Source of the DNA: an uncultured candidatus Brocadiaceae bacterium
Lineage (GTDB): Bacteria; Planctomycetota; Brocadiia; SM23-32
Assembly: GCA_964434535.1 (NCBI GenBank)
Contig: CAYSWA010000007.1
Location: 8,321 to 72,320, forward strand
Direction: 5' to 3'
Length of the DNA: 64,000 nucleotides
Shown: positions 1 to 64,000 of the stretch, piece by piece
Position numbering within the stretch: position 1 is the stretch's first letter
How the letters are laid out: each line of letters opens with the position of its first letter
Made by a program: the position numbers and the translations under genes
The notes under the pieces: generated by a model
Seen by the model: only the letters and a program-made list of their open reading frames with translations
What the model was told of the DNA's origin: nothing
The model's database searches: none

Positions 1-597
1 GAACCGGCCGTGCATCATCTGCGCCGTGAGGGCGCCCAGGTCGTTGCCGGCGCGTATCTCCTCGCTCGGGCGGTCGCCCACCAGCAGCACCTCGCCGCCC
101 CGCAGCCGGTGTTTCTCCAGCAGGTAGCGCAGGCACTCGCTGAGCAGCACGCCGCGGTCGGCGTCGTTGATCATGACCTCGTCGAAGGCGTCGCACAGCC
201 CGAGCTTCTCGATCTTGGTCGATTGGCGCCGGTGCAGGCCGCTGCTCAGCAGCAGGCAGAGCACCCCCTGGCTGCGCAGGAACTCCAGCGTGGGCAGCAC
301 GTCGGGGAAGAGGCTGATCTCGCCGACCTCGTCGCTCTGATAGGCGCGGTAAGCGGCGTCGATCGCGTCGTTGTCGAGCCCGTACTGCCGGGCGATCTCG
401 TCGAAGACCAGGAAGTGGGGCCCGTGCTCCTCGGCCAGGTCGCGCTGGAGGCGCAGGGCCTCCTCCTCGCCCATGGGCAGGCCGGCCTCCGCCAGCACCC
501 GCGCCGCCCGGCGGCGCGAGGCCTCGATCAGCGTGCCCGTGCAGTCATACAGGCTATCGTCCAGGTCGAAGACGACCGCCTTGATCGGTCCTGCCAC
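1..597 (-). CDS. HAD-family hydrolase (haloacid dehalogenase-like), 3' end beyond window
   Basis: Reverse-strand translation from GTG at 597 gives MAGPIKAVVFDLDDSLYDC... (HAD motif I, DxDxT-like) and a later LVGDRPSEEIRAGNDLG (motif III). GGAGGA lies upstream of the GTG. There is no stop before position 1. The + strand ORF 10..663 is its antisense shadow. Confidence 0.6.
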   Translation of the reverse strand, partial: MAGPIKAVVFDLDDSLYDCTGTLIEASRRRAARVLAEAGLPMGEEEALRLQRDLAEEHGPHFLVFDEIARQYGLDNDAIDAAYRAYQSDEVGEISLFPDVLPTLEFLRSQGVLCLLLSSGLHRRQSTKIEKLGLCDAFDEVMINDADRGVLLSECLRYLLEKHRLRGGEVLLVGDRPSEEIRAGNDLGALTAQMMHGRF

Positions 598-734
598 CTT
601 GCTCCTCCGCTTGCCGGGGGCATCGCTCGGTGCCAGTATAACACGACGCGCCGCCCCACCTAAAGGACCGCCCGCCGCCCGCCTGCGTGGCTCAAGCGCC
701 CGAGACCGCAGACCCGAGAGCCCCCGCCGCCCGG

Positions 735-762
735 TTGCATTCGATGCCCCGGCTGCTATCAT
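735..762 (+). promoter_or_regulatory. putative sigma-70-type promoter TTGCAT-N16-TATCAT upstream of pfkB-family kinase
   Basis: Hexamers TTGCAT (735-740) and TATCAT (757-762) lie 40 nt before the start at 802. This is a pattern match only. Confidence 0.3.
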
Positions 763-801
763 ACGGCGCTCGCTGCCGCGCCCTTCGGAAGGGGATCAAG
801 G

Positions 802-1734
802 TTGGAGAAGGCATACGACGTGATCGGCGTCGGCTGCTGCGCCTTCGACCTGGTCATCGAGGTCGACCGCTACCCCGGCGCCGACGACAAGATCATCGTG
901 GACCAGATCCGCACCCAGGGCGGCGGGCTGACCGCCACGGCGCTTGTGGCGGTGGCCCGGCTCGGCGGGCGCTGCGCCTACCTCGGCGCGCTCGGCGACG
1001 ACTACTTCTCGCAGTTCTGCCTGGACGAGTTCGCCCGGGAGGGGGTCGAGGCGCAGACGGTCCGCCGCGTGCCCGGCGCATCGGTCGTGACCGCCCTCAT
1101 CGTCGCCTGCCCCGCGCAGGGCACGCGCATGATCCTGGCCTCCCGTGCGAAGGCCCCGCCGTCGCTCGCCGCCGACGTGCCGGAGGAGGTCGTGCGGGCC
1201 TCGCGGGTCGTTCACGTCGACAACTTCGGCGCCGAGGGGGCCGTCCACGCCGCCCGGCTGGCCCGCGCCTGCGGCGTGCCCGTGACGATGGACCTGGAGC
1301 CGGGCGGGGGCGGCCCCGTCGAGGAGCTGATGGAGCTCGGCGACTACGTCATCGTTCCGGTCGCCTTCGCCCGCGGGCGCTACGGCACCGAGACGGCCGA
1401 GGAGGGCGCCCGTGCGCTGTTCGAAGAGGTGCAGGCCAACGGGGGCGTGGCGGGTGTCGTGACGGCCGGGGCGGAGGGCTCGCACGCCGTCTATGAGGGC
1501 GGGCAGATGAGCCAGCCCGCCTACCGGGCGTCCGTCGTCGACACGACGGGCTGCGGCGACGTCTTCCACGGTGCCTTCGCGCTCGGCCTGGCGCGCGGCT
1601 GGCCGCTGCGCCGAATACTGCCCTACGCGGCGGCGGTCGCCGCCCTCAAGTGCCGGGCCCACGGCGGCCGCGCCGGCATACCCACCGAGGACGAGGTGCA
1701 GGAGTTCCTCGGCGAGGCGGAGCCTTTGACCTGA
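802..1734 (+). CDS. PfkB-family carbohydrate kinase (ribokinase/fructokinase-like)
   Basis: N-terminal VIGVGCCAFDLV glycine-rich motif. C-terminal DTTGCGDVFHGAF is the PfkB signature 2. TTG start with AAGGGGA upstream. Confidence 0.8.
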   Translation: MEKAYDVIGVGCCAFDLVIEVDRYPGADDKIIVDQIRTQGGGLTATALVAVARLGGRCAYLGALGDDYFSQFCLDEFAREGVEAQTVRRVPGASVVTALIVACPAQGTRMILASRAKAPPSLAADVPEEVVRASRVVHVDNFGAEGAVHAARLARACGVPVTMDLEPGGGGPVEELMELGDYVIVPVAFARGRYGTETAEEGARALFEEVQANGGVAGVVTAGAEGSHAVYEGGQMSQPAYRASVVDTTGCGDVFHGAFALGLARGWPLRRILPYAAAVAALKCRAHGGRAGIPTEDEVQEFLGEAEPLT

Positions 1735-1760
1735 CTCCAGGGCGGGGGGACACGGAGAGC

Positions 1761-3140
1761 GTGGCCAGAGAGCGCGTCAGCTACGTCTGCGGCGAGTGCG
1801 AGGCGAGCTTCCCCCGCTGGAGCGGGCGCTGCCCGAACTGCCAGGAGTGGGACACCCTCCAGGAGGTCCGCGAGCGGCCCCAGGGCAAGGGCTCCTTCGG
1901 GAAGCCCGCCGCGCGCGCGGGCGTCGCCGCCACGCCGCTGGCCCAGGTCGAGGCCCGGCGGCTAAGCCGCCTCGGCTCCGACATACCCGAGCTGGACCGG
2001 GTGCTCGGCGGCGGCGTGCTGCCCGGCAGCAGCATCCTGCTCGGGGGCGAGCCGGGCATCGGCAAGTCCACGATCCTGCTCCAGGCGCTCGGCAGGATGG
2101 CCGCGCGCGGGGTGCCGTGCCTCTACGTGAGCTGCGAGGAATCGCTGGGCCAGCTCAAGCTGAGGGCCGAGCGGCTGGGCTTGAAGGACTCGGCGCTGCC
2201 CGTGGCTGCCCAGAGCGACCTGGCGAGCATCCTGGGGCTGATCGCCGCCGGCGAGCTGCGCGTCCTCGTGGTCGACTCGATCCAGCGCGTGCACGCCGCC
2301 GAGCTCGACTCGGCCACCGGCAGCCTGCGGCAGGTGAGCACCTGCGCCACCGGGCTGACCGAGACGTGCAAGGAGCGCGCGATCGCCCTTTTCCTTGTGG
2401 GGCACGTCACCAAGCGCGGGCTGATCGCCGGCCCGCGCGCCCTGGAGCACCTGGTGGACACCGTGCTCTACTTCGAGGGCGAGACGGCCGGCGGCGCGGC
2501 GCTGCGCGTGCTGCGGGCCGTGAAGAACCGCTTCGGCCCGGTCAACGAGATCGGCGTCTTCGAGATGCACAGCGAGGGCCTGCGGGAAGTGAGCAACCCC
2601 AGCGCGCTGTTCCTGGCCGAGCGCGACGCCGACGCCGCCGGCTCCGTGGTCACCGCCACGATGGAGGGCAGCCGCGCGCTGCTGGTCGAGGTGCAGGCGC
2701 TGGTCGGGCCCGGCGCCTACGGCACCCCGGAGCGGAAGGCGAGCGGGATCGACTACCGCCGCTTCAGCATGATGCTCTCGGTGCTGGAGCGCCAGGCGGG
2801 CCTCGAGCTGGGCCGCTGCGACGCCTTCGTGAACGTGGCCGGCGGCGTGCGCGTCTACGAGCCGGCGGCCGACCTGCCGCTGCTTCTCGCGCTGGCCTCC
2901 AGCTTCCGCGAGGCCCCGTTCTTCGCCGACGGCGTGGCCGTAGGCGAGGTCGGCCTCGGAGGGGAGGTGCGCGCCGTCGGCCGCATCGAGGACCGGCTGA
3001 GGGAGGCGCGCAAGCTCGGCTTCGAGCGGGCCGTCGTTCCGGTCGGCAACGCCCCGGCCGCGCGGCGCCTGATGGCCGAGGTCCACGCCGTGCGCAGACT
3101 CACAGACGCACTGAGACTTCTCGGGACGCAAGGCCAGTGA
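1761..3140 (+). CDS. radA: DNA repair protein RadA/Sms
   Basis: YVCGECEASFPRWSGRCPNCQEWDT zinc ribbon, Walker A GEPGIGKST, KNRFG motif, and C-terminal Lon-like domain. GTG at 1761 preceded by GGAGAG. The track ORF start at 1650 is an upstream extension. Confidence 0.85.
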   Translation: MARERVSYVCGECEASFPRWSGRCPNCQEWDTLQEVRERPQGKGSFGKPAARAGVAATPLAQVEARRLSRLGSDIPELDRVLGGGVLPGSSILLGGEPGIGKSTILLQALGRMAARGVPCLYVSCEESLGQLKLRAERLGLKDSALPVAAQSDLASILGLIAAGELRVLVVDSIQRVHAAELDSATGSLRQVSTCATGLTETCKERAIALFLVGHVTKRGLIAGPRALEHLVDTVLYFEGETAGGAALRVLRAVKNRFGPVNEIGVFEMHSEGLREVSNPSALFLAERDADAAGSVVTATMEGSRALLVEVQALVGPGAYGTPERKASGIDYRRFSMMLSVLERQAGLELGRCDAFVNVAGGVRVYEPAADLPLLLALASSFREAPFFADGVAVGEVGLGGEVRAVGRIEDRLREARKLGFERAVVPVGNAPAARRLMAEVHAVRRLTDALRLLGTQGQ

Positions 3141-3251
3141 GGGCGTGCAATCGCCGCCCGCCGTTCGCCGTCGCCGTTGTGCCCGTCCTGTCGTCGTGGT
3201 CAGCACTGCCGGTCTCCGTGTCTGCGTGGTGATTCTCCCGCCGCCGCAAGG

Positions 3252-3279
3252 TTGACTTCGGGCGCCTTTCCGGTATCCT
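3252..3279 (+). promoter_or_regulatory. putative promoter TTGACT-N16-TATCCT upstream of lysA
   Basis: Hexamer match in the radA-lysA intergenic region, 36 nt before the TTG start at 3315. Confidence 0.3.
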
Positions 3280-3314
3280 GGGGCCGTTTCGCCGCCCACC
3301 TTTCGGGGGCCATC

Positions 3315-4625
3315 TTGACGGCTGAGAGCCCATTCACGTATCGCGACGGGGAGCTCCACTGCGAGGAGGTGGCGGCCCGCCTGGTGGCGGAGCGCCACGG
3401 CACGCCGTGCTACGTCTACAGCGCGGCCTCGCTGGTGGGCCGCTACCGGCGCATCCGCGACGCCTTCGCCGCCTGGGAACCGCTGGTCTGCTTCTCCGTG
3501 AAGTCCTGCGCCAATCTCTCGGTGCTGCGGCTGCTGGCGGGGGAGGGGAGCGGCTTCGACGTGGTCAGCGGCGGGGAGCTGTACCGCGCCCTGCTCGCGG
3601 GGGCCGACCCCCGGAAGATCGTCTTCGCCGGGGCCGGCAAGACCGAGGCGGAGATCGAGCAGGCCCTCGATGCGGGGATCCTGATGTTCAACGTCGAGTC
3701 GGCGCCCGAGCTGGCGGCGATCGACCGGGCCGCCCGCCGACGCGGCGAGCGGGCGCGGGTGGCGCTGCGCATCAACCCGGACGTGGACCCCGGCACGCAT
3801 GAGAAGACGACGACTGGCAAAGGGGGTACGAAGTTTGGTATAGGTGTGCAGCAGGCCGAGAGGCTGGCGCGCGAGGCCGCCGCGTGGCCGGGCGTCGAGG
3901 TGCGCGGGCTGCACTTCCACCTCGGCTCGCCCATCTACTCGGCGGAGCCCTACGAGCGCGCGCTCCAGGTTCTGCTGCCGCTCGTGGAGCGGCTGCGGGC
4001 GGCCGGGCTCGCCCCGGACACGCTGAACCTGGGCGGCGGCTGGTGCATAAGCTACACCGGCGAGGACGTGCCGGGCCCGGAGCGCTACGCCGAGGCGTTG
4101 CGATCTGGTCTTGAAAAATCGGCCTGTCCGGTTATCATCATTGAGCCGGGCAGGTACATAGCTGGTAACAGCGCCATACTGCTGACGAGGGTCGTTTACC
4201 GCAAGGAATCGCAGTTTGGGAAAACGTTTCTGATCTGCGACGCGGCAATGAACGATCTGATCCGGCCGACGCTTTACGGGGCCTTCCACCGCGTATGGCC
4301 CGTGGAGAGCCCCGACGGCATGCCGGCGGTCATCCAGCCCGAGCGGCAGGCGTTCGAGGGCCGGCAGACCGAGCCGGTCGACGTGGTCGGGCCGGTCTGC
4401 GAGACGGGCGACTTCCTGGCCCGGGGCCGTCCGGTGCCCCGCGTGGAGGCAGGCGGCCTGCTGGCGGTCTTGGACGCCGGGGCGTACGGATTTGTGATGA
4501 GCTCTAACTACAACGGCCGCCCGCGCGCGGCCGAGGTGATGGTGGACGGGGCGCAGTGCCGCCTGATCCGCCGACGCGAGACGTACGACGAGCTCGTTGC
4601 GCCCGAACAGGACCTGCCGGACTGA
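3315..4625 (+). CDS. lysA: diaminopimelate decarboxylase
   Basis: PLP-dependent Orn/DAP/Arg decarboxylase fold: CFSVKSC...FDVVSGGEL, HFHLGS, EPGRYIAGNS, CETGD. A TTG start at 3315 is preferred (GGGGG SD 6 nt upstream). The long upstream extension is implausible. Confidence 0.85.
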   Translation: MTAESPFTYRDGELHCEEVAARLVAERHGTPCYVYSAASLVGRYRRIRDAFAAWEPLVCFSVKSCANLSVLRLLAGEGSGFDVVSGGELYRALLAGADPRKIVFAGAGKTEAEIEQALDAGILMFNVESAPELAAIDRAARRRGERARVALRINPDVDPGTHEKTTTGKGGTKFGIGVQQAERLAREAAAWPGVEVRGLHFHLGSPIYSAEPYERALQVLLPLVERLRAAGLAPDTLNLGGGWCISYTGEDVPGPERYAEALRSGLEKSACPVIIIEPGRYIAGNSAILLTRVVYRKESQFGKTFLICDAAMNDLIRPTLYGAFHRVWPVESPDGMPAVIQPERQAFEGRQTEPVDVVGPVCETGDFLARGRPVPRVEAGGLLAVLDAGAYGFVMSSNYNGRPRAAEVMVDGAQCRLIRRRETYDELVAPEQDLPD

Positions 4626-4719
4626 GCGCCCGGCAGGAGCAGCGGCGTGGCGGGCTGCGGCGCTCGACATGAAGCCGCGAGACTCGCAGAGACGCCAACC
4701 ATACCGTAAGGAGTCACTC

Positions 4720-6966
4720 ATGTGCGGATTCGCTAAGCGGTTGGGGATTGCGCTGGCGCTGACAATGATCTTCCTCGGCGGCGTGGTCGGGCTCGCGAGC
4801 GCCGATCAACAGCAGGAGATCCTCAATGCCTTCAAGCAGGGCATCACGCTCTACAAGGTGGGCGACTTCGCCGGCGCCCGGGAGCGGTTTGACCGGGTGC
4901 TGGCCATGGACCCGGGCATGCAGACCGCGTTGAAGATGCGCGACATGGCCGAGTTCGGCCAGTTCGCCGAGATGAAGGACACCGAGGAGCTCGGCGAGGT
5001 GGCCGAGAAGGTGCTCGACCTGATGACGCGCGCCACCCGCCAGCGGAAGCGCACTCTGGAGGACCCCGCCGCGCTGATCGAGGACTTCGAGTCGCAGGAC
5101 CTGGCCACCTACGGCAAGGCGCGCATCGCGCTGACCGGCCACGGGCCCTACGCCGTGCCGTATGTCGTGCCCCTGCTGGCGCTCGACGTCGAGGAGAGCC
5201 AGACCGTCGTCGCGCGAGCCGTCAGCCTGCTGGCCGATCTCCATCCCGACGCCGTCATGCCCCTGATCGTGGCGCTGGAGAACGCCGGGGACAGCCTGCT
5301 GAAGGCGCGGATCGCCGACGTGCTCGGCCAGATAGGCGACGAGCGGGCGGTGCCCGCCCTGATGATGCTCGCCGGCGATGAAGCCGCCCTTCAGGACGCC
5401 CGCACGGCCGCAATGGAGGCCGTGCGCAGCATCACCGCCAGCGGCCCCGGCCAGCGCGGCTCTGCCACGGCGCAGTACATCGCCCTGGCCGACGCCTACC
5501 TGCGGGAGGACAAGGACAAGGTCGGCTACACCTACGGCCTGACCGCCGAGGTCTGGGACTGGAACCCCGACGGCGAGGAGCTTCCCGACCGGATCGTCTA
5601 CGAACAGGTGCCCAACTACCTCTACTTCCAGCGCATGGCCACGGAGGTGGCCCTGGGCGGGCTCGCCGCCGACCCGGGCGCGACCGAGCTTCAGGCGCTG
5701 CTGGCGGCCTCGCTGGTGCGGCAGCTGGCGCTGTGCGAGTTCTTCAAGTCCGCCGAGGTCCGCCTCGGCGGGCGCGAGATCGAGCAGCAGGTCCGCCAGG
5801 AGGCCGCGCAGCGCGCTGAGGAGCTCTGTGTCCAGGTGCCCGTTGCGCTGCACATGCTCGCCACCCCCGTGGTCGGCCGTGCGCTCCAGCTCACGCTGGA
5901 GCTGGGCGACGGGTCGGCCAGCCTCTACCTGGTCAAGGCCATCGACGCCAAGCTCGCGGCGGCGGGGCCCGGCGCCCTGGACGAACTGACGGCTCAGGCC
6001 CTGGTCTCCGCCCTCGGCTCGGGCGACAAGGACGTGCGCTACAACGCGTCGGTCGTCCTGGTCAGCGCCGCTCCCGACGGCGAAGGGCTGCCGGCCGAGG
6101 AAGTGATGCAGGTCATGGGCGCGGCGCTGAAGGCGGCCTCTGATCGGACGGCGCTGGTGGCGATGGACAACTTCCAGATGCGCAACAAGCTCGTCCACGT
6201 CCTGCGCGGCGCGGGCGTGGCCACCAGCGAGTCAAAGGTGGTCGACGTGCTCATCGAGCACACGCTCTCGATCGAGCCGTCGGTCGACATCGTCTTCCTG
6301 TCCGGCAACCTGCCCGAGCAGAAGTTCGCGCGCATCGTCGCGCTGCTGAAGGGCGACCCGCGCACGAAGGCGGCGCCGCTTTACGTCGTGGTCGACCCGA
6401 CCGAGGAGGCGCCGGAGATGGCCGCGTTCGACCAGATCGAGCAGGTGCTCCGCCCCGACGCGCTCCGCGCCGAGGCCCTCGCGCCGATCCTGCAGGAGCA
6501 GGTCTTCGCCCGGAGCCGCTCGGCCTTCACCGACGAGGAGCAGGCCCTGGTGCTGAAGGCCGCCGAGGCGCTCGACGAGGTCGACCCGCTGGCCACCGCA
6601 TACCCGCTGGTCATGGTCGAGCCGGCGCTGGTCAAGGCGCTCAGGGGCTACGGTGAAGAAGTCTCCGCCGCCGCCGCCGAGGCGTTGGCCGGGTTCGGCT
6701 CGCCGGGCAGCGCCGCGCCGCTGGCGGGGCTGGTCGCGTCCGACGCTTCACAGGACCTGCGCGTGGCCGCCTGCAAGGCGCTCGCGGCCGTTCTGAAGCG
6801 GAGCGATGCGCCGGCCGGCGAGGACGTGGTGGCCGTGCTGAAGGCCGGGCTCGACGCGGACGCGCAGCCTCTGAGGCAGGTCGCCGCCGAGGCGCTGGGC
6901 GCGGCCGGGCTCGGCGCCGAGGCGCAGATGACGCTGCTGCGCACGAAGGCGCTCGGGCTGGAGTAG
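4720..6966 (+). CDS. secreted HEAT/PBS-lyase-like repeat protein
   Basis: ATG at 4720 with a perfect AAGGAG SD. Signal peptide MCGFAKRLGIALALTMIFLGGVVGLASA. Repeated ...ALG.IGD.RAVP.L..LL.D.. and DVRYNASVVL HEAT-like units. Confidence 0.65.
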   Translation: MCGFAKRLGIALALTMIFLGGVVGLASADQQQEILNAFKQGITLYKVGDFAGARERFDRVLAMDPGMQTALKMRDMAEFGQFAEMKDTEELGEVAEKVLDLMTRATRQRKRTLEDPAALIEDFESQDLATYGKARIALTGHGPYAVPYVVPLLALDVEESQTVVARAVSLLADLHPDAVMPLIVALENAGDSLLKARIADVLGQIGDERAVPALMMLAGDEAALQDARTAAMEAVRSITASGPGQRGSATAQYIALADAYLREDKDKVGYTYGLTAEVWDWNPDGEELPDRIVYEQVPNYLYFQRMATEVALGGLAADPGATELQALLAASLVRQLALCEFFKSAEVRLGGREIEQQVRQEAAQRAEELCVQVPVALHMLATPVVGRALQLTLELGDGSASLYLVKAIDAKLAAAGPGALDELTAQALVSALGSGDKDVRYNASVVLVSAAPDGEGLPAEEVMQVMGAALKAASDRTALVAMDNFQMRNKLVHVLRGAGVATSESKVVDVLIEHTLSIEPSVDIVFLSGNLPEQKFARIVALLKGDPRTKAAPLYVVVDPTEEAPEMAAFDQIEQVLRPDALRAEALAPILQEQVFARSRSAFTDEEQALVLKAAEALDEVDPLATAYPLVMVEPALVKALRGYGEEVSAAAAEALAGFGSPGSAAPLAGLVASDASQDLRVAACKALAAVLKRSDAPAGEDVVAVLKAGLDADAQPLRQVAAEALGAAGLGAEAQMTLLRTKALGLE

Positions 6967-7045
6967 GCAAGCCGGACCGGGCTTTCTCGGGGCGGCCGGA
7001 GTCGCCTGGCTCCGCGCCGCCCTTTCTTCATCGCGGGGGCTCGTC

Positions 7046-7897
7046 ATGCTGAAGTCATTGAGCATCTGGTGCCTGCCGGACAACGAGACGCGGCCGGCCG
7101 GGGAGATGTTCGACCAGGTGCGGGAGCGCGGGTTCGACGCCGTCGAGCTGGCCATCGGAGAGGCCGGCCTCGTCACCCTCCAGAGCACCGAGGAGGAGTG
7201 CCGCGCCCTCGGGCAGCTCGCCGCAGAGCGCGGCCTCCAGACGCCGACCGTGGCCAGCGGGCTCGGCTGGAAGTATCCGCTCACGGCCGACGAGCCCGAG
7301 GCCCGCGACCACGCGGCCGAGGTAATCCGCCGCAGCCTCCGCGCCGCCTCGTGGCTCGGCGCCGAGGTGCTGCTGGTCGTGCCGGGGACGCTGGCGCCTC
7401 CGGGGGCCGACTCCGCGTTCCACGTGCCTTACGACGTGGCCTACGAGCGCATGCGGGAGGGCGTCGGCCGGCTCGTCCCCACGGCCGAGGAGACCGGCGT
7501 CGCGATGGGCATCGAGAACGTGTGGAACCGCGTGCTGCTCTCGCCGCTGGAGATGCGCGACTTCATCGACTCGTTCGGCTCCGACGCGGTGGGGGCCTAC
7601 TTCGACGCGGGCAACGTGATCGTGACCGGCTACGCGGAGGACTGGGTGCGGATACTGGGCGCGCGCATCGGCGCCGTGCACTTCAAGGACTTCCGCCGCG
7701 CCGTCGGCACCTTGGAGGGCTTCTGCGACCTGCTCGAAGGCGACGTGGACTACCCCGCCGTGATGACCGCCCTCCGCGAAGCGGGCTATGACGGGGCGTG
7801 CACGGCGGAGTACTTTGGACTGGGCGAGGCGGCCCTGGCGAAGCTGAGCGCGGCCATGGATCGCATCCTCGCCATGCAGGACGCCGCCGGTCAGTAG
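7046..7897 (+). CDS. sugar phosphate isomerase/epimerase (xylose isomerase-like TIM barrel)
   Basis: FDAVELA, GLQTPTV, NVIVTGYAEDWVR and HFKDF motifs typical of the AP-endonuclease-2 / xylose-isomerase-like family. Confidence 0.75.
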   Translation: MLKSLSIWCLPDNETRPAGEMFDQVRERGFDAVELAIGEAGLVTLQSTEEECRALGQLAAERGLQTPTVASGLGWKYPLTADEPEARDHAAEVIRRSLRAASWLGAEVLLVVPGTLAPPGADSAFHVPYDVAYERMREGVGRLVPTAEETGVAMGIENVWNRVLLSPLEMRDFIDSFGSDAVGAYFDAGNVIVTGYAEDWVRILGARIGAVHFKDFRRAVGTLEGFCDLLEGDVDYPAVMTALREAGYDGACTAEYFGLGEAALAKLSAAMDRILAMQDAAGQ

Positions 7898-9051
7898 CGC
7901 AAGAGCGCGGCGACATCGTAGCCGTCGCCGGGCATCTCTTCCTGCTCCACGGCGTAGACCGCGCCCCTGTGCACGAGGACCTGCGCGGCGGCCTGGTCGA
8001 GCAGGTCCTCGTCGCCGACCTCCCCCTCCGCGTGCTCGGTCACCGCGTCCGAATCCGCGTCGTAGCTGCCCCAGCGGTGGACCCCGAGCGCCACGAAGAG
8101 GGTGTCGACGCGCCCGTGGTGGGCCGCCGGGACGGCTTGCTTCAGCTCCGTGGAGGCGCGCTCCGTCCCGAGCGCGGCCTCGAGGAACCCGGCCGCCTCG
8201 CGCTGGGCCTGCATGAAGACCGGCTCGACGATCGGCCAGGCCCTGTCGTGCAGCTCCTGCTCATTGAGCCTATCGGGATTGCCGCGGACGGCGTGCTCGA
8301 CCAGGTGCGGGTAGGAGTTCGCCTTCCGGTAGATCGGCAGCATGCTCTCGGCGCCGGCGAGCACAAGCGGCGCCTGCTGCCCGCCGAGTGCTTCGTGCAG
8401 GGCGGCGTCGATCTGGCGGAAGTACTCGCGGATGCGGTCCTGCTCGTCGTCCTTGGGCACGCCCTGCCCGTGGAAGATGGCGGCGCCCGTGCCGCCGCCG
8501 CGGGTCTGGCCGGTCCCCGTGTGGAACTGCAAGTGCTTCTCGCGCACGTCGAAGCGGAGCGCCTCGGCGAGGCTGGCGGGCATGCCGCGCACGTCCAGGT
8601 GCCGCACGCTCCAGTGCGTGCCCTCCAGCACGCGCACGGCGTTCTGGCTCAGCGCCAGGATGTAGAAGCGGCCGTCCCGGCTGAAGAACGGCAGCAGCGG
8701 CTTGATGTGGAAGTGCTCGCCGACCGCCGATAGCTGCTCGACCTCCAGGGGGAGGCGGTAGCTGGAGAACAGGCCGGGCGCCACGAAGGCCGCCAGCCCG
8801 TCCGCCTGCTGCTGCCAGAAGTCGGAGTCCTCCAGCAGCTCCCGGGCCGGCGCGAGGAACTGCTCCACCTCGCGGCGCTGCATGCCCCGCCCCTCCAGGG
8901 CGTCGCGGGCGGCGTAGAGCGCGTTTTTGAACCGGATCGGGTTCTGGCGCGTCTGGCTGCCCGCCCGCTCGGTGGGGATGTAGAGCGAGACGCACAGTCC
9001 CCCGTGCGCGTCGATGAGTTTCTCCAGCGCTTCCCCGGTCAGCAGTGCCAT
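7891..9051 (-). CDS. conserved hypothetical protein (possible eRF1-fold / Vms1-like family)
   Basis: 386-aa ORF with good coding composition. The N-terminus LCVSLYIPTERAG...NPIRFKNALYAARDAL resembles bacterial eRF1-like (baeRF/Vms1-like) proteins, but this is recalled by eye only. Confidence 0.5.
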   Translation of the reverse strand: MALLTGEALEKLIDAHGGLCVSLYIPTERAGSQTRQNPIRFKNALYAARDALEGRGMQRREVEQFLAPARELLEDSDFWQQQADGLAAFVAPGLFSSYRLPLEVEQLSAVGEHFHIKPLLPFFSRDGRFYILALSQNAVRVLEGTHWSVRHLDVRGMPASLAEALRFDVREKHLQFHTGTGQTRGGGTGAAIFHGQGVPKDDEQDRIREYFRQIDAALHEALGGQQAPLVLAGAESMLPIYRKANSYPHLVEHAVRGNPDRLNEQELHDRAWPIVEPVFMQAQREAAGFLEAALGTERASTELKQAVPAAHHGRVDTLFVALGVHRWGSYDADSDAVTEHAEGEVGDEDLLDQAAAQVLVHRGAVYAVEQEEMPGDGYDVAALLRY

Positions 9052-9182
9052 CGTTGCGCGTCCCCTCAGCTCGTGTGGATCGGAATCCGGCGGCCGGTGC
9101 CCCCATGGGCCGCCTGCCTTCTATCCTGCATACTACCCGACAACGGTTCTGCTGTCATCAGGACGCCCACGGAAGGCGCGCC

Positions 9183-9211
9183 TTGACGGCCGGGCGCCGC
9201 CGTGGTAGAAG
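9183..9211 (+). promoter_or_regulatory. promoter TTGACG-N17-TAGAAG driving the riboswitch leader
   Basis: TTGACG 9183-9188, 17-nt spacer, TAGAAG 9206-9211. It lies immediately 5' of the riboswitch P1 stem. The same architecture recurs at other promoters in this window. Confidence 0.45.
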
Positions 9212-9392
9212 GGAGGTGTCGGCGGGTGGCCCGAAGGGGCCACGGGAAAACGGTGAGAATCCGTTGCGGACCCGCCGCTGTAACCGGTAGCCGGAGCCCG
9301 TCAGCAAGGCCACTGTCCCCCGCGCCGGGGGATGGGAAGGCGGGGCGAGCGGCGACGACCGGGAGCCAGAAGACCGACCCGCCGACGATGAG
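9212..9392 (+). promoter_or_regulatory. cobalamin (AdoCbl) riboswitch
   Basis: Conserved blocks GGTGAGAATCCG (9252-9263), B12-box GCCACTG (9309-9315), GGGAAGGCGGGG (9334-9345) and GAGCCAGAAGACC (9363-9375). P1 pairs GTCGGCGGG (9218-9226) with CCCGCCGAC (9378-9386). Confidence 0.85.
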
Positions 9393-9584
9393 TGCTGCGG
9401 ACCTTCGGGCTTGAGCGAAGCGGCACGCGAGACGGCGGAAGTCTGCCTGTCGACCGTGGCCCGCGCCCGATCTCTGCGGCGTCGGGCCGCGTTGCTGTAC
9501 GGCGCCGGCGCCCGGAGGGAGGCGGCGGTGCGGTCAGAGCGCATCGTCTCGGCGTGCCCGCACACGATGCAGGAGGGCCGGACG

Positions 9585-10328
9585 ATGCGGCGTCGCAGGG
9601 CTTTCACGCTCGTCGAACTGCTTGTCGTGATGGCGATCCTGGCCATCTTAAGCGGCCTGATCATGCCGGCCGTCAACGAGGCGCGCCTCGAGGCCAGGGC
9701 CACGAGCTGCCGCAACCGACTGCGGCAGATCGGGTTCGCCACCGAGATGCACACCACCGACCACGGCGGACACCTGCCCGACGCCGGCGACTACACCGGG
9801 CGCCAGTTCTTCGGCCATTACGGCGGGCCCGCCGAGTACGTGGACTTCGGGGAGGGGTTCCTCTCCTCCTACGTCGGCAACGACCGGGATGTCTGGCAGT
9901 GCCCGTCCTTCACGGACTTCTTCCCCCGCGCCCTCGGCCCCTGCACCGGCTACGGCTACAACTACCACTACCTGACGGAGCTGGTCGAGGAGGGCAACTG
10001 GTGGGACCCCGACTACAAGTACTGGTGGAAGGGCCTGCCGGAGGGGAGAATCCGCAAGACCACAAGAACGGTGCTGTTCGGCGACTCCGCCCGCAACTGG
10101 ATGGGGCCGCTTGAGGAGAACTGGTTCTGGACGCCGCCGTCGCAGGCGCTCGCCTGGCCCGGATGGGAGACCGCCTACGCCCACTTCCGCCACCGGCTGA
10201 AGCTGAACGTCGTCTGGGCCGACGGGCACGTCAGCACGCTGCGTCCGGATCCCATCTTCCCGCTCGACCATGACCTGCTCGGCTACATCTGCGACACCTC
10301 GGACGTCTACTTCGATCCGGAGCAGTAG
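9585..10328 (+). CDS. DUF1559 / prepilin-type N-terminal cleavage-methylation domain protein (type II pseudopilin-like)
   Basis: ATG 9585 with AGGAGG 9 nt upstream. N-terminus [22 protein letters not shown] is a class III signal / pilin N-methylation motif. C-terminal WADGHVS is the DUF1559 H-X9-G-type motif. Confidence 0.8.
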
Positions 10329-10350
10329 CGAGCGTCCCGAACTGCGTTGG

Positions 10351-10437
10351 TGGTCCCTGACACTTGAGATTATGGGCCGTGGTTCGGTGGCACGGGCTTC
10401 CAGCCCGTGAATCATGGCCAGGATGGCCATGCCACAC
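10351..10437 (+). repeat. structured dispersed repeat, copy A (three-way hairpin element)
   Basis: A 51-nt block TGGTCCCTGACACTTGAGATTATGGGCCGTGGTTCGGTGGCACGGGCTTCC and a terminal GGCCATGCCACACT are shared, in inverted orientation, with 52066-52160. Internal hairpins are CACGGGCT/AGCCCGTG and CATGGCCA/TGGCCATG. Confidence 0.7.
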
Positions 10438-10490
10438 TAAGACGGCCACCGGTAGAATCAAAACTCACAGGTCACCAGGAGGGCTCGGCC

Positions 10491-10901
10491 GTGGCCTATC
10501 GCCGCAGGAAGGTCGTCGCCGTCGTGCTGTTCGCCGGGGCGGCGCTGGGGCTGGCCGGCTTCGGCTTGCTGCGCGGGGGACGCTACGAACAGAGGGGCGC
10601 CGGGCCCGCATCGGAACAAGCGCGGGCCGCCCTGGAGGTGATCCACGCGCTGGCCCGAGAGCCCGAGAGCGTCGCCGACCATCTGCACCCGACCGCCACG
10701 CGGCTGGCGCAGGGAGCCGTAGAGAAGGCCGCCGAGCTGCTCCACAAGGCCGAATCCTACCGCCTGAAAGACGCTGAGTGGTTCGGCGAGTACCTGCGCG
10801 TCGGCGTTCTCTGCGTCCTGAAAGACGGGCGCGAGATGGAACGCTACTTCCTGTTCAGGGAGGAGGGCGGACAGCTCCTCGTCACCGGCCTCCAGCAGTA
10901 G
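10491..10901 (+). CDS. hypothetical membrane-anchored (periplasmic) protein
   Basis: GTG 10491 preceded by AGGAGG and a TAGAAT -10-like hexamer (10452-10457). Hydrophobic N-terminal helix VVAVVLFAGAALGLAGFGLL. No recognisable domain. Confidence 0.5.
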   Translation: MAYRRRKVVAVVLFAGAALGLAGFGLLRGGRYEQRGAGPASEQARAALEVIHALAREPESVADHLHPTATRLAQGAVEKAAELLHKAESYRLKDAEWFGEYLRVGVLCVLKDGREMERYFLFREEGGQLLVTGLQQ

Positions 10902-10936
10902 GGCCGTCCCCTGCTTCCACCGAAACGGGCTTGCAC

Positions 10937-11860
10937 GTGAGCGACGCAGCCGCCAAAGCGCTGATCGCAGCGGTCGCGTTCGCCGTCGGTCTCGGCCTGT
11001 CGATGTGGCTGCTGCGTCTGCCGATGCCGGGCGCCGGTGAGGGCCCGAGCGCGAGCTCGGGGGGCTATCGCTACGGGCGGGTCATCTGCATGTCGCCCGC
11101 CACCGCCGAGATCGCCTTCGCCCTCGGGGCCGGCGGGCGCGTGGTGGGCGTCAGCGAGTACACGCAGTACCCGCCCGAGGCGCTCCAGAAGCCGACCTGC
11201 GGAGGGTTCTTCAACCCCAACTACGAGCTGATCCTCGCCCTGCGGCCGGACCTGCTGCTCACCCAGGGCCGCGCGGCGGAGCTGGAGCGCTTCGCCCGCG
11301 AGAACGGGCTCGCCTTCGGCTCGGTCGAACTGACCGACCTCTCGTCCATCTTCGCCGCCGTCGAGCGGATCGGCGCGCTATTGGAGGCGCAGGAACGGGC
11401 GGCCGACCTCGTCGCCCACATGGGCGAGCGGCTGGCGGCGGTGCGGGCGCGCGTGGCGGGCCGGCAGCCGGCCTCCGTCCTGCTGGTCAGCGGTCGTGAG
11501 CCCGGCTCGCTGACCGGGGTCCACGCGGTCGGGCCGGGCACCTTCCTGCACGACCTGGTCGGCGTCGCGGGCGGGCGGAACGTCTTCGGCGACATGGAGC
11601 GCTCCTACGCGGCCGTCAGCAAGGAGGCGATCCTGGAACGGGCGCCCAAAGTCGTCATCGAGCTGCACGGCGAGGGAGGCGACGCGCGCGAGCTGAACCG
11701 GCGCGTGCGGGCGCTCTGGGGCGCAATGCAGCCGCTGCCGGCGGTGCAGGCCGGCCGCGTCCACGCCATCGAGGCCACCTACGCGATGGTGCCCGGCCCG
11801 CGGGTCGTGCGGCTGGCGGAGCGCCTGGGCGAGCTGCTGCATCCGGAGGCCGGGCCATGA
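10937..11860 (+). CDS. btuF: ABC transporter periplasmic substrate-binding protein, BtuF/FecB (cluster A-II) family
   Basis: RVICMSPATAEIAFALGAGGRVVGVSEYTQYPPEA...LRPDLLL matches the BtuF N-lobe pattern. It lies downstream of the cobalamin riboswitch. Confidence 0.75.
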   Translation: MSDAAAKALIAAVAFAVGLGLSMWLLRLPMPGAGEGPSASSGGYRYGRVICMSPATAEIAFALGAGGRVVGVSEYTQYPPEALQKPTCGGFFNPNYELILALRPDLLLTQGRAAELERFARENGLAFGSVELTDLSSIFAAVERIGALLEAQERAADLVAHMGERLAAVRARVAGRQPASVLLVSGREPGSLTGVHAVGPGTFLHDLVGVAGGRNVFGDMERSYAAVSKEAILERAPKVVIELHGEGGDARELNRRVRALWGAMQPLPAVQAGRVHAIEATYAMVPGPRVVRLAERLGELLHPEAGP

Positions 11861-12663
11861 CCGAGCCGCTGCTGGCGCTGCGCGACTGCCGCTTCCGCTA
11901 CGAGGAGGCCGGCTTCAGGCTGCGCGACGTCTCGCTGGAGGTCGGGGCCGGCAGCGTCGTCGGAGTGGTCGGCCCGAACGGGTCGGGCAAGAGCACGCTG
12001 CTGCGGCTGGCGGCCGGGCTGCTCCGCCCGGACGCGGGCGAGGCGCTCATCGGGGGCCATCGGGCCCACGAGCTGGGGCGGCGGCGGGTGGCGCGGATGC
12101 TCGCCTTCCTGCCCCAGCAGACGCGGGCGGCCTTCGGCTTCACCGCCCGGCAGGTCGTCGAGATGGGCCGCTTCCCCCACCAGCGGGGGCTCGGTTTCAT
12201 GGGCGCCGCCGACGTGCGCGCCGTGCGCACTGCGCTGGAGCGCACGGGGTCGGGCGGGCTCGCCGACCGGCGGTTCTCCACGCTCTCAGGCGGCGAGAAG
12301 CAGCGGGTGCTCATTGCCAGCATCCTGGCCCAGGAGCCGTCGGTGATGCTGCTGGACGAGCCGGCCGCCGCCCTCGACGTGCACCACCAGGCCGAGGTGC
12401 TCGACCTGCTGTGGGACCTCTCGCGCACCGGCATCGCCGTGCTGCTGGTCACGCATGACCTCAACGCGGCGGCCCGCTTCTGCGAGCGGCTCGTCCTGCT
12501 CTGCGAGGGGGCCGTGGCCCGCGCCGGGACGCCGGACCAGGTGCTGGAGCAGGAGCTGCTCGCGGAGGTCTACGGGGCCGACGTGCGCGTCTGCCGCAAC
12601 CCCGTCACGGGCACGCCGATGGTCACCGTGCCCGGAAGGAGGGCCCATGCCGCGCGCGAGTGA
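11857..12663 (+). CDS. btuD: ABC transporter ATP-binding protein (BtuD/FecE-like)
   Basis: Walker A GPNGSGKST, signature LSGGEKQRV, Walker B MLLDEPAAALD. Overlaps the upstream gene by 4 nt. Confidence 0.85.
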   Translation: MTEPLLALRDCRFRYEEAGFRLRDVSLEVGAGSVVGVVGPNGSGKSTLLRLAAGLLRPDAGEALIGGHRAHELGRRRVARMLAFLPQQTRAAFGFTARQVVEMGRFPHQRGLGFMGAADVRAVRTALERTGSGGLADRRFSTLSGGEKQRVLIASILAQEPSVMLLDEPAAALDVHHQAEVLDLLWDLSRTGIAVLLVTHDLNAAARFCERLVLLCEGAVARAGTPDQVLEQELLAEVYGADVRVCRNPVTGTPMVTVPGRRAHAARE

Positions 12664-13672
12664 GCACCTGACGCCGGTGCGCTTCGGGGGCACGGTCGGC
12701 CTGGCGGCGCTCGCCTGGGCAGCGGCGGGGCTGGTATGCCTCTTCTACGGTCAGGCCGACGTGCCGGCGGCGCGCATCCTATCGGTCCTCTCCGGCGCGG
12801 GGGGCGGCCCGCAGGAGGCCAACATCGTGCTGATGCAGCGGCTGCCGCGCGTGCTGCTGGCACTGCTGGCCGGCGGCGGGCTGGCGATGACGGGCGCGGT
12901 CTTCCAGGCGATGCTGCGCAATCCCCTCGCCACTCCGCACATCCTCGGTGTCTCGGCCGGCGGGGCGCTCGGGGCGGTCCTGGCCATATCGGCCGGCCTC
13001 GCCGGGCCGGGGCTCGGGCCGTTCCGGCCGGTGCAGCTCTTCGCGCTGGCGGGTGCTCTGGCGAACGTGACCGTCATCTACCTGCTGGCGCGGCGGCGGG
13101 AGGTCTTCTCGCCTCTGAAGCTGCTGCTGGCCGGCGTGACGCTCGGGCTGATCTGCTCGGCGCTGATCATGTTCGTGCGGTTCGTCTCCGAGCCGACGAA
13201 GCTGGTGATGGTCGACCGCTGGCTGATGGGCGGGCTCGACGTGCACGGGTTCCGCAGCGTGGCGGCGGTGCTGCCGCTGCTGCTGCCGGCGGGGGCGCTG
13301 CTGATGAGCGAGGCCGGCGCGCTGAACCAGCTCGCGTTGGGGGAGGAGCTGGCGGCCGGCCGGGGCGTGAACGTGGCCGGGGTGCAGGTCGAGGCGTTCG
13401 TTGCGGGCTCGGTGCTGACGGCCGTGGTGGTCTCGGTGGCCGGGCCGATCGGGTTCGTCGGGCTGATCGTGCCGCACGCGCTGCGGGGCATCTTCGGCCC
13501 CGACCACCGGCTGCTTCTGCCGCTGAGCTTCTTCGGGGGCGGTGCGTTCCTGGCGGCGGCGGACACGGTGGCGCGTTCGGCCTTCGCCCCTTCCGAGCTG
13601 CCGGTGGGGGTGCTGACGGCGATGCTCGGCGGCCCGTTCTTCCTGGCGCTGCTGGTCACGCGCGCCCGGTAG
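12647..13672 (+). CDS. btuC: ABC transporter permease, FecCD/BtuC family
   Basis: ATG 12647 with GGAAGGAGG upstream. About 10 TM helices with FecCD-family motifs (ILGVSAGGALGAVLAI, GPIGFVGLIVPH). Confidence 0.8.
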   Translation: MPRASEHLTPVRFGGTVGLAALAWAAAGLVCLFYGQADVPAARILSVLSGAGGGPQEANIVLMQRLPRVLLALLAGGGLAMTGAVFQAMLRNPLATPHILGVSAGGALGAVLAISAGLAGPGLGPFRPVQLFALAGALANVTVIYLLARRREVFSPLKLLLAGVTLGLICSALIMFVRFVSEPTKLVMVDRWLMGGLDVHGFRSVAAVLPLLLPAGALLMSEAGALNQLALGEELAAGRGVNVAGVQVEAFVAGSVLTAVVVSVAGPIGFVGLIVPHALRGIFGPDHRLLLPLSFFGGGAFLAAADTVARSAFAPSELPVGVLTAMLGGPFFLALLVTRAR

Positions 13673-13677
13673 CGGCT

Positions 13678-15288
<1,611 letters not shown>

Positions 15289-15330
15289 GGAATCAGTGCA
15301 AGAGTGAAGGGAGGATCGCCCACGGCGCGC

Positions 15331-15360
15331 ATTCTACGGCCGGCAACCGGGCCGCGCAAG
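15331..15360 (-). promoter_or_regulatory. putative promoter TTGCGC-N18-TAGAAT for pyrG
   Basis: On the minus strand, TTGCGC (15360-15355) and TAGAAT (15336-15331) lie about 45 nt upstream of the pyrG start. Confidence 0.35.
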
Positions 15361-15497
15361 CGGGGGCTTCCGGGCCGCAAGGAGCGGGTCCACCGGGGGC
15401 TGGCGGCCACGCAGCGGGCGGCATAACGGCGCGATCTGCCCGAACCCGCGCCGGGCGCCTCACGAGCAACGAGGAGCACGCCACGCCGTGCGCCGCC

Positions 15498-16277
15498 CTA
15501 CCATTCCAGCCGCACCGGCACGCCGGCCTCGGCCAGCTCGCGCTTGATGCCCTCGATGGTGTGCGTGCCGAAGTGGACCATCGAGGCGATCAGGGCGGCG
15601 TCGGCCTTGCCCCGGGTGAGCACCTCGCGCAGGTGCCGGGGCTCGCCCGCGCCGCCGCTGGCGATGACGGGTATGCCGACGGCCTCGCTGATCAGGCGGG
15701 TCACCTCCACGTCGTAGCCCTCGCGGGTGCCGTCGGCGTCGATGGAGTTGACGCAGATCTCGCCCGCGCCGCACGACTCGGCCTCCCTGGCCCAGTAGAC
15801 GGCGTCGAGCCCGGTGGCGAGGCGGGCGCCCTCGACGTAGACCTCGAAGCCGCTGGGCACCTCGTCGGTCCTGTCCACGCGGCGGGTCTGCACGCCGAGC
15901 ACGATGCACTGGCTGCCGAAGCGGGCTGCGCCGTCCACGATGAGGGAGGGGTTGCGCACGGCGGCGGTGTCGATGCTCACCTTGTCGGCGCCGGCCAGCA
16001 GCGCGCGGCGCATGTCCTCGCTGGTGCGCAGGCCGCCCCCGACGGCGAAGGGGATCGAGATGCGCCGGGCCACGGCCTCGACGACGTCGATCATGATGTC
16101 CTTGTGGCGGGGCGAGGCGCCGATGTCGTAGAAGACCAGCTCGTCGACGCCGCCCTCGTAGTAGCGCCCGGCCATCTCGACCGGGTCGCCCACGTCCACG
16201 TTGCCCTGGAACTGCACGCCCTTGGTCGTCTTGCCGTCGCGCACGTCCAGGCAGACGATGACGCGTTTCTTCAGCAT
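15498..16277 (-). CDS. hisF: imidazole glycerol phosphate synthase cyclase subunit
   Basis: [15 protein letters not shown]...GGGLRT, GADKVSI and ASGGAG motifs. Confidence 0.9.
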
Positions 16278-16278
16278 G

Positions 16279-16896
16279 CTACGGGCTCCAGTCCAGGAAG
16301 TTCTCCAGCAGGCGCAGCCCGACCCGGCCGCTGCGCTCGGGGTGGAACTGCGTCGCGACGACGTTGCCCTGCGCCAGCGCGCTGACGAACGGACCGTGGT
16401 AATCGGTCGTGCCGAGGATGGACTCGGGATCGGCGGGGGAGGGGGCGAAGCTGTGCACGAAGTAGAAGCATGCGCCGTCGCCGACCCCCCTCCACAGGGG
16501 GTGGGGCAGGTGCTGCTCCACCTCGTTCCAGCCCATGTGCGGCACCTTGGCGCCCTCGGGCACGGCGAGCCGCTCCACGCCGCCGCGCACGAGGCCCAGG
16601 CACTCGGCCTCGTCCTCCTCGCTGCACTGCAGGATGATCTGCGCGCCGAGGCAGATGCCGAGCATCGGGCGGCCGGAGGCGGCGTAGTGGCGGACGGCCT
16701 CGTCCAGCCCCAGCGAGCGGAGCGTGGCCATGGCGGCCCCCGCGGCGCCGACGCCGGGGAAGATCAGCCGCCCGGCCGCCTGCACCTCGTCGGGGTTGCT
16801 GCTGACCACGGCCGCCCGGCCGAGCTTCTCGACGGCGAGCCGCACGCTGGTCAGGTTGCCCGCGTGGTAGTCCACGATGGTGATCACGTCCGGCAT
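16279..16896 (-). CDS. hisH: imidazole glycerol phosphate synthase glutamine amidotransferase subunit
   Basis: MPDVITIVDYHAGNLTSV...GICLGAQ...QFHPERS. Its stop abuts the hisF start. Confidence 0.85.
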   Translation of the reverse strand: MPDVITIVDYHAGNLTSVRLAVEKLGRAAVVSSNPDEVQAAGRLIFPGVGAAGAAMATLRSLGLDEAVRHYAASGRPMLGICLGAQIILQCSEEDEAECLGLVRGGVERLAVPEGAKVPHMGWNEVEQHLPHPLWRGVGDGACFYFVHSFAPSPADPESILGTTDYHGPFVSALAQGNVVATQFHPERSGRVGLRLLENFLDWSP

Positions 16897-17017
16897 GGCC
16901 CCCATGCTAACGCACCGGGGGCGGCGCTGCCATGGAAGGGCTTGGGGCGGCGCCGCTTTGATTCGGCGGCGCGCGTGCCGTAACCTGGGTTCCCTGTCCA
17001 TAGAGGAGGATGCACGC

Positions 17018-17365
17018 GTGAAACACGTCCACTACGAGCAGGTCGAGCTGGAGCCGGTCGAGGCCGAGGGCGCCGCGAAGGCCGGCGTGCGCCGGCTGAT
17101 CTGCGAGGAAGACGGCGCGCCCAACTTCTGCATGCGCCGCTTCGAGCTGGAGCCCGGCGGCGCCACGCCGTTCCACGAGCATCCCTGGGAGCACGAGGTC
17201 TTCGTGCTGGAGGGCAAGGGAACGCTGCGCGGCGAGGAGGGCGACGAACCGTTCCGCGCGGGCGACGTCGTGCTGATCCGTCCGGGCGAGCGGCACGGCT
17301 TCTGCGCGGAGAAGGGCGTGCCGGTCGCGTTCCTCTGCCTGATCCCGCGGGAAGGCAAGCGTTGA
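17018..17365 (+). CDS. cupin domain protein
   Basis: GTG 17018 with GAGGAGGA 7 nt upstream. Two-His cupin motifs PFHEHPWEHEVFVLEG and GERHGF. Confidence 0.65.
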   Translation: MKHVHYEQVELEPVEAEGAAKAGVRRLICEEDGAPNFCMRRFELEPGGATPFHEHPWEHEVFVLEGKGTLRGEEGDEPFRAGDVVLIRPGERHGFCAEKGVPVAFLCLIPREGKR

Positions 17366-18375
17366 GGCTGCTCGGCGTAGAGACTTCATGCGACGAGACG
17401 GCGGCCGCCGTGGTCGAGGACGGCGCGCGCGTGCGCTCCAGCGTCGTCGCCCGCCAGCACGAGCTGCACGAGCGGTTCGGCGGCATCGTGCCCGAGGTGG
17501 CCTGCCGGGCGCACGTGGAGAGCATCCTGCCGGTGATCGCGCAGGCGCTTGAGGAGTGCGGCGTCGCGCTCGGCGAACTGGACGGCGTCGCCGTGACGAC
17601 CACGCCGGGGCTGATCGGGGCGCTGCTGGTGGGCGTGACGGCGGCGAAGGCCCTGAGCTGGGCATTCGAGCTGCCGCTGGTGGCGGTCGATCACCTGCAC
17701 GCGCACCTCTACGCCGTCTGGCTGGCCGGGCAGGAGCCGGCGCTGCCGGCGATCGGCCTGGTGGCCAGCGGCGGCCACACGAGCCTGTTCCTGGTGGAGG
17801 ACCCGATCGAGCCGGCGCCGCTCGGGGGCACGGTGGACGACGCGGCCGGCGAGGCGTTCGACAAGGTGGCCAACATCCTGCGCCTGGGCTACCCCGGCGG
17901 ACCCGAGATCGAGCGCGCCGCCCGCCAGGGCGACCGGCGCGCGGTGGACTTCCCCCGCAGCCTGATGGGGGCCGAGAGCGACGATTTCAGCTTCAGCGGC
18001 CTCAAGACCGCAGTCCTCTACCACTGCCTCGGCCCGAACGCCTCGTGGGAGGACATACAGGGCGCACGCTACGATCCGCACTTCGTGGCCGACGTGGCGG
18101 CGAGCTTCCAGGAGGCCGTCGTCGACGTGCTGGTGGCGAAGGCGTTCGGCGCGGCGGAGCGCCGCTTCGCGCGCAGCGTGATCGTCGGGGGCGGGGTGGC
18201 CGCCAACGGGCGGCTGCGCGAACGGCTGCGGGCCGAGGCACAGGCGCGCGGCCTGGCCCTGCACCTTGCGCCCCGCGAGCTGTGCACGGATAATGCGGCC
18301 ATGACCGCCGGCATCGGCTGCCGGCTGCTGGAGCGCGGCCGCACGGCGCCGCTCAGCGTCCAGGCCCGGCCTTAG
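17362..18375 (+). CDS. tsaD: tRNA N6-adenosine threonylcarbamoyltransferase TsaD (Kae1/Gcp family)
   Basis: [27 protein letters not shown] and GGVAAN motifs. Start overlaps the cupin stop. Confidence 0.85.
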
Positions 18376-18386
18376 GGGAGCTCGCG

Positions 18387-19154
18387 GTGGACCGGGACAC
18401 GATCAGGGGCATGCTCGAGCAGGTCGCCGCGGGCAAGCTGAGCCCGGAGGAGGCGCTCGAGTCGATCCGCCGCCTCCCCTTCGAGGACATCGGCTTCGCC
18501 AAGGTCGACCACCACCGCACCCTGCGCTGCGGCGCGCCGGAGGTGATCCTCTGCCAGGGCAAGAGCCCCGAGCAGGTGGCCGCCATCGCCGAGCGCATCG
18601 TGGAGGCCGGCAGCGACCTGCTCGCCACCCGCGCCGAGCCGGCGCACTACGAGGCCGTGCGCGCCGTCTGCCCGGAGGCTGAATACCATCGCACCGGCCG
18701 CTGCATTGCCCTGCGCCGCGAGGCGTCCGAGGCCCGGGGCCTGGTGCTGGTGGTGACGGCCGGCACGAGCGACCTGCCCGTGGCCGAGGAAGCGGTCATC
18801 ACCGCCGAGATGCTCGGCGCCAGGACGCAGCTGATCAGCGACGTCGGCGTCGCCGGCCTCCATCGCCTGCTGGCCTACCGGTCCGAGCTGGACGCGGCCA
18901 ACGTCATCGTCACCGTCGCCGGCATGGAAGGCGCGCTGGCCAGCGTGATCGGCGGCCTGGTGGCGAAGCCCGTCATCGGCGTGCCGACCAGCGTCGGCTA
19001 CGGGGCGAGCTTCGGGGGCGTCACGCCGCTGATGACCATGCTCAACAGTTGCGCGGCGGGCGTCGTCGTGGTGAACATCGACAACGGGTTCGGGGCCGGT
19101 TACGCCGCCGCCCTGATCAACGCCCTGATCACCGAGGGCCCGCCGGAGGAGTGA
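18387..19154 (+). CDS. larB: nickel-pincer cofactor biosynthesis protein LarB (PurE-like carboxylase/hydrolase)
   Basis: N-terminal [21 protein letters not shown] is LarB-specific. C-terminal PurE-like fold [13 protein letters not shown]...[14 protein letters not shown]. Confidence 0.7.
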
Positions 19155-19159
19155 CCTTC

Positions 19160-20110
19160 ATGGCCGCAGAGCGCCTGGTCACGCTGCCGTCGCTGCCGCC
19201 GCGGGAGCGCAACGCGCACAAGGGGGACTTCGGCCGGGTGCTTGTCGTGGCCGGCTCGCCGGGCATGACCGGCGCCGGCTGCATGGCCGCCAACGCCGCC
19301 CAGCGGTCCGGCGCGGGCCTGGTCACGCTCGCCCTGCCGGCCGGCCTGCACGCCATCGCGGAGGTGAAGCTGACCAGCGCCATGACCCGCGCGCTGCCCG
19401 AGCCCGGCGAGCCGGTCATCGGCGAGGCGGCCGCCGAGCGGGTGCTGGAGTGGAGCGAGGAGTTCGACGCGGCGGCCATCGGGCCCGGGGTGGGGCGCGC
19501 GCCGGCGACTGGGGCGGCGATGCGGCGGCTCGCCGCCGCGCTGCCCCTGCCGACTGTGATCGACGCCGACGGGCTGAACGCCCTGGCCGGCGACCTGGCG
19601 CCGCTGTCGCAGGCGGCCGGGCCGCGCCTACTCACCCCGCATCCGGGTGAGATGGCCCGGCTGCTCGGCGCGGTCGGCCCTGCCGAGGTGCAGGCGGATC
19701 GCGAAGAGATCGCGCGACAGTTCGCGGCCCAGCACGGCGTGGTGCTGGCGCTGAAGGGCGCGGGCACCGTGGTGAGCGACGGCGAGCGCGTCTACGTCAA
19801 CCCGACCGGCAACCCGGGCATGGCCACGGGGGGCACGGGCGACGTGCTGACCGGGCTCGCGCTGGGCCTGCTCTGCCAGGGGCTCGATCCGTTCGAGGCG
19901 CTGGTGCTGGCCGTCTTCGTGCACGGGCTGGCGGGCGACCTCTCGGCCCAGGTCGGCGGGGAGCTGTCGTTGATGGCCGAGGACGTGCTCAACAGCGTGC
20001 CCCAGGCCTTCCAGGTGGTGGCCAGCGCCGGCCGGGGGGTGGAAGCCGAACGGCTGGCGCAGGTGGTGCGGCGCTCGGGGCAGGGCCACGAGGGCCTGGG
20101 CGGGCCCTGA
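19160..20110 (+). CDS. nnrD: ADP-dependent NAD(P)H-hydrate dehydratase (YjeF C-terminal / Nnr2 family)
   Basis: HKGDFGRVLVVAGSPGMTGAG...TPHPGE...GNPGMATGGTGDVLTG carbohydrate-kinase-like motifs. ATG 19160 with a GGAGGA SD. Confidence 0.8.
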   Translation: MAAERLVTLPSLPPRERNAHKGDFGRVLVVAGSPGMTGAGCMAANAAQRSGAGLVTLALPAGLHAIAEVKLTSAMTRALPEPGEPVIGEAAAERVLEWSEEFDAAAIGPGVGRAPATGAAMRRLAAALPLPTVIDADGLNALAGDLAPLSQAAGPRLLTPHPGEMARLLGAVGPAEVQADREEIARQFAAQHGVVLALKGAGTVVSDGERVYVNPTGNPGMATGGTGDVLTGLALGLLCQGLDPFEALVLAVFVHGLAGDLSAQVGGELSLMAEDVLNSVPQAFQVVASAGRGVEAERLAQVVRRSGQGHEGLGGP

Positions 20111-20114
20111 GCCT

Positions 20115-22430
20115 TCAGCCGCCGGCCGGCCGGGCGGGTGCCTGGTGCCGGGCGATCCGGGCGCTCGCGATCAGCTTGAGCGCGCGCTGGAGCGAGCGGG
20201 CCTGCTCGGGCGTCAGTTCGTAGCCGCCGAAGCGCACGCGGTAGTAGAGCTCGGTGACCAGCTCGACGGCCGCCTCCACCTGCCGCTCCTCGCCCCTCTC
20301 GACGCTGAGGCGGGCCAGGACCGAGCGAGCGAACTCCCTGGGCGTGGCGTGGTCGGGCCGGGGCAGCCCCTTGCGCCGCATCAAGGAGAGGAACTGGCGG
20401 TAGAAGGGCAGCGTTCTGTCAGCGCCGCGCCGGCTGAGGGCGGGTGCCAGCCGGGCCTGGAGCCACTGCGCGCCGAGGTAGACGCCCATGCTCAACGAGG
20501 TCAGCAGCACGATCAGCAGTCCCACCTGGAGCAGGCCGAAGGACGGCATGCCGGGCCAGAGCGCGCGGAAGATGGACGTCGCCTGCTCGGCCAGGTTGGC
20601 GGCGGCCCCGTGCAGCCCCTCGATCAGTTGCCGCTGCCTGCGCTTGGTGTAGCCGACGACGTTGGCGCCCCAGGCCGCCTCGGCCGAGAAATAGAGCCGG
20701 CGCAGTGCGTACTTGACGCCGTCCAGCAGGCTGTCCACGTCGCCGGCGATGCCTTCATCCTGGGCCCCGCCGACCTCGATGCCCGGTGTGGGGTCGAACT
20801 CCACCCAGCCCAGCTCATTGAAGTAGACCTCCACCCACGCGTGGGCGTTGCTGTCGCGGATGGTGAAGGTCTGGCTTACGGGGCTGTACTGGCCGCCCTT
20901 GTAGCCGATCGCCAGGCGTGTGGGGATGCCCCAGACGCGCAGGATCAGGGCCATCGCCGTCGAGAACTGCTCGCAACTGCCGCTGCGGGTCTCGGTCAGG
21001 AAGGCGCTGACTGGATCCATGTCGCCGAAGTCGGGGAGCTGGAAGGTGTACTCGAAACGCCCGCCCTCCAGCAGGTAGCTCTCGACGGCCTTGACGCGGT
21101 CGTAGTCGCTGCGGCGCGCGCGCTCGGGATAGAGCCGCTCGATCTCGGCGGCGCGCTCCTCCAGCACGTCGCGTATGCCGGGGGGGACGTCCCAGAAGAA
21201 GGGGGTCCACTGGCCGGCGCTCTCGGGCGTGCCGGCCTCGCGCAACTGCTGGTCAGTGAACAGCGGCACCAGCGAGACCACCTCGTAGGTCTCCCCCGGC
21301 CGGGCGGGATTGGGCGCGATGATGTGGTGGGACGGGAAGTCGACCATGGTCCTGTAGGCGGGGACCCCTTCGACCACGATCGGCCGGTAGAGCGCAAAGC
21401 GGGTGCGGACGGGCCGCGCCGTCACGGTGACCTGCTGGCGTATCCGGCGCCGCTCCACCAAGGCGTCTTCCAGCACGTAGACGCTGCGCGAGGTGAAGTC
21501 GGCCTGCTGCCCTTGCTGGCGCTCCACGCGCTGGCCGTCTCGCATGTGGCGGAAGGCGGCCTTGGTCTCGAACCATTGTCCCCGGCGATAGACGGGCAGC
21601 GAGAGGCCGCGCAGCAGCAGGCGCGGCGGCATGATGGGCGGGTCGCCCGGCTCTTCGTTGTCGAGGAACTTGACGCGCAGCACCACGTCCTCGCTGGTGC
21701 GCATCCGGCCGACTTCGCGCAACGAGACGTTCTCCGAGAATCCCGTTACCCGGATGGGCACGGCGTAGCGGGCCCTGCCCTCGTAGGTGCGGTGGCGCGG
21801 CAGCGCCACAAACGCCAGGGCCATCGCCACGAAGACCATCCCGGCCGGCGGCCAGAGGCTGGCCGCCAGGCCCCGCCAGAGCCCCGGCCCCGCCGGCGCC
21901 GGGGGCGCCTCGGGCCTGCCCTCCCCCTCGCAGGCGGCCAGGAGGGCCGAGTTGGCCATCAGCGCGAGCACCAGCACGATGAACAGGGGCAGGTAGACGA
22001 CGCTCATCGCCCAGATCCCGGCCACCATCGTTTGGAAGATGGCCGCCACCTGGATCAGGCGCTGGTCGCGCGCCCTATGGGGGCTGTATAGCTTGATGAA
22101 CTGGATGGCCAGCAGGAAGTGCGCCAGGGCGAAACTCAGATGCACGCTGGTGAACTGGGCCTGGAACAGGCCGAAGCCCAGCGCGGCCAGCGCCAGCGCC
22201 TTGCTCGCCGTGGCCGAGAGGGGCGGCCTGCCGCCGGGGCCGACGATCAGCGCGTGCCCCCCGCAGAGCAGCAGGGCCATCAGGGCATAGAGCATGGTCT
22301 GCTCCGAGACGGCCATCAGCATCACCGCGCTGATGATCATCACGTACGTGGTGACCAGCAGCGGCCAGCCGCCCTGCACAGCCTCGGGGCCGGGACCGAT
22401 CCGCTCGTCAATAGCTGAATATCTCATCGA
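20115..22430 (-). CDS. transglutaminase-like membrane protein (DUF3488 + TGase core)
   Basis: N-terminal polytopic membrane domain. C-terminal catalytic Cys motif GSCEQFSTAMALILRVWGIPTRLAIGY...HAWVEV. Confidence 0.75.
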   Translation of the reverse strand, partial: SMRYSAIDERIGPGPEAVQGGWPLLVTTYVMIISAVMLMAVSEQTMLYALMALLLCGGHALIVGPGGRPPLSATASKALALAALGFGLFQAQFTSVHLSFALAHFLLAIQFIKLYSPHRARDQRLIQVAAIFQTMVAGIWAMSVVYLPLFIVLVLALMANSALLAACEGEGRPEAPPAPAGPGLWRGLAASLWPPAGMVFVAMALAFVALPRHRTYEGRARYAVPIRVTGFSENVSLREVGRMRTSEDVVLRVKFLDNEEPGDPPIMPPRLLLRGLSLPVYRRGQWFETKAAFRHMRDGQRVERQQGQQADFTSRSVYVLEDALVERRRIRQQVTVTARPVRTRFALYRPIVVEGVPAYRTMVDFPSHHIIAPNPARPGETYEVVSLVPLFTDQQLREAGTPESAGQWTPFFWDVPPGIRDVLEERAAEIERLYPERARRSDYDRVKAVESYLLEGGRFEYTFQLPDFGDMDPVSAFLTETRSGSCEQFSTAMALILRVWGIPTRLAIGYKGGQYSPVSQTFTIRDSNAHAWVEVYFNELGWVEFDPTPGIEVGGAQDEGIAGDVDSLLDGVKYALRRLYFSAEAAWGANVVGYTKRRQRQLIEGLHGAAANLAEQATSIFRALWPGMPSFGLLQVGLLIVLLTSLSMGVYLGAQWLQARLAPALSRRGADRTLPFYRQFLSLMRRKGLPRPDHATPREFARSVLARLSVERGEERQVEAAVELVTELYYRVRFGGYELTPEQARSLQRALKLIASARIARHQAPARPAGG

Positions 22431-23757
22431 ACGTGGCGTCCGCGACGTCAACACAGGCGCAATTCTGGCCCAGCGGGCCGAGGGCGGCCGCGCGCTCGGC
22501 ACGCGGCAGCGGCCCGGCACTGATCAGGCAAGCTCCACCGGCCGTGACCTCCCGGAAGCTGAGCGCGTGCAGCAGGTCTGCGGGGCGGTGCTCCTCGGTG
22601 GGGCGAGCCAGCGCGAGCGCCTCCAGCACGGAGAACAGATGCCCCGGCCCCATGTCGTAGGGCAGGGAGACCTGCTCTGGGCAGAACGAGGCGAAGGCGT
22701 AGAAGACCTCCCGCCGCGTCAGCGTCTCGGCGAGGGTGGCCGCGAAGCTGACCGCCATCTCGAAGCGGGCGCGCCATGGCGCAGGGGCGGCGCGCTGGGC
22801 CGGCGCAATGTAGGCGTCCAGCAGCACCAGCACGCTCTGGATCTCCTGCTTCTCGAACTCCCGCACGAAGAGCTTCTTCATCCGGGCGCTGGTCGGCCAG
22901 TGGATGCGGCGCGGGTTGTCGCCGTGCTTGTACTCGCGCAGCGAGCGGAACTCCCCCTGCGGCGCGGGGCGGCGCAGCCGGCTCAGCCACCTGGCCTCGC
23001 CCCTCTGTCGGCGATGCAGGAGCTCGCCGTCGATACGCCCCAGACGCGGCAAGACCATCACCCGCTCGCCCTGATGCGTGAGCATGGTTGTGTCCACAAC
23101 GCCGAAGGGGAAGGACGTGCTGACGGCGACCGGGCGCAGCCTGCGCAGGCCGCGCTCGGGCATGTAGTGGGTCAGCGTCGCCGTCCGCTCCTCGCCGGGC
23201 GCGAGCTGCAGGATGTGCCGCCGCTCGCCCAGGCCGACCCCGTCCCCGCCGGCGGCGCTCACCGCCAGGCCGAAGGCGCTCAGCAGGCGGCGTTCGTTGC
23301 GCAGGACCACCTCCAGGGGGAACGTCTTGCCAGCGAAGACGTGCGCCGGCGCGTGGCAGCGCGCCTGCGTTCGGGCCAGGCTCAGCCTGGGGAAGAGGGC
23401 GGCGCAGAGCCCGCCCGCCAGCAGGAAGGCGGCCGTCAGGTAGATCAGGTTCACCCCCCAGTGCCAGGCGATGGTGACGAACGTGGCGGCGATGGCGCCG
23501 TAGACCACGCCCCAGCCGGTGAGCCGGTAGCGGAACGAGCGGCGGTGCCCGGCCCGGCGCAGCAGCGCCCACGAGGTGACGGCCGCCAGCCCCTGCCACA
23601 CGATCAGCAGCAGGATCAGCAGCAGGATCACGCCGTAGGCCTTCAGCACCGACGCCACCGGCAGCACCAGCCCCGCCGCAATCCATGAGACGAAGCCCAC
23701 GGACCGGGCGGCAGCGGCGACGCGGACGGCCGGGCTCTGTGGGTTCTGTTCGTTCAT
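22408..23757 (-). CDS. DUF58 (vWA-like) domain protein
   Basis: Two N-terminal TM helices, then the REYKHGDNPRRIHWPTSARMKKLFVREFE DUF58 signature. Flanked by MoxR upstream and the transglutaminase downstream. Confidence 0.8.
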   Translation of the reverse strand: MNEQNPQSPAVRVAAAARSVGFVSWIAAGLVLPVASVLKAYGVILLLILLLIVWQGLAAVTSWALLRRAGHRRSFRYRLTGWGVVYGAIAATFVTIAWHWGVNLIYLTAAFLLAGGLCAALFPRLSLARTQARCHAPAHVFAGKTFPLEVVLRNERRLLSAFGLAVSAAGGDGVGLGERRHILQLAPGEERTATLTHYMPERGLRRLRPVAVSTSFPFGVVDTTMLTHQGERVMVLPRLGRIDGELLHRRQRGEARWLSRLRRPAPQGEFRSLREYKHGDNPRRIHWPTSARMKKLFVREFEKQEIQSVLVLLDAYIAPAQRAAPAPWRARFEMAVSFAATLAETLTRREVFYAFASFCPEQVSLPYDMGPGHLFSVLEALALARPTEEHRPADLLHALSFREVTAGGACLISAGPLPRAERAAALGPLGQNCACVDVADATFDEIFSY

Positions 23758-23796
23758 CCGACCTTCTGCCCCCCGGGCCGGCGAAGCGCGCCCACC

Positions 23797-24768
23797 CTAC
23801 AGCGTAACCGGCACCTGCTGGAGGATCTCGCGGATCACGCGGGCCGCCTCCTCGAAGCTGCTCGTCTCCGTTCCCGACGTGCGGTAGAAGCGTATGCGGT
23901 GCGAGAGCACGGGCGCGGCGAGCTCCTTGACGTCGTCCGGCTCCACGTAGTCACGCCCGCCGAGCAGGGCCAGCGCCTGGGCCGCCCGGTAGAGGTGCAC
24001 GGCGCCGCGCGGGCTGACCCCGGTGGCGACCGCCTCGTGGCGGCGCGTGGCCTCGATCAGGCGCAGTATGTAGTCGAGCACCTGCTCGGAGACGTTGACC
24101 CGGCGCACCAGCGCCTGGAGCTCTACCACCTCGGGCGCCCGCAGCACCGGCTCGACGTCCTCCAGCGGGTGATAGAGCCGCTGGTCGCGCACGATGCGCT
24201 TGCCCTCTTCGGTGGTGGGATAGCCGAGGTTCATGCGCAGGAAGAACCGGTCAAGCTGCGACTCCGGCAGCGGGTAAGTGCCCTCGAACTCGAACGGGTT
24301 CTGAGTGGCCAGCACGCAGAAGGGGCGGGGCAGGGGGTGCACCACGCCGTCGACGGTGATCTGGTACTCGTCCATCGCCTCCAGCAGGCAGCTCTGCGTC
24401 TTGGGGGTGGTGCGGTTGATCTCGTCGGCCAGCACGATATTGGCGAAGAGGGGCCCGCGTTTGAAGACGAAGCGCGACTGGCTCTCGTCGTAGATGTTCA
24501 CGCCCAGCAGGTCGCCCGGCAGCAGGTCGGGGGTGAACTGGATGCGTCGGAACTCGCAGTCCAGCGCGCTGGCGATCGTGTTGGCCAGCACGGTCTTGCC
24601 CACGCCGGGCACGTCCTCGATGATCAGGTGCCCGCCGGCCAGCATGGCGACCAGGGCCAGCTCCACGCGGTCGCGCTTGCCCACGTACACCTTCTCGATC
24701 TCGGCGATCAACGCCTCGATCGAGCCGCTCGGTATGGTGAGCCTCTCCGTCCCCGTATCTGCCGTCAT
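23797..24768 (-). CDS. MoxR-family AAA+ ATPase
   Basis: Walker A EDVPGVGKT, Walker B LADEINR, sensor motifs. ATG 24768 preceded by AAGGAG. The 1084-aa track ORF is an artificial upstream extension. Confidence 0.9.
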   Translation of the reverse strand: MTADTGTERLTIPSGSIEALIAEIEKVYVGKRDRVELALVAMLAGGHLIIEDVPGVGKTVLANTIASALDCEFRRIQFTPDLLPGDLLGVNIYDESQSRFVFKRGPLFANIVLADEINRTTPKTQSCLLEAMDEYQITVDGVVHPLPRPFCVLATQNPFEFEGTYPLPESQLDRFFLRMNLGYPTTEEGKRIVRDQRLYHPLEDVEPVLRAPEVVELQALVRRVNVSEQVLDYILRLIEATRRHEAVATGVSPRGAVHLYRAAQALALLGGRDYVEPDDVKELAAPVLSHRIRFYRTSGTETSSFEEAARVIREILQQVPVTL

Positions 24769-24894
24769 GCGCGCTCCTTGCGCTCTGTGAGGGCTGATTT
24801 CGAGTATAGGGCAGCCGCCTCGGAAAAGCAAAGACACCGCCCGCCAGGAGGCCACGCCCCGCCCGCCGGGCGTGCCCGCGAGGCGCCCGGGATG

Positions 24895-24923
24895 CTTGCA
24901 TTGCCCGTCGCTTTGCCCAATAA
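24895..24923 (+). promoter_or_regulatory. putative promoter TTGCAT-N17-AATAAT for GH42 gene
   Basis: Hexamer match in the 230-nt divergent region between the MoxR gene and the beta-galactosidase gene. Confidence 0.3.
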
Positions 24924-24999
24924 TGCCCCGGAGCTTGCCCTGCCTCCAGCCGGCGCGTTCCGGCCAGGGGCATGGAGCGCACCCCACACGGAGATGCAG

Positions 25000-26976
25000 A
25001 TGAGGATCGGCGTCGCCTACTACCCCGAGCACTGGCCGCGCGAGCTCTGGCCCGAAGACGCGCGCCGCATGGCGCAGGCCGGCGTGGACGTGGTGCGCCT
25101 GGGCGAGGCGGCATGGAGCCGGCTGGAGCCCAAGCGCGGCCAGTTCGACATGGATTGGCTGGGGGAGGCGATCGAGGTGCTCGCCGCCGAGGGGTTGGAG
25201 CTGATCCTCTGCACGCCGACGGCGACCCCGCCGCCGTGGCTCTTCCACCGACATCCCAGCATGGTCCCCCAGGACGCCTGCGGGCGGCACTGGCACCCCG
25301 GAAGCCGCCGGCACGTCTGCCTCAACAGCCGCCCCTATCGCCGCTACGTCCTGCGCGTCGTGCGCGAGATGGCCCGCACGTTCGGCGAGAGGCCCGAGGT
25401 GATCGCCTGGCAGGTCGACAGCGAGCTGGCCAGCTACGGCAGCGCCGAGTGCTACTGCGACGACTGCGAACAGGCATTCCGCGAGTGGCTCAAGCGTCGC
25501 TACGGCATGATCGACCGCCTCAACAAGCTCTGGGGCAGCGTGTTCTGGAGCCAGCAGTTCACCGACTGGCACGAGGTGCGTGCCCCCCGGCGCACGCCCG
25601 GCGGCCCGCACCCCTCGCTTCTGCTCGACTACCGGCGCTTCACCTCCGCTACCGTGCGCGACTTCGTGGCCGAGCAGCGCGACCTGATCGCGCAGTACTC
25701 CGCCGGCCGGCCGAAGCCCGTCACCACCAACGTCGGCGACGGCGGCGCCGGGGTGGTCAACTGGTTCTCCCTGGCGGGCTCGCAGGACGTGGCCGGCATG
25801 AGCGGCTGCCCCGCCGAGGGCGGCGATCCGGACGCCACCGCCATGCGCCTGGACCTGGCCCGGAGCGCCGGCGGAGGCGCTTTCTGGCTCAGCGAGCAGC
25901 AGGCCGGCGCGGACGCCGCCGGCCTCCGTCCCCGACCCGGGCGGCTCCGCCTCTGGTCCTTCCAGGCCGCCGCGCGCGGCGCCAGCCTGGTGAGCTACCT
26001 GCGCTGGCGCACCGCCCCCTTCGGCCACCAGATGCGCCGCGAGGGCATGCTGGACGCCTGGGGCTCTGCCGGACGTCGCTTCGATGAGCTGACGCAGACC
26101 GTCGCCGAGCTGAAGGGCCACGCCGACCGCTGGCAGAGCAGGGCGCCTGCGGCCCGCGTCGCCCTCGTGCTGGACTACCAGGCGCACTGGGCCCTGGAGG
26201 CCGACGACCTGGGCACCGGCCTGGACTGTCTGGCCCACGTTCGGGTCCTCTACGGGCTGCTGCGCCGCCGGGGCATCGGCGTCCGCCTCATCGCGCCCGA
26301 GGCCGATCCGGCGGGCCATGACCTGCTGGTGCTGCCGATGCCCGTGATCGGGCGCGAGGCCGATGCCCGCCTGTACGGCGATTTCGCCGCCGCCGGCGGC
26401 AGCGTGCTGGTGACGGCGCCGGCGGGCATCCGCACCGAGACGAACACCTGGCCGGCCGTCGCGCCGCCGGGGCCGCTGACGGAACTGCTCGGCGCGCGGA
26501 TCGTCGAGCACGCCGCGCCGCGCCCTGAAGAGGGGGTCGAGGTCAGGTTCGGCGACGCGCGGTTCCCGGTCCGGGCATTCTGCTGCGAGCTTCAGTTGAG
26601 GGGAGCTGAGCCGCTCGGCGAGTACGGGGGGCCGTGGTACGCGGGCAGCCCGGCCGCCTGCGTGCACCCGGTGGGGGAGGGGAGCGTGCGCTTCCTCTCG
26701 GCGGCGGGCGGGCCGCAGCTCTACGAGCACATGCTCGACGCCTCCCTCTCGGGCGCCGGGATCGAGGCCCACCCCTGGAGCGCGGAGCGTGTCGAGGTCG
26801 TGCCGCTCAGCACCCCCGAGGGGGAGGCGCCGCTCACCTTCGTGCTGAACCACGGGGCCGAGGAGGCCCGCCTGCCCCTGCAGGAAGGGGCCGCCGTCAC
26901 CGACCTGCTGACCGGCGAGGAGCACGAGGACGAAGTGCGGCTCGAGGGCTGCGGCGTGGCGCTCATCCGGGGTTGA
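25000..26976 (+). CDS. beta-galactosidase, glycoside hydrolase family 42
   Basis: MRIGVAYYPEHWPRELWPEDARRMAQAGVDVVRLGEAAWSRLEP...FDMDWLGEAIEVL is the GH42 N-terminal TIM-barrel pattern. Length 658 aa. Confidence 0.8.
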   Translation: MRIGVAYYPEHWPRELWPEDARRMAQAGVDVVRLGEAAWSRLEPKRGQFDMDWLGEAIEVLAAEGLELILCTPTATPPPWLFHRHPSMVPQDACGRHWHPGSRRHVCLNSRPYRRYVLRVVREMARTFGERPEVIAWQVDSELASYGSAECYCDDCEQAFREWLKRRYGMIDRLNKLWGSVFWSQQFTDWHEVRAPRRTPGGPHPSLLLDYRRFTSATVRDFVAEQRDLIAQYSAGRPKPVTTNVGDGGAGVVNWFSLAGSQDVAGMSGCPAEGGDPDATAMRLDLARSAGGGAFWLSEQQAGADAAGLRPRPGRLRLWSFQAAARGASLVSYLRWRTAPFGHQMRREGMLDAWGSAGRRFDELTQTVAELKGHADRWQSRAPAARVALVLDYQAHWALEADDLGTGLDCLAHVRVLYGLLRRRGIGVRLIAPEADPAGHDLLVLPMPVIGREADARLYGDFAAAGGSVLVTAPAGIRTETNTWPAVAPPGPLTELLGARIVEHAAPRPEEGVEVRFGDARFPVRAFCCELQLRGAEPLGEYGGPWYAGSPAACVHPVGEGSVRFLSAAGGPQLYEHMLDASLSGAGIEAHPWSAERVEVVPLSTPEGEAPLTFVLNHGAEEARLPLQEGAAVTDLLTGEEHEDEVRLEGCGVALIRG

Positions 26977-27010
26977 CGTGTCCCCACTGCTCGAACCTTG
27001 CCGTGCAGCC

Positions 27011-27799
27011 ATGGACGCAGGAACCGAGTTTTCGCGCCTGCTCCAGATCATGCGCCGGCTGCGCCGCGAGTGCCCCTGGGACCGCAGCCAGGACCACGAC
27101 TCCCTGCGCCCGTACCTGCTGGAGGAGACCTACGAGGTGCTCCACCTGCTCGACGAGGCCGCCTACGACGAGCTGCGGGAGGAGCTCGGCGACCTGCTGC
27201 TCCAGATCGTCTTTCACGCCGAGATCGCCGAGGAAGCCGGCCGCTTCGACATGGCCGACGTCCTCCACGCCATCAACGAGAAGCTCGTGCGGCGCCACCC
27301 GCACGTCTTCGGCGACCGGGAGGCCCGCACCCCGTCCGACGTCAGCCGCCGTTGGGAGACGATCAAGGCGGAGCAGGAGCAGAAGGAGTCGGCGCTCGGC
27401 GGCGTGCCGCAGGCCCTGCCCGCCCTGGTGAAGGCCGCCCGGGTGCTGTCGAAGATGCGCCAGTGCGGCTGTGACCCTTTCCGCTGCGCCGACCCCGCCG
27501 GGGAGGCGCGCCGCGAGCTGGAGCGGCTCGAACGCGCCGCGGGCGAAGGGGAGGGCGAGGGCCGGGGGGCCGACGAGGCCCTCGCGATGCTGTTGCTCGG
27601 CGTGGCCGGCCTCAGCGACCGGCTCGGCACGGGCCCCGAGGAGGCGCTGCGCGGGGGCGTGCGCCGCCTCAGCGAGGCATTCCGCCGCGAGGAGTCGGCG
27701 CTGAAAGGCAGCGGACGCACCTTCGCCGAGCTGGCCCCCGCCGAGCTCGACGCGGCGGCCGAGCGGATCCTGAGCGCCGTCAGGGGGCCGAAGACGTGA
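27011..27799 (+). CDS. mazG: nucleoside triphosphate pyrophosphohydrolase MazG
   Basis: LRRECPWDRSQDHDSLRPYLLEETYEV...EELGDLLLQIVFHA...EKLVRRHPHVFGD are the MazG EExxE motifs. Confidence 0.8.
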   Translation: MDAGTEFSRLLQIMRRLRRECPWDRSQDHDSLRPYLLEETYEVLHLLDEAAYDELREELGDLLLQIVFHAEIAEEAGRFDMADVLHAINEKLVRRHPHVFGDREARTPSDVSRRWETIKAEQEQKESALGGVPQALPALVKAARVLSKMRQCGCDPFRCADPAGEARRELERLERAAGEGEGEGRGADEALAMLLLGVAGLSDRLGTGPEEALRGGVRRLSEAFRREESALKGSGRTFAELAPAELDAAAERILSAVRGPKT

Positions 27800-28554
27800 A
27801 CGCGATATTGCTGGCGGCCGGCTACGGGATGCGCCTCTACCCGCTGACCAGGGACCGGCCCAAGCCCCTCCTGCGCGTCGGCGGCCGCCCCATACTGGAC
27901 CACCTGCTGGACCGGCTGGAGGCCGCGCCCGAGGTCGAACGGCTCGTGCTGGTGAGCAACGACAGGTTCGCCGACGACTTCGCCCGCTGGGCCGAGCGGC
28001 GCCGGCCCGAGAAGCCGTTGACGCTCTTGAATGACGGATCGACCTGCAACGAGGACCGCCGCGGCGCCGTGGCCGACATCCGGTTCGCCGTCGAGGAGGC
28101 CGGGCTGCGCGGCGCGCCGGCCTACGTGCTGGCCACCGACAACCTGCCCCGCTTCGACCTGCGCGCGATCATCGGCCTCTGCCGCGAGAAGGGCGCCTCG
28201 GCCGTCTTCGCCTGCCGCGTGGCCGAGCGCCGTCGGCTGCGGCGCATGGGCGTGGCCCGGCTCGACGAGGAGGGCCGCATCGTCGCCTTCGAGGAGAAGC
28301 CGTCCGAGCCGCAGGGCAACCTGCGCGTGCCGCCTTTCTACCTCTACACCCCCGAGGCCGTCGACGCGGTCGGCGATTTCCTTCGCCAGGGCCGCGAAGC
28401 CGACGCGCCGGGCCACCTGCTGGCGTGGCTGGTCGGCCGCCTGCCCGTCTACGCCCTGCGCCGCGACGAAGGCACCCACGACATCGGCACGCTCGAGAGC
28501 TACCGCGCCGTCTGCGCGGAGTTCGACGCCGCTGCCCACGGACCGGCGAAGTAA
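27796..28554 (+). CDS. sugar-phosphate nucleotidyltransferase (NTP_transferase family)
   Basis: MNAILLAAGYGMRLYPLTRDRPKPLL is the G-x-G-x-R-L nucleotidyltransferase signature. Confidence 0.7.
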   Translation: MNAILLAAGYGMRLYPLTRDRPKPLLRVGGRPILDHLLDRLEAAPEVERLVLVSNDRFADDFARWAERRRPEKPLTLLNDGSTCNEDRRGAVADIRFAVEEAGLRGAPAYVLATDNLPRFDLRAIIGLCREKGASAVFACRVAERRRLRRMGVARLDEEGRIVAFEEKPSEPQGNLRVPPFYLYTPEAVDAVGDFLRQGREADAPGHLLAWLVGRLPVYALRRDEGTHDIGTLESYRAVCAEFDAAAHGPAK

Positions 28555-28576
28555 CCGCTAACCGGAGAGCGAACAG

Positions 28577-29386
28577 ATGATCGAACGCACGATCGGCTTC
28601 ATCGGCACCGGCACGATGGCCACGGCGCTCGCCGGGGGCATGCTCAATGCCGGCGTCGCCGCGCAGGAACGCATCCTCGGCGCCGACCCTGACCCCGTGC
28701 GCCGCGAGGGGTTCGCCGGCCTGGGGGCGACCGTCTTCGACGACAACCGGCTGCTGCTCCAGCGCTGCGAGGCCGTGGTGCTGAGCGTCAAGCCGAACGT
28801 CGTGCCCGCCGTTGCGCGGGAGATCGCGCCTTACGTCACGGAGCAGATGCTGGTCGTCTCGATCGCCGCCGGGGTCACGCTCGGCGCGCTGGAGAAGATG
28901 CTCGGCACCGAGCGGCTGGTGCGCGTCATGCCCAACACGCCGGCGCGGGTGGGGCAGGGCGCCTCGGCTTACTGCACCGGCGAGGGCGCGACGGACGAGG
29001 ACGCCGCGCTCGTGCAGCAGATGCTCGGCTCGGTCGGCCTCTGCGTCCGCGTGAAGGAGGAGCAGATGGACGCCGTCACGGGGCTGAGCGGCAGCGGGCC
29101 GGCCTACCTCTACCTGGTGATCGAGGCGCTGGCCGACGGCGGGGTCAAGCTCGGGATGCCGCGCGACATCGCCCTGCGGCTGGCGGCGCAGACGGCGAGG
29201 GGCGCGGCGCAGATGGTGCTGGAGACCGGCAGCCCGCCGGCGCAGCTGCGCGAGCAGGTCACCACCCCCGGCGGAACGACGCTCGAGGGACTCGGCGTGC
29301 TGGAGGAGGCGGGCATGCATCGGGCGTTCGTCGAGGCGGTGGAGGCGGCGGCGCGCAAGTCGGCGCGGCTCTCGAAGCAGGACTGA
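28577..29386 (+). CDS. proC: pyrroline-5-carboxylate reductase
   Basis: IGFIGTGTMATAL Rossmann motif...VMPNTPA...GSGPAY...TPGGTT, the canonical ProC motifs. Confidence 0.85.
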   Translation: MIERTIGFIGTGTMATALAGGMLNAGVAAQERILGADPDPVRREGFAGLGATVFDDNRLLLQRCEAVVLSVKPNVVPAVAREIAPYVTEQMLVVSIAAGVTLGALEKMLGTERLVRVMPNTPARVGQGASAYCTGEGATDEDAALVQQMLGSVGLCVRVKEEQMDAVTGLSGSGPAYLYLVIEALADGGVKLGMPRDIALRLAAQTARGAAQMVLETGSPPAQLREQVTTPGGTTLEGLGVLEEAGMHRAFVEAVEAAARKSARLSKQD

Positions 29387-29408
29387 TCCCCCGCTGTGGG
29401 GCGCTGCC

Positions 29409-29906
29409 TCAGGGCCGGAAGTCGCTCTGCTTGACCTCGTCCATCAGGACGACGGCGTGCACCTCGATCGCCTGGCCCTTGCCGACGGCGCCGAGTCCCT
29501 CGGCGGTGCGGGCCTTGACGCTGACGCTCTCCAGCGGCACGGACAGGATGGCGGCCAGTTGCGCGCACATGCCCTTCTTCATGCCGCTGAGGCGGGGTCG
29601 CTCGGCGATGACGTTCACGTCGACGTTGGCCACGGCGAGCCCGCGCTCGCGCGCCGCCAGCAGGGCGGCCTTCGAGAGGATGCGGGCGCTGTCGGCGTCC
29701 TTCCACTCGTCGGAATCGTCGGGGAAGTGCTCGCCGATGTCGCCCAGGCCAGCGGCGCCGAGGATGGCGTCGGCCACGGCGTGCAGGACGGGGTCGGCGT
29801 CGCTGTGGCCGGTCAGCGCCGGCAGGCCGGGGAACTTGACCCCCCCGAGCACCAGCTCGCCGGCCGTGCCGAACCTGTGCACGTCGTAGCCGATCCCGAC
29901 ACGCAT
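29409..29906 (-). CDS. ispF: 2-C-methyl-D-erythritol 2,4-cyclodiphosphate synthase
   Basis: MRVGIGYDVHRF...GHSDADPVLHA...DIG. ATG 29906 with GGGAGG upstream. Confidence 0.85.
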   Translation of the reverse strand: MRVGIGYDVHRFGTAGELVLGGVKFPGLPALTGHSDADPVLHAVADAILGAAGLGDIGEHFPDDSDEWKDADSARILSKAALLAARERGLAVANVDVNVIAERPRLSGMKKGMCAQLAAILSVPLESVSVKARTAEGLGAVGKGQAIEVHAVVLMDEVKQSDFRP

Positions 29907-30041
29907 TGAGCGGCCTCCCTGCTCGCCACGCCGCATTCTACCGAGCGGGCGAGGCCCAACACAAGGCGGCCCTCCCGCTCCGTGGCGCGACGGGCTCCGC
30001 AGGGCTTAGAATGGTCCGGATCGGCACTTCGAGGATCCCCC

Positions 30042-32762
30042 ATGCCCGACGCACAAGCCGGCCCGCCATCGACCGGGCGCTCCGACGAGGAGCTGTGGGA
30101 GCGGTTCGTCGGCGGCGACGCCGCCGCGCTCGCCGAGCTGAGAGCCCGCCACACGGGCCCGCTCTACCGCTACCTGCTGCTGAGCACCGGCCGCCCCGAC
30201 GAGGCCGGCCGGCACGTGGTCGGCACGTGGAGCCTGCTGGCCTGCTACCGGGAGCGCTTCCAGGGCTTCGCCTCGTTCCGCGCCTGGCTCTACGCCGTGG
30301 CCACCCAGAGGTGGATGCCGCCGACGCACCCCGAGCAGTTCGGCCTGACCGACCTGATGGACGATCTGCGCCGCGGCCGGCCGAGCTCGCGCGAGGGACG
30401 CATCTTCTTCCGCGTCAACGACATGCATCGCTCCGTGCGGCAGCCGTTCCTGCTGGAGGCGCTGGCGGGCCTCGGGCCCGACGAGATCGCCGCCGCCTGC
30501 CGCTTCACGCCCGAGCGCGTCCGCAAGGCTCTCGCGACGGCCTACCGGCGCCTCGCCCGCAGCGGGCTCTTCGGCCCGGGCGAGGGGGCGGACGCGGAGT
30601 CGCGCGCGGCCATCGCCGAGCAGGTCCGGCAGGCCGCCGACGTCTCGCTGCCGGAAGAGATGGCGGAGCTCGTCGAGCGCGGGGTGGCGGAGGCGACTGA
30701 GAGCGGGGAGGTGCTCCGCACTGCCCCGGCCGATTGGAGGCCCGAGCGTTCGGGCCGGCAGCGGGCGGCCCTCGTGGTGGCGTCCATCGTCCTGTTCGTG
30801 GTCGGGTCGGCCGGGCTTCTCGCTCTGCTGGGAGGCCGGGGGGAGCCCGTGCCGCCGGTCGCCGAAGCGGCCTCTCTATCAGGCCGCGCCGAGGTGCGGC
30901 CCCCGGGCGTCAGCGTGTGGCGCGAGATGGGCCGGCGGGAGTCCCTGCCGCCCGGCGCGCAGGTGCGCACCGGGCCGCAGGCCTACCTGGTGCTGCGGGG
31001 GGAGGGGGTCGAGTGGTGGCTGCCGCCCGTCACGGTCGTGGCGCTGCCCGAGCCCCGGACGGCTGAGCTGCTGGCAGGGAGGCTGTATGCGCGCGTGGAA
31101 ACCGGCGAAGCCCCGGGACGCGTGACCTCCGAGAACGGAAGCGTGGCCTGCCCGGAGGGGGAGTTCGTCGCCCGGGTGACCTCCCGGCGCTTCATCGCCG
31201 GCTGCGTGGGCGGAGACGCGGCTGTCGAGGCGGGCGAGGCGAGCGCGCAGCTCGGCCCCGGGGAGCTGACCATGGCCACCCGGGGCGAGCATGTCGGGCC
31301 GGTGCGGCCCGTCCGCCCCGCGCAGCTCACGCACTGGCTGGGTGAGTTCGCGCGCTACGAGGGGCGCCACATCGAGCCGCGGCAGCTCGCCGGCGTGCCC
31401 CTCGCGCCCGCGGCGCCCGCGCTGCCGCGCGGCGTGCGCATGGAGCGGCTCGCGCTGGAGCTCACCGTGCGCGGCCCCCTTGCGCTCGTCGAAGTGCGGG
31501 CGGCGCTGAGCAACGAAGGCGATGCGCAGTGGCAGGGGACGCTGGACCTCGGCGCGGCCGTCCTTCCCCCGCCCCTGGCGATCACCTCGGACGGGCCGCT
31601 TCGGCTGGCGCCCGGCGAGGGGGGCGAGGCCCGGCTGGCCGGGCTCTGCCTCATGCGCGACCGGCGCGGGCACTACGCCCTCGGCATCGACCCGGGCGCC
31701 TGGAGCGGCGGGACAATCGGCCGTCTGGACGTGCAGGTGAGCTCTGACGCGCAGGGCGGCATCGGCCGCTTCGCCTGCCCCACGCTCGGGGCGCGCTTGA
31801 GGCCGCGGGGGGCGCTGGACTGGACGGCGCGGCGCCGGGATTTCGCTGCGGAGACGCCGCTCGTCTTCGAGTTCGAGTTCGGCAAACCCGAGGGCATCGC
31901 GTGCCTGACGGGCTCCACCGACGGCGCGCGGGCGGCCCTGGTCGCCTGGCGGCCTCCCGCCGTGAAGCAGGAGTGGATCGCGAAGGAGCGCAACGTCTTC
32001 ATCGCTTTCGACGCCACGGCCGACTTCGGCCCGGGCGGCCGTTTCGCTGCCCAGGAGGCGCTGGAGGGCCTGATCCAGGCGCTGCCGCCGGGCTGCTCGA
32101 CGGCCTTGCTCGCCTACGACGGCCGGCTGCGGCTTGACCCCGACCGCCTGGCGCTGCACCATCCCGACCGGGTGGAGTCGATGCTCTCCGGGCTCTGGCA
32201 GCTCCAGGTGGAGGGCGCGGAGGAGGAGGCCGCGCCCGGCGCCTTCCTGGCGGCCGCCGTCGAGCTGGCCGTGGGGGCCGAAGGGGAGGGGTTGCTCGTG
32301 TTCGTCACCGGGCGCGAGGCGCCCGTGGAGCTGCCGGAGGCCAGGCCGGACGGCGGCCTGCGCGTCTGCGTCATCCAGGTCGGCGCGGAGGCGCCCGCCG
32401 CGGCGTATGCGGCCCTGTGTGCGGGCACGGGCGGCGTGGCGCTGGCCGTGCCGCCGACGGCGGCGCCGGACCTGGCCGTGATCGACTTCCTGGTGAACCT
32501 GGACGTGGCGGCGCTGCGCGAGGTCGCGCTCGATGCGCCGGGCGCCGGCGCGGCGGCCGTGCTGCGGGGGGAGGCGCGCTTCAGCAGCCAGCCGGTTGTC
32601 GGGCTGCTCGCCCTGCCGGGGGCGGGGGGTTCGGTGGCCGGCCGCTTTCGGGCGCGCGCCGGGGGACGCGCATTGGAGCGGCACTTCGCCCTCGAAGCGA
32701 CGCCGGTCGACTCCCTGCCGCCCGCGCTCGTCCGGGTGCTGGGGCAGCGCCACCTGCGGTGA
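30042..32762 (+). CDS. fusion protein: ECF sigma-70 factor + transmembrane FecR-like anti-sigma domain + C-terminal vWA-like domain
   Basis: Sigma region 2 (LYRYLLLSTGRPDEAGRHVVGTWSLLACYRERFQGFASFRAWLYAVA) and region 4 HTH (PDEIAAACRFTPERVRKALATAYRRL). One TM helix (LVVASIVLFVVGSAGLLALL). FecR-like block (SVWREMGRRESLPPGAQVRTGPQAYLVLRGEGVEWW). vWA-like VFIAFDATADFGPGG near the C-terminus. A TAGAAT -10 lies at 30007-30012. Confidence 0.7.
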   Translation: MPDAQAGPPSTGRSDEELWERFVGGDAAALAELRARHTGPLYRYLLLSTGRPDEAGRHVVGTWSLLACYRERFQGFASFRAWLYAVATQRWMPPTHPEQFGLTDLMDDLRRGRPSSREGRIFFRVNDMHRSVRQPFLLEALAGLGPDEIAAACRFTPERVRKALATAYRRLARSGLFGPGEGADAESRAAIAEQVRQAADVSLPEEMAELVERGVAEATESGEVLRTAPADWRPERSGRQRAALVVASIVLFVVGSAGLLALLGGRGEPVPPVAEAASLSGRAEVRPPGVSVWREMGRRESLPPGAQVRTGPQAYLVLRGEGVEWWLPPVTVVALPEPRTAELLAGRLYARVETGEAPGRVTSENGSVACPEGEFVARVTSRRFIAGCVGGDAAVEAGEASAQLGPGELTMATRGEHVGPVRPVRPAQLTHWLGEFARYEGRHIEPRQLAGVPLAPAAPALPRGVRMERLALELTVRGPLALVEVRAALSNEGDAQWQGTLDLGAAVLPPPLAITSDGPLRLAPGEGGEARLAGLCLMRDRRGHYALGIDPGAWSGGTIGRLDVQVSSDAQGGIGRFACPTLGARLRPRGALDWTARRRDFAAETPLVFEFEFGKPEGIACLTGSTDGARAALVAWRPPAVKQEWIAKERNVFIAFDATADFGPGGRFAAQEALEGLIQALPPGCSTALLAYDGRLRLDPDRLALHHPDRVESMLSGLWQLQVEGAEEEAAPGAFLAAAVELAVGAEGEGLLVFVTGREAPVELPEARPDGGLRVCVIQVGAEAPAAAYAALCAGTGGVALAVPPTAAPDLAVIDFLVNLDVAALREVALDAPGAGAAAVLRGEARFSSQPVVGLLALPGAGGSVAGRFRARAGGRALERHFALEATPVDSLPPALVRVLGQRHLR

Positions 32763-32784
32763 GGCCGCGCGTCGTGCGTTCCGC

Positions 32785-32812
32785 TTGACGCGGCTCGGGG
32801 TTCGTGTAGAAT
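32785..32812 (+). promoter_or_regulatory. strong sigma-70-like promoter TTGACG-N16-TAGAAT
   Basis: TTGACG 32785-32790, TAGAAT 32807-32812. It lies 58 nt upstream of the ATG at 32870. Confidence 0.5.
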
Positions 32813-32834
32813 GGAACTGACTGGTCAGTTCCAT
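32811..32834. promoter_or_regulatory. perfect 24-bp palindrome ATGGAACTGAC-TG-GTCAGTTCCAT (putative operator)
   Basis: 11-bp arms with a 2-bp spacer, overlapping the -10/+1 region of the preceding promoter. This is typical operator placement for a dimeric repressor. Confidence 0.5.
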
Positions 32835-32869
32835 GCGGGGGCACGCAACCGGTTTCCGAAGGCAAGTGG

Positions 32870-33781
32870 ATGGCATCCCTGATAGAGAGAAGCAATCCTG
32901 CGCCCGAGCCGCCGTACGCTGAGGTGCGCGGCGAGGGCTCGGACAACGCGCTGAGGGAGCTCCAGCACGAGCCCCCGGAGGAGCTCGCCCGCATCATCGC
33001 CGAGCGCCTGGAGCCGGGGGAGCGGCTGATCCTGTCCTTCCCGGTGGACATGAACCTGCTGGGCCGCTACGCGCAGGAATGGCTCATCCTCACCGATCGG
33101 CGCTGCTACGTCTACGAGGGGCTGGACTCGGGCTACGAGCTGCGGCTGCCCGAGCGGAAGGTCTGCCCCACGTGCGGTCGGATCATCCGCCCCCGTATCG
33201 GCACCTGCCTCGCCTGCATGAGCAAGCGGCGGATACTGCTGCGGCTGCTGCGGTTCGTGCGGCCGCACGCCGGCCTGATGGCGGTGGCGCTCTGCCTGCT
33301 GCTGGTGGCGACGGCGATCAGCATGGCGCCGCCCCTGATCTCGAAGGCGGTCTTCAACCTGGCGATCGTGCCGACGGCGGGGGAGGCGGCGGCGCCGGCG
33401 GAGAACTTCTGGTACCGGTTCGCCGAGCCGGAGTCGGTCGAGCTCCTGCTGGTGCTTGGCGGCGCGCTCCTGCTGGCGTTCGCCGTGCCTGCGGTGCTGG
33501 ACGGGGTGCGCCAGTTCGTGATGGGGCGGGTCGGCATGCACGTGGTGGTGGACCTGAGCAACACCGCTTTCTCGCACATGATGCGCCTGAGCCTTTCGTT
33601 CTACCATCGCGAGCAGACCGACCGTGGCCCGCGCCGCATCGAGCTGAAGAGCAGCCACGACGCCGACCGCCTGCCCGGCGGGCGCATCTACGTGCGCGAC
33701 GCCGAGGGGAACGCCTACCTGATCCCCGACTACCGCGCGTTGGACCCCGCCAGCCGCGACATGATCGACCTGTTCATGTAG
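32870..33781 (+). CDS. membrane protein with N-terminal zinc-ribbon/PH-like domain and ABC-exporter-type TMD fragment (truncated; possible pseudogene/remnant)
   Basis: CPTCGRIIRPRIGTCLAC zinc ribbon. RILLRLLRFVRPHAGLMAVALCLLLVATAISMAPPLISKAVFN and FSHMMRLSLSFYHREQT match TM1-3 of ABC exporter TMDs. The ORF stops after about 3 helices and no NBD follows in any frame. Confidence 0.4.
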   Translation: MASLIERSNPAPEPPYAEVRGEGSDNALRELQHEPPEELARIIAERLEPGERLILSFPVDMNLLGRYAQEWLILTDRRCYVYEGLDSGYELRLPERKVCPTCGRIIRPRIGTCLACMSKRRILLRLLRFVRPHAGLMAVALCLLLVATAISMAPPLISKAVFNLAIVPTAGEAAAPAENFWYRFAEPESVELLLVLGGALLLAFAVPAVLDGVRQFVMGRVGMHVVVDLSNTAFSHMMRLSLSFYHREQTDRGPRRIELKSSHDADRLPGGRIYVRDAEGNAYLIPDYRALDPASRDMIDLFM

Positions 33782-33878
33782 CCGCTGCGGGCGCCTCGCC
33801 GGTGACACGGGCCGGGCGTTCTGGTACAATGTTTGGCGAGGCGCGCGTGCGCCCTTTGCAGGGCTCCTGGAGCGGCCG

Positions 33879-34874
33879 ATGCTGGGTTGGAGAGACATTC
33901 TCCTCCTCTCGATGCTGTTGCTCGGCGCGGCGGTCGTGATCGCCGGCGGTGCGGGGGCGATGGAGGTCTGGACGCCGCAGGCCGGAGAGGTGGAGCTGGA
34001 GGAGATGCCGCGCGACGACGTGGAGTCCCGCCGTCGGCACGCGATCGCCCTGATCGGCGCCGGGCAGTGGGCGGGCGGCATGGCCGAGCTGCGGGGCCTG
34101 CTGAAGGATCATCCTGACGCTTCGTGGGTGCCGGAGGCCCGCATGGCCCTGGCCCGCGGCTGGCTGGCGCAGCAGAAGCCACGGAAGGCGTTCGAGGAGC
34201 TGGCCGGGCTGCTGGCCGAGTGGCCGGAGACGGAGCTGAGGCCGCATGCGCGGGCCGCGCAGTTCACATGCGCACGCATGGCCGGCCAGGAGGATGTGGG
34301 GCGCGGCGTCGCCCTCTACGAGCGGATCATCGAGACGTCGCAGGACCGCGACGAGGCGGCGCTCGCGCAGGTCAGGATGGCCGACCTTCTCTTCGAGGCG
34401 CGACGTTACCTGGACGCGGAGACGGAGTACCTGGCGCTGGTCAGCTTCTACCCGGACAGCGAGTGGGTGCCTTACGCCTGGTATCGCGCCGCCGCGTGCC
34501 AGAAGGGCCTGGCCGAGTGGCTGGAGCTGGGGCTGGAGAACGTGGAGACGGCCGAGGCACACCTGAGGGACTACCTGCAGCGCTACCCGGGGCACGCGCA
34601 GTCCGACCAGGCGCGCCAGGCGCTAAAGGAGGTGCGGCGGCGCGAGGCGGAGCTGAACCTGGAGATCGCCCGCTTCTACGCCGAGGCGGAGGGCCGCCCC
34701 TGGGCGGCGGTTTGTTACCTGGAGCACGTCGTGGAACGGTTCCCGGGCACTCCCGAGGCCGACGAGGCCGGCGCCGAGCTGGCGCGCATCCGGGGCCGGA
34801 TGCGCGCGCCCCTGCCGGGCGAGGTGAGGGAGTTGAACGTGCCCGGCGTCGTGCGGCAAGGAGCAAGCGAGTGA
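33879..34874 (+). CDS. TPR-repeat outer-membrane lipoprotein, BamD/YfiO-like
   Basis: N-terminal signal/anchor. Multiple TPR-like units (ALARGWLAQQKPRKAFEELAGLLAEWP..., AQFTCARMAGQ..., YLALVSFYPDSEWVPYAWYRAAAC) resemble BamD. Confidence 0.6.
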   Translation: MLGWRDILLLSMLLLGAAVVIAGGAGAMEVWTPQAGEVELEEMPRDDVESRRRHAIALIGAGQWAGGMAELRGLLKDHPDASWVPEARMALARGWLAQQKPRKAFEELAGLLAEWPETELRPHARAAQFTCARMAGQEDVGRGVALYERIIETSQDRDEAALAQVRMADLLFEARRYLDAETEYLALVSFYPDSEWVPYAWYRAAACQKGLAEWLELGLENVETAEAHLRDYLQRYPGHAQSDQARQALKEVRRREAELNLEIARFYAEAEGRPWAAVCYLEHVVERFPGTPEADEAGAELARIRGRMRAPLPGEVRELNVPGVVRQGASE

Positions 34875-35365
34875 GAAGCGCACGGGTCACGAAGGCGATC
34901 GGCGCCGTGCTGGCGCTGGCGGCCCTGGCGGGCTGCTTCGGTTACCGGGCCGAGAGCCTGTTCCGCCCGGACATACGGACCGTCTACGTGGAGGCGTTCG
35001 ACAACGGGACGTTCCGGCGCGGGCTGGAGGTGCCGCTTACGCGGGCGGTGGCGGACGAGATCCGCCTGCGCACGCCGCTGGTGCTGGCGCCGCGCGAGGA
35101 GGCCGACAGCGTGCTCAGCGGCGAGCTGGTCGAGTTCAGCGAGAGCACGCAGGTCAAGACGGAGGACGACCGGATACTGCTGAACCGGGTGACGGCCGAG
35201 GTCCGCTTCCGCTGGCGCGACCGCTTGACCGGGCGGGACATCGTGCCCGAGCAGACCGTCCAGGAATCGGTGCGCATCGCCGAGTCGCTGGAGGAGACGT
35301 TGTTCGGGCTCGTTTTTGAGGAGACGGCTCAACGCATCGTCGAACGGATGCAGGAGCCCTGGTGA
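34871..35365 (+). CDS. lipoprotein (LptE-like)
   Basis: GTG 34871 overlaps the upstream stop (GTGA). Lipobox LALAALAGC followed by an LptE-like pattern (TVYVEAFDN...LVLAPREEADSVLSGEL). Confidence 0.5.
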   Translation: MRSARVTKAIGAVLALAALAGCFGYRAESLFRPDIRTVYVEAFDNGTFRRGLEVPLTRAVADEIRLRTPLVLAPREEADSVLSGELVEFSESTQVKTEDDRILLNRVTAEVRFRWRDRLTGRDIVPEQTVQESVRIAESLEETLFGLVFEETAQRIVERMQEPW

Positions 35366-35371
35366 CGGACA

Positions 35372-37402
35372 ATGGCGAGAGACGACGAGAGGCGCAGGAT
35401 GCGCGAGGCGGGGCCCGAGGAGCCCTTTGACGACGACGGCCCGCAGCGTCCCCGCGTGGGGCGGCAGTTGCTGATATGGGCCGTCTTCATCGGGGCCGTG
35501 CTGGTGGCCTTCTTCCTGTATCAGCGCATGAAGCACTCGACCGAGCGGGACATCACCATCGGCGAGCTCCAGGTCCTGATGGCGCAGGGCCGCGTCACGG
35601 AACTGCGCGTCGAGGGGACCAACGCACGCGGCTCGCTGAAGGCCGAGGGCGGGCAGAGCGCGCCGTTTCGCGTGACGCTCAGCGAGGGCTACATCGACGA
35701 TCACCTGGACGAATGGGCGCGCCACCTGCCGAAGGACGCGCTGAGCATCAAGGAGCCGGCCGGGATGGTGCCGATGCTGCTGCTGCAGATGGCGCCGTTC
35801 CTGCTGCTGCTGGTGCTGATGGTCTACTTCTTCAACCGGCAGATGCGCGCGGTCGGCTCGCGCGACGGGTTCTCGCCCTTCCTCGGCTCCAGCACGAACG
35901 CCGCGCGCAAGGAACGGCCGGAGGTGACCTTCAACGACGTGGCGGGCGTCGAGGAGGCCAAGGAGGAGGTGCAGGAGATCGTGGAGTTTCTGAAGAGCCC
36001 CGAGAAGTTCCAGCGCGTCGGCGGGCGCATCCCCCGCGGCGTGCTGCTGGTCGGGGCGCCGGGCACGGGCAAGACGCTGCTGGCCAAGGCGATCGCCGGC
36101 GAGGCGGACGTGCCGTTCTTCAGCCTCTGCGGCTCGGACTTCGTGGAGCTTTTCGTCGGCGTCGGCGCCTCGCGCGTGCGGGACCTGTTCCGCAAGGCGC
36201 GCCAGAACCAGCCGGCGATCATCTTCCTGGACGAGATCGACGCCGTCGGCCGCAAGCGCGGCACCGGCCTGGGCGGGGGGCACGACGAGCGGGAGCAGAC
36301 GCTCAACGCGATCCTGAGCGAGATGGACGGGTTCAGCCGGGACGAGGGCGTCATCGTGATCGCCGCGACGAACCGGCCGGACGTGCTGGATCCGGCGCTG
36401 CTGCGCCCGGGCCGTTTCGACCGCGAGATCGTGGTGGACATGCCGGACGTGCGGGGCCGGGAGGAGATCCTGAAGGTGCACGCCCGCAAGGTGAACATGG
36501 CGCCGGAGGTGGGCCTGAGCGAGATCGCGCGCGGCTCCCCCGGCTTCACCGGCGCCGACCTGGAGGCGCTGGTCAACGAGGCGGCTATCCAGGCGGCCGT
36601 CAAGGGCCGCGAGGAAGTCCGCCAGGAGGACCTGGAGGAGGCGCGCGACAAGGTGCGCTTCGGCCGCCAGAAGAAGCGCAGCCGTGTGATGAGCGACGAG
36701 GACCGCCGCATGACGGCCTATCACGAGGCCGGCCACGCCCTGGTGGCGAAGCTGCACGAGGACGTGGAGCCGCTGCATAAGGTGACGATCATCCCGCGCG
36801 GCGTCGCCCTGGGCATGACCATGGTGCTACCGGAGAAGGACAAGTACGGCATGCGCATGCGGGAATGCCTCGGGGCGATCACGATGAACATGGCGGGGCG
36901 CGTCTCGGAGGAGATGTTCTGCGGCGACATATCTTCCGGCGCCGAGAACGACATCCGCGCCGCCACCAACCTGGCCCGCAAGATGGTCACCCAGTGGGGC
37001 ATGAGCGAGGCCCTGGGGCCGATCAGCTACAGCGACGACGAGCAGCACGTCTTCCTCGGCAACGAGATCACCAAGGCCAAGCAGCACAGCGAGCGCATGG
37101 CCGAGCAGATCGACCAGGAGATCTGCGACATCCTCATGCGCTGCTACGAGGCGGCCAAGAGCACCTGCAAGGAGCACTCGGCCGAGCTCCAGGCCGTGGC
37201 CGAGGTGCTGCTGGAGCTGGAGACGCTGACCGGCGAGGACGTGGACTGGATCTTCGAAGGCGCGACCGTCGAACAACTGGTGGCCGCCCGCCGCGAGAGC
37301 GAGCGCGAGAAGGAGCGCGCCGAGGCCGAGCGCAAGCAGCGGCGGGAGCGCACCGATGAGTCGCCCGGCGGCTACCCCGCCCCGGCCGGCAGCCCGGCCT
37401 GA
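35372..37402 (+). CDS. ftsH: ATP-dependent zinc metalloprotease FtsH
   Basis: Walker [12 protein letters not shown] second region of homology, HEAGH zinc motif, two N-terminal TM helices. Confidence 0.9.
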
Positions 37403-37454
37403 GCGCGCAGTCAGAGCGATCCTCCTCGCGTCCATCCGCGGAGCCTCCCCACCC

Positions 37455-37898
37455 ATGAGCGGCGACCGAACAGCGGCCTCGAACAAGAAGATCGCCCCGT
37501 GGTACGCCGGGGGGCTGCGCTTCACCTGCGCGCGCTGCGGGCGCTGCTGCGGCGGGGCGCCGGGCTACGTCTGGGTGGAGCAGGCCGAGATCGCGCCCAT
37601 GGCGGCCCACCTGGCGATGGAGACGCGCGAGTTCAGGAAGCGGTTCTGCCGCAACGTCTGGTGGCGCGTGAGCCTGCGGGAGCGGCCGAACGGCGACTGC
37701 GTGATGCTGACACCCGGCGGGTGCAGCGTCTACGAGGCGCGGCCCGCCCAGTGCCGCACGTTCCCCTTCTGGGCGGACAACGTGCGGAGCGCGGAGGCGT
37801 GGGAGGCGCTCAAGCGGCGCTGCCCCGGCGCCGGGCAGGGCCGCCTCTACAGCGCCGAGCAGATCGAGCGGATCGCCGCCAGCGAGGGCGCCGTCTGA
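37455..37898 (+). CDS. YkgJ-family Fe-S/zinc cysteine-cluster protein (CxxCxxCC)
   Basis: FTCARCGRCCGGAPGYVWV...CVMLTPGGCSVYEARPAQCRTFPFW. Confidence 0.7.
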   Translation: MSGDRTAASNKKIAPWYAGGLRFTCARCGRCCGGAPGYVWVEQAEIAPMAAHLAMETREFRKRFCRNVWWRVSLRERPNGDCVMLTPGGCSVYEARPAQCRTFPFWADNVRSAEAWEALKRRCPGAGQGRLYSAEQIERIAASEGAV

Positions 37899-37910
37899 GG
37901 GCCTTTCCTG

Positions 37911-37965
37911 TTGCGCCTGAGCGAGGCCCTCTGCTACGATGTGCTGTTGAGTTCCCCGCGCGGGG
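37911..37965 (+). promoter_or_regulatory. putative promoter TTGCGC-N18-TACGAT plus palindromic hairpin CCCCGCGCGGGG
   Basis: Hexamers at 37911-16 and 37935-40. Perfect 12-bp palindrome at 37954-37965, just downstream of the ykgJ-like stop and upstream of the phosphoesterase gene. Confidence 0.3.
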
Positions 37966-38007
37966 AGTAGACCCCCCCGCGCCACCCCAGGGGCCGCAGC
38001 CGGGCCG

Positions 38008-38778
38008 ATGATAGCCGTCATCTCCGACGTCCACGGCAACCTCGAAGCCCTGACCGCCGTGCTGGGCGAGCTGGGCGATGCGGAGACGATCTACTGCGCC
38101 GGCGACATCATCGGCTACGGTCCGAACCCGAACGAGTGCTGCGATCTGATACGTGAACGGGGCATCAAGTGCGTGCAGGGCAACCATGACTTCGTCTGCG
38201 CCAACCTGGACCGCCTGGACGGGGACGACCCCTCGATGCCCGAGGAGGATCGCGAGCTCTGCCGCCGCATGTTCAACCAGAAGAACAGCGCCGCCCAGGC
38301 GTCCTCTATCTGGACCAACCAGGTGCTGACCGCGGCGAACAGGCGCATGATCCGCGGGCTGCCCTGCGAGATCAACGAGAACGCGCTGACCATCGTCCAC
38401 GGCAAGCCGGGCTCGAAGGCCGACATGCTCAACGAGTACATGCTGGCCGGACACACGCACGGCAACGTAACCGCCAACATCAAGGGCCGCATGCTCGTGG
38501 TGGGGCACAGCCACATCCCGATGCGCACCTCCCGGCTGGTCAACCCCGGCAGCGTCGGCCAGCCGCGCGACCGGAACTGGATGGCCAGCTTCGCCGTGCT
38601 GGAGGATGCGTGGTACCGGTTCTCCTACATCCGCGATGAGGACATGACCTTCCGCATCGTCAACCAGTTCGTCACGTTGCGGCGCACCCCCTACAACGTG
38701 AAGGCCACCATACGGAAGATCAAGGAGCAGGACGGCCTGCCGGACTCGCTCGGCGATCGGCTGACGGTCGGACTCTGA
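38008..38778 (+). CDS. metallophosphoesterase (calcineurin-like, YfcE-type)
   Basis: MIAVISDVHGNLEAL...GDIIGYGP...GNHD...GHSH are the canonical metallophosphatase motifs. Confidence 0.75.
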   Translation: MIAVISDVHGNLEALTAVLGELGDAETIYCAGDIIGYGPNPNECCDLIRERGIKCVQGNHDFVCANLDRLDGDDPSMPEEDRELCRRMFNQKNSAAQASSIWTNQVLTAANRRMIRGLPCEINENALTIVHGKPGSKADMLNEYMLAGHTHGNVTANIKGRMLVVGHSHIPMRTSRLVNPGSVGQPRDRNWMASFAVLEDAWYRFSYIRDEDMTFRIVNQFVTLRRTPYNVKATIRKIKEQDGLPDSLGDRLTVGL

Positions 38779-38812
38779 GACGACTCTCCCGCCGCACCCG
38801 CAGGAGGCCCCG

Positions 38813-39031
38813 ATGGCAGAACCGGACGAGAGGAGCGCCCAGGTGAACGAACTGATGGAGAACGCCGAAGGCTACATCAGCGACGCCGAGTTCCGCGATG
38901 ATCTCGATATGCGGCAGCTCAGGTACATGCAGGCGACCTGCGCCCTGCTGCGAGCCACGGCGATCCAGAACCAGATGATCCTCGAGATGCTCCGCGAGCA
39001 GCGCGACCTGGAGGCGCTGGCCGGCGGCTGA
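38813..39031 (+). CDS. small hypothetical protein (72 aa)
   Basis: ATG with AGGAGG upstream. Acidic helical protein with no recognisable family. Confidence 0.3.
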   Translation: MAEPDERSAQVNELMENAEGYISDAEFRDDLDMRQLRYMQATCALLRATAIQNQMILEMLREQRDLEALAGG

Positions 39032-39052
39032 CCGTCTGCGCGAACCGGGCCC

Positions 39053-40993
39053 TCAGGAGCCCTTCGACCGCGGCAAATCGCGGTCGGCCAGAGTGAAGAA
39101 GAACGCGCTGCCCCCGTCCGAGCCGCTCTCCACCCAGACCTCGCCGCCGTGCAACTCCACGAACTGCCGGGCGATCGGCAGGTTCAGCCCGATCCGGTCC
39201 TCGGGCGACCAGGGCAGGGGGGTGTAGGTCAGCGGCGGGTCGAAGACCGTCTCGGCCGCCTCGGGCTGGATGCCGGGCCCCTGGTCGCGCACGCCGATGA
39301 CGGTCGCGTCTTCCGACCGACCCACCGAGACGGTCACCGTGGTGCCCTGTCCGCCGTACTTGATCGCGTTCGACAGCAGCGCGTAAAGGACCTGCTTGAC
39401 CTTGGGGCCGTCGGCGACAACGCGGGTCTCGTCGGCCTCGGGCGGTATCCGCACGTCGGCCTCGTAGCGCTTCCTGATCGGTTCCAGAACCCGCAGGGCC
39501 GACCGCAGGCACTCGCCCAGGTTGAGCCGCTCCGGCTCCAGGCGCATGCGTCCGGCCTCGACCGTGCAGAGGTCGCGCAGGTCCTCCACGTAAGCGCTGA
39601 TCTCCGCGCAGGCCGAGGTGATCGCCTCCCGGCTCGCCTGTTCCTCGCCCGCGCTGCTGATGCGGTCGCCGAGGGCATCGATGCGGTCGCGCATGCCCTC
39701 GGCGATGCTCTGCATCTGGGCGGAGAAGGCGTCGCGCACCCGCTGGCGCTGCATGTCGCTCTGGCGCGTCTCGTCGGTGTGGCGCCGGATCTCGCGGCGC
39801 TGGTCCTGCTCGTGGCGCTGGAGGGCGGCCGCCATGCGGTTGAACTGATGGCCCACCTGCTCCAGCTCGTCGCCCTGGCCGACCTGCACCCGCACGTCGA
39901 GCCGCCCGGCGGCCACCTGCTGCGCCGCCCAGTGCAGCGCCCAGATCGGCTCGACCAGGTTCCGCTTCCAGTAGACGGCCAGCAGGAGCAGGCCGGCCAT
40001 CGGCAGCGCCAGCACCAGCGCGCTCCACCCGAGAACGCGGCGCGACGGCGCGTAGACATCGGCGGCCGGCTGTGTCACCACCACGAACCAGGGCCAGCCC
40101 TCCACGTGCGCCGGCCGTCCGCTCTGGCGCACCACGGCGAAGCCGACCACCTGGGGCTGCTCATTGCCCGTCGTGACCTGCCCGACGAACACACCGTCCG
40201 GCGCGCTGCGGATGGCCCGCATGGCCTCGGCGTTCAGGTCCATCAGCCCCGGCGCGTCCGCCGCTTTGAAGACAGTGCGCCCCTGGGAGTCGACCAGGTG
40301 TCCCTGGCCGCCGGCACCGATCTCCAGCGCCCTGACGGCCTGGAAGAGCGCGTCCACCTCGTGGGAGACTTTCAGGACGCCCAGCGCGCGGCCGGCCTCG
40401 TCCCGCACCGCCGTGACCACGTCCAGGGAGAAGACCTCCGCGCTCTTGTCGTAGGCGATCGGGCCGACGTAGGTCGCGCCGGCGCCCTCGTCATAGGCGC
40501 GCTGCCACCATGCCTCGTCGGCCTGGTAGTAGTCTGTGGTCACGTTCGTGGCGGCCACCAGGGCTCCGGCGGCGTCGGTCAGCATGATCTCGGCGTAGCG
40601 CGTCGGCGCGCTCTGCTGGAAGCGGCGCAGCTGGGCGGCGGTTTCATTGTTCAGCAGCGGCTCGGCCAGGGCCGCCCGGGCGGCCTCGTCGGCGTTGATC
40701 CAGGCGCGGTCGCGCTCCAGCAGGGCTTCGAGCCGCTCCCCGGCTGCCTGGTCACTGCCGGCCACGCGTTCGATCAATGGGCGTGAGCGGGCCAGTTGCT
40801 CCACCTGCTCGACGGTGCGCTGGAGCAGCAGCCCGACCTGCGCAGACTTGCCCGCGGCCGCCTGGCGCACGCGCTCGCGGCCGGCCTCCATAAGCTGCGA
40901 GCGATGGACGCCGAACAGGATGCCCGCCATCAACAGCAGCGGAAGGAAGGCCAGCACCACGAAGGTCAGGATGAGTTTGCTCAGGAGCTTCAT
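39053..40993 (-). CDS. sensor histidine kinase with periplasmic Cache-like sensor and HAMP domain
   Basis: ATG 40993 with GGGAGGGG upstream. Signal/TM MKLLSKLILTFVVLAFLPLLLMAGILF, a periplasmic domain of about 270 aa, a second TM, HAMP (LDVRVQVGQGDELEQVGHQFNRMAAALQ), phosphoacceptor His, and HATPase (NAIKYG...GPGI...GLNL). No adjacent response regulator. Confidence 0.85.
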   Translation of the reverse strand: MKLLSKLILTFVVLAFLPLLLMAGILFGVHRSQLMEAGRERVRQAAAGKSAQVGLLLQRTVEQVEQLARSRPLIERVAGSDQAAGERLEALLERDRAWINADEAARAALAEPLLNNETAAQLRRFQQSAPTRYAEIMLTDAAGALVAATNVTTDYYQADEAWWQRAYDEGAGATYVGPIAYDKSAEVFSLDVVTAVRDEAGRALGVLKVSHEVDALFQAVRALEIGAGGQGHLVDSQGRTVFKAADAPGLMDLNAEAMRAIRSAPDGVFVGQVTTGNEQPQVVGFAVVRQSGRPAHVEGWPWFVVVTQPAADVYAPSRRVLGWSALVLALPMAGLLLLAVYWKRNLVEPIWALHWAAQQVAAGRLDVRVQVGQGDELEQVGHQFNRMAAALQRHEQDQRREIRRHTDETRQSDMQRQRVRDAFSAQMQSIAEGMRDRIDALGDRISSAGEEQASREAITSACAEISAYVEDLRDLCTVEAGRMRLEPERLNLGECLRSALRVLEPIRKRYEADVRIPPEADETRVVADGPKVKQVLYALLSNAIKYGGQGTTVTVSVGRSEDATVIGVRDQGPGIQPEAAETVFDPPLTYTPLPWSPEDRIGLNLPIARQFVELHGGEVWVESGSDGGSAFFFTLADRDLPRSKGS

Positions 40994-41186
40994 CGGGACG
41001 CCCCTCCCCAATCCGGGAGCCCGCCGGCCCGAGCGCCGAGCCGCCGCGCGCTCATTATACAGCGGTCCGGCGGCAACTCCATCAGTTTTCTGCCGAGCGC
41101 CGGTGGCCCGGACCGAAAAAGGGTGGTAGCATCATCGCATGGAGGTCACGTGCCAACACTGGCCCTTGCCCGGAAGGAGGAGGCAG

Positions 41187-41573
41187 ATGCCGCAGCGTGT
41201 GCTACTTGCGGGCCGCCGCCCGCTTGCCCTGGCGCTGGTCGCATTGCTCTGTGCGGGATGCATCTACGTGAGCAAAAGCGATGTCACCACGAAGGGCGCC
41301 CCGCTCGAGAGCGGCTTCGTTGGGGCGATCAGGGACGGCGAGACGACCAGGGCCGAGGTAATCGCCGCCCTCGGCGAACCCCCGGAGGTCCACAAGCTGC
41401 CGGACGGCGGCGAGCGGCTGGTCTATCAGTCGATGACGCGCGAGGAGACGGAGAAGCGGGTCCTGTTCCTCATGCATTCCGAGGAGCAGCAGACGAGCAC
41501 CCGGCGGCTATACCTGACGGTCAACGAGCAGGGCGTGGTCACCGCCCACCGCGTGGAGGAGTTGCCGCGCTGA
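41187..41573 (+). CDS. small lipoprotein
   Basis: ATG 41187 preceded by GGAAGGAGGAGG. Lipobox LLCAGC. 128 aa. Confidence 0.55.
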   Translation: MPQRVLLAGRRPLALALVALLCAGCIYVSKSDVTTKGAPLESGFVGAIRDGETTRAEVIAALGEPPEVHKLPDGGERLVYQSMTREETEKRVLFLMHSEEQQTSTRRLYLTVNEQGVVTAHRVEELPR

Positions 41574-41623
41574 CAGGGGGGCGGCGGCGCCGAAGGGCGC
41601 GTGAGGCCCCCGGCGCCGGCGCT

Positions 41624-43213
41624 TCAGCCCTCCAGGACCGCCTGCGCCTGGTCCAGGCCGGCCTCCATGACGTAGGGGATGCCGGAGATCTCGGCCGCCT
41701 GGCGGGTCAGGGCGATCAGGTCGGCGCGGCCGATCGTGGAGACGCTGAAGTTGCGGCTGCCGGCCATGATCTGCTGGAGGCCGATGCTGAGCTTCTGCAC
41801 GAAGGTGTAGACGCCGATCGCCCCGAGGGGCATCTGCTGGACCTCGTCGCCGTACTTGTCCTTCAGCTCATCGTAGCAGTAGAAGATCTCCTCCACTGTG
41901 TCGCCGTGTTCGCTGACCGTGTTGGGCAGGTTGCCCTCGCGCAGCCATAGGCCGATGTTCTTGCCGACGAAGCCGGGGATCATCAGCGCGCGGCCCATGC
42001 AGACGGCCTTGGTCCACGGGGCGCCCATGGCGAGCGCCTTGAAGATGTGGTCCTCCTGGGAGAGCCCGCCGGCGATGGCGATGTCGGGCGGCTCGATGCC
42101 GCGCTCGGCGAGCGCCCGGCAGAACTGGCAGACGAGCGACTGGAGGTAGAAGGTGGGCACGCCCCACTCGTTCATCATGCGCCAGGGGCTCATGCCCGTG
42201 CCGCCCGGGGCGCCGTCGATCGTCAGCAGCGAGATGCCCGCCTCCGCCGACCAGCGCAGCGCCATGGCCAGCTCACGCGCGCCGTAGGCCCCGGTCTTGA
42301 GGCTGACGCGCCTGGCGCCCAGATCGCGCAGGCGCTGCACCTCGGCCATGAAGCCTTCCTTGTCGACGAAGCCGAGCCGGCTGTGGCGCTCGAAGGCCGT
42401 GATCTCGCCGTCCTGGAAGGCCTCCTCCACGTGCGGCAGGCTCGGGTCGGGCGTGACCAGGTAGCCGCGGCTCTGGAGATGGCGGGCGCGCTCGATGGTG
42501 TCGACCTTGATCTCGCCGCCGATGCACTTGGCCCCCTGGCCCCACTTCAGTTCGATGGTCTCGACGCCGAGCTCGCGCACGCAGTAATCGGCCACGCCCA
42601 GGCGCGTATCCTCGACGTTGAGCTGGACGACCAGGTCGCCGTAGCCCTCGTGGAACCTGCGCCACTGGCTGACGCGGCGGTCCATCTCCGGGCTCTTGGC
42701 GACCTTCCCGTCGGCGTCCAGCTCGAGCTCGGGGTCGACGCCGCAGACGTTCTCGCCGCAGACCAGCGTGATGCCGGCCAGGGCGGCGCCGACGGCGAAG
42801 CTGTCCCAGTTCTTCGCGGCGACGTCGGTCGAGCCGAGGGCGCCGGTGAAGACGGGAACGCGCAACTTCACCTTGCTCTGCCTGCCGTACTCGACCTCGG
42901 TCGAGACGTTCGGGAAGATGCAATCGTCGGGGGTGGCCTGCAGGTCGCCCGTCAGCCCCTCGGCGCCGAGGGCGTAGCCCTGGATGTTCACGTGCGAGTA
43001 GTCGACCGGGTAGTCCTTCTCGGCGCCGGCCGTGATCTCGCCGAAGGGCGAGGGATAGAGCAGTTCGCGCCCGCGGAAGGACGCCTGAAAGATCTCACAG
43101 TTCCCGCGGCATCCGTCCACGCAGCGGGCGCAGATGCCGCTGCTGGGCGTGATGTCCCGGCTGCGGTTGCGGCACTGGAGCGCCTCCGAACCGTTCGGTC
43201 TCATCAACGTCAT
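41624..43213 (-). CDS. FMN-binding glutamate synthase family protein (stand-alone GltB-domain-2-like) with N-terminal Cys cluster
   Basis: GAPGGTGMSPW and IAIAGGL motifs of the GltS FMN domain. N-terminal CARCVDGCRGNC (C-x2-C-x3-C-x3-C). ATG 43213 with a GGAGG SD. Confidence 0.8.
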   Translation of the reverse strand: MTLMRPNGSEALQCRNRSRDITPSSGICARCVDGCRGNCEIFQASFRGRELLYPSPFGEITAGAEKDYPVDYSHVNIQGYALGAEGLTGDLQATPDDCIFPNVSTEVEYGRQSKVKLRVPVFTGALGSTDVAAKNWDSFAVGAALAGITLVCGENVCGVDPELELDADGKVAKSPEMDRRVSQWRRFHEGYGDLVVQLNVEDTRLGVADYCVRELGVETIELKWGQGAKCIGGEIKVDTIERARHLQSRGYLVTPDPSLPHVEEAFQDGEITAFERHSRLGFVDKEGFMAEVQRLRDLGARRVSLKTGAYGARELAMALRWSAEAGISLLTIDGAPGGTGMSPWRMMNEWGVPTFYLQSLVCQFCRALAERGIEPPDIAIAGGLSQEDHIFKALAMGAPWTKAVCMGRALMIPGFVGKNIGLWLREGNLPNTVSEHGDTVEEIFYCYDELKDKYGDEVQQMPLGAIGVYTFVQKLSIGLQQIMAGSRNFSVSTIGRADLIALTRQAAEISGIPYVMEAGLDQAQAVLEG

Positions 43214-43460
43214 GGCCTCTGCTGCCTCCTGTCCTGAGGAAAGCGAATGCGATCCGGCTCTTCGGATCTGTCCACGGAATGCACAACACGTTCGGCTTGA
43301 CACGCGCCGGGGGTACTTACGCAAGGCGGATACCGCTCGGCCGTTCGTGGGTCGAAAACGGGGCAGGAGGCCCCTCGGGGCCGTCATCGTCGGGGCGGAG
43401 GCGTCGGGGGCATGGGCAGGGGCTGAGCGGTGCGCAAGACGTGCACATGCCCCGGCCGGC

Positions 43461-45797
43461 TCAGCCGCCGAGGCCGTAGGAGGCGATGCGGGCCCGCAGC
43501 GTGTTGCGGCTGATCCCGAGCTCGCGGGCCGTGCGGGTCTGCACGCCGCCGTTGGCCGCCAGCACGTGGGCGATGAGCGTCCGCTCGACCAGGCCGATCA
43601 CCTCGTCGTAGAGCTCGCCGTCGCTGCCGCGTCGCAGCTCGGCGATCAGGGGCAGCAGCGCCTCCCTGAGGTCGCGGGCCGGTTCGGGGCGAGGGCGCCG
43701 CCGGGGCGCGCAGATCGACTCGGGCAGCAGCTCGACCGTGATCGTGGCGGTCCGGGTCAGCACGATGGCCCGCTCGATGCAGTTCTCCAGCTCGCGGACG
43801 TTGCCGGGCCAGTCGTAGGCCGTCAGCATGTCCAGGGCCTCGCGGGAGAGCTTGTCGACCTGCTTGTCGTCTTCGCGGCTGAAGACGCCCATGAAGTGCT
43901 CGACCAGCAGGGGGATGTCCTCTCGCCGCTCGCGCAGCGGGGGCAGGCGGATGGGCAGGACGTTGAGCCGGTAGTAGAGGTCCTGGCGGAACCCGCCGGC
44001 GTTGACCCGGTCGGCCAGGTCCACATTCGTGGCCGCCACCACGCGGACGTCGACCCGGACGGCCTGCGAAGCGCCGACGCGCTCGAATTCCTTCTCCTGG
44101 AGCACCCGCAGGAGCTTGACCTGGAGCTGCGGGCTCATGCTGCTGACCTCGTCCAGGAAGACGGTGCCCCCGTCGGCGAGGGCGAACCGGCCGGCGCGAT
44201 CGCGCGTGGCGCCGGTGAAGGCGCCCTCGACGTGGCCGAACAGCTCGGACTCCAGCAGCGAGTCGGGCAGGGCGCCGCAGTTGACGGCCACGAACGGGCC
44301 GTCGGCCCGGGGGCTGTTGGCGTGGATGACGCGGGCGATCAGCTCCTTGCCCGTGCCCGTCTCGCCCTGGATCAGCACGGTGGCGTTGCTGTCGGCGACG
44401 GCCTCGGTCAGGGCGAGCACCTCCTGCATGGGCTGCGAAGCGCCGATGATGCTGCCCTGGTCGTAACGCGACTCGGCGTGCGCCTTTGCGCCGGCGCCCC
44501 GCAGCAGCTCCTCTTTCTCGATGGCGACCATGCGGTTGATCTTGATCGCCTGCGAGATCATGGAGCCGACGATCTGCAGCAGGCGCTGGTCCTTCTCGAG
44601 CGTCTCGGCGTCGACGAACTCGCGGTCCGCGCTCAAGGCGCCGATCACCTGCTCCTCCAGGCGCAGCGGGATGCAGACGAAGGAGACGGGGGCGGCGCGC
44701 ATGTCCCGCCGGCGGGCGCCGGTGCGGTCCAGGAAGCGCGGGTCGCGCCGGATGTCGGGCACGGCCACCGCCGTCCCGCTCTCGACCACTGCGCCGGTGA
44801 CGCCCTCGCCGGGCTGGTAGACGCCCCGCGACATCTCCTCGCGGCTCAGCCCGTGGGCGGCGGCGATGCGCAGCGTGCCGCTGGCCCGGTCCTCCAGCAC
44901 CAGCGTGCCGCGTTTCATCTTCAGCCCGCGCGCCAGCACGGACATGATGGTTTCGAAGACGACGTCCAGGTCGAGGCTGCTGCCCAGGGCGCGGCTGATC
45001 TCCCTGAGCAGGCGCACCTCGAGCTCCTCGCGTCGCCGGGGCACCGGCTCGGGCCGGCCGTCGACCGACTCGAAGTAGTGCGGCGCCCCGATGCGGCAGG
45101 CGGGCCGGTCCTCCGCCTTGCGCACGATCAGCTCGATGCCGCCGCTGCCGACGCCGAGCTCCAGGACGACCTGGGTGACGTGCAGCAGCTTGGCCAGGAA
45201 GCTCGGAGAATGCGCGTGCTTCTCGGTGATCCAGTAGGCGACGGTCGACAGGTCGTAGAGCTTCGGGCAGAGGTGGCTGAAGAACTTCAGCACCTGCTCC
45301 TCGCCGCCCCACAGCTCCAGCATGGCGGTGGGGCTGTCGAAGACGTAGCGCCCGCGCGCGCCGGCGCGCTCGGCGAGCTCGCTCATGATCCCGCGCAGCC
45401 GGTCCGCGTCCGCCGGCTGCGGCACGCGGGTCACCGTCAGCCCGTCCGGGCCCGCCTCCCGGTAGAAGTCGGTGAAGAAGGCGTCGTCCTTGCCGAAGCC
45501 CGAGGTGAACGCATCGACCAGGTGGAAGCGCGGCAGCAACTCGTCGGTGACGTAGCGGTTGAGGATCGACTGGGGCGAGTGGCTGAAGCTGACGAAGAAG
45601 ATGCGGCTCTCGTCGCGGGCGGCCGTGGAAAGGAAGCTGCGGATGAAGAACTCCACCGGGGCGCCCGAATCGACCTGCCAGACCAGGTTGTCCCCGGCGC
45701 ACAGGCCGCTCAGTATGCGGTCCAGATACTCGACGCCGCTGCTGATGTGGTGAGCTTCCATCGGTGCTTGGTTCCCCTGAGTGGTTACGAAGTGCAC
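43461..45797 (-). CDS. sigma-54-dependent transcriptional activator, NifA-like (degenerate KaiC-like domain + GAF + AAA+ + Fis HTH)
   Basis: AAA+ block [15 protein letters not shown]...[15 protein letters not shown] (GAFTGA motif). GAF block ([12 protein letters not shown]). C-terminal HTH ([17 protein letters not shown]). The N-terminal roughly 250 aa resemble a KaiC/RecA-like fold lacking the P-loop. The start could be GTG 45797 or ATG 45763. Confidence 0.85.
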
Positions 45798-45937
45798 AGC
45801 CCTTGGCGCACCCCAGGAGGCCGTCCGACCGGATCGGGGGCGCCTCCAGGGCGGCAGCGACGCCCCATTATAGCCGCAGAGCGGCGCCTGCTCAATCTCC
45901 GAACATCCGGGGACGGCCGCCGCGCCGGGCCGGGAGG

Positions 45938-45966
45938 TTGACGCGGGGCGGGCCTTCCGCTACGCT
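45938..45966 (+). promoter_or_regulatory. putative promoter TTGACG-N17-TACGCT for purF
   Basis: Hexamer match about 70 nt upstream of the purF start. Confidence 0.35.
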
Positions 45967-46035
45967 TGCGGGTGGAGTGGGCGAGTGACGGGGGGCCGGC
46001 CATTGAAGGCCTACTGCGGGAGGTGTGAGTCCACG

Positions 46036-47466
46036 GTGTCGCGCGCGCAGGGGTGCCTCGTCCCTTACGAGGGACCGCGCGAGGAGTGCGGGATCATCGG
46101 CCTCTACGGGGTCGAGCACGCCGCGCGGCAGGCGCACCTCGGCCTGTATGCGCTCCAGCACCGGGGGCAGGAGTCGGCGGGCATCGTCGCCTCCGACGGC
46201 GAGGGCATCCAGAGCGCGAAGGGCCTCGGCCTGCTGGCCGAAGCGATCGAGGCGTCGGCGCTGGCCGACCTGCCGGGGCACATCGCCATCGGCCACGTGC
46301 GCTACTCCACCACGGGCGCCAGGCGGGTGCAGAACATCCAGCCGCTGGTCATCGAGTACGCCGGCGGCATCGTGGCCGTGGCCCACAACGGGAACCTGAC
46401 CAACGCCCGCGCCCTGCGGCGGCGCTATGAGCAGAAGGGCTCGATCTTCCAGACCTCGACCGACAGCGAGGTCTTCGTCCACCTTCTCGCTGACCCCGAG
46501 CACCTCGGCGCCCCGGACCCGCTCAAGGAGGTGCTCCGGCACGTGCGCGGCGCCTACTCGCTGGTGCTTCTGACGGCCACCCAGCTCATCGCCGCCCGCG
46601 ACCCCCATGGGTTCCGCCCGCTCTGCCTGGGGCGGCTCGACGGCGGCTACGTCGTCGCCAGCGAGACCTGCGCGCTCGACCTGCTCGGGGCCCGCTTCGA
46701 GCGCGAGGTGCAGCCGGGCGAGGTCATCTTCGTCGACGAGGGCGGCCTGCGCGTCGAGACGTTCGCCGAGCCCCGGCGCGGCGCCCGGTGCGTCTTCGAA
46801 TACATCTACTTTGCCCGGCCGGACAGCGTCATCTTCGGCGAGACGGTCCACAACGTCCGCGTGCGCCTGGGGGAGAACCTGGCCAAGGGGGCGCCGGCGG
46901 ACGGGGACATCGTGGTCTCGGTGCCGGACTCGGGCAACTCGGCCGCGCTCGGCTACTCCCGCCGCTCGGGCATCCCGCTCGACATCGGCTTCGTGCGCAA
47001 CCACTACATCGGACGCACCTTCATCACCCCGGCCGAGGAGGCCCGCGCCAGCAGCGTGCGCATCAAGCTCAACGTCGTGCGCGACGTGGTGCGCGGCAAG
47101 CGCCTGGTGGTGGTGGACGACTCGATCGTGCGCGGCACCACATCCCGCGCGCGCATGGCGACGCTGCGGGAGGCCGGCGCCCGCGAGGTGCACCTGCGCG
47201 TCAGCGCGCCGCCGATCCGGCGCCCTTGCTTCTACGGCATCGACTTTCAGCACCCCGACGAGCTGATCGCCCGCGACCACAGCGTCGAGGAGATCGCCCG
47301 CTTCATCGGCGTCGACACCCTCGGCTACCAGAGCATCGAGGGGCTGATCGACGCCGTGCCGGGCGGCCCGGAGGACTACTGCTGCGCCTGCTTCACCGGC
47401 GAGTACCCGGTCGAGCTGACCGAGGCGATGGCCAAGGACGACCTGGAGCCCGGCCGCCGCCGCTGA
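46036..47466 (+). CDS. purF: amidophosphoribosyltransferase
   Basis: Catalytic CGIIGLYG N-terminal nucleophile after a short propeptide, PRTase motif VVVDDSIVRGTT, and C-terminal Cys cluster (CFYGID...CCACFTGEYP). The GTG start at 46036 is inferred and could lie elsewhere. Confidence 0.85.
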   Translation: MSRAQGCLVPYEGPREECGIIGLYGVEHAARQAHLGLYALQHRGQESAGIVASDGEGIQSAKGLGLLAEAIEASALADLPGHIAIGHVRYSTTGARRVQNIQPLVIEYAGGIVAVAHNGNLTNARALRRRYEQKGSIFQTSTDSEVFVHLLADPEHLGAPDPLKEVLRHVRGAYSLVLLTATQLIAARDPHGFRPLCLGRLDGGYVVASETCALDLLGARFEREVQPGEVIFVDEGGLRVETFAEPRRGARCVFEYIYFARPDSVIFGETVHNVRVRLGENLAKGAPADGDIVVSVPDSGNSAALGYSRRSGIPLDIGFVRNHYIGRTFITPAEEARASSVRIKLNVVRDVVRGKRLVVVDDSIVRGTTSRARMATLREAGAREVHLRVSAPPIRRPCFYGIDFQHPDELIARDHSVEEIARFIGVDTLGYQSIEGLIDAVPGGPEDYCCACFTGEYPVELTEAMAKDDLEPGRRR

Positions 47467-47580
47467 GCCCCGGCGCTCGGCAGACCCTGGGAAGTATCTG
47501 GCCTGGCGCCTGGACCCACGGAATGGTAGGATAGGCGCAGAACCTACGGCTCTGTATGTTGCATCGGCAGGAGCGCGGCC

Positions 47581-49134
<1,554 letters not shown>

Positions 49135-49224
49135 GATCGGACCGCCGAACCTACCACCATGTCGGCGCCGGGCCGGCCGGCTCGCCACCTCACCAGCGTA
49201 TCCCTGCCTGTCGTATCCTCCTGC

Positions 49225-49239
49225 TGGCAAACCGTTTGC
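49225..49239 (+). promoter_or_regulatory. sigma-54 (-24/-12) promoter TGGCAA-N5-TTGCG upstream of porin-amt-glnK
   Basis: CTGGCAAACCGTTTGCG has GG and GC separated by 10 nt. It lies about 110 nt upstream of the porin start. Confidence 0.5.
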
Positions 49240-49347
49240 GCAGGACATGGCGTCTCCGCCCCCGCGTTGGCACGCGGCTCGCCTATGCGGAGGTCGAAGC
49301 GGGGCCCCGTCGCGGGCCGCGCAGCCCTGGAGAGCGGGAGGTGAGAG

Positions 49348-50124
49348 ATGCGTGGAAAGCTGATTGCTGTTCTGGTCGCAACGTGCTGCGCCGTGGGGCC
49401 GGCCGCCCGGCGGGCCGACGGCGAGGAGAAGGACTGGTCGATCGAACTGGACGCCGCGCTGAACAGCAAGTACGTCTGGCGCGGCATCAACCTGGTCGAC
49501 GACTGGGTCTTTCAGCCCTCCGTCACCGGCGCCTACCGCGGCCTCTCGCTCAACGTCTGGGGCAACATGGAGCTGTCGAACGAGAACGTCTACCCCGGCC
49601 ACGGCGACGCGGCGGGCGACTTCACCGAGATCGACTACACCCTCGACTACTCGTGGGCCTGGCGGAGGCTGAACTTCTCGCTCGGCACCATCTACTACGA
49701 CTTCCCCAACACGGGCCTCGCCTCCACGCTGGAGCTCTACGGCGCCGTGGGGCTCGATGCGCCGCTGGCCCCGACGTTGACCGTCTACCAGGACGTCAAG
49801 GAGGCCGACGGCACCTACGCGGCCCTCTCGGTGAGCCATGCCTTCGAGGACGTATGGTCTCCTGCGGAGGGCGTGGCCGTCTCGCTCGACCTCGGCGCCT
49901 CGGTGGCGGCCGGCTCGTCCAACTTCAACAAGTTCTACTACGGGGTCGACGACGAGGGCCTGGCGGACCTGCTGCTCTCGGTGGGGCTGCCGGTGCGGCT
50001 CGGCGAGCGGTGGACGCTGAGGCCGTCCGCCAGCTTCTCGACGCTGCTGGACGACGATATTCGCTCATCGGTCAGTGACGCGAGCAACGCCTGGTACGGC
50101 GTCTCGCTGGGCTGTGCGTTCTGA
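49348..50124 (+). CDS. outer-membrane beta-barrel porin (amt-associated family)
   Basis: Signal peptide MRGKLIAVLVATCCAVGPAA. Alternating amphipathic beta-strands with aromatic girdle residues, ending in a C-terminal aromatic F. RBS GGGAGG. Immediately upstream of amt. Confidence 0.6.
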   Translation: MRGKLIAVLVATCCAVGPAARRADGEEKDWSIELDAALNSKYVWRGINLVDDWVFQPSVTGAYRGLSLNVWGNMELSNENVYPGHGDAAGDFTEIDYTLDYSWAWRRLNFSLGTIYYDFPNTGLASTLELYGAVGLDAPLAPTLTVYQDVKEADGTYAALSVSHAFEDVWSPAEGVAVSLDLGASVAAGSSNFNKFYYGVDDEGLADLLLSVGLPVRLGERWTLRPSASFSTLLDDDIRSSVSDASNAWYGVSLGCAF

Positions 50125-50151
50125 ATGCCTTCTACGGCAGGAGAGAAGAAG

Positions 50152-51501
50152 ATGAGGCGCACACTAAGGGGGTTGGGTCTGGTGGCACTGGCCCTCGGCA
50201 TCTGCGGCTCGCTGGCTTTTGCGCAGGAGACGGGGCCGCCGGAGGGCGACGTGGCCGAGTCGCTGGCGACGCTCCAGACGAACCTGAACGTGGTCTGGAC
50301 GGCCGTGGCGGCGTTCCTGGTCTTCTTCATGCAGGCCGGGTTCGCCATGGTGGAGACGGGGTTCACGCGGGCCAAGAACGCCTGCAACATCCTGATGAAG
50401 AACCTCATGGATTTCTCCATCGGGTCCATCATGTGGTTCCTGGTCGGTTTCGGGCTGATGTTCGGAGCCGGGGCGAGCGGCTGGGTGGGGATGAGCCACT
50501 TCGCCGCGACGGACTACAGCGCCAACGAGCTGAACTGGACGTTCTGGCTCTTCCAGTGCGTCTTCGCCGGCACGGCGGCCACCATCGTCTCGGGCGCGAT
50601 GGCCGGGCGCACGAAGTTCCACGGCTACCTGGCCTACAGCGCGGTGATCTGTGCGTTGATCTACCCGATCAGCGGCCACTGGGCCTGGGGCAGCCTGTTC
50701 GGTGTCGGGGAGGGCTGGCTGGAGGCGCGCGGTTTCGTGGACTTCGCCGGCTCGACCGTGGTCCACAGTTGCGGGGGCTGGCTCGCTCTGGCCGGGGCCG
50801 TTGTGCTCGGCCCGCGCACGGGCAAGTACGCCCCCGACGGCCGCTCCCGCGCCATCCCCGGCCACAACATCCCGCTGGCGGCGCTCGGGGTCTTCATCCT
50901 CTGGTTCGGCTGGTTCGGCTTCAACCCCGGCAGCACGACCGTGGGCGACCCGGCCCTGGGCTACGTGGCCATGACCACGAACCTGGCAGCCGCGGGCGGG
51001 GCCATCGGGGCCATGCTCGTCGCGTGGCTGCGGTTCCGCAAGCCCGACGTTTCGATGGCCCTCAACGGCGTGCTGGCCGGCCTGGTGGCCATCACTGCCG
51101 GCTGCGCCAACGTCAGCGTGCCCGGCGCCATGGTGATCGGCTTCCTGGCCGGCGTGCTCGTCGTGGTGTCCGTCGAGTTCATCGACAAGGTGCTCAAGGT
51201 CGACGATCCGGTCGGCGCGGTCAGCGTGCACGGCGTCTGCGGCGTCTTCGGCACCATCATGGCCGGGCTGCTGAACAGCCCGTCCGCCCCGGGCTACGCC
51301 GCGGGCGCGAGCGTCGGCACGCAACTGCTCGGCGTCGGCGTCATGTTCGCCTGGGCCTTTGGCACGGGCATGGCGCTGTTCACCCTGATCAAGCTCACCG
51401 TCGGCCTGCGCGCCTCACGCGACGAAGAGCTGCGCGGGCTGGACATCGGCGAGCACGGCATGGAGGCATATAGCGGCTTCCAGGTCTTCACCACCACCTG
51501 A
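50152..51501 (+). CDS. amt: ammonium transporter
   Basis: Amt/MEP signature regions ([39 protein letters not shown]), signal peptide, 11 TM helices. Confidence 0.9.
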
Positions 51502-51520
51502 GGGAAGGAGGGCTGCAGGC

Positions 51521-51862
51521 GTGAAACTGATCATCGCCTACATCCAGCCCGAGAAGCTCAGTGACGTCAAGCAGGAGCTCTACCGGGCCGAGGTCTTCAA
51601 GATGTCCGTCACCAACGCGCTCGGCTGCGGCCAGCAGAAGGGCTACACCGAGTCCTACCGCGGCGTTGAGATGGAGGTGAACCTGCTGAAGAAGGTCCGG
51701 CTGGAGATCGCGGTCAACGAGGACTTCGTCCGGCCGACGGTCGAGGCGATCATCGCGGGCGCGAAGACCGGCCAGATCGGCGACGGGAAGATCTTCGTGC
51801 TCGACCTGCACCAGTGCATCCGCATCCGCACCGGCGAGACGGGGAGCGGGGCCATCGGCTGA
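51521..51862 (+). CDS. glnK: nitrogen regulatory protein P-II (GlnK, amt-linked)
   Basis: [13 protein letters not shown]...T-loop YRGVEMEV...RIRTGETG. 19 nt downstream of amt. Confidence 0.9.
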
Positions 51863-51935
51863 ACGTCCGCCCGGAAAGAGGACGAAAGGAGGGTGCGCCC
51901 GTGAGACGATGGCCCAGAGCGGGCGGGGCGCGCCG

Positions 51936-51986
51936 AACCTACGTGAATGTGGGGAGGGGCACCTCGAACCTACGCGATAGTAGGTT
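51936..51986. promoter_or_regulatory. AACCTAC half-site (51936-51942) plus inverted repeat AACCTAC-GCGATA-GTAGGTT (51967-51986); candidate regulator binding sites upstream of glnA
   Basis: Perfect 7-bp arms with a 6-bp spacer. Related sites occur at 47526-47560 and 49131-49154. Confidence 0.4.
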
Positions 51987-52065
51987 GTTCACGGAAACGG
52001 TAAGCGGGCCTGAGATTGCGTAAGGCGTTGCAGATAAGTGATGCTTCGTGTCACTTGATTCTGGG

Positions 52066-52160
52066 AGTGTGGCATGGCCCTCCGGCCCAGAGGGGCCTCC
52101 GGCCCGGCGGGAAGCCCGTGCCACCGAACCGCGGCCCATAATCTCAAGTGTCAGGGACCA
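52066..52160 (-). repeat. structured dispersed repeat, copy B (inverted relative to copy A)
   Basis: Its reverse complement matches the 10351-10401 core at 50 of 51 nt and shares the terminal GGCCATGCCACACT. The centre differs, carrying a GGGCCGGAG direct repeat. Confidence 0.7.
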
Positions 52161-52186
52161 GTAGCTTACGGAAGGCCGAGGAGCAT

Positions 52187-52201
52187 TGGCACGGCCGTTG
52201 C
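52187..52201 (+). promoter_or_regulatory. sigma-54 promoter TGGCACG-GCCG-TTGCT for glnA
   Basis: Near-perfect match to TGGCACG-N4-TTGCW. The GG and GC are 10 nt apart. About 78 nt upstream of the glnA ATG. Confidence 0.65.
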
Positions 52202-52278
52202 TTAGGAGTTGGGCAACTGAATGGCGGGCGCCGCATCCGCCTGGGCGCCGCGGCAACCCGAAGGAGGGAGGACGGCAG

Positions 52279-53610
52279 ATGGAGATGAAAAACAGGGACT
52301 TCGTTCTGAAGGCCGTCAGCGACCACAAGGTGAAGTTCATCCGCCTCTGGTTCACCGACGTGCTCGGCTTCCTGAAGAGCTTCGCGATCACGGCCGAGGA
52401 GCTGGAGGAGGCGCTCGACGAGGGGATGGGCTTCGACGGGTCGTCGATCGAGGGCTTCGCGCGCATCCAGGAGAGCGACATGATCGCCCGGCCCGATCCG
52501 AGCACGTTCGCCATCCTGCCATGGCGTCCGACCGAGGACGGGGCGGTGGCGCGCATGTTCTGCGACGTGCTCCAGCCGGACGGCACGCCGTATGAGGGCG
52601 ATCCCCGGTGGGCCCTGAAGCGCAACCTGGAGAAGGCGGCGCAGATGGGCTACCGATTCTACGTCGGCCCGGAGCTGGAGTTCTTCTACTTCAAGGACGC
52701 CTCGACGGTGGCCACGCTCGATGCCGGCGGCTACTTCGACCTGACCCCGCTGGATGTGGCGAGCGACCTGCGGCGCGACTCGGTGCTCGCCCTGGAAAAG
52801 CTCGGCATCCACGTCGAGTACAGCCACCACGAGGTCGCACCGAGCCAGCACGAGATCGACCTGCGCTTCATGGACGCCCTCTCCATGGCCGATGCCGCGA
52901 TGACCTACCGGCTCACCGTCAAGGAGGTCGCCCTCCAGCACGGCGTCTACGCCACCTTCATGCCCAAGCCGATCGCCGGGGAGAACGGCAGCGGCATGCA
53001 CACGCACCAGTCGCTCTTCGCCGGGGAGGAGAACGCGTTCTTCAGCGCCGACGACGAGTTCCACCTCTCGAACGTGGGCAAGTCCTACATTGCCGGGCTG
53101 CTGACCCACGCGCGGGAGATCTGCTCGCTGGTCGCCCAGTGGGTCAACTCCTACAAGCGGCTGGTGCCGGGCTACGAGGCGCCGGTCTACGTCTCGTGGG
53201 CGCGCCGCAATCGCTCGGCGCTGGTGCGGGTGCCGATGTACAAGCCCGAGAAGGCGAAGGCGACCCGCGCCGAGTTCCGCTGCCCCGACCCGGCCTGCAA
53301 CCCCTACCTGGCCTTCGCCGTGATGCTGGCCGCCGGCCTGAAGGGCGTCGAGGAGGGCTACGAGCTGGCGGACCCGGTCGAAGAGGACATCTTCGAGATG
53401 ACCGAGGCCGAGCGGGAGGCGCGCGGCATCCTCTCCCTGCCGGGCAACCTGGCCGAGGCCATCGCCGAGACCGAACGGAGCGAACTGGTCCGCACAGCGC
53501 TCGGGGACCACATCTTCGAGAAGTTCATCGCCAACAAGAAGATCGAGTGGGACGGCTACAGGATGCACGTCAGCCGCTTCGAACTGGACAAGTACCTCCC
53601 TATCCTCTGA
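52279..53610 (+). CDS. glnA: glutamine synthetase, type I
   Basis: ATG 52279 with AAGGAGGGAGG upstream. GS beta-grasp and catalytic motifs (KFIRLWFTD, GSSIEGF, MPKPIAGENGSGMHTHQS, adenylylation-region NPY). Confidence 0.9.
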   Translation: MEMKNRDFVLKAVSDHKVKFIRLWFTDVLGFLKSFAITAEELEEALDEGMGFDGSSIEGFARIQESDMIARPDPSTFAILPWRPTEDGAVARMFCDVLQPDGTPYEGDPRWALKRNLEKAAQMGYRFYVGPELEFFYFKDASTVATLDAGGYFDLTPLDVASDLRRDSVLALEKLGIHVEYSHHEVAPSQHEIDLRFMDALSMADAAMTYRLTVKEVALQHGVYATFMPKPIAGENGSGMHTHQSLFAGEENAFFSADDEFHLSNVGKSYIAGLLTHAREICSLVAQWVNSYKRLVPGYEAPVYVSWARRNRSALVRVPMYKPEKAKATRAEFRCPDPACNPYLAFAVMLAAGLKGVEEGYELADPVEEDIFEMTEAEREARGILSLPGNLAEAIAETERSELVRTALGDHIFEKFIANKKIEWDGYRMHVSRFELDKYLPIL

Positions 53611-53696
53611 GCCACCGGGGCTCAGGAGGCACGCCCCGGGGACTCATCGCCCACTCCGAGTCCCCGGGGCAGTCTCGACCAGGCCGAGGATGGCGC

Positions 53697-56600
53697 ATGG
53701 GTGGCGAACGGGAACAGACGGACGACCCTCGCCAGGACGGCGATCCCGACCAGCGCCGGGGGGCGATGGACCGCGCGGGACGGCCGCGTGGCGGGGGGCT
53801 CTACGATCCGCGCTTCGAGCACGATGCCTGCGGGGTCGGCTTCCTGGCCCGACTCGACGGCGAGGCGCACCATCACGTCGTCGCCGACGCCGTGGAGGTG
53901 CTGGCCAACCTCGGGCACCGTGGCGCCGTCGGCGGCGACCAGGCCACGGGCGACGGCGCGGGCCTGCTGGTTCAGATGCCGGATGCGTTCATGCGCCGGG
54001 TCGCCGGCGAGTGCAGCGTCGATCTGCCCGGGCCGGGCCAGTACGCCGCCGGCATGGTCTTCCTGCCCGACGAGCCGGCCGCCGCCGAGCGCTGCATGAG
54101 CGCGCTGGAACGGGCGAGCCAGGCCGAGGGCTGCCTCCTGCTCGGCTGGCGCAAGGTGCCGACCTCGGGCGAGCACCTGGGCGAGCTTGCCCGCAGCACC
54201 CGGCCCGACATCCGCCAGGTCTTCGTCGCGCCCGGCCGCGTGCCGCCGGGCGGGTTCGAGCGCAAGCTCTACGTCCTGCGCCGGCGGGTCGAGAACGAAG
54301 TGGCCGGCTGGCGCGACGAGGCCACCGCGCAGTTCTACGTCGCCAGCCTCTCCAGCCGCACCGTCCTCTACAAAGGGATGCTCAGCGGCACGCAACTCGT
54401 GCGCTTCTACCCGGAGCTGGACGAGCGGGACTTCGCCTGCGCCTTCGTCGTCGTCCACCAGCGCTACAGCACGAATACCTTCCCCACCTGGCAGCTCGCA
54501 CAGCCCTTCCGCATGCTCGCGCACAACGGCGAGATCAACACCCTGCGCGGGAACGTGAGCCACATGCGCGCCCGCGAGGCCGAACTGGCCAGCGAGCTGT
54601 TCGGCGACGACATCGAGAAGGTCAAGCCCGTCATCGTGGAGGGCGGCAGCGACTCGGCGATGCTCGACAACGCGCTGGAGCTGCTGACCATGGCCGGCCG
54701 CTCGCTGCCGCACGCGGCCATGATGCTGGTGCCCGAGGCATGGGGCGGCAAGTTCCACATGAGCGAGGACCGGCGCGCCTTCTACGAATACCACGCCGCC
54801 ATCATGGAGCCGTGGGACGGCCCGGCGGCGCTGGTCTTCACCGACGGGCGCTACATCGGCGCCACGCTCGACCGCAACGGGCTGCGCCCCTGCCGCTTCA
54901 CCGTCACCGGCGACGGCTACGTCGTGCTCGCCTCCGAGACCGGCGTGCTCGACATCCCGCCGAGCCGCATCATCCGCCACGGCCGGCTCCAGCCGGGCAA
55001 GATGCTGCTGGTGGACATGGAGGAGAACCGGATCGTCTCCGACAACGAGATCAAGGCCCGCATGGGCCGCCAGCGGCCCTACCGGCGCTGGGTGCGGGAC
55101 AACCGCATCGAGCTGCGCGGCCTGTTCGCCCCGTCGGAGATCCCGCCCGAGGACCCCGAGGAGCTGCTGCGCAAGCAGCACGCGTTCGGCTACACCCGTG
55201 AGGAGCTCTCCATGGTCATCGGCCCCATGGCCTCGCAGGGCCAGGAGGCCGTCGGCTCGATGGGCAACGACGCGGCCCTGGCCGTCTTCTGCGACCGGCC
55301 GCAGCTCCTGTTCGCCTACTTCAAGCAGCTCTTCGCCCAGGTGACCAACCCGCCGATCGATCCGCTGCGCGAGCAGCTCGTCATGTCGCTGATGAGCTTC
55401 GTCGGGCGCGAGCGGAACTTGCTGGACGAGACCCCCGAGCACTGCCGGCGGCTCAAGATCCCGCATCCCGTCCTCACGCCGGAGGACACGGTGAGGCTCC
55501 GGGGCGCCGACCACCCCGACCTGGTCACGCGCGACGTGGACATCCTGTTCGAGGCGGGCGGCGACGGCAAGGCGCTCAAGGTCGGCCTGGAGCGCGTCTT
55601 CGCGAAGGCCGAAAAGGCGATCGCCGACGGGGCCAGCATCCTGATCCTGACCGACCGCCACATGGACGAGGACCACGCGCCGATCCCGGCGCTGCTCGCG
55701 GTGGCCGGGCTCCACCATCACCTGATCCGCAGGGGCCTGCGCACGCGGGCGGGCATTGTGGTGGAGAGCGGCGAGCCGCGCGAGGTCATGCACTTCGCGC
55801 TGCTGGTCGGCTACGGGGCGAACGCCGTCTGCCCGTACGTGGCCTTCGCCACGGTGCGGCAACTGGCGGAGGAGGGGCTGCTCGCGCGGGAGACCAGCCC
55901 GGCGCGGGCGGCCGACGCCTACATCACCGCCGTCAAGAAGGGGCTGCTCAAGACGTTTAGCCGCATGGGCATCTCGACGATCCGCAGCTACTTCGGCGCG
56001 CAGATATTTGAAGCCGTCGGGCTCTCGCGCGGGCTGGTGGACGAGTACTTCTGCGGCACGGCCTCCCGCGTGGAGGGGATCGGCCTGGAGGAGATCGCCG
56101 GCGAGGCGGCCCGGCGCCACCGCGCCGGCTTCCCTGCGGGCCGGGCGCCGGCGGCGCTGCTGGAGGCCGGCGGCGCCTACCACGTCCGCGTCGGCGGCGA
56201 GAGCCACCTCTGGACGCCCGAGGCGCTCCACACGCTTCAGCAGGCCACGCGCACCGACGACTACGGCCTGTTCCGCCGCTACACGGCGCTGATCGACGCG
56301 CAGTCCGAGCGGCGCGTCACGCTGCGGAGCCTGTTCCGGTTCCGCGAGACGGAGCCCGTGCCGCTGGAGGAGGTCGAGTCGGTCGAGTCGATCATGCGGC
56401 GGTTCTGCTCGGCGGCGATGTCCTTCGGCTCGATCAGCAAGGAGGCGCACGAGACGATCGCCACCGCCATGAACCGGCTCGGGGCGAAGAGCAACTCGGG
56501 CGAGGGCGGGGAGGACCGCGAGCGCTACCGCCCGCTGCCGAACGGGGATTCGCGCTGCTCGGCGATCAAGCAGGTCGCCTCGGGGCGGTTCGGCGTCACG

Positions 56601-58322
56601 ACCGAGTACCTGGTCAACGCCCGCGAGCTCCAGATCAAGATGGCCCAGGGGGCCAAGCCGGGCGAGGGCGGGCAACTGCCCGGCCACAAGGTCAGCAGGG
56701 ACATCGCCCGCGTGCGGCACACAACGGCCGGCGTGACGCTGATCTCGCCGCCGCCGCACCACGACATCTACTCCATCGAAGACCTGGCGCAGCTCATCTA
56801 CGACCTGAAGGCCGTCAACCGCGAGGCCCGCGTCTCGGTGAAGCTCGTCAGCGAGGTCGGCGTCGGCACCATCGCCGCCGGCGTGGCGAAGGGCAAGGCC
56901 GACATGGTGCTGATCGCCGGCCACGACGGCGGCACCGGCGCCAGCCCGCTGACCGCCATCCAGCACACCGGCCTGCCATGGGAGCTCGGCCTGGCCGAGA
57001 CGCAGCAGACGCTGGTGACCAACCGCCTGCGCGAGCGCATCCGCGTGCAGGTGGACGGCCAGCTCAAGACCGGGCGCGACCTGGCGGTGGCGGCGCTGCT
57101 CGGCGCCGAGGAGTTCGGCTTCGGCACAACCGTGCTGGTCACGCTCGGCTGCGTGATGATGCGCAAGTGCCACATGAACACCTGCCCGGTCGGCGTCGCC
57201 ACTCAGGACCCCGTGCTGCGGGCGCGCTTCGCCGGGAAGCCCGAGTACGTCGAGCGCTTCTTCCGCTTCATGGCGCAGGAGCTGCGCGAATGGATGGGCA
57301 AGCTCGGGTTTCGCACGCTCGACGATATGGTTGGCCGCGTCGAGATGCTCGACGTCGAGCCGGCCGTCGAGCACTACAAGGCCAGGGGGCTGGAGCTGGG
57401 CGCGCTGCTGGAGGCGCCGCAGGCGCCGGAAGGCACGTCCCTGCGCTGCACCGGCGGGCAGCAACCCACCGAGCTGGCCGAGCCCGAGCGTGAGCTGCTC
57501 CGAGTGGCGCGCCCGGCGTTGGAGGAGGGCCGCCCGGTGCGCGTCGAGCTGCCGATCCGCAACGTGCACCGCACCGTCTGTGCCACGCTGAGCGGCGAGG
57601 TGGCCCGGCGCTACGGGGCCGAAGGGCTGCCCGAGGGCACGGTCCGGGTCTGGCTGCAGGGTTCGGCCGGGCAGAGCCTGGCGGCGTTCCTGGCGCGGGG
57701 CGTGGAGGTGCGCCTGGAGGGCGAGGCGAACGACTACACGGCCAAGGGCATGTCCGGCGGGCGGCTGGTGGTGGTGCCGCCGCCGGACGCCGCCTTCCTG
57801 CCGCACGAGAACATCATCGTGGGCAACGTCGTGCTCTACGGGGCCACGGGGGGCGAGGCGTTCATCTGCGGCGTGGCGGGGGAGCGGTTCGCCGTGCGCA
57901 ACAGCGGCGCGACGGCCGTCGTCGAGGGCGTCGGCGACCACGCCTGCGAGTACATGACCGGCGGCGTGGTGGTCGTGCTCGGCTCGACCGGCTACAACTT
58001 CGCCGCCGGCATGAGCGGCGGCGTCGCCTACGTCTACGACGAGTCCGAGGCGTTCGGCACCCGCTGCAACCTGGACATGGTGGACCTGGAGAGCGTGCGC
58101 GGCGAGGAGGACCGCCGCCGGCTCCGGGCCCTCGTCGAGAAGCACCGGCGCCTGACCGGCAGCGCGCGGGCCGCCATGCTGCTGGAGAACTGGCAGGGTC
58201 AGCTTCCGCTCTTCGTCAAGGTGATGCCGCTCGAGTACCGCGAGGTCCTCCAGCGCATGCGCCTGGAGGAGCACCGCGACAGCGAGACCGTCTCGGCCAC
58301 CGAGGAGGTCTACCATGGGTAA
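53697..58322 (+). CDS. gltB: glutamate synthase large subunit
   Basis: N-terminal amidotransferase nucleophile in ...LYDPRFEHDACGVGF, FMN domain, 3Fe-4S Cys cluster, and C-terminal GXGXG beta-helix. 1541 aa. The start is ATG 53697 (GAGGA SD) or 53766. Confidence 0.9.
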   Translation: MGGEREQTDDPRQDGDPDQRRGAMDRAGRPRGGGLYDPRFEHDACGVGFLARLDGEAHHHVVADAVEVLANLGHRGAVGGDQATGDGAGLLVQMPDAFMRRVAGECSVDLPGPGQYAAGMVFLPDEPAAAERCMSALERASQAEGCLLLGWRKVPTSGEHLGELARSTRPDIRQVFVAPGRVPPGGFERKLYVLRRRVENEVAGWRDEATAQFYVASLSSRTVLYKGMLSGTQLVRFYPELDERDFACAFVVVHQRYSTNTFPTWQLAQPFRMLAHNGEINTLRGNVSHMRAREAELASELFGDDIEKVKPVIVEGGSDSAMLDNALELLTMAGRSLPHAAMMLVPEAWGGKFHMSEDRRAFYEYHAAIMEPWDGPAALVFTDGRYIGATLDRNGLRPCRFTVTGDGYVVLASETGVLDIPPSRIIRHGRLQPGKMLLVDMEENRIVSDNEIKARMGRQRPYRRWVRDNRIELRGLFAPSEIPPEDPEELLRKQHAFGYTREELSMVIGPMASQGQEAVGSMGNDAALAVFCDRPQLLFAYFKQLFAQVTNPPIDPLREQLVMSLMSFVGRERNLLDETPEHCRRLKIPHPVLTPEDTVRLRGADHPDLVTRDVDILFEAGGDGKALKVGLERVFAKAEKAIADGASILILTDRHMDEDHAPIPALLAVAGLHHHLIRRGLRTRAGIVVESGEPREVMHFALLVGYGANAVCPYVAFATVRQLAEEGLLARETSPARAADAYITAVKKGLLKTFSRMGISTIRSYFGAQIFEAVGLSRGLVDEYFCGTASRVEGIGLEEIAGEAARRHRAGFPAGRAPAALLEAGGAYHVRVGGESHLWTPEALHTLQQATRTDDYGLFRRYTALIDAQSERRVTLRSLFRFRETEPVPLEEVESVESIMRRFCSAAMSFGSISKEAHETIATAMNRLGAKSNSGEGGEDRERYRPLPNGDSRCSAIKQVASGRFGVTTEYLVNARELQIKMAQGAKPGEGGQLPGHKVSRDIARVRHTTAGVTLISPPPHHDIYSIEDLAQLIYDLKAVNREARVSVKLVSEVGVGTIAAGVAKGKADMVLIAGHDGGTGASPLTAIQHTGLPWELGLAETQQTLVTNRLRERIRVQVDGQLKTGRDLAVAALLGAEEFGFGTTVLVTLGCVMMRKCHMNTCPVGVATQDPVLRARFAGKPEYVERFFRFMAQELREWMGKLGFRTLDDMVGRVEMLDVEPAVEHYKARGLELGALLEAPQAPEGTSLRCTGGQQPTELAEPERELLRVARPALEEGRPVRVELPIRNVHRTVCATLSGEVARRYGAEGLPEGTVRVWLQGSAGQSLAAFLARGVEVRLEGEANDYTAKGMSGGRLVVVPPPDAAFLPHENIIVGNVVLYGATGGEAFICGVAGERFAVRNSGATAVVEGVGDHACEYMTGGVVVVLGSTGYNFAAGMSGGVAYVYDESEAFGTRCNLDMVDLESVRGEEDRRRLRALVEKHRRLTGSARAAMLLENWQGQLPLFVKVMPLEYREVLQRMRLEEHRDSETVSATEEVYHG

Positions 58323-59748
58323 GCCGACCGGTTTCCTGGAATACGGGCGCGTCGAGCCGCCGCAGCGGGAGGTGGAGGAGCGGGTGCGCGACTTCGCGGA
58401 GGTCGAGGAGCTGCTCAGCCCCGAGGAGCTCCGCCGCCAGGCGGCCCGCTGCATGGACTGCGGCATCCCGTTCTGCCACGCCTTCGGCTGCCCGCTGGCG
58501 AACGTGATCCCCGAGTGGAACGAGATGGCCTACCGGGGCAAGTGGCGCCGGGCGCTGGAGCTGCTCCACGCGACCAACAACTTCCCCGAGGTGACCGGGC
58601 GCATCTGCCCGGCCCCGTGCGAGCCGGCCTGCACGCTCGCCATCAATCAGGACGCGGTGACGATCCGGCACATCGAGCTTCAGATCGCCGAGCGCGGCTG
58701 GCGCGAGGGATGGATCGAGCCGCAGCCGCCCGCGCGCAGCTCCGACCGCAGCGTCGCCGTGATCGGCTCGGGGCCGGCGGCGCTCGCCGCCGCCCAGCAG
58801 CTCGCGCGCGCGGGTCACGAGACGACCGCCTTCGAGAAGTCCGACCGCGCCGGCGGCATCCTGCGCTACGGCATCCCCGACTTCAAGCTGGACAAGGCGG
58901 TCCTCGACCGCCGCCTGGAGCAGATGGGCCGCGAGGGCGTCTCGTTCGAGCTCGGCGTCGAGGTGGGGCGCGACGTCTCCGCCCGCTACCTGCTGCGCCA
59001 TTTCGACGCCGTGCTCGTCTGCACCGGCGCCGGCGCGCCCCGCGACCTCGACGCGCCGGGGCGCGACCTGGACGGCATCCACTTCGCCATGGACTTCCTT
59101 ACCGGGCAGAACCGCCGCAACATGGGCGAGGTCATTGCGCCCGACGAGCGGATCAGCGCCGAGGGCAAGCGCGTCGTCGTCATCGGCGGCGGCGACACCG
59201 GGGCCGACTGCGTCGGCACCAGCCGGCGGCAGGGCGCGCGCGAGATCGTGCAGGTCGAGCTGCTGCCCGAGCCGCCGAGGGAGCGGCCGGCGGACAACCC
59301 CTGGCCCACCTGGCCGCAGGTGCTGCGCTCCAGCACCTCGCACCAGGAGGGCTGCCGGCGCCTCTGGAGCGTGCTGACCAGGGAGGCGCTCGGGCGGGAG
59401 GGGTGCGTGCGGGCGCTGCGGTGCGTGAGGCTCGACTGGTCGGCGCCCGACGAGGGCGGGCGGCGTTCGTTCCGCGAGGTGCCGGGCGCGCAGTTCGATC
59501 TGCCCGCCGAGCTGGTGATCCTGGCGATGGGTTTCGTGCACACCGAACACGGTGGGTTGGTGGAGGAGCTCGACCTGGAGACCGACGCGCGCGGCAACCT
59601 GGCCACCGACGAGCGCGGGATGACGAGCGCGACCGGCGTCTTCGCGGCCGGCGACTCGGCCGTCGGCGCCTCGCTGGTCGTGCGGGCGATCGCGGCCGGC
59701 CGCCGCGTCGCGGCGTCGGTGGGCGATTACCTGGACCGGCTCGCTTGA
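58315..59748 (+). CDS. gltD: glutamate synthase small subunit (NADPH)
   Basis: Fe-S Cys cluster CMDCGIPFCH...CPAPCEPAC. FAD/NAD Rossmann motifs VAVIGSGPAALAAA and VVVIGGGDTGADC. Overlaps the gltB stop. Confidence 0.9.
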   Translation: MGKPTGFLEYGRVEPPQREVEERVRDFAEVEELLSPEELRRQAARCMDCGIPFCHAFGCPLANVIPEWNEMAYRGKWRRALELLHATNNFPEVTGRICPAPCEPACTLAINQDAVTIRHIELQIAERGWREGWIEPQPPARSSDRSVAVIGSGPAALAAAQQLARAGHETTAFEKSDRAGGILRYGIPDFKLDKAVLDRRLEQMGREGVSFELGVEVGRDVSARYLLRHFDAVLVCTGAGAPRDLDAPGRDLDGIHFAMDFLTGQNRRNMGEVIAPDERISAEGKRVVVIGGGDTGADCVGTSRRQGAREIVQVELLPEPPRERPADNPWPTWPQVLRSSTSHQEGCRRLWSVLTREALGREGCVRALRCVRLDWSAPDEGGRRSFREVPGAQFDLPAELVILAMGFVHTEHGGLVEELDLETDARGNLATDERGMTSATGVFAAGDSAVGASLVVRAIAAGRRVAASVGDYLDRLA

Positions 59749-59917
59749 CCGGGCGCGCGGCGGCCCGCATAATGGGGCGTGCCGCGTGACCTGAGCCGAT
59801 CCGCACGAGCGACGGCGGCACGGAAAGCGATCCGGGTCGGCACCCCCGAATGCCCGCGCGGAACGGGCACACCACGGGCCGCACTACGTACGCACGGCGA
59901 AGCCGACGAGGGGCTGC

Positions 59918-61015
59918 ATGAAGGGCCTGATCGCACTGGAAGACGGGCGGACCTTCGCGGGCGAGTCCTTCGGCGCCGAGGGCAAGCGAGCCGGGGAGGC
60001 CGTCTTCAACACCAGCATGACCGGCTACCAGGAGGCCCTTACCGACCCGTCCTACCGGGGGCAGATCGTCACGATGACCTATCCCCTGATCGGCAACTAC
60101 GGCACGAACCGGCGGGACGTGGAGTCCGAGCGCCCCCAGGTCGAGGGATTCGTAGTCCGCCAGTACTGCCCCTACCCGTCGAACCACGAGGCCGAGTGGA
60201 CGCTCGCCGAGTACCTGGTCCGCCACGGGGTGGTCGCCCTGAGCGAGGTGGACACGCGGGCCTTCACCCGGCACATCCGCCGCGCGGGGGCGATGCGCGC
60301 CGTGATCGCCTCCGGCGATCATGACCCCGACGCGCTGGTGGAGGAGGCCCGCAGCAGCCCCGGCCTGATCGGGCGCGACCTGGTACGCGAGGTGACCTGC
60401 GATGCGCCCTACGTCTTCGCCGAGGGCGAGCCGGGGGCGCTGCACGTGGTGGTCTACGACTTCGGCGTGAAGCGGAACATCCTGCGCTGCCTGGCCGGCA
60501 TGGGCTTCCGCGTCACCGTCGTGCCGGCCGGCACGAGCGCCGAGGAGGCGCTCTCCCAAGGGCCGGACGGGGTACTGCTCTCCAACGGACCGGGCGACCC
60601 CGAGGGCGTGCCCTACGCCGTCGAGGCGACCCGCGGCCTGATCGGCCGGGTGCCGCTGTTCGGTATCTGCCTGGGGCACGAGTTCCTCGGGCTCGCCCTC
60701 GGCGGCGAGATGCGCAAGCTGAAGTTCGGACACCGCGGCGCCAACCACCCCGTCAAGGACCTGCGCACCGGCGAGATCGACATCACCTGCCAGAACCACA
60801 GCTTCAACATCGAGATGGACTCGCTCGACCCCGGCGAGGTCGAGATCACGCACGTGAACCTGAACGACATGACCGCCGCCGGGCTGCGCCACCGCCGGCT
60901 GCCCGTCGCCTCGGTGCAGTACCACCCCGAGGCAAGCGCCGGCCCCCACGACGCCCGCCACCTCTTCGACCGCTTCCGCGAGATGATGCTCGCCGAGCGG
61001 GGGGGAGAGGAATGA
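59918..61015 (+). CDS. carA: carbamoyl-phosphate synthase small (glutaminase) subunit
   Basis: MKGLIALEDGRTFAGESFGAEG...TGYQEALTDPSY. GATase GICLGHEF...QYHPEAS. Confidence 0.9.
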   Translation: MKGLIALEDGRTFAGESFGAEGKRAGEAVFNTSMTGYQEALTDPSYRGQIVTMTYPLIGNYGTNRRDVESERPQVEGFVVRQYCPYPSNHEAEWTLAEYLVRHGVVALSEVDTRAFTRHIRRAGAMRAVIASGDHDPDALVEEARSSPGLIGRDLVREVTCDAPYVFAEGEPGALHVVVYDFGVKRNILRCLAGMGFRVTVVPAGTSAEEALSQGPDGVLLSNGPGDPEGVPYAVEATRGLIGRVPLFGICLGHEFLGLALGGEMRKLKFGHRGANHPVKDLRTGEIDITCQNHSFNIEMDSLDPGEVEITHVNLNDMTAAGLRHRRLPVASVQYHPEASAGPHDARHLFDRFREMMLAERGGEE

Positions 61016-61017
61016 AC

Positions 61018-61482
61018 CACCACGGAGACACCGAGGCACGGAGAACGGCGAAGAAGCGGGATGCCGGCCAGCAGGGCCTGGTGGGCGGAGACGCTGAGCG
61101 AGCAGGTGATCGGGGCGGCTATCGAGGTGCACAAAGCGCTGAGACCGGGCCTGCTCGAGTCCGTATACGAGGAGTGCCTTTGCCACGAGCTTCACTTGCG
61201 GGGCGTGGGTTTCCGCCGGCAGGTGAACCTTCCGGTGGCCTACAAGGGCATCAAGCTGACGAGCGGGCACCGGATGGACGTGGTCGTGGAAGAAACGCTT
61301 GTCGTGGAGGTCAAGGCCGTGCAGGAGCTATTGCCGGTGCACGAGGCTCAACTGCTCACCTACTTGCGCCTTTCGGGGTTTCCTGTCGGGTTGCTGATGA
61401 ACTTCAACGTTCCGGCGCTGAAAGAGGGGATCGTCCGAAAGGTGCTGTAATAATGAACGCCGTTCTCCGTGTCTCCGTGGTG
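61018..61482. mobile_element. 465-bp cassette with 13-bp perfect terminal inverted repeats (CACCACGGAGACA / TGTCTCCGTGGTG) flanked by 7-bp direct repeat AATGAAC; carries one GxxExxY gene
   Basis: TIR-L 61018-61030 and TIR-R 61470-61482. The extended IR includes CGGAGAACGGCG / CGCCGTTCTCCG. Target-site-duplication-like AATGAAC at 61011-61017 and 61483-61489. The interior GC content is lower. Confidence 0.55.
61061..61450 (+). CDS. GxxExxY protein (PD-(D/E)XK-like nuclease fold)
   Basis: [28 protein letters not shown] (GxxExxY motif)...[16 protein letters not shown], the hallmark of the family. 129 aa. Confidence 0.8.
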
Positions 61483-61502
61483 AATGAACCCCGGCAGAAC
61501 AG

Positions 61503-63059
61503 GTGGGGATGAGCCCGACCGAACATGAAGCCGTGGTGGTGCTCGACTTCGGGTCGCAGTACAACCAGCTCATCGCGCGGCGCGTGCGCCAGGCGGGGGT
61601 CTACTGCGAGATCGTGCCGCCCGAGACGAGCGCCGACGAGCTCGCCGCACGGAACCTGAAGGCGCTGATCCTCTCCGGCGGGCCGGCCTCGGCGACCGAT
61701 CCCGGCGCGCCCCGGCTCGATGAGGCGGCGCTGGAGCTCGGCGTGCCGGTCCTCGGCATCTGCTACGGGATGCAGCTCTTAGGGGCGATGCTCGGCGGGG
61801 AAGTGCTGAAGGCCGATTCGCGCGAGTACGGCCCGGCGCGCATCGAGATCGACGAGCCGGACGAGCTGTTCGCCGACCTGCCCGAGGCGCTGGACGTCTG
61901 GATGAGCCACGGCGACCAGGTCAGCCGCATGCCGGACGGTTTCGTGCGCCTCGCCCACACGTCGACCTGCCCGGTGGCCGCCATGGGCGACGCCGACCGC
62001 GGCATCTACGCCGTCCAGTTCCACCCCGAGGTGGTGCACACCCCACGCGGGCCGGACATCTTCCGCAACTTCCTCTACGGGATCGCCGGCTGCGCGGGCG
62101 ACTGGACCATGGCGAGCCTCGTGGAGGAAGCCGTGCGCCGCATCCGCCGGCAGGTCGGCTCCGAGCGGGTCATCTGCGCGCTTTCGGGCGGCGTGGACTC
62201 CACCGTGGTGGCGGCGCTGCTGAATGAAGCCGTCGGCGAGCAGGCCGTCTGCGTCTTCGTCGACAACGGGCTGCTGCGCGCGGGCGAGGCGGAGGAGATC
62301 CGCCGGTTCTTCCGGGACGAATACCCGGTCAACTTCCGGTTCGTCGCCGCCGCCGGCCGGTTCCTCCACGCCTTGGAGGGCGTGGTCGACCCGGAACAGA
62401 AGCGGAAGGTGATCGGGCAAGTCTTCATCGACGTCTTCCGGGAGGAGGCCGAGGAGATCGGCGAGGCCCGCTTCCTGGCCCAGGGGACGCTGTATCCGGA
62501 CGTGATCGAGAGCCGCTCCGCGCACGGCGGCCCGTCCGCCACCATCAAGAGCCACCACAACGTGGGGGGGCTGCCGGACGACCTGGAGTTCGAGCTGATC
62601 GAGCCGCTGCGCGAGCTGTTCAAGGACGAGGTCCGGGCGCTCGGTCGCGATCTCGGGCTGCCCGAGTCCGTCCTCACCCGCCAGCCCTTCCCCGGGCCGG
62701 GGCTGGCCGTGCGCATCGTCGGCGAGGTCACGCCGCAGCGCCTGCGCGTTCTGCGCCAGGCCGACCGGCGCGTCCAGGAGGAGGTCGAGCGCTGGGAGGG
62801 CTACGGCGCGGTCTGGCAGTCCTTCGCCGTGCTGCTGCCGGTGCGCAGCGTCGGCGTGATGGGCGACGAGCGGACGTATGCGAACGTGGTCGCGCTGCGC
62901 ATTGTCAGCAGCGTGGACGCAATGACGTCCGACTGGGTCCGGCTACCGCACGAGATCCTGGCCCGCATCTCCGGGCGCATCATCAACGAGGTGGAGGGCG
63001 TCAACCGCGTCGTCTACGACATCAGCCCCAAGCCGCCGAGCACGATCGAGTGGGAGTGA
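61503..63059 (+). CDS. guaA: GMP synthase (glutamine-hydrolysing)
   Basis: GATase ICYGMQ...QFHPEV. ATP-PPase SGGVDSTV. C-terminal dimerisation domain ending IEWE. Confidence 0.9.
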   Translation: MGMSPTEHEAVVVLDFGSQYNQLIARRVRQAGVYCEIVPPETSADELAARNLKALILSGGPASATDPGAPRLDEAALELGVPVLGICYGMQLLGAMLGGEVLKADSREYGPARIEIDEPDELFADLPEALDVWMSHGDQVSRMPDGFVRLAHTSTCPVAAMGDADRGIYAVQFHPEVVHTPRGPDIFRNFLYGIAGCAGDWTMASLVEEAVRRIRRQVGSERVICALSGGVDSTVVAALLNEAVGEQAVCVFVDNGLLRAGEAEEIRRFFRDEYPVNFRFVAAAGRFLHALEGVVDPEQKRKVIGQVFIDVFREEAEEIGEARFLAQGTLYPDVIESRSAHGGPSATIKSHHNVGGLPDDLEFELIEPLRELFKDEVRALGRDLGLPESVLTRQPFPGPGLAVRIVGEVTPQRLRVLRQADRRVQEEVERWEGYGAVWQSFAVLLPVRSVGVMGDERTYANVVALRIVSSVDAMTSDWVRLPHEILARISGRIINEVEGVNRVVYDISPKPPSTIEWE

Positions 63060-63125
63060 TTCGACAAAGGATTGCGGATTGGGGATTGAGCACACTGACC
63101 ACTGACCACTGGCCACCGCCGTAGA

Positions 63126-64000
63126 ATGCCCCGACGGGACGACATCCACAAGATACTGATCATCGGCTCGGGCCCGATCGTGATCGGCCAGGCCTGCGAG
63201 TTCGACTACTCCGGCACGCAGGCGTGCAAGGCGATCCGCGAGGAAGGCTACCAGATCGTGCTGCTGAACTCGAACCCGGCCACGATCATGACCGACCCGG
63301 CCGTCGCCGACCAGACCTACGTGGAGCCGATCACCGTCGAGACGCTCTCGCGCATCATCGCGCGCGAGGAGCCCGACGCGCTGCTGGCCACGCTCGGCGG
63401 GCAGACGGCGCTGAACGTGGCCGTGCAGGCGTGGCAGTCCGGCCTGCTGGAGGCACGGGGGGTCGAGATGATCGGGGCCAACTACGAGGCCATCCGCACG
63501 GCCGAGGACCGCGAGGTCTTCCGCGCCGCCCTCCAGCAGATCGGCATCGACCTGCCGCGCAGCGAGGCCGTCCACTGCCGCGCCGAGGCCGAGCGCGTCG
63601 CCGCCCGGATCGGCTTCCCCCTGGTGATCCGGCCCAGCTACACCCTGGGCGGCACCGGCGGCTCGATGGCCTACAACGCCGATGAGTTCCGCGACGCCGT
63701 CGCCATGGGCCTCGAGGCGAGCATGGTCAATGAAGTGCTGATCGAGGAGGCCGTGATCGGCTGGAAGGAGTTCGAGCTGGAGGTGATGCGCGACCGCAAG
63801 GACAATGTGGTCATCATCTGCTCGATCGAGAACCTGGACCCGATGGGCGTGCACACGGGCGACTCGATCACGGTCGCCCCGGCCCAGACGCTGACCGACC
63901 GGCAGTACCAGGCCATGCGCGACGCCGCCATCGCCATCATCCGCAGGGTCGGCGTCGAGACGGGCGGCTCCAACATCCAGTTCGCCGTGGACCCCGCGAC
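63126..64000 (+). CDS. carB: carbamoyl-phosphate synthase large subunit (5' part; continues beyond window)
   Basis: [36 protein letters not shown]...ATP-grasp motifs. No stop before the window end. Confidence 0.9.

Follow-up and report, generated by a model that had tools for sequence, protein, structure and literature searches.

The window analyzed here, a 64,000-nucleotide stretch of DNA from an uncultured candidatus Brocadiaceae bacterium, encodes a sigma-54 activator that begins with a KaiC-like domain lacking a P-loop. We consider it probable (about 0.7) that this domain is a pseudo-ATPase input module on the activator of a neighboring Glu_synthase-like gene, and that it reports nitrogen/carbon status and gates the AAA+ ring. 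The protein is built of four modules: first a single KaiC-like RecA domain, a predicted pseudo-ATPase, followed by GAF, an AAA+ module whose catalytic motifs are intact, and a Fis-type HTH. Paired TG(T/C)GCAC elements are the most likely binding site of the AAA+/HTH core, which would activate the sigma-54 promoter of the adjacent 529-aa Glu_synthase-domain gene. We infer that the N-terminal domain, which belongs to a large P-loop-less KaiC branch with interchangeable outputs, senses a signal, and likewise what it would sense and how the signal would reach the AAA+ domain: it may respond to a small ligand at the remodelled nucleotide site or to a partner protein, and would thereby control the assembly or activity of the ring.

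An ORF of 778 aa starting from GTG spans 43461..45797 on the minus strand and contains both peptides quoted in the first-pass annotation, which placed the end of the gene at 45797. The start probably lies 36 nt downstream of that position, the most likely start codon being the ATG at 45761. We preferred it to the GTG because an identical protein in a public collection (P0269) is 766 aa long, the 764-aa orthologue at locus L001 starts with ATG, and the N-termini of homologues lie ~5 residues ahead of the 'SSG' motif. GC3 is 0.96 across the entire ORF, and 114 full-length homologues rule out a chimera produced by misassembly or frameshift.

43461..45761, minus strand: sigma-54 activator gene, 766 aa (ORF call, identical P0269, L001 orthologue, GC3)
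45042..45749, minus strand: N-terminal KaiC-like domain of the RecA superfamily, without a P-loop; residues 5-240 in 766-aa numbering, 17-252 in 778-aa numbering (profile, Pfam, AlphaFold, Foldseek, hhalign)
44544..44972, minus strand: GAF domain (PF01590, E=8e-17)
43950..44450, minus strand: sigma-54 interaction AAA+ domain (PF00158, E=2e-72)
44343..44366, minus strand: AAA+ Walker A, GETGTGKE (motif position)
44208..44225, minus strand: AAA+ GAFTGA (motif position)
44145..44162, minus strand: AAA+ Walker B, VFLDEV (motif position)
43698..43934, minus strand: AAA+ lid domain (PF25601, E=8.7e-29)
43476..43592, minus strand: Fis-type HTH_8 DNA-binding domain (PF02954, E=8.4e-12)

In 778-aa numbering, the Pfam matches cover GAF (276-418), Sigma54_activat (450-616), AAA_lid_14 (622-700) and HTH_8 (736-774); these hits confirm the GAF-AAA+-HTH core of the earlier call. 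In the AAA+ domain, GAFTGA and both Walker motifs are intact. The protein thus has the marks of an enhancer-binding protein (EBP): an AAA+ domain bearing GAFTGA and the two Walker motifs, a C-terminal HTH, and a predicted -24/-12 promoter at the neighboring gene.

When residues 1-262 were searched as a single sequence against Pfam, NCBIfam and PDB sequences, only sub-threshold matches were returned, the best being PAXNEB (E=0.12) and KaiC PRK09302 (E=0.11); a family profile was therefore needed. A profile built from 24 homologues matched KaiC (8zn7, E=7.9e-10), PH0284 (2.3e-7) and SSO2452 (5.9e-4) in the PDB. The Pfam check suggested for this region accordingly fails with the single sequence and succeeds with the family, 15 of 24 members matching PF06745 (best E=5.3e-11). 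PAXNEB (PF05625) was matched by ten of the 24 and DUF7090, weakly, by nine (best E=5e-4). AlphaFold produced a confident, KaiC-like model of the domain (pLDDT 91.3, pTM 0.88), with which Foldseek retrieved KaiC, FlaH, PH0284 and SSO2452, each at probability 1.0; the highest target-normalised TM-scores (0.70-0.76) went to ArlH/FlaH (4yds), PH0284 (2dr3) and SSO2452 (2w0m). Every top sequence and structure match belongs to the KaiC family, and none points to an unrelated fold. Sequence profile and fold together place the N-terminal domain among the KaiC-like members (PF06745) of the RecA superfamily, bearing out the first-pass proposal for these ~240 residues.

To map individual motifs, hhalign was used to align 212 columns of the domain with what we take to be the KaiC-CI sequence; PDB profile alignments independently confirmed the Walker A and Glu-Glu positions, and the mapping of K224 depends on hhalign alone.

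45651..45680, minus strand: degenerate Walker A position, aligned opposite KaiC (I/V)SGTSGTGKT
45321..45350, minus strand: retained Walker-B-like strand with Asp154, Ser155 and Thr157 (778-aa numbering)

The Walker A GxxGxGKT had been described as replaced, and the alignments agree: in the window protein Val stands in place of the Lys and Glu in place of the Thr. No member of the family (0/316) has G-x4-G-K-[ST] at this position, none of 273 sequences has Lys at position 48, and the site of the Thr is taken by an acidic residue (D/E) in the family. The catalytic Glu-Glu that follows strand 2 (KaiC E77/E78) is replaced too, by FSHSP in the window protein, and the family consensus FNRSP aligns opposite KaiC FEE(S/T)P. 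In the Walker-B-like strand, hhalign placed YVFDSPT against KaiC-CI RVSIDSVTSV, where the PDB-profile match is locally weak; its residues are conserved as D/E in 269/273, S in 265/273 and T in 266/273 members. The Lys equivalent to K224, a subunit-interface residue of KaiC-CI, is kept in 268/273. A polar core common to all output architectures is also conserved (of 273 sequences, D95 in 273, Q209 in 272, C177 in 269, K227 and R231 in 268 each, and H196 in 264), and a G-K-G loop ('CFTxGKG') after strand 3 is near-invariant, with K101 in 236/273. The window protein belongs to a small clade (4/104 sigma-54-type members) with replacements at otherwise near-invariant sites (E41Q, N72S, R73H, C96A, K101F, L156P and G158A); having lost these residues, the clade may sense differently or less.

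The family is large, comprising 1,338 clusters at 50% identity (E<=1e-3), and is recognizable by the signature STG[IV]xxLDxxLxGLRxGDNVVW. Its N-terminal module is joined to GAF-sigma54, GAF-less sigma54, XRE-HTH plus cupin, PAS/GAF histidine kinase or PPDK_N outputs, or to none, a modularity typical of sensor domains. The PPDK_N fusion (P0205) lies on a 4-kb contig with uninformative gene context. At least 114 cluster representatives (50-76% identity), with named members from Planctomycetota and Kiritimatiellae, have the architecture of the window protein; the first-pass annotation called this architecture unusual, which is correct relative to characterized EBPs only. Members currently carry labels such as "sigma-54 interacting regulator", "Nif-specific regulatory protein" and "XRE family regulator". 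Our literature searches found no description of a KaiC-like input domain on sigma-54 activators or enhancer-binding proteins, and we found no published description of the P-loop-less KaiC-like module as the widespread input domain that it appears to be.

The gene neighborhood is one of nitrogen metabolism, as had been suggested: alongside the Glu_synthase-like gene, the window contains purF, a second EBP gene, amtB, glnK (at 51521..51862, 6 kb from the activator gene), glnA and gltBD. The likely target and its control region are as follows.

41624..43213, minus strand: Glu_synthase-domain (PF01645) gene, 529 aa, likely target (E=7.9e-15, conserved neighbor)
43321..43334, minus strand: sigma-54 -24/-12 element GGTATccgccTTGC, ~108 nt ahead of the Glu_synthase-like gene
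43430..43447, minus strand: candidate UAS (upstream activator sequence) TGTGCACgtctTGCGCAC, ~100 bp ahead of the -24 element

The 529-aa protein bears an N-terminal CxxCxxGCxxxC motif and has no NCBIfam match and no PDB relative by sequence. Its gene is conserved on the downstream side of the regulator gene at seven further loci (L001, L004, L025, L035, L048, L051 and L083), and the protein is 62% identical to the product of a gene adjoining an XRE-type regulator in the Nitrospirota locus L011. Across the family, adjacency was counted in the best 80 of 565 metagenome loci, many of them on short contigs; within this sample, a Glu_synthase-like gene lies immediately downstream of the regulator in 13 of 20 XRE-type and three of four unclassified loci. 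Among sigma-54-type loci, those of the window clade have it directly downstream and the remaining ones have other PF01645 genes downstream; a Kiritimatiellae member is followed by glnA and a split GOGAT. The sigma-54 and XRE classes thus both adjoin Glu_synthase-domain or GS/GOGAT genes, a linkage seen at none of eight unrelated EBP loci used as a control.

Promoter type matches the output module: a -24/-12 element (GG-N10-TTGC) precedes the adjacent gene in 8/8 sigma-54-type loci versus 2/17 XRE-type loci, and shuffled sequences gave a mean of 0.5/8 and a maximum of 3/8. The alignment sets the window element GGTATccgccTTGC against TGGCATtcgccTTGCT from L001 and TGGCACccccTTTGCT from L004. Farther upstream, TG(T/C)GCAC-type elements occur at the same place in six of the eight Glu_synthase-linked sigma-54-type loci, a motif recurrence counted without a chance control, and TGTGCACgtctTGCGCAC is, on sequence grounds, a putative upstream activator sequence.

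This setting bears on whether the protein is a genuine NifA that drives nitrogenase genes and has merely acquired an accessory N-terminal extension. The GAF-AAA+-HTH layout is that of NifA, TIGR01817 (NifA) is the best NCBIfam match, and JGI calls homologues 'Nif-specific regulatory protein'. The score of 495.8 bits, however, falls below the TIGR01817 cutoff of 528.85, and the eight sigma-54-type loci have Glu_synthase-like neighbors with sigma-54 promoters. A Pfam scan of 26 ORFs of the window turned up no nif gene, with ~19 further GC3-supported ORFs (mostly at 800-20100) lying outside that scan. The first-pass label of NifA-like therefore survives as a description of architecture, and true NifA identity, which we judge highly improbable, was rejected on the score and the conserved neighbor. 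The second EBP, encoded next to the activator at 47581..49134, does exceed the NifA cutoff.

Other accounts of the N-terminal domain differ in what they ask of it. That it is a decaying remnant or an artefact of assembly or gene calling is scarcely credible: its catalytic motifs are gone and single-sequence searches yield nothing, but a 24-sequence alignment (32-43% identity to the query) has 24 invariant columns, the same architecture is found in 114 full-length homologues, the structure model is confident and GC3 stays at 0.96 along the whole ORF. The strong purifying selection on the invariant polar core argues against decay and effectively refutes a functionless remnant. KaiC-family domains form hexamers and EBPs need hexamers to act, which, with the interface Lys retained in 268/273 members, would suit a constitutive oligomerisation scaffold in which a KaiC-like hexamer pre-assembles the AAA+ ring and GAF does the sensing. 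We think this improbable, as the same module occurs on XRE-HTH/cupin regulators and histidine kinases, which are normally dimers, some GAF-less sigma-54 variants carry it as their sole N-terminal part, and the invariant polar core kept where the active site once was exceeds a scaffold's needs.

Somewhat less remote, though still unlikely, is a sensor of ATP/ADP energy status that binds nucleotide non-canonically without hydrolysis, the Lys of 'CFTxGKG' replacing that of Walker A. The domain does keep the Walker B Asp, the next Ser/Thr, Q209 and K227/R231, as well as the G-K-G loop; against this, it has no glycine-rich P-loop, the acidic Thr equivalent would repel phosphates, and K101 is Phe in the window clade. 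The domain might also be a docking platform for P-II (GlnK/GlnB) or for the Glu_synthase-like enzyme itself, giving feedback control. The nearby glnK and the tight genomic pairing with one enzyme conserved across phyla would fit such a role, P-II genes lie within 8 kb in seven of the best 80 of 565 family loci and are adjacent in L011, and KaiC works through partner binding. So does ArlH (bioRxiv 10.1101/2021.03.19.436134). P-II co-occurrence is, however, expected at any nitrogen locus, P-II genes are absent from most sampled loci, and the histidine kinase and PPDK_N fusions have no known tie to these partners; P-II is a possible partner of the domain, and docking as its main role seems to us improbable. 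The reading that we prefer remains a pseudo-ATPase input module that gates the activator. Counted against it are the GAF domain, which alone could carry the sensory function, the lack of a Glu_synthase neighbor at two sampled family loci (L014 and L017), and the size of the control, only eight loci.

More tentatively, and with less than even odds, the 'GDNVVW' module may be an unrecognised, widespread cytoplasmic nitrogen sensor, in which glutamine, glutamate, 2-oxoglutarate or P-II would act at the remodelled nucleotide site between subunits to cause ligand-driven ring assembly. If so, it would provide a one-component alternative to NtrB/NtrC for GS/GOGAT-type genes in PVC-group bacteria and Nitrospirota, and the conserved 530-aa Glu_synthase-like enzyme would be a dedicated target of 'GDNVVW' regulators. 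The consistent pairing of two unrelated output types with Glu_synthase and GS/GOGAT genes offers a testable handle on nitrogen sensing in Planctomycetota, Kiritimatiellae and Nitrospirota, for which we found no mechanism of nitrogen-status sensing described in the searchable literature, and it flags the highly conserved 530-aa enzyme as a likely regulated target. No pseudo-ATPase derived from KaiC figures in the described range of N-terminal inputs (REC, GAF, PAS, V4R and so on) by which EBPs are classed. The module would extend to bacteria the archaeal idea of KaiC-like signalling hubs and add to the examples of ATPase folds turned into input modules.

Among known systems, KaiC is the best sequence-profile and structural match of the N-terminal domain, with which it shares the RecA-like fold, the N-terminal signature (SSG[IV]xxLDxxLGG...), the Walker B Asp and the K224-equivalent Lys. 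KaiC proper, however, has tandem CI and CII domains, whereas the window protein has one domain of ~240 aa, without Walker A GK[ST] or the catalytic Glu-Glu and joined to a transcription activator. In the window and the related loci examined, the genes that were called or scanned included neither KaiA nor a KaiB-like gene, as judged from general annotation without a targeted KaiB search. The clock analogy drawn in the first-pass annotation is thus without support, and judging from sequence, ATPase, autokinase and clock functions appear excluded or unsupported for this domain. Elongator Elp4/5/6 (PAXNEB, PF05625), whose P-loops are degenerate, likewise has a RecA/KaiC-like pseudo-ATPase fold, in line with the PAXNEB matches above; it is a scaffold for tRNA modification in eukaryotes and carries no regulatory fusion, and the similarity is one of shared superfamily only.

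With NifA/NtrC-class EBPs the window activator shares the GAF-AAA+(GAFTGA)-HTH_8 core, a -24/-12 promoter at the neighboring gene and a nitrogen context. It differs from them in lacking REC, in its added pseudo-KaiC module, in scoring under the NifA equivalog cutoff, in a nearest histidine kinase gene that is not conserved in orthologous loci, and in a target that is Glu_synthase-like rather than nif or glnA-ntrBC. Of about the same size as the N-terminal domain are the archaeal single-domain KaiC-like proteins ArlH/FlaH (4yds), PH0284 (2dr3) and SSO2452 (2w0m), which act as regulatory or accessory subunits. Their Walker A is intact and serves to bind ATP (4yds is a structure with ATP/Mg), and they stand alone, whereas the domain described here lacks that motif and is fused.

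Lastly, there is the archaeal 'iKaiC', a concept said to go back to Makarova, Galperin and Koonin in 2017. The accessible part of the article on it describes divergent, probably inactive KaiC-superfamily domains fused to REC, PAS and HalOD1 (PMC5847659). The likeness, an inactivated KaiC-superfamily domain on signalling modules, is one of concept; iKaiC is archaeal and has other partner domains, and that part of the article reports no tie to sigma-54, XRE-cupin or Glu_synthase genes. Archaeal iKaiC is the nearest concept that we found, and the weak DUF7090 matches of the family are a possible hint that the two are also homologous.

The σ54 activator is encoded on the minus strand by a 778-codon ORF running from 45797 to 43461, with a GC3 of 0.96, the level of real genes in this window of ~71% GC. 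The first-pass annotation placed the gene at 43461-45797; the ORF holds, on the minus strand, but its upper end probably lies at 45761. We doubt the GTG at 45797 as the true start and favor the ATG at 45761, because an identical 766-aa protein in a public collection (P0269) begins at the equivalent ATG, the 764-aa orthologue in locus L001 also starts with ATG, and homologues all start ~5 residues ahead of a conserved 'SSG'. Pfam bore out the proposed GAF-AAA+-HTH core (all window residue numbers, including those compared with KaiC, follow the 778-aa numbering):

Residues 276-418, minus strand: GAF
Residues 450-616, minus strand: Sigma54_activat
Residues 622-700, minus strand: AAA_lid_14
Residues 736-774, minus strand: HTH_8

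A motif scan found the AAA+ Walker A, GAFTGA and Walker B (VFLDEV) intact, suggesting an apparently working enhancer-binding protein. The 'NifA-like' label does not extend to NifA identity: the top NCBIfam match, NifA TIGR01817, scored 495.8 bits, below the 528.85 cutoff, which rules out a NifA equivalog, and no nif gene occurred among the 26 window ORFs scanned against Pfam, a set that covers the window mainly beyond its first 20 kb (some 19 other ORFs with GC3 support lie mostly before that point).

Single-sequence searches with the N-terminal region alone returned only sub-threshold matches (PAXNEB, E = 0.12; KaiC PRK09302, E = 0.11). A homologue search recovered 120 proteins with related N-terminal domains (36-63% identity, mostly 37-48%), and an alignment of 24 of them contained 24 invariant columns. 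Used as a profile against the PDB, this alignment matched KaiC (E = 7.9e-10) as well as two KaiC-like archaeal proteins of one domain each, PH0284 (2.3e-7) and SSO2452 (5.9e-4); 15 of its 24 members individually matched Pfam KaiC PF06745 (best E = 5.3e-11). The AlphaFold model built from it was confident (pLDDT 91.3, pTM 0.88), and Foldseek, the one search method behind the structural support, matched that model to KaiC, FlaH, PH0284 and SSO2452 in the PDB with probability 1.00, E values of 6.5e-13 to 1e-10 and TM scores against KaiC-family structures of up to 0.76. By hhalign, 212 columns aligned with KaiC-CI across the entire domain, the N-terminal mapping agreeing with the PDB profile alignments. 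Together, these results indicate that the domain belongs to the KaiC-like fold family, with KaiC and the single-domain archaeal proteins its nearest relatives by sequence and fold. The KaiC-type layout initially read upstream of the GAF domain is thus upheld, and profile searches gave no confident assignment to another fold.

KaiC-CI positions and their counterparts in the window protein and its family:
Walker A: KaiC-CI GTSGTGKT (K52, T53); window VDSGAPVE (V48, E49); family, Lys site never K, Thr site usually D/E; PDB profile and hhalign
Catalytic Glu pair: KaiC-CI E77, E78; window S72, H73; family N, R; PDB profile and hhalign
Walker B Asp: KaiC-CI D145; window D154; family D/E in 269/273; hhalign
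Ser/Thr past Walker B: KaiC-CI S146, T148; window S155, T157; family S in 265/273, T in 266/273; hhalign
Interface Lys: KaiC-CI K224; window K227; family K in 268/273; hhalign

The replacement of Walker A noticed at first reading proved to be family-wide: none of the 316 family proteins covering this region carries G-x4-G-K-[ST], and 288 of them share the motif GDNVVW. Both Walker A and the catalytic glutamates were looked for and are absent, which places the domain outside the active-ATPase class; it is predicted to be a pseudo-ATPase. A polar and aromatic core is nearly invariant across all architectures (n=273: D95 and W189 in 273, Q209 in 272, C177 in 269, R231 in 268, H196 in 264), which speaks against a decaying domain and points to a selected functional module. 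The window protein groups with its close orthologues in a small clade, only 4 of the 104 σ54-type members, which has conserved substitutions of its own (E41Q, N72S, R73H, C96A, K101F, L156P, G158A) and is a divergent minority among σ54-type members.

When 1.84 billion cluster representatives were searched exhaustively with the profile, 1,338 matched at E ≤ 1e-3, and 124 reached E ≤ 1e-30. The module was N-terminal in every protein examined, joined to these outputs:

XRE-HTH and cupin, ~426 aa: the majority of the family
GAF-σ54 AAA+-HTH_8, ~770 aa
σ54 AAA+ without GAF, ~600 aa
PAS/GAF histidine kinases: more distant members P0201, P0226, P0222, P0202
PPDK_N (pyruvate-phosphate-dikinase N-terminal, ATP-grasp), ~860 aa: more distant members P0205, P0225, P0250
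None: stand-alone module

The architecture, at first called unusual, is instead common: 114 of 118 newly listed full-length matches to the GAF-σ54 form (50-76% identity, ≥96% coverage) share both module and outputs, under database names limited to "sigma 54-interacting transcriptional regulator" or "Nif-specific regulatory protein". Organisms named for this fusion belong to the Planctomycetota (Brocadiia, Sedimentisphaerales) and Kiritimatiellae. At one locus (L013), module and AAA+ part were called as two overlapping genes, probably a frameshift artefact; the contig has other fragmented genes.

The nitrogen-cluster setting was corroborated by amtB, glnK, glnA, gltB and gltD in the window. On the side of the regulator that faces away from the Glu_synthase-like gene lie purF, another GAF-σ54 activator, a gene for a porin-like protein, amtB, glnK, glnA, gltB, gltD, carA and guaA. 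Window features include:

41624..43213, minus: Glu_synthase-like gene, 529 aa, PF01645 (Pfam), 248 bp downstream of the regulator on the same strand
47581..49134, plus: second GAF-σ54-HTH activator, without the pseudo-KaiC module; TIGR01817 563.2, above the 528.85 cutoff
13678..15288, minus: pyrG, glutamine amidotransferase
45985..47466, plus: purF, glutamine amidotransferase
53700..58322, plus: gltB, glutamine amidotransferase
59918..61015, plus: carA, glutamine amidotransferase
61503..63059, plus: guaA, glutamine amidotransferase
39053..41011, minus: dCache-HAMP histidine kinase
41139..41573, plus: 144-aa ORF between this kinase and the Glu_synthase-like gene; GC3 0.88, gene-like, no Pfam match
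29982..32762, plus: 926-aa ORF; GC3 0.93, gene-like, no Pfam match
23797..27051, minus: AAA_3 ATPase of the MoxR type, its N-terminal extension of ~800 residues lacking a Pfam match; upstream of the next gene
20115..22520, minus: TgpA-like transglutaminase gene

The Glu_synthase-like protein carries an N-terminal CxxCxxGCxxxC motif, and searches gave neither an NCBIfam assignment nor a PDB relative by sequence; it appears to be a conserved enzyme whose function homology does not assign. The genes that follow the second activator are porin-like/amtB/glnK/glnA and not nif; because it nonetheless passes the cutoff, an automated pipeline would probably label it NifA in error. Glutamine-amidotransferase genes are unusually dense around the amtB-glnK-glnA-gltBD core, as if glutamine consumers were gathered in one region.

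The pairing of regulator and Glu_synthase-like gene is kept in both Planctomycetota orthologous loci (L001 and L004). Adjacency was counted in the best 80 of 565 metagenome loci, using only those with ≥800 bp downstream, many contigs being short:

XRE-cupin loci: window-type Glu_synthase-like gene directly downstream in 13/20, plus 3/4 unclassified
GAF-σ54 loci: 3/14 by the strict count (L025, L035, L048)
σ54 loci without GAF: 0/6

Two further GAF-σ54 loci, L051 and L083, also hold the gene outside the strict 3/14. In the remaining σ54-type loci, the genes a few kb downstream form instead a FlpD-MTHFR-Glu_synthase-Fer4/Glu_synthase cluster; the GAF-less ~600-aa variant lies near this conserved cluster, with its MTHFR-like gene, in L061, L065, L082, L084, L089 and L092, and also in L013. 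In the Kiritimatiellae member, glnA and a complete split GOGAT come after the regulator. Nitrospirota XRE-type loci additionally contain P-II genes and NrpR-like NRD1_2 (PF01995) proteins (L011, 9236..10560; L018, 5170..5553), a domain with a regulatory role in the archaeal nitrogen repressor NrpR. The P-II gene of L011 adjoins its NRD1_2 protein, and both loci contain Glu_synthase genes as well as an archaeal-type GOGAT. The enzyme of the window planctomycete, beside a σ54-type regulator, is 62% identical to that of Nitrospirota L011 (7510..9138), beside an XRE-type one. A small control set of 8 unrelated σ54-activator loci (140 kb) lacked any such linkage. The module behaves as an N-terminal unit that can be exchanged between outputs, and its genes are linked to Glu_synthase and GS/GOGAT loci.

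Promoter elements in the window were as follows:

43321..43334, minus: σ54 −24/−12 element GGTATccgccTTGC, ~108 nt ahead of the start codon of the Glu_synthase-like gene
43430..43447, minus: TGTGCACgtctTGCGCAC, paired TG(T/C)GCAC, ~100 bp further upstream
52187..52201, plus: exact σ54 consensus TGGCACGGCCGTTGC, just upstream of glnA
49225..49239, plus: σ54 element with one mismatch, upstream of the porin-like/amtB/glnK genes

Counted over the whole window, such σ54 elements are no more numerous than chance predicts (5 found, 3.9 expected). In L001 and L004, consensus elements align with GGTATccgccTTGC, and the pattern GG[CT]AN-N5-NTGC occurred in 8/8 σ54-type loci versus only 2/17 XRE-type loci; in 1,000 shufflings of the σ54-type intergenic regions it turned up on average in 0.5/8 and never in more than 3/8. 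Promoter type therefore follows the regulator's output module, as would be expected if each regulator controls its adjacent gene. By raw count, paired TG(T/C)GCAC elements recur in 6/8 loci, and they may mark a candidate activator-binding site.

In the window protein, the σ54 activator core is intact and the N-terminal KaiC-fold module has no ATPase motifs; the neighboring gene, itself conserved, has a σ54 promoter that is conserved as well. We propose that this module would serve as an input domain reporting nitrogen/carbon status and would gate AAA+ ring assembly or activity. It may bind a metabolite at the remodelled site, bind nucleotide non-canonically, or dock P-II or the Glu_synthase-like enzyme; alternatively, it may merely scaffold the hexamer. 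A sensor role, whether for a ligand or for a partner, seems to us more probable than pure scaffolding: XRE-cupin regulators and histidine kinases also begin with this module, GAF-less σ54 variants have no other N-terminal module, and its polar core stays invariant.

The kinds of component involved, a pseudo-ATPase signalling domain and a σ54 activator, are already known. Full-text literature searches returned no paper joining KaiC-like domains with σ54 activators and no description of the regulator and Glu_synthase-like enzyme as a pair. The module family matters in being widespread, unannotated and immediately testable. Its fold is that of KaiC and of the archaeal KaiC-like proteins with a single domain, but the family has neither Walker A nor the two catalytic glutamates. 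PMC5847659, which cites Makarova et al. 2017, gives the nearest concept: "iKaiC", an inactivated KaiC-like domain in signalling proteins of archaea.

Follow-up and report, generated by a model that had tools for sequence, protein, structure and literature searches.

Which protein recognizes the repeated GTAGG-containing half-sites in front of the sigma-54 activator gene of this locus, and which genes are controlled through them? We analyzed this question in the window, i.e. the whole stretch of 64 kb of DNA, which has a G+C content of 71%. The original prediction described a motif of three half-sites, GTAGGAT-N8-AACCTAC-N6-GTATGTT, and these half-sites are found exactly where it had placed them (GTAGGAT at 47526-47532, AACCTAC at 47541-47547 and GTATGTT at 47554-47560). 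We counted 8 copies of GTAGGWT in the window compared to 1.97 expected, and none of 100 shuffled sequences reached 8. The half-sites had also been predicted to recur before the porin-amt-glnK operon and before glnA, and this is true because 7 of the 8 copies are confined to three intergenic spots (47526-47, 49131-54 and 51936-86). In the loci of spirochaete homologs we observed clean palindromes, e.g. ATCCTACATATTTGTAGCC, and therefore we searched the window for CCTAC-N6-GTAGG. Allowing at most one mismatch, this search gave 6 matches per 64 kb versus 0.72 expected, a number reached in 0 of 100 shuffles. The six 16-bp dyads start at positions 47515, 47543, 49120, 49150, 51938 and 51969 and form three tandem pairs (A, B and C) with a spacing of 28, 30 and 31 bp, respectively. 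All six are located in three regions adjoining nitrogen genes: pair A before the gene of a GAF-AAA+-HTH activator, pair B across the stop codon of this gene and ahead of porin-amt-glnK, and pair C before glnA. An exact TAC-N6-GTA is present in every one of these three regions. The layout of the six dyads bears out that one motif is common to the promoter regions of the activator gene, porin-amt-glnK and glnA, but not the parsing of the motif into 7-N8-7-N6-7, since the true structure consists of two 16-bp dyads. ‘GTAGGAT-N8-AACCTAC’ is the right arm of dyad A1 joined to the left arm of dyad A2 and not one unit, while ‘AACCTAC-N6-GTATGTT’ is genuine but is dyad A2 by itself, so that the triple grouping falls away. 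We also considered GTAGG-N12-CCTAC as the unit; it has a single exact match only, and the N6 dyad was preferred. When a weight matrix was derived exclusively from the orthologous loci, its six highest-ranking positions in the 64 kb were the six sites of the window. Five of them score between 17.8 and 22.2, compared to maxima of 30 shuffled windows that average 9.8 and reach 14.9 at the highest; the weakest of the six, dyad B2, scores 9.4 and is sixth best in the window. This confirms that the dyad motif in the window is genuine and highly non-random.

The arrangement of the locus is as follows. Dyad A1 (CCCACGGAATGGTAGG, 47515-47530, matrix score 18.4) lies downstream of purF (45985-47466 in the Pfam gene map) and 66 nt before the ATG of the activator gene; its right arm is GTAGGAT, and it is conserved in the orthologous contig L081. 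Dyad A2 (CCTACGGCTCTGTATG, 47543-47558, score 19.4) follows 28 bp after A1 and retains its TAC-N6-GTA core in L081. The activator gene itself (47581-49134, + strand) encodes a sigma-54 activator of 517 aa with the domain order GAF-AAA+(GAFTGA)-HTH_8, which we propose as the protein that binds the dyads. Dyad B1 (CGTACCTCCACGTAGG, 49120-49135, score 17.8) covers the final codons of this gene together with its stop (49132-49134), and 30 bp further on lies dyad B2 (CCTACCACCATGTCGG, 49150-49165), whose left arm is conserved in L081. Two candidate sigma-54 promoters with the canonical GG-GC spacing follow on the + strand: TGGCAAaccgtTTGC (49225-49239), which matches 9/10 consensus positions and lies 75 bp after B2, and TGGCACgcggcTCGC (49268-49282), which resembles the L081 promoter TGGCACccgcgTCGC and lies 118 bp after B2, a distance similar to that in the orthologs (105-117 bp). 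They precede the predicted target operon porin-amt-glnK (49348-51862, + strand), composed of a porin-like gene (49348-50124), an ammonium transporter (50125-51501) and PII/GlnK (51521-51862). Dyad C1 (CCTACGTGAATGTGGG, 51938-51953) scores 18.8, and dyad C2 (CCTACGCGATAGTAGG, 51969-51984), 31 bp after C1, is a perfect match with the best score in the window (22.2). A sigma-54 promoter matching 10/10 consensus positions (TGGCACggccgTTGC, 52187-52201, + strand) is found 218 bp after C2, ahead of glnA (52279-53610, + strand), which encodes a type I glutamine synthetase and whose start was set by alignment to the GlnA of L081. Downstream of glnA we found gltB, gltD, carA and guaA, and in the 86-bp gap between glnA and gltB neither a dyad nor a promoter was found.

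Some further observations concern the coding sequences of this region. The genes between 45985 and 63059 form a cluster of glutamine-making or glutamine-using functions (purF, glnA, gltB at about 53697-58322, gltD, carA and guaA), in which dyads occur at glnA only, and between carA and guaA an ORF of 145 aa (61016-61450) resembles, by eye, the GxxExxY protein family. Regarding dyad B1 more closely, the last codons of the activator gene read TTC CGT ACC TCC ACG TAG (F R T S T stop), and the recurrent deviation CGTAC from CCTAC corresponds to the Arg codon of this gene end. The same type of overlap occurs in L081, L082 and L083; as B1 is encoded within the final codons, the binding site and the conserved RFRT tail impose constraints on one another. 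Upstream of purF and divergent from it, the window contains the gene of another NifA-like activator (43461-45797, - strand) of 778 aa. An extra N-terminal part of about 250 residues, for which Pfam gave no match, is followed by GAF, AAA+ and a different HTH, and the protein scores 495.8 bits in TIGR01817, under the cut-off of 528.85. Its gene is followed by an ORF with a Glu_synthase domain (41624-43387, - strand).

Next, we investigated the conservation of the dyads in relatives of the activator. Thousands of relatives exist, all of them named ‘NifA’ by the sources, and the nearest ones (71-80% identical) belong to MAGs labelled Planctomycetota, Desulfomonilaceae or Deltaproteobacteria. As the ortholog set we used six long contigs (L081-L086) with an activator in this identity range, in which the gene order activator-(porin)-amt-glnK-(further amt-glnK copies)-glnA-(nadE)-gltB is maintained. 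In these contigs one dyad is found 45-60 nt before the start codon of the activator gene, tandem dyads lie across its stop codon with a sigma-54 promoter 105-117 bp further on, tandem dyads are located 81-94 bp before the sigma-54 promoter of glnA, and more dyads occur ahead of the extra amt-glnK copies. Overall, the tandem pairs of L081-L086 have a dyad spacing of 30-31 bp and a sigma-54 promoter 75-120 bp downstream. We also enumerated blindly all dyads of a 4-mer and its reverse complement with gaps of 0-12 in 188.5 kb of orthologous DNA. CTAC-N6-GTAG ranked first, and 14 of its 15 occurrences fell into the 7.5 kb of nitrogen-gene upstream DNA contained in these 188.5 kb (p=3.6e-19). More distant spirochaete orthologs (L001-L003 and L013, 52-65% identity) keep the same dyads ahead of the activator gene and also upstream of amt, glnA or GSIII (type III glutamine synthetase). 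In 37 collected sites, which were chosen by pattern, the inner AC-N6-GT is identical in all, and the flanking T/A is found in 66 of the 74 half-sites. No nif genes were found in the window or in L081-L086; in some metagenomic relatives (L093, L095 and L111) the dyads precede nifH. In a Cyclobacteriaceae locus (L030, position 5706) we observed TTTACAAAAATGTAAA between nifH and a frameshifted gene for a regulator of the same NifA-like family with a cysteine motif, and in an AnfA-like locus of Acidobacteriales (L012, 7700-7750) direct TTTGTAC repeats are found instead of full dyads before anfHDGK.

We then approached the association from the side of the DNA and scanned metagenomes for perfect tandem dyads by the DNA pattern alone. 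This gave 80 loci, 52 of which were kept after removing long hairpins, duplications and satellite arrays. Almost half of the kept loci (23 of 52) adjoin this activator, amt, glnK, glnA or nifH, which is far above the expectation for random neighbours. Activator C-termini could be recovered beside the sites in 13 of these 23 loci, and all 13 contain an HTH of the TER[IVM]MGLR type with the full pattern (I/L/V)(T/S)ER(I/V/M)MGLR(V/I)xK(Y/H). Among the genome-scan homologs listed, which are all at most 65% identical to the activator, flanking dyads were observed at 5 of 8 loci with a TER-type HTH compared to 2 of 26 with other HTH types (p=0.0035). Both non-TER exceptions with dyads carry a nearby helix, TERI(L/I)GYK, and for 3 of the 8 TER-type loci no dyad was found within the short flanks examined. 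These findings support the predicted role of the motif as a nitrogen-regulator site. Two other sequence types were noticed in the course of the scan. A perfect palindrome of 48 bp, CCTACCGTGCAGTAGGTGGGGTGATCACCCCACCTACTGCACGGTAGG, occurs with small variations in many high-GC metagenomic contigs (L097, L105, L109, L132, L138, L140, L147, L158, L160 and L163) and has the appearance of a dispersed palindromic repeat element with no relation to the nitrogen sites. In AT-rich contigs (29-34% G+C; L107, L117, L130, L149 and L151) pairs of CCTACATnnATGTAGG are located by ORFs with matches to C2H2 zinc fingers or dual-specificity phosphatases, and this sequence may serve as a promoter motif in the genome of a eukaryote or giant virus.

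The activator passes the NCBI NifA model (TIGR01817, 563.2 bits, cut-off 528.85; the best stretch extends over residues 14-450 only), which explains its annotation as ‘NifA’. In full-length comparisons it is 52-54% identical to VnfA/AnfA-like proteins, including 54% to a VnfA-like protein of Azotobacter, compared to 42-43% for canonical NifA. The VnfA/AnfA-like set was composed of relatives of the regulator that precedes the alternative nitrogenase H-D-G-K operon in L012. Within the HTH, 21-22 of 45 residues are identical to VnfA/AnfA-like proteins versus 14-17 of 45 to NifA; the activator and the VnfA/AnfA-like HTHs have the common pattern T-x-R-[IV]-[LM]-G-L-R-x-x-K-[YH]. The recognition helix resembles the VnfA/AnfA-like helices TRRVLGLRMGKY and TRRILGLRMEKH, while the canonical NifA helix is TPRQxxYR. 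From the closer identity to VnfA/AnfA than to NifA, both in the HTH and over the full length, we assign the predicted DNA-binding module of the activator to the AnfA/VnfA branch and not to the NifA type. One protein of the comparison, with 522 aa from Azotobacter beijerinckii, has a C-x-C-x4-C motif and the HTH LGLTRRVLGLRMGKY; its organism, length and cysteine motif suggest that this protein is VnfA. The HTH of AnfA-like proteins that carry C-x4-C reads LGLTRRILGLRMEKH. No Cys is present in the first 125 residues of the activator or of its close orthologs, i.e. the N-terminal cysteine motif is absent there. Searches of plasmids for an annotated anfA or vnfA gave none, but only NifA and a homolog on Desulfovibrio pDV1.

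For evaluation of the promoters we considered the distance at which an enhancer acts on sigma-54 polymerase (roughly 70-250 bp before a canonical GG-N10-GC promoter). Pairs B and C are located within this distance upstream of canonical promoters (49225 and 49268 for B, 52187 for C), whereas pair A is not. A weak sigma-54-like element, CGGCTC-N6-TTGCA, had been proposed to overlap pair A. Its letters are present as written (47548-47563), but the distance from GG to GC is 13 nt compared to the canonical 12, and TTGCA is lost in the closest ortholog; with this wrong spacing and lack of conservation a sigma-54 promoter overlapping pair A is not borne out. In the orthologs a sigma-70-type promoter overlaps the own-gene dyad instead. 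L082, L083 and L085 contain a TTGAC(A/T)-17-TACAAT promoter whose -10 hexamer TACAAT is placed within the left arm of the dyad, which argues for negative autoregulation by promoter occlusion. A scan of the window from 47400 to 52320 for sigma-70 promoters and terminators found nothing. Thus the case for autorepression rests on the orthologs, since the window shows no recognisable sigma-70 promoter at the activator gene.

The leader of glnA differs in length, with 218 bp from enhancer to promoter in the window compared to 81-94 bp in the orthologs. The extra DNA (51986-52186) contains a GC-rich inverted repeat, GTGGCATGGCCC...GCCCGTGCCAC, at about 52067-52123, in which a TGGCAT sits roughly where the -24 box of the orthologs would be. 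This position of TGGCAT suggests that an insertion may have broken up the original glnA promoter and that another one later took its place. An interpretation of the extra DNA as a repeat element is unsupported: we found 11 matches versus 7.1 expected, an unremarkable fold and no Rfam match.

Taken together, we consider it likely that the six dyads are the predicted enhancer and operator sites of the adjacent activator (47581-49134), which would switch on amt and glnA and regulate its own gene. Sequence hallmarks of enhancer-binding proteins are present at this locus, namely tandem dyads and a nearby AAA+ GAFTGA/HTH activator that co-occurs with the motif. Our best reading of the sequence is that the activator would be a general nitrogen-assimilation regulator, a one-component bEBP of the NifA/AnfA/VnfA family that is probably self-repressing. 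Dimers of the activator would bind each dyad via the C-terminal Fis-type HTH, and a pair of dyads separated by about three helical turns (28-31 bp) would nucleate the AAA+ oligomer. The pairs at porin-amt-glnK and glnA(-gltBD) would act as upstream activating sequences, from which the ATPase could reach sigma-54 RNA polymerase at -24/-12 via DNA looping and open the complex. Pair A, placed 23-66 nt before the ATG and over the promoter, most likely represses the activator gene (negative autoregulation). The GAF domain presumably reads the nitrogen status via 2-oxoglutarate and/or PII/GlnK, as in NifA and AnfA, whose GAF domains respond to 2-oxoglutarate and PII proteins (PMC12093980); glnK itself is part of the predicted regulon.

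It could be argued that the dyads are bound by some other factor, i.e. by the first activator (43461-45797), a Crp/Fnr- or GntR-type regulator or a small HTH_8 protein, and that the adjacent activator uses other sites. L082 and L083 do encode a 138-aa HTH_8 protein within the nitrogen cluster, and a similar motif has been predicted in Desulfovibrio, where no TER-type HTH protein is found in the genome. We nevertheless regard this explanation as unlikely: the window, L081 and L084-L086 lack the small HTH_8 gene, the recognition helix of the first activator is unrelated and its gene has no dyads nearby, and the pattern-only search repeatedly recovers the TER[IVM]MGLR activator beside the dyads. 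Moreover, tandem dyads 75-120 bp before -24/-12 correspond to the geometry of an enhancer-binding protein and not to that of Crp or GntR. The Crp/Fnr- or GntR-type candidates that had been put forward are not needed, as the motif and the adjacent bEBP are found together across phyla and this protein contains an HTH of the VnfA/AnfA type.

Another reading concerns pair A, which would be an enhancer for positive autoregulation through the weak CGGCTC-N6-TTGCA element. Own-gene activation occurs among some enhancer-binding proteins, and both a GG (47548-49) and a GC (47561-62) are present, but the spacing of the box is 1 nt over the canonical value, and the box, which overlaps dyad A2, is 5-33 bp away from the two dyads, so close that looping from pair A is implausible. 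Furthermore, the -12 element is lost in the closest ortholog, in none of the orthologs did we find a box with at least 8/10 consensus positions ahead of the activator gene, and the sigma-70-type promoter of the orthologs has its -10 hexamer within the dyad; activation through this element is therefore quite improbable in our opinion. Finally, as the dyads are inverted repeats, they could act as RNA hairpins (terminators or attenuators), or could be chance or repeat-element sequences, and the scan did meet unrelated long hairpins and satellite arrays containing the same 16-mer. However, the arms are conserved as sequence, with only 6 of 37 deviating arm pairs still pairing and 1 changed on both sides, and the fold of 47500-47580 is no better than that of shuffled sequences (z=0.13). 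No Rfam match and no terminator-like site was found, and the enrichment statistics exclude chance. We give next to no credence to such an origin of the palindromes and retain the binding of the adjacent activator to the six dyads as the preferred reading.

The combination of a cysteine-less AnfA/VnfA-like activator with amt-glnK, glnA and the activator gene as predicted targets, which is maintained in three phyla or more, appears to be new, and no description of this regulon and its lineage spread was found in the searchable literature. We see an even chance for a wider proposal, in which a phylum-spanning clade of cysteine-less VnfA/AnfA-like activators, mis-annotated as ‘nif-specific NifA’, would be the master regulator of ammonium assimilation via CCTAC-N6-GTAGG enhancers. 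If this is true, the regulon of the clade would comprise amt-glnK, glnA, gltBD, nadE and the own gene, plus nif where present. The clade would span Planctomycetota, Desulfomonile-type Desulfobacterota and Spirochaetota and would fill the role that NtrBC has in Proteobacteria, which would suggest that general nitrogen control is the ancestral job of the NifA/AnfA/VnfA family. A survey from 2025 describes NtrB/NtrC as poorly conserved in Planctomycetota, Thermodesulfobacteriota and Spirochaetota (PMC12316311). Nitrogen control is poorly mapped outside Proteobacteria, Firmicutes, Actinobacteria and Cyanobacteria, and for the phyla considered here the locus offers a candidate regulator-operator pair with a defined 16-bp site, a defined protein and a small core regulon. 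Many proteins that are automatically named ‘nif-specific NifA’ probably regulate ammonium assimilation via an AnfA-like site, and such mis-naming affects metagenome-based diazotrophy calls.

In comparison with known nitrogen regulators, the motif is distinct from the NtrC, NtcA, GlnR, TnrA and AmtR consensus sites, as had been predicted: none of these patterns is present in the three regions, including a TGCACC-N5-GGTGCA-like core of NtrC. Enteric NtrC (NRI) has an enhancer at glnAp2 and operators at glnAp1/glnLp. In this textbook system two dyads about three turns apart likewise activate a sigma-54 glnA promoter, the regulon also includes amtB-glnK and glnA, and the same protein represses a sigma-70 promoter that its sites overlap. 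In contrast, NtrC is a phosphorylated response regulator, whereas the protein of the window is a GAF one-component regulator with no ntrB-like kinase gene adjacent to it. The response-regulator systems GnfM of Geobacter and DVU3220 of Desulfovibrio were set aside as members of another family. With NifA the activator has in common the domain order and the match to the NCBI model, but its recognition helix is not TPRQxxYR, and the NifA site TGT-N10-ACA has zero occurrences in the whole 64-kb window.

The description of the motif as uncharacterised did not hold, since TAC-N6-GTA is the experimentally defined site of AnfA (PMC7294313) and CTAC-N6-GTAG has been predicted in Desulfovibrionales (PMC4641369). 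In the latter case, Kazakov et al. 2015 predicted CTACAnnnnTGTAG before nitrogenase operons and assigned it to DVUA0143 (PMC4641369, supplementary file 4). Both motifs are essentially the same CTAC-N6-GTAG dyad, often in tandem before sigma-54 promoters of nitrogen genes, and the Desulfovibrio motif is attributed to a NifA homolog; it differs in being computational only, in its nif targets and in the distance of tandem copies (18 bp compared to 28-31 bp in the window). One activator of pDV1 has no other assignment, and we take this protein to be DVUA0143. It shares 46% identity with the window protein and contains the NifA-type helix TPRQMGYR, and a TER-type helix is found in none of the 37 listed D. 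vulgaris activators. As the presumed DVUA0143 has a NifA-type helix, the HTH type would not be related one-to-one to the motif, unless the attribution is wrong. This NifA-like activator of pDV1 (L207, NC_005863.1 184786-186333) ends in ELGLTPRQMGYRIRQW, a DNA-binding domain that supplementary file 2 of PMC4641369 appears to list under DVU1949, with a different one under DVUA0143. The two labels may be swapped in the table, and if so the NifA-type helix was paired with CTAC-N6-GTAG.

The closest known counterparts are the AnfA and VnfA sites. In Rhodobacter capsulatus, EMSA with the last 72 residues of AnfA and reporter mutants showed binding of this protein to two TAC-N6-GTA sites that lie between its gene and the sigma-54 promoter of anfH, and the site of Azotobacter vinelandii VnfA is GTAC-N6-GTAC (PMC7294313). 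Compared to these, the arms in the window are longer (CCTAC/GTAGG) and the activator lacks the N-terminal cysteine motif. Its predicted targets are amt-glnK, glnA and the own gene instead of anfHDGK or vnfHDGK, and no nitrogenase gene is present in the window that could make an alternative nitrogenase operon the target. The lineages differ as well, since the dyads described here occur in Planctomycetota, Desulfobacterota and Spirochaetota and those of AnfA and VnfA in Proteobacteria. Nevertheless, the regulator is a GAF-AAA+-HTH one-component activator in all these systems, and the AnfA sites have the same dyad core and spacing, with two tandem sites just past the regulator gene and before a sigma-54 promoter, as observed for the dyads that we describe.

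Follow-up and report, generated by a model that had tools for sequence, protein, structure and literature searches.

Paired CCTAC-N6-GTAGG dyads upstream of amt-glnB and glnA as probable enhancer sites of an adjacent NifA-family sigma-54 activator

Copies of a short word, AACCTAC, lie close to nitrogen assimilation genes in the 64-kb stretch of DNA analyzed here (referred to as the window; 71% G+C). This raises the question of what these repeats are and which protein might recognize them. The genes concerned are all on the plus strand. purF (45985-47466) is followed by a gene for a NifA-family enhancer-binding protein (47581..49134), which we refer to as the activator. Next is a putative target operon (49348..51862), which consists of a porin-like gene (49348-50124), an ammonium transporter gene (amt; 50125-51501), and a gene for a PII protein (glnB; 51521-51862). 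It is followed by a second putative target, glnA, which encodes a type I glutamine synthetase (52279..53610; TIGR00653, 524 bits). Further downstream are gltB (about 53.7-58.3 kb), gltD (58315-59748), carA (59918-61015), and guaA (61503-63059). The named proteins most closely related to GuaA come from Brocadiaceae, Brocadiia, and Planctomycetes, which indirectly suggests Planctomycetota as the source.

AACCTAC is present upstream of glnA at 51936-51942 and 51967-51973 (plus strand), and its complement, GTAGGTT, is at 51980-51986. An earlier note on this DNA had described a perfect 7/7 palindrome here, and both of its arms were located, in AACCTACGCGATAGTAGGTT (51967-51986), separated by a 6-nt spacer. 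The copies that it had reported at 47.5 kb and 49.1 kb were also found, at 47541 and 49148. AACCTAC occurs five times in the 64-kb window, compared with 0.71 expected, and this count was not attained in any of 100 dinucleotide-preserving shuffles. The full AACCTAC-N6-GTAGGTT pattern, with up to three mismatches allowed, is present at five sites in the window (0.25 expected). The shorter CCTAC-N6-GTAGG pattern, with up to one mismatch, is present at six (0.72 expected, with six in none of 100 shuffles).

These six dyads start at 47515, 47543, 49120, 49150, 51938, and 51969. They form three pairs, with centre-to-centre distances of 28, 30, and 31 bp. One pair is before the activator gene, one extends across its stop codon and precedes porin-amt-glnB, and one is between glnB and glnA. 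The centres of the two arms of a dyad are 11 bp apart, or one helical turn, and the two dyads of a pair are three turns apart. The earlier note had described some of the words as half-sites. The words are real, but those that appear to be isolated upstream half-sites are the better-conserved left arms of complete, degenerate 16-bp dyads. The dyad at 49120 was not among its coordinates, and the pairing of the sites and a candidate binder were not in that note either. The exact core TAC-N6-GTA is in three of the six dyads (at 47545, 49122, and 51971), and each of the other three has one arm changed. A single copy of TAC-N6-GTA lies outside the three regulatory regions of the window, at 20877 within a transglutaminase-like gene, and we have taken it as a chance match.

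In the glnA pair, the distal dyad, CCTACGTGAATGTGGG (51938..51953), has one mismatch to CCTAC-N6-GTAGG. The proximal dyad, CCTACGCGATAGTAGG (51969..51984), is perfect, and its symmetry extends to AACCTAC-N6-GTAGGTT at 51967-51986. Both are carried by a 31-bp tandem direct repeat on the plus strand (51921..51982), the copies of which (51921-51951 and 51952-51982) are 74% identical. The glnA sigma-54 (-24/-12) promoter, TGGCACggccgTTGCT (52187..52202, plus strand), matches the consensus at 11/11 positions and is the best sigma-54 promoter of the entire window. It lies 201 nt after the palindrome, in good agreement with the approximately 200 nt to a near-consensus promoter given in the earlier note. 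Measured from the inferred start, the two dyads are centred near -268 and -236.

The amt operon pair has a similar arrangement. The distal dyad, CGTACCTCCACGTAGG (49120..49135), overlaps the last codons of the activator gene and its TAG stop (49132-49134), and the proximal dyad is CCTACCACCATGTCGG (49150..49165). A sigma-54-type promoter for porin-amt-glnB, TGGCAAaccgtTTGCG (49225..49240, plus strand), matches at 9/11 consensus positions, with dyads centred near -124 and -94. Of all the elements of the system, this promoter and the 49150 dyad are the weakest. A second, weaker sigma-54-like element, TGGCACgcggcTCGCC, is at 49268-49283, which is 43 nt downstream of the 49225 element and before the porin-like gene. 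The third pair, upstream of the activator gene, consists of CCCACGGAATGGTAGG (47515..47530) and CCTACGGCTCTGTATG (47543..47558), the second of which ends 22 nt before the start codon. The reading of the repeats as UAS elements working with a sigma-54 promoter is supported for the amt operon and glnA regions but not for the activator gene pair, which has no sigma-54 promoter, a point that the earlier note had not made.

The glnA dyads are unusually distant from their promoter, at approximately -236/-268 compared with -100 to -166 in the closest relatives. This is because the window has about 140 bp of extra GC-rich DNA. The segment (52000-52180) is between the glnA dyads and the promoter, and L081, the closest relative, does not have it. 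A 17-bp sequence is repeated in tandem within it (52076-52092 and 52093-52109), and there are also imperfect inverted repeats (52042-52058/52144-52160 and 52069-52087/52106-52124). The segment may represent inserted DNA, a bending or IHF-like region, or the site of a second regulator. We also considered a repeat element within it, but the word GGCCTCCGGCCC occurs 8 times in the window compared with 3.7 expected, which is not significant.

Some other features of the window were recorded. Genes for glutamine-dependent amidotransferases are unusually concentrated between 13678 and 63059: pyrG (13678-15288), hisF and a hisH-like gene (15498-17001), purF, gltB/gltD, carA, and guaA. No dyad was found upstream of any of these genes. 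A minus-strand gene at 7891-9051 encodes a baeRF (bacterial archaeo-eukaryotic release-factor-like) protein (PF18849, family 7, 166 bits; PF18845, family 3, 147 bits). Known nitrogen consensus sequences (NifA TGT-N10-ACA, NtrC, NtcA, TnrA/GlnR, NrpR, and AmtR) were considered and rejected, with none in the three regions that contain the dyads.

In place of the genome-wide enrichment search suggested in the earlier note, we used conservation across genomes, which tests the same point and arguably does so more strongly, and the sites passed. The related loci came from species-representative genomes and metagenome contigs. Orthologous activators are encoded in eight other genomes with the same layout, from Planctomycetota, Desulfomonile, and Spirochaetota. 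Their activators are 80% identical to that of the window in a 69% G+C contig (L081), 73-74% in two Planctomycetota MAGs (L082 and L084), 72% in Desulfomonile tiedjei (L083), and 52-65% in Spirochaetaceae/Treponema MAGs (L001-L003 and L013). The order activator, (porin), amt, PII, glnA is kept in these loci. All eight have CCTAC-N6-GTAGG-like dyads just before the activator start codon, and they have a dyad pair just after the activator stop codon and/or before glnA or a second amt gene. The spacing is 30-31 bp in 13/13 two-dyad regions of the amt/glnA type from the nine genomes. Each of these 13 regions then has a sigma-54 promoter downstream, with matches at 9-11/11 positions, and the dyad centres are at -94 to -268. 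The sites in these counts were chosen for their resemblance to the consensus, which makes conservation look somewhat stronger than it is. In L084, an additional amt region has just one dyad. In alignments of the intergenic DNA, the dyads and promoters are the only conserved blocks.

We also used a weight matrix trained on 36 sites from the eight other genomes only, with the window sites left out. Its consensus is ATCCTACAwwwwTGTAGGAT, with TAC and GTA 87-97% conserved in the 36 training sites, a figure that is somewhat inflated by having picked the sites by their similarity to the consensus. The matrix ranks the six window sites 1 to 6 of the 64 kb, and five of the six exceed the highest score found in any of 20 shuffled windows. 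The scores are 16.7 for the dyad at 47515 (the best in the window), 16.3 for the proximal glnA dyad, and 15.5 for the distal glnA dyad (fourth in the window). The proximal amt dyad at 49150 is the weakest of the six, and its score of 8.1 is within the range of the shuffle maxima. All six high-scoring sites of the 64 kb are confined to the three nitrogen gene intergenic regions. Together with the conserved layout, this supports the suggestion in the earlier note that UAS-type sites are common to three nitrogen gene upstream regions.

The same kind of collection was used to ask how the two arms deviate from each other. Among symmetric positions in 43 sites (n = 215), which were also picked by consensus similarity so that conservation appears somewhat higher than it is, 45 deviations were one-sided and 4 were compensatory. 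The predominance of one-sided deviations indicates that the constraint is on the bases themselves, at the DNA level, and not on RNA pairing.

Which protein might bind these dyads? They flank the activator gene in 9/9 genomes. The window activator (517 aa) has matches to the Sigma54_activat, AAA_lid_14, and HTH_8 domains, and its AAA+ domain contains a GAFTGA motif. Its N-terminal domain is GAF, with no REC domain and no cysteines in the GAF region. The protein scores 563.2 bits on the NCBIfam NifA model TIGR01817, above the cutoff of 528.85, and its recognition helix is of the ...TER.MGLR... type. We analyzed 84 loci encoding sigma-54 activators for exact TAC-N6-GTA within 400 bp upstream or 500 bp downstream. 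The core was beside activators with an ...[ST]ER.MGLR... helix at 9/9 loci (not counting the window), compared with 6/75 loci encoding other helices (Fisher p = 1.4e-8). These other helices were NtrC/ZraR-like or those of true NifA (TPRQI[AG]Y), and none of the true NifA type had TAC-N6-GTA.

From this co-localization and co-occurrence, and by analogy with known activators, we infer that the dyads are bound by the NifA-family sigma-54 activator whose gene is at 47581-49134. We consider it likely that they constitute a tandem enhancer (UAS) at porin-amt-glnB and at glnA and autoregulatory sites on the activator's own gene. At the amt operon and glnA, a -24/-12 promoter is downstream, within the approximately 80-300 bp expected of such an enhancer. 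The sites there are paired, dyad symmetric, and phased, the protein has the AAA+/GAFTGA and C-terminal HTH organization of an activator, and the elements are conserved amid diverging DNA.

If the activator works in this way, two HTH dimers, placed about three turns (30-31 bp) apart, would dock on the same face of the DNA and serve as the nucleus for the AAA+ ring. DNA looping would carry the ring (hexamer) to the closed complex of sigma-54 holoenzyme at the -24/-12 promoter. There, the GAFTGA loop would touch sigma-54, and ATP hydrolysis would open the promoter. The N-terminal GAF domain would presumably gate activity by nitrogen status (2-oxoglutarate and/or PII), a signal that we presume purely by analogy with NifA lacking NifL. 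Scarce nitrogen would then induce ammonium uptake, PII, and glutamine synthetase.

The dyads upstream of the activator gene itself call for a different explanation. They lie 20-60 nt before the start codon in the relatives and end 22 nt before the ATG in the window. No sigma-54 promoter with at least 8/11 matching positions was found within 400 bp upstream of the activator gene in any of the nine genomes. Therefore, these dyads are probably autoregulatory rather than activating. Autoregulation is their most likely role, and it would probably take the form of repression by promoter occlusion.

The distal amt dyad also coincides with coding sequence. In the window, it overlaps the last four codons and the stop codon of the activator gene, reading CGT ACC nnn nnG TAG (R-T-x-x-stop). 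A dyad also overlaps the activator stop codon (TAG or TAA) at position 6671 of L081, 8549 of L082, 8549 of L083, 9549 of L084, and 11543 of L013. In Planctomycetota, Desulfomonile, and Treponema L013, and so across three phyla, the bases that encode the conserved ...FRT-x-x C terminus of the activator also form part of the distal amt dyad.

We considered whether the dyads might instead be operators for an unlinked nitrogen regulator, such as a global repressor of the NrpR, AmtR, GlnR/TnrA, or NtcA kind. The sites of the activator gene are consistent with this because a location approximately 20-60 nt from a start codon, with no sigma-54 promoter, is typical for a repressor. However, GGAA-N6-TTCC, CTAT-N6-ATAG, TGTNA-N7-TNACA, and GTA-N8-TAC are all absent from the three regions. 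The amt and glnA pairs, 30-31 bp apart and 94-268 bp upstream of sigma-54 promoters, have the geometry of enhancers rather than operators. Furthermore, in different phyla the dyads accompany a single HTH type of linked activator, and their core is the same as the experimentally defined site of a paralogous activator. An unlinked regulator is therefore an unlikely explanation, although we give it some weight.

Another candidate binder is encoded in the window, on the minus strand at 43461-45797. This second sigma-54 activator (778 aa, GAF-AAA+-HTH) is 1.7 kb upstream of the first dyad pair. Its gene adjoins a glutamate-synthase-like gene and a histidine kinase gene, and so it may also serve nitrogen metabolism. 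Even so, its recognition helix is of the NtrC/ZraR type, unlike that of the adjacent activator, and enhancer-binding protein homologues with its helix type have no TAC-N6-GTA dyads alongside. Its gene also has no counterpart among the genes called in the four Planctomycetota/Desulfomonile loci where the dyads are retained. We consider it very unlikely that this protein binds the dyads. It has an N-terminal region of approximately 270 aa with no assigned domain, followed by GAF, AAA+, and the NtrC-type HTH. The neighboring minus-strand genes, at 41624-43387 and 39053-41011, encode a glutamate-synthase-domain protein and a dCache/HAMP histidine kinase. The sole sigma-70-like promoter in the 45.7-53.7 kb region (45895-45867, minus strand) serves the second activator, and simple scans found no sigma-70 promoters or terminators at the dyads.

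Finally, it is scarcely credible that the inverted repeats are RNA hairpins (terminators or attenuators after glnB and the activator gene) or are chance or repeat element sequence: the palindromes do fold (z = -2.9 for 51930-51992 and -2.7 for 49113-49172), as any palindrome trivially would, but they have no T-tract, a terminator scan was blank at all dyads, no Rfam family matched (a scan of 45.7-54 kb found only a sub-threshold snoRNA match inside purF), the arm deviations are one-sided and not compensatory, the 47.5-kb pair folds no better than shuffles (z = -0.4), and chance is excluded by the window counts against shuffles, the weight matrix ranking, and conservation across phyla.

The adjacent activator remains the probable binder. 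A small protein from the related loci was considered as a competitor for its sites. In L082 (14686-15102) and L084 (14038-14454), a 138-aa protein whose sole domain is a Fis-type HTH_8 is encoded between a second glnA copy and NAD synthetase. We rejected it because its helix is Fis/NtrC-like (GINRNTLRSKI) and not TER.MGLR, and it is absent from the window.

The name given to this type of activator is also in question. NCBI and JGI name its relatives NifA, whereas the conserved neighbors and targets are amt, glnB, and glnA. TGT-N10-ACA is not found anywhere in the 64-kb window. Annotation of parts of the window revealed no nif or nitrogenase genes, and no nif genes were seen in the related loci either. 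Because this "NifA" lacks TGT-N10-ACA sites and targets assimilation genes, "nif-specific" is probably a misnomer for its clade. The clade is large, with more than 7,000 homologues of the activator at E<1e-100, and the label "nif-specific transcriptional activator NifA" is probably a misannotation throughout it.

We lean slightly toward a broader interpretation. The "NifA" clade with the ...TER.MGLR... helix may be a master activator of ammonium assimilation that replaces NtrBC in Planctomycetota, Spirochaetota, and some Desulfobacterota and is not nif specific. Its enhancer would be of fixed form, with two CCTAC-N6-GTAGG dyads. The distal one would, in many lineages, lie within the last codons and stop codon of the activator gene, so that the activator C terminus and the enhancer of the next operon would be mutually constrained. 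Outside Proteobacteria, including in Planctomycetota and Spirochaetota, a 2025 survey of sigma-54 regulons reported that NtrBC is limited and that there is little or no nitrogen regulon under sigma-54 (PMC12316311). We found no description of CCTAC-N6-GTAGG, or of such a regulon, in the literature on Planctomycetota or Spirochaetota. A literature search with the exact motif strings returned only a paper on AnfA (PMC7294313), and nothing was found on control of glnA or amt by a NifA-like UAS. An activator, a tandem enhancer, and a sigma-54 promoter make up a textbook mechanism. The dyads provide a testable cis element and a candidate nitrogen regulator for the little-studied Planctomycetota and Spirochaetota. 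Combining the weight matrix with the rule that dyads pair at 30-31 bp could allow nitrogen regulons to be predicted in metagenome-assembled genomes.

The system can be compared with several that are already known. Canonical NifA is in the same protein family (the window activator is above the TIGR01817 cutoff) and shares the logic of a UAS with a sigma-54 promoter. However, the UAS of NifA is TGT-N10-ACA at nif promoters, which the window does not have, and the targets here are assimilation genes. The enterobacterial glnAp2 enhancer, which is bound by NtrC, has two dyads approximately three turns apart upstream of the glnA sigma-54 promoter. NtrC also controls amtB-glnK in addition to glnA, and further NtrC sites repress its own or neighboring promoters. 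As a response regulator, NtrC has a REC domain and is phosphorylated, and it recognizes TGCACC-N5-GGTGCA. The enhancer proposed here is functionally equivalent to that of NtrC in its layout and target genes, but the sensor domain is GAF with no REC, and TGCACC-N5-GGTGCA is absent from the three regions.

EbpA of Leptospira provides a precedent for a GAF-containing sigma-54 activator of amtB in a spirochaete. As summarized in PMC12655853, the work of Hu et al. (2017) indicates that EbpA binds upstream of amtB and is needed at low ammonium. EbpA differs from the window activator in being FhlA-like, with two GAF domains.

Another parallel is DVU1949 of Desulfovibrionales, a one-component NifA-like regulator. 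Its predicted targets, under sigma-54 promoters, are amt-glnB, glnA (types I and III), and gltB (Kazakov et al. 2015, PMC4641369). It is also predicted to autoregulate and, by computational prediction only, to recognize a 16-bp dyad of approximately TTTACAwwwwTGTAAA (PMC4641369). The 16-bp dyad is in the same register (xxTACA-N4-TGTAxx), and the regulon architecture is the same. The outer bases differ, being TTTACA...TGTAAA for DVU1949 and CCTAC...GTAGG here, and the best-conserved positions are CA/TG there and TAC/GTA here. The recognition helix of DVU1949 is LTPRQMGYRI, compared with the TER.MGLR type of the window activator. A protein with a helix similar to that of DVU1949 (L016) is 47% identical to the window activator. 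The differences in the outer dyad bases and the recognition helix indicate that the window activator belongs to a sister clade of DVU1949 and is not the same regulator.

The last comparison is with the paralogue AnfA. The isolated DNA-binding domain of Rhodobacter capsulatus AnfA binds two tandem dyads with the consensus TAC-N6-GTA (PMC7294313). These dyads are located in the interval from anfA to the RpoN site of anfH. Full activation requires the two of them, and when both are mutated, binding and expression are lost (PMC7294313). The site of Azotobacter vinelandii VnfA is GTAC-N6-GTAC (PMC7294313). The core TAC-N6-GTA is identical in the window, where the predicted binder is also a NifA-family GAF-AAA+-HTH protein. 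In both cases, direct repeats carry two tandem sites, which are found just after the activator gene and ahead of a -24/-12 promoter. However, the targets here are amt, glnB, and glnA rather than Fe-nitrogenase genes, and so this is not an element of the anf regulon. AnfA and VnfA have conserved N-terminal cysteine motifs, whereas the GAF region of the window activator is without cysteine. The consensus of the window sites reaches outward to CCTAC/GTAGG, and extra dyads are present in the promoter region of the window activator's own gene. The host is also different, being probably a planctomycete here and a proteobacterium in the case of AnfA.

Follow-up and report, generated by a model that had tools for sequence, protein, structure and literature searches.

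A GxxExxY gene within inverted tandem-repeat arms at a carA-guaA operon junction in an uncultured Brocadiaceae bacterium: a possible IVS-like hairpin cassette

The cassette between carA and guaA

Within the 64-kb window (the whole stretch of DNA that was analysed, from an uncultured Brocadiaceae bacterium of the Planctomycetota), a small GxxExxY gene sits between two host genes; all features are given on the forward (+) strand. The upstream host gene in the ORF list is carA, encoding the small subunit of carbamoyl-phosphate synthase (59918–61015): its product is a 100% match to P0121 (PF00988 and PF00117) and is 82–83% identical to Planctomycetota CarA. The carA stop codon (TGA, 61013–61015) is included in a direct repeat, GAATGAACC (61010–61018, core AATGAAC at 61011–61017), and lies 2 nt 5′ of the left arm of an inverted repeat. 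This left arm (61018–61050) consists of CAC, three tandem 8-mers (CACGGAGA at 61021–61028, CACCGAGG at 61029–61036 and CACGGAGA again at 61037–61044) and ACGGCG (61045–61050). The GxxExxY/PDDEXK_3 gene follows (61061–61450, 129 aa, with profile matches to PF13366 and TIGR04256), and then the right arm, CGCCGTTCTCCGTGTCTCCGTGGTG (61458–61482), which is the complement of CAC + CACGGAGA + CACGGAGA + ACGGCG and has two 8-mer units. The arms are complementary at 25 of 25 bases, with one additional unit on the left. The second copy of the GAATGAACC direct repeat (61482–61490, core AATGAAC at 61483–61489) is followed by guaA (GMP synthase, 61509–63059). The probable start of guaA is the ATG at 61509, after AGGTGGGG, and the N-terminus of its product, MSPTEHEAVVVLDF, aligns with MS..VVVLDF of relatives.

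The sequence features listed in a first-pass annotation of this DNA were all found where it had placed them, including the lower G+C content of the cassette interior (0.62, compared with 0.705 in carA and 0.707 in guaA). The 8-bp indel that it described between the arms is a real difference in length: it is the additional degenerate unit, CACCGAGG, in the left arm. At third codon positions, G+C is 0.84 in the GxxExxY gene and 0.945–0.96 in its neighbours. The composition of the cassette looks foreign. A third, internal AATGAAC (61452–61458), which had gone unnoticed in the annotation, abuts the gene's stop codon and overlaps the inner end of the right arm by one base.

The gene order gltB-gltD-carA-guaA(-carB) is kept in four related Planctomycetota contigs (L079/L080, L081, L082 and L083), in which carA and guaA either overlap by 17–32 nt or are separated by a gap of 22 nt. 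The 487-nt carA-guaA gap in the window is therefore an insertion, as had been proposed: four distinct relatives have empty sites, and the comparison shows that this Planctomycetota lineage acquired the cassette at the carA-guaA operon junction. Neither a sigma-70 promoter nor an intrinsic terminator was found within 60700–61700. The window holds one copy of the GxxExxY gene and one solo arm (described below), and no arms were found in 42 kb from relatives, so recent activity in the lineage is not apparent.

AATGAAC occurs four times in the 64-kb window, three of these at the cassette, and a 9-mer direct repeat would arise by chance at about 4e-4 per locus (calculated for two 18-nt flanks). The annotation had read the AATGAAC on either side, with the carA stop codon in the left copy, as a target-site duplication; the repeat is present and extends to the 9-bp GAATGAACC. 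Its left copy looks native, since relatives carry GATGAGAC or GATGACAC at the carA stop. The GTGAAT within its right copy is the usual terminus of the right arm at other loci (CYGTGGTGAAT). The empty carA-guaA junctions that the annotation suggested looking for do exist in relatives, but the single AATGAAC expected in them was found in none. By logic, the carA/guaA overlap of relatives must be present twice in the window; a flank duplication extending past AATGAAC is not significant (p = 0.18). The annotation's "textbook insertion signature" does not survive comparison with the family: a flanking direct repeat of at least 7 nt was found at only 2 of 47 loci, and the ends are variable, co-varying tandem 8-mer arrays. 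The locus L049 has a flanking repeat, GAATGAA, that is similar to AATGAAC, and L018 has a target duplication of about 94 nt in place of a short repeat. Systematic long flank duplications were not seen in the family, where the only cases are L018 (by hand) and the tandem locus L065. Target-site duplication does not appear to be a family-wide trait. Because the scars differ (9 bp here, none at most loci and about 94 nt in L018), they do not point to a single integration chemistry.

Inverted tandem repeats across the GxxExxY family

The 129-aa protein matches PDDEXK_3 (PF13366) with 141.1 bits (cut-off 22, E 2.6e-41) and GxxExxY (TIGR04256) with 149.4 bits (cut-off 35, E 4.9e-44). It keeps all 27 residues that are invariant across a 44-sequence alignment (among them G30-L-L-E33-S-V-Y36, D73, E83-V-K85 and Q97xxxY101), so that this predicted nuclease has both the GxxExxY motif and the PD-(D/E)XK catalytic residues (D ... 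E-x-K), and it has the features of a restriction-endonuclease-like alpha-beta fold. Protein identity is 55–73% among Acidobacteriota, Planctomycetota, Proteobacteria, Chloroflexota, Nitrospirota and Bacteroidota. In a Foldseek comparison the protein resembles I-Bth0305I only weakly (E 0.44), PADLOC gave weak Cas4-like matches (E-values 0.004 or worse) and no link to known defence systems, and no phage-family membership was found. The literature and databases searched contain neither a solved structure nor a biochemical study for any member of the family.

It is family-wide evidence, and not the single locus in the window, that establishes the inverted repeat as real. Among 75 GxxExxY loci that could be tested, drawn from many phyla, 62 have inverted tandem-8-mer arms, and the 78 loci represent 41 flanking contexts; the earlier observation that inverted ends bracket the gene is thus borne out far beyond this locus. 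A regular expression for three or more tandem units gave 162 matches in 1.31 Mb of loci and 4 in shuffles. For the 19 terminal arm pairs, compared across 39 distinct loci, pairing holds in 95.5% of cells and 13 of the 19 pairs change on both sides, values that 0 of 500 shuffles reached. The same hairpin-gene design is also present in complete isolate genomes (Gemmatirosa kalamazoonensis and Bacteroides finegoldii, in the latter as radA-GxxExxY). Both the sequence of the arm unit and its copy number differ between loci, in step on the two arms. The transposon-type TIR of the first-pass annotation is therefore better described as a tandem 8-mer array (of CACGGAGA here) than as a fixed transposase-binding site.

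Every unit type was found in several phyla, and unit type does not track host phylum. Protein identity is 59.7% for the same unit type in different phyla, only slightly above the 58.4% for different unit types in the same phylum. In 30 of 54 loci, a co-directional upstream ORF has its stop codon at most 12 nt from the left arm, compared with 3% at random positions. Nested arms occur in L003, L005 and L009, and one Acidobacteriota operon junction holds different cassettes; along with the 41 flanking contexts, the cross-phylum protein identity and the spread of each unit type, these observations speak for mobility and horizontal transfer. In one clade the arms have the opposite orientation with respect to the gene, and the units of many lineages are CACAGAG, CGCAGAG or CACGAAG; given these other units and the flipped-arm clade, a role of the GGAG-rich arm as a Shine-Dalgarno or CsrA site was rejected. 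Rfam families gave nothing on the window region at an E-value threshold of 10 and nothing at the gathering score on 26 related loci (only unrelated Acido-Lenti-1 matches), and neither set contained rRNA around the cassettes. No description of a hairpin-flanked GxxExxY architecture was found in the literature searched.

In the minimum-free-energy RNA fold (z = -4.45), pairing of the arms leaves the entire ORF enclosed as a loop. Mismatches between arms show no strand bias (38 G:T vs 29 A:C), which leaves selection at the RNA level inseparable from DNA-level constraint or arm-to-arm gene conversion.

Gene-less hairpins, spread and rival explanations

A second copy of the right arm, TCTCCGTGTCTGCGTGGTGATT (3213–3234), which is solo or decayed, lies 58 kb from the cassette in the gap between a RadA-like ORF (1650–3140, carrying RadA-type domains) and the next ORF. 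It is identical to 61464–61485 at 20 of 22 positions, where shuffles give an expectation of 0 matches; its partner arm is weak and its local fold is no better than shuffles. The search for other copies of the inverted repeat that the annotation proposed thus yields one in the same window, but no GxxExxY gene is flanked by it. Gene-less hairpins with cassette-type arms were also found in L022, L037, L045, L026, L032, L027, L171 and L173. Their unit type is that of the resident cassette in L022, L037 and L173, as it is for the solo arm in the window; five elements are packed into 20 kb of L022, and Gemmatirosa has a hairpin-gene-hairpin arrangement.

The same repeat has been described in Geobacter metallireducens as "class 2 predicted global regulator binding sites" (Aklujkar et al., 2009, PMC2700814, Fig. 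S4 and Table S4): 21 gene-less pairs of three tandem TCTCCGTS units, located between adjacent genes (PMC2700814). The pairs are on opposite strands with variable spacing, some of them within operons (pdhA/pdhB). Unlike the GxxExxY cassettes, they enclose no gene. The sites were interpreted as binding an IHF/HU-type regulator, and their description makes no tie to GxxExxY genes, hairpin formation or mobility (PMC2700814).

The cassette is often stable for long periods, as 23 of 77 loci are one orthologous, vertically inherited Acidobacteriota site. Plasmid carriage of the family is nearly nil (7 of 72,556 records). PDDEXK_3 is the only ORF product of the cassette, with no transposase in cis, and no transposase recurrently adjoins cassettes across the loci examined: a DDE transposase lies upstream in five P0006 loci (L166–L170), apparently the same context in different samples. 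The annotation had offered two readings, a small non-autonomous mobile cassette and a selfish nuclease-like element. The former, with movement by a transposase, is not supported; a selfish nuclease-associated element is the better-fitting candidate.

Several explanations of the hairpin unit can be weighed against these observations. One is a classical transposon derivative: a non-autonomous, MITE-like element that a transposase from another locus would mobilise in trans, leaving a 7–9-bp target-site duplication. The perfect 13-bp inverted ends, the 9-bp direct repeat exactly at the junctions, a left copy that looks native (compare GATGAGAC/GATGACAC at the carA stop of relatives), the empty sites and the similar GAATGAA repeat of L049 would all be expected of it. 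However, flanking repeats of at least 7 nt are absent in 45 of 47 loci, the arm 8-mers vary and co-vary by locus, unlike a conserved transposase site, the GTGAAT of the right "duplication" is how such arms normally end, the unit contains a third, internal AATGAAC, L018 has its duplication of about 94 nt, and no transposase is consistently near (the DDE transposase is found only upstream of L166–L170); we consider this origin quite improbable. Bacterial MITEs like the Correia elements of Neisseria are also small and bounded by inverted repeats; transcribed together with host genes, they fold into long hairpins (RNase III cuts Correia transcripts). But they have fixed 26-bp TIRs, a TA duplication and no ORF, whereas the TIRs of the cassette are repeat arrays, duplication is not a regular feature and many copies contain a gene. 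Another explanation takes its model from REP/REPIN sequences and their RAYTs, where short palindromic repeats are scattered between genes and the enzyme gene lies between inverted copies of the repeats. Here, gene-less hairpins would multiply while the GxxExxY protein, possibly domesticated, copies or maintains them, its gene being flanked by its own substrates. The match between hairpin unit type and resident cassette (L022, L037, L173 and the solo arm in the window), the hairpin-gene-hairpin arrangement in Gemmatirosa and the 21 gene-less pairs between adjacent genes in G. metallireducens are consistent with this, although the same hairpins are equally explicable as deletion derivatives of the cassette. 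RAYTs are single-copy and vertically inherited; GxxExxY genes, in contrast, are horizontally spread and usually present as many divergent copies per genome, crossing phyla. The enzymes differ in fold as well (PD-(D/E)XK here, Y1 HUH of the IS200/IS605 type in RAYTs), and the arms are tandem 8-mers where a REP is a single palindrome. A REP/RAYT-like system seems unlikely.

The GxxExxY gene could also be an accessory gene of a common kind, such as a nuclease for defence or repair, that was gained through horizontal transfer and recombination, with flanks that are regulatory or protective RNA structures and not the ends of a mobile element. The roles envisaged for such flanks are those of a stabiliser, a processing site or an autoregulation operator. 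An intact and conserved gene, long vertical residence at one site (the 23 Acidobacteriota loci), co-orientation of the cassette with host operons, arms that pair as RNA and the weak Cas4-like PADLOC matches are compatible with this explanation. But regulatory flanks would be unlikely to persist as scattered gene-less hairpins between unrelated genes or to be nested, and the flanks recur with an unrelated four-helix-bundle cargo at the same junction; nor is there a defence-system link, given PADLOC E-values of 0.004 or worse. We therefore hold the accessory-gene account to be improbable. Finally, a chance local hairpin or a carA-guaA terminator, for which the intergenic position alone speaks, has next to no probability: the arms recur and co-vary across the family, the second arm copy 58 kb away has an expectation of 0 by chance, the T-tract is absent and no terminator is predicted. 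Family recurrence, covariation and the second copy rule it out. The best reading, in which we have moderate confidence, is that of a horizontally acquired, IVS-like hairpin cassette in an operon junction.

Intervening sequences as a parallel and a proposed mechanism

The closest known system is the 23S rRNA intervening sequence (IVS) of Leptospira and Coxiella burnetii. Like the cassette, it is about 430–470 nt in size, has a terminal stem of ~25–28 bp around an ORF of ~120–130 aa, carries tandem 7–8-nt repeats of variable copy number in or beside the arm, and has a patchy distribution that shows signs of horizontal transfer. In Coxiella, the IVS measures 428 nt, combines a 28-bp stem and an ORF with tandem GACAGAT repeats whose copy number varies, and is cut out by RNase III; a proposal in the literature is that the IVS is a mobile element and that its ORF serves mobility (PMC4990558). 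The IVS protein family (S23p/23S_rRNA_IVP) also has non-rRNA members with inverted tandem-repeat arms. In this four-helix-bundle family, the best flanking inverted-repeat alignment consists of tandem 7-mers at 78 of 78 testable loci (z > 8 in 69 of the 78), and four-helix-bundle proteins share the Acidobacteriota operon junction used by GxxExxY cassettes. There are also clear differences: the IVS lies in helix 45 of rRNA and the cassette in mRNA at the carA-guaA junction, the cargo is a four-helix bundle in one and PD-(D/E)XK nuclease-like in the other, the repeat unit is a GACAGAT-type 7-mer in the IVS and the 8-mer CACGGAGA here, and RNase III excision, which has been shown for the IVS, is presumed by analogy for the cassette. 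A further parallel is with free-standing homing endonuclease genes and PD-(D/E)XK homing enzymes (I-Bth0305I and I-Ssp6803I), in which a small nuclease gene lies between or within conserved host genes, leaves host reading frames intact and is patchily distributed. Homing endonuclease genes lack inverted repeat arrays, however, and no conserved target gene is evident for the cassettes (the recurrences of carA and radA are possibly coincidental).

The unit at 61018–61482 is best explained as one copy of a widespread, little-described type of element, in which a GxxExxY gene of about 125 aa (Cas4/RecB-like PD-(D/E)XK) forms the loop of a long hairpin, with inverted arrays of a tandem 8-nt repeat as its arms. 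carA, the cassette and guaA probably share one transcript, in which the arms would form a ~25-bp duplex. By analogy with the ORF-bearing 23S rRNA IVS, such a duplex would be the natural substrate of RNase III; cleavage, or the structure alone, would separate the ORF-bearing loop from the host message. Movement of the cassette is probably rare, and an ordinary transposase is unlikely to be the agent. Because the arms are the sole conserved cis feature and the nuclease the sole encoded protein, the GxxExxY nuclease is the most likely mover. Its target may be the DNA of the arms, folded into a hairpin or cruciform or recognised through repeated 8-mer binding sites, and host recombination or repair would then finish the insertion. 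Gene-less hairpins could be internally deleted or non-autonomous relatives of the cassette.

More tentatively, and in our judgement possible but doubtful, GxxExxY proteins and the four-helix-bundle "IVS proteins" would be alternative cargos of one pan-bacterial, unrecognised class, "operon intervening sequences". These may be hairpin elements with inverted arrays of 7–8 nt that settle directly after stop codons at operon junctions, and, judging from the rRNA case, RNase III may cut them out of host transcripts or insulate them from these. The encoded PD-(D/E)XK nuclease may move the elements via the repeat arrays, gene-less hairpin repeats such as the Geobacter "global-regulator sites" may be left behind, and the classical 23S rRNA IVS may be a special case that landed in rRNA.

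GxxExxY/PDDEXK_3, with at least 8000 candidate matches, is among the larger bacterial protein families of uncharacterised function. It now gains a genomic anatomy: a co-varying 8-mer hairpin (62 of 75 loci), typically just past an upstream stop codon. In annotation, a hairpin of this kind may be misread as a terminator, a regulator site or the end of a transposon. Three separate descriptions, the 23S rRNA IVS with its enigmatic S23p ORF, the Geobacter "regulator sites" and the nuclease-like GxxExxY family, are joined here, and the nature and spread of IVS elements become experimentally testable.

Anatomy of the carA-guaA insertion

The cassette that follows carA is an insertion of foreign composition. 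Direct reading of 60600-61900, together with a repeat scan, recovered all of the sequence elements listed in the first-pass annotation. carA ends at 61015 (stop codon TGA, 61013-61015), and the left direct repeat, AATGAAC at 61011-61017, has the full length GAATGAACC at 61010-61018. The left arm (61018-61050) reads CAC + CACGGAGA + CACCGAGG + CACGGAGA + ACGGCG and precedes the GxxExxY gene (61061-61450, 129 codons); the right arm (61458-61482) is the exact complement of CAC + CACGGAGA + CACGGAGA + ACGGCG, and the right copy of GAATGAACC lies at 61482-61490. The left arm holds one degenerate repeat unit more than the right, which accounts for what had been described as an 8-bp indel between the arms. 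The lower G+C of the cassette interior also holds: 0.62 for the cassette versus 0.705 for carA and 0.707 for guaA, and at third positions 0.84 for the GxxExxY gene versus 0.945-0.96 for its neighbours. The predicted RNA fold pairs the two arms (z = -4.45), and no promoter-like or terminator-like sites were found in 60700-61700.

The host is placed in the Planctomycetota by its CarA, which is 82% identical to that of Planctomycetes bacterium SM23_32. The order gltB-gltD-carA-guaA(-carB) is kept in four distinct relatives with CarA identities of 81-83% (loci L079/L080, L081, L082 and L083), where the guaA start precedes the end of carA by 17-32 nt or, if the annotated start is taken, follows its stop codon at a distance of 22 nt; the gap in the window is 487-493 nt. 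The proposed insertion between carA and guaA is thus confirmed by relatives in which the two genes overlap or lie 22 nt apart. A comparison with empty sites had been expected to reveal a single AATGAAC: junctions without a cassette do exist, but AATGAAC is absent from all four; the nearest relative is too distant to reveal the sequence as it was before insertion (at the carA stop codon, GATGAGAC and GATGACAC occur in L081 and L082). Because carA and guaA overlap in the relatives, the window must contain two copies of the overlap segment, GAGCGGGGGGGAGAGGAATGA at the carA tail and ATGAGCCCGACCGAACATGAAGCC at the guaA head; these copies are too diverged for their similarity to be detected statistically.

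AATGAAC occurs four times in the 64-kb window, three of them at the cassette. The third of these, missed in the first reading, follows the GxxExxY stop codon and precedes the right arm (61452-61458), which thus has the 7-mer on either side, an arrangement explained by none of the models tested. A 166-codon ORF in another frame (61012-61512), beginning at the ATG within the left AATGAAC and crossing the cassette from end to end, can most likely be put down to high G+C. In some relatives (L016 and L021), gene callers prolong the GxxExxY ORF across an arm, giving proteins of 134-139 aa.

Inverted arms and genomic settings across the family

Inverted arms are a trait of the GxxExxY family and no local accident. 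A scan taking one genome per species gave 77 loci with relatives 37-72% identical, spanning Acidobacteriota, Planctomycetota, Alpha-, Beta- and Deltaproteobacteria, Desulfobacterota, Nitrospirota, Chloroflexota, Gemmatimonadota, Bacteroidota and others, and arms surround the gene in 62 of the 75 testable loci. Each arm repeats a unit of about 8 nt in tandem, 2-5 times; the unit types are CACGGAG, CACAGAG, CGCAGAG, CGCGGAG, CACGAAG and CACGGAA, with 1-3 variable bases after each. The usual outer terminus is (A)TTCACC or (T)GAACC for the left arm and the complement for the right. A regular expression for at least three units found 162 matches across 1.31 Mb of loci versus 4 in shuffles. The arms also co-vary: across 19 terminal pairs in 39 distinct loci, pairing holds in 95.5% of cells and both sides have changed in 13 pairs, a value reached in 0 of 500 shuffles and approached by no slid register. 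Mismatches (38 G:T versus 29 A:C) do not distinguish selection on RNA from selection on DNA. Arm orientation relative to the gene is flipped in one Acidobacteriota clade and in L065, and every unit type is shared by several phyla, with several types inside one genus. The design is present in the complete isolate genomes of Gemmatirosa kalamazoonensis KBS708 and Bacteroides finegoldii and is therefore no artefact of metagenome assembly.

The arms also occur without the gene. Gene-less hairpins with the same arms and loops of 4-130 nt are found in L022 (four in 20 kb), L037, L045, L026, L032, L027, L171 and L173. In the window itself, 3213-3234 matches the right arm at 20 of 22 positions including the terminus (canonical GTGGTGA; 0 expected by chance), just downstream of a RadA-like ORF (1650-3140). 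Its partner is weak (3093-3107, within the 3′-terminal part of the ORF) and gives no convincing fold; this is a solo or decayed arm. The predicted further copies of the terminal repeats thus exist, but not every one has a GxxExxY gene beside it. In B. finegoldii (L174), a complete GxxExxY cassette directly follows radA; the radA neighbourhood of the solo arm may be coincidence or the remnant of an old cassette. The paired tandem repeats of Geobacter metallireducens are one earlier sighting of the arms, with a unit, TCTCCGTG, that is also the unit of the window's right arm (Aklujkar et al., PMC2700814).

Two hairpins of the same architecture with another unit, CACAGATT, surround a 453-aa ORF in L040 (3956-4067 and 5346-5461), which suggests more unit families and possibly other cargos. 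Acido-Lenti-1 RNA (RF01687) scores above gathering in two cassette-carrying loci (L028, 6421-6466; L025, 10879-10925), at distances of 0.9 kb and 8 kb from their cassettes and unrelated in sequence to the arms.

Flanking contexts are diverse (41 among 78 loci), with a marked preference for stop codons: the left arm lies at most 12 nt from the stop codon of a co-directional ORF (at least 100 codons) in 30 of 54 loci, in at least 14 independent contexts, versus 3% of random positions. The window cassette, 2 nt past the carA stop codon, conforms to this habit; in B. finegoldii the left arm is 1 nt past the radA stop codon and the right arm 5 nt before the next ATG. The largest context (23 loci) is an Acidobacteriota junction after a carboxyltransferase (Carboxyl_trans) gene ending ...VGVLQT*. 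Depending on the species it holds one of three GxxExxY cassette types or a four-helix-bundle cassette (L002-L006, L008, L009, L013, L016, L021, L024, L025, L029, L033, L034, L038, L039, L042, L071, L076, L078 and L084-L163), and the cassettes of L003, L005 and L009 sit inside remnants of another cassette's arms: this is cassette turnover at one operon junction. L010 and L011 (Alphaproteobacteria), whose upstream gene is about 70% similar, group with these flanks, and their cassettes may sit at the same junction. L008 is labelled Actinomycetota and has the flanks of the Acidobacteriota junction (...gagttcaaagttggcgtgttgCAAACATAA); it may be a mis-binned contig or a transfer of the whole region.

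Insertion scars and rival explanations

The flanking repeat had been read as a target-site duplication and insertion signature, a reading the family does not sustain: among 47 loci compared alike, a flanking repeat of at least 7 nt is present in two, the window (9 nt) and L049 (GAATGAA), and scars are inconsistent. GTGAAT, part of the right copy, is at the same time an ordinary arm terminus. For the window 9-mer chance is unlikely, and a true duplication is possible. In L018 (Proteobacteria), the cassette lies between carA and carB and is flanked by a direct duplication, diverged and about 94 nt long (9700-9793 and 10454-10550), that covers the carA end and the carB start; no other locus has a long flank duplication. 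The family gives no single integration chemistry.

These scars are the weak point of a transposon reading, and a MITE-like cassette mobilised in trans is quite improbable. A partnership of the REP/RAYT kind is unlikely. The same can be said of an ordinary accessory gene that has structured flanks.

In L030 (Proteobacteria MAG, 8081-10620), a GxxExxY cassette also lies directly downstream of carA, between carA and carB; upstream there is a 249-nt repeat in three tandem copies, and the stretch from gene to carB holds no arm. In L166-L170, a DDE_Tnp_1 transposase gene (781-2136 and equivalents) is found on the opposite strand some 360 nt upstream of the cassette, whose GxxExxY protein is 73% identical to the window's; this neighbour is confined to five loci of one homologue group (P0006), apparently one context in different samples.

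The encoded protein and the IVS-protein sister family

The window gene is intact and nuclease-like (PF13366, E 2.6e-41; TIGR04256, E 4.9e-44). Invariant columns of a 44-sequence alignment include G30, E33, Y36, D73, E83, K85, Q97 and Y101, which the window protein keeps by definition as the reference row. The AlphaFold2 model is confident (pLDDT 93.6) and its Foldseek matches are weak; sequence searches found no relative of solved structure and no PHROG, and PADLOC gave faint Cas4 matches only. Judged from sequence and model, the protein is most probably active as a metal-dependent RecB/Cas4-type nuclease. In L077 (Planctomycetia MAG), the GxxExxY gene is broken at about 10115-10250 (alignment columns 316-447) by an insert, palindromic and about 130 nt long, that is bordered by the 9-bp direct repeat GTGTTCGTG; it resembles a conventional MITE that has entered the cassette gene and duplicated its target site.

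A second cargo has the same kind of arms. In L061 (14934-15335), a four-helix-bundle protein (23S_rRNA_IVP / TIGR02436) lies within 37-nt arms of tandem 7-mers, and a metagenome scan with it gave 80 loci, 78 testable. GA[CA]AGT[CT]-type 7-mers form the best flanking inverted-repeat alignment in all 78 (z > 8 in 69), and none of the loci is in rRNA. The family is named after an ORF in 23S rRNA intervening sequences (IVS). That of Coxiella, long suspected to be a mobile element, is 428 nt with a 28-bp stem of terminal inverted repeats and tandem GACAGAT repeats of variable number, and is excised by RNase III (PMC4990558). The window cassette has the same anatomy, in mRNA instead of rRNA.

Full-text search, with subscription journals thinly covered, found no description of GxxExxY genes within inverted tandem-repeat arrays or of an architecture common to them and IVS-protein genes; the parts already known are the rRNA IVS and the repeat pairs of Geobacter. 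The cassette would be co-transcribed with carA-guaA, and by analogy with the IVS its arm duplex of about 25 bp may be cut by RNase III or may insulate the loop. Movement would be rare, arm-dependent and probably dependent on the encoded nuclease.
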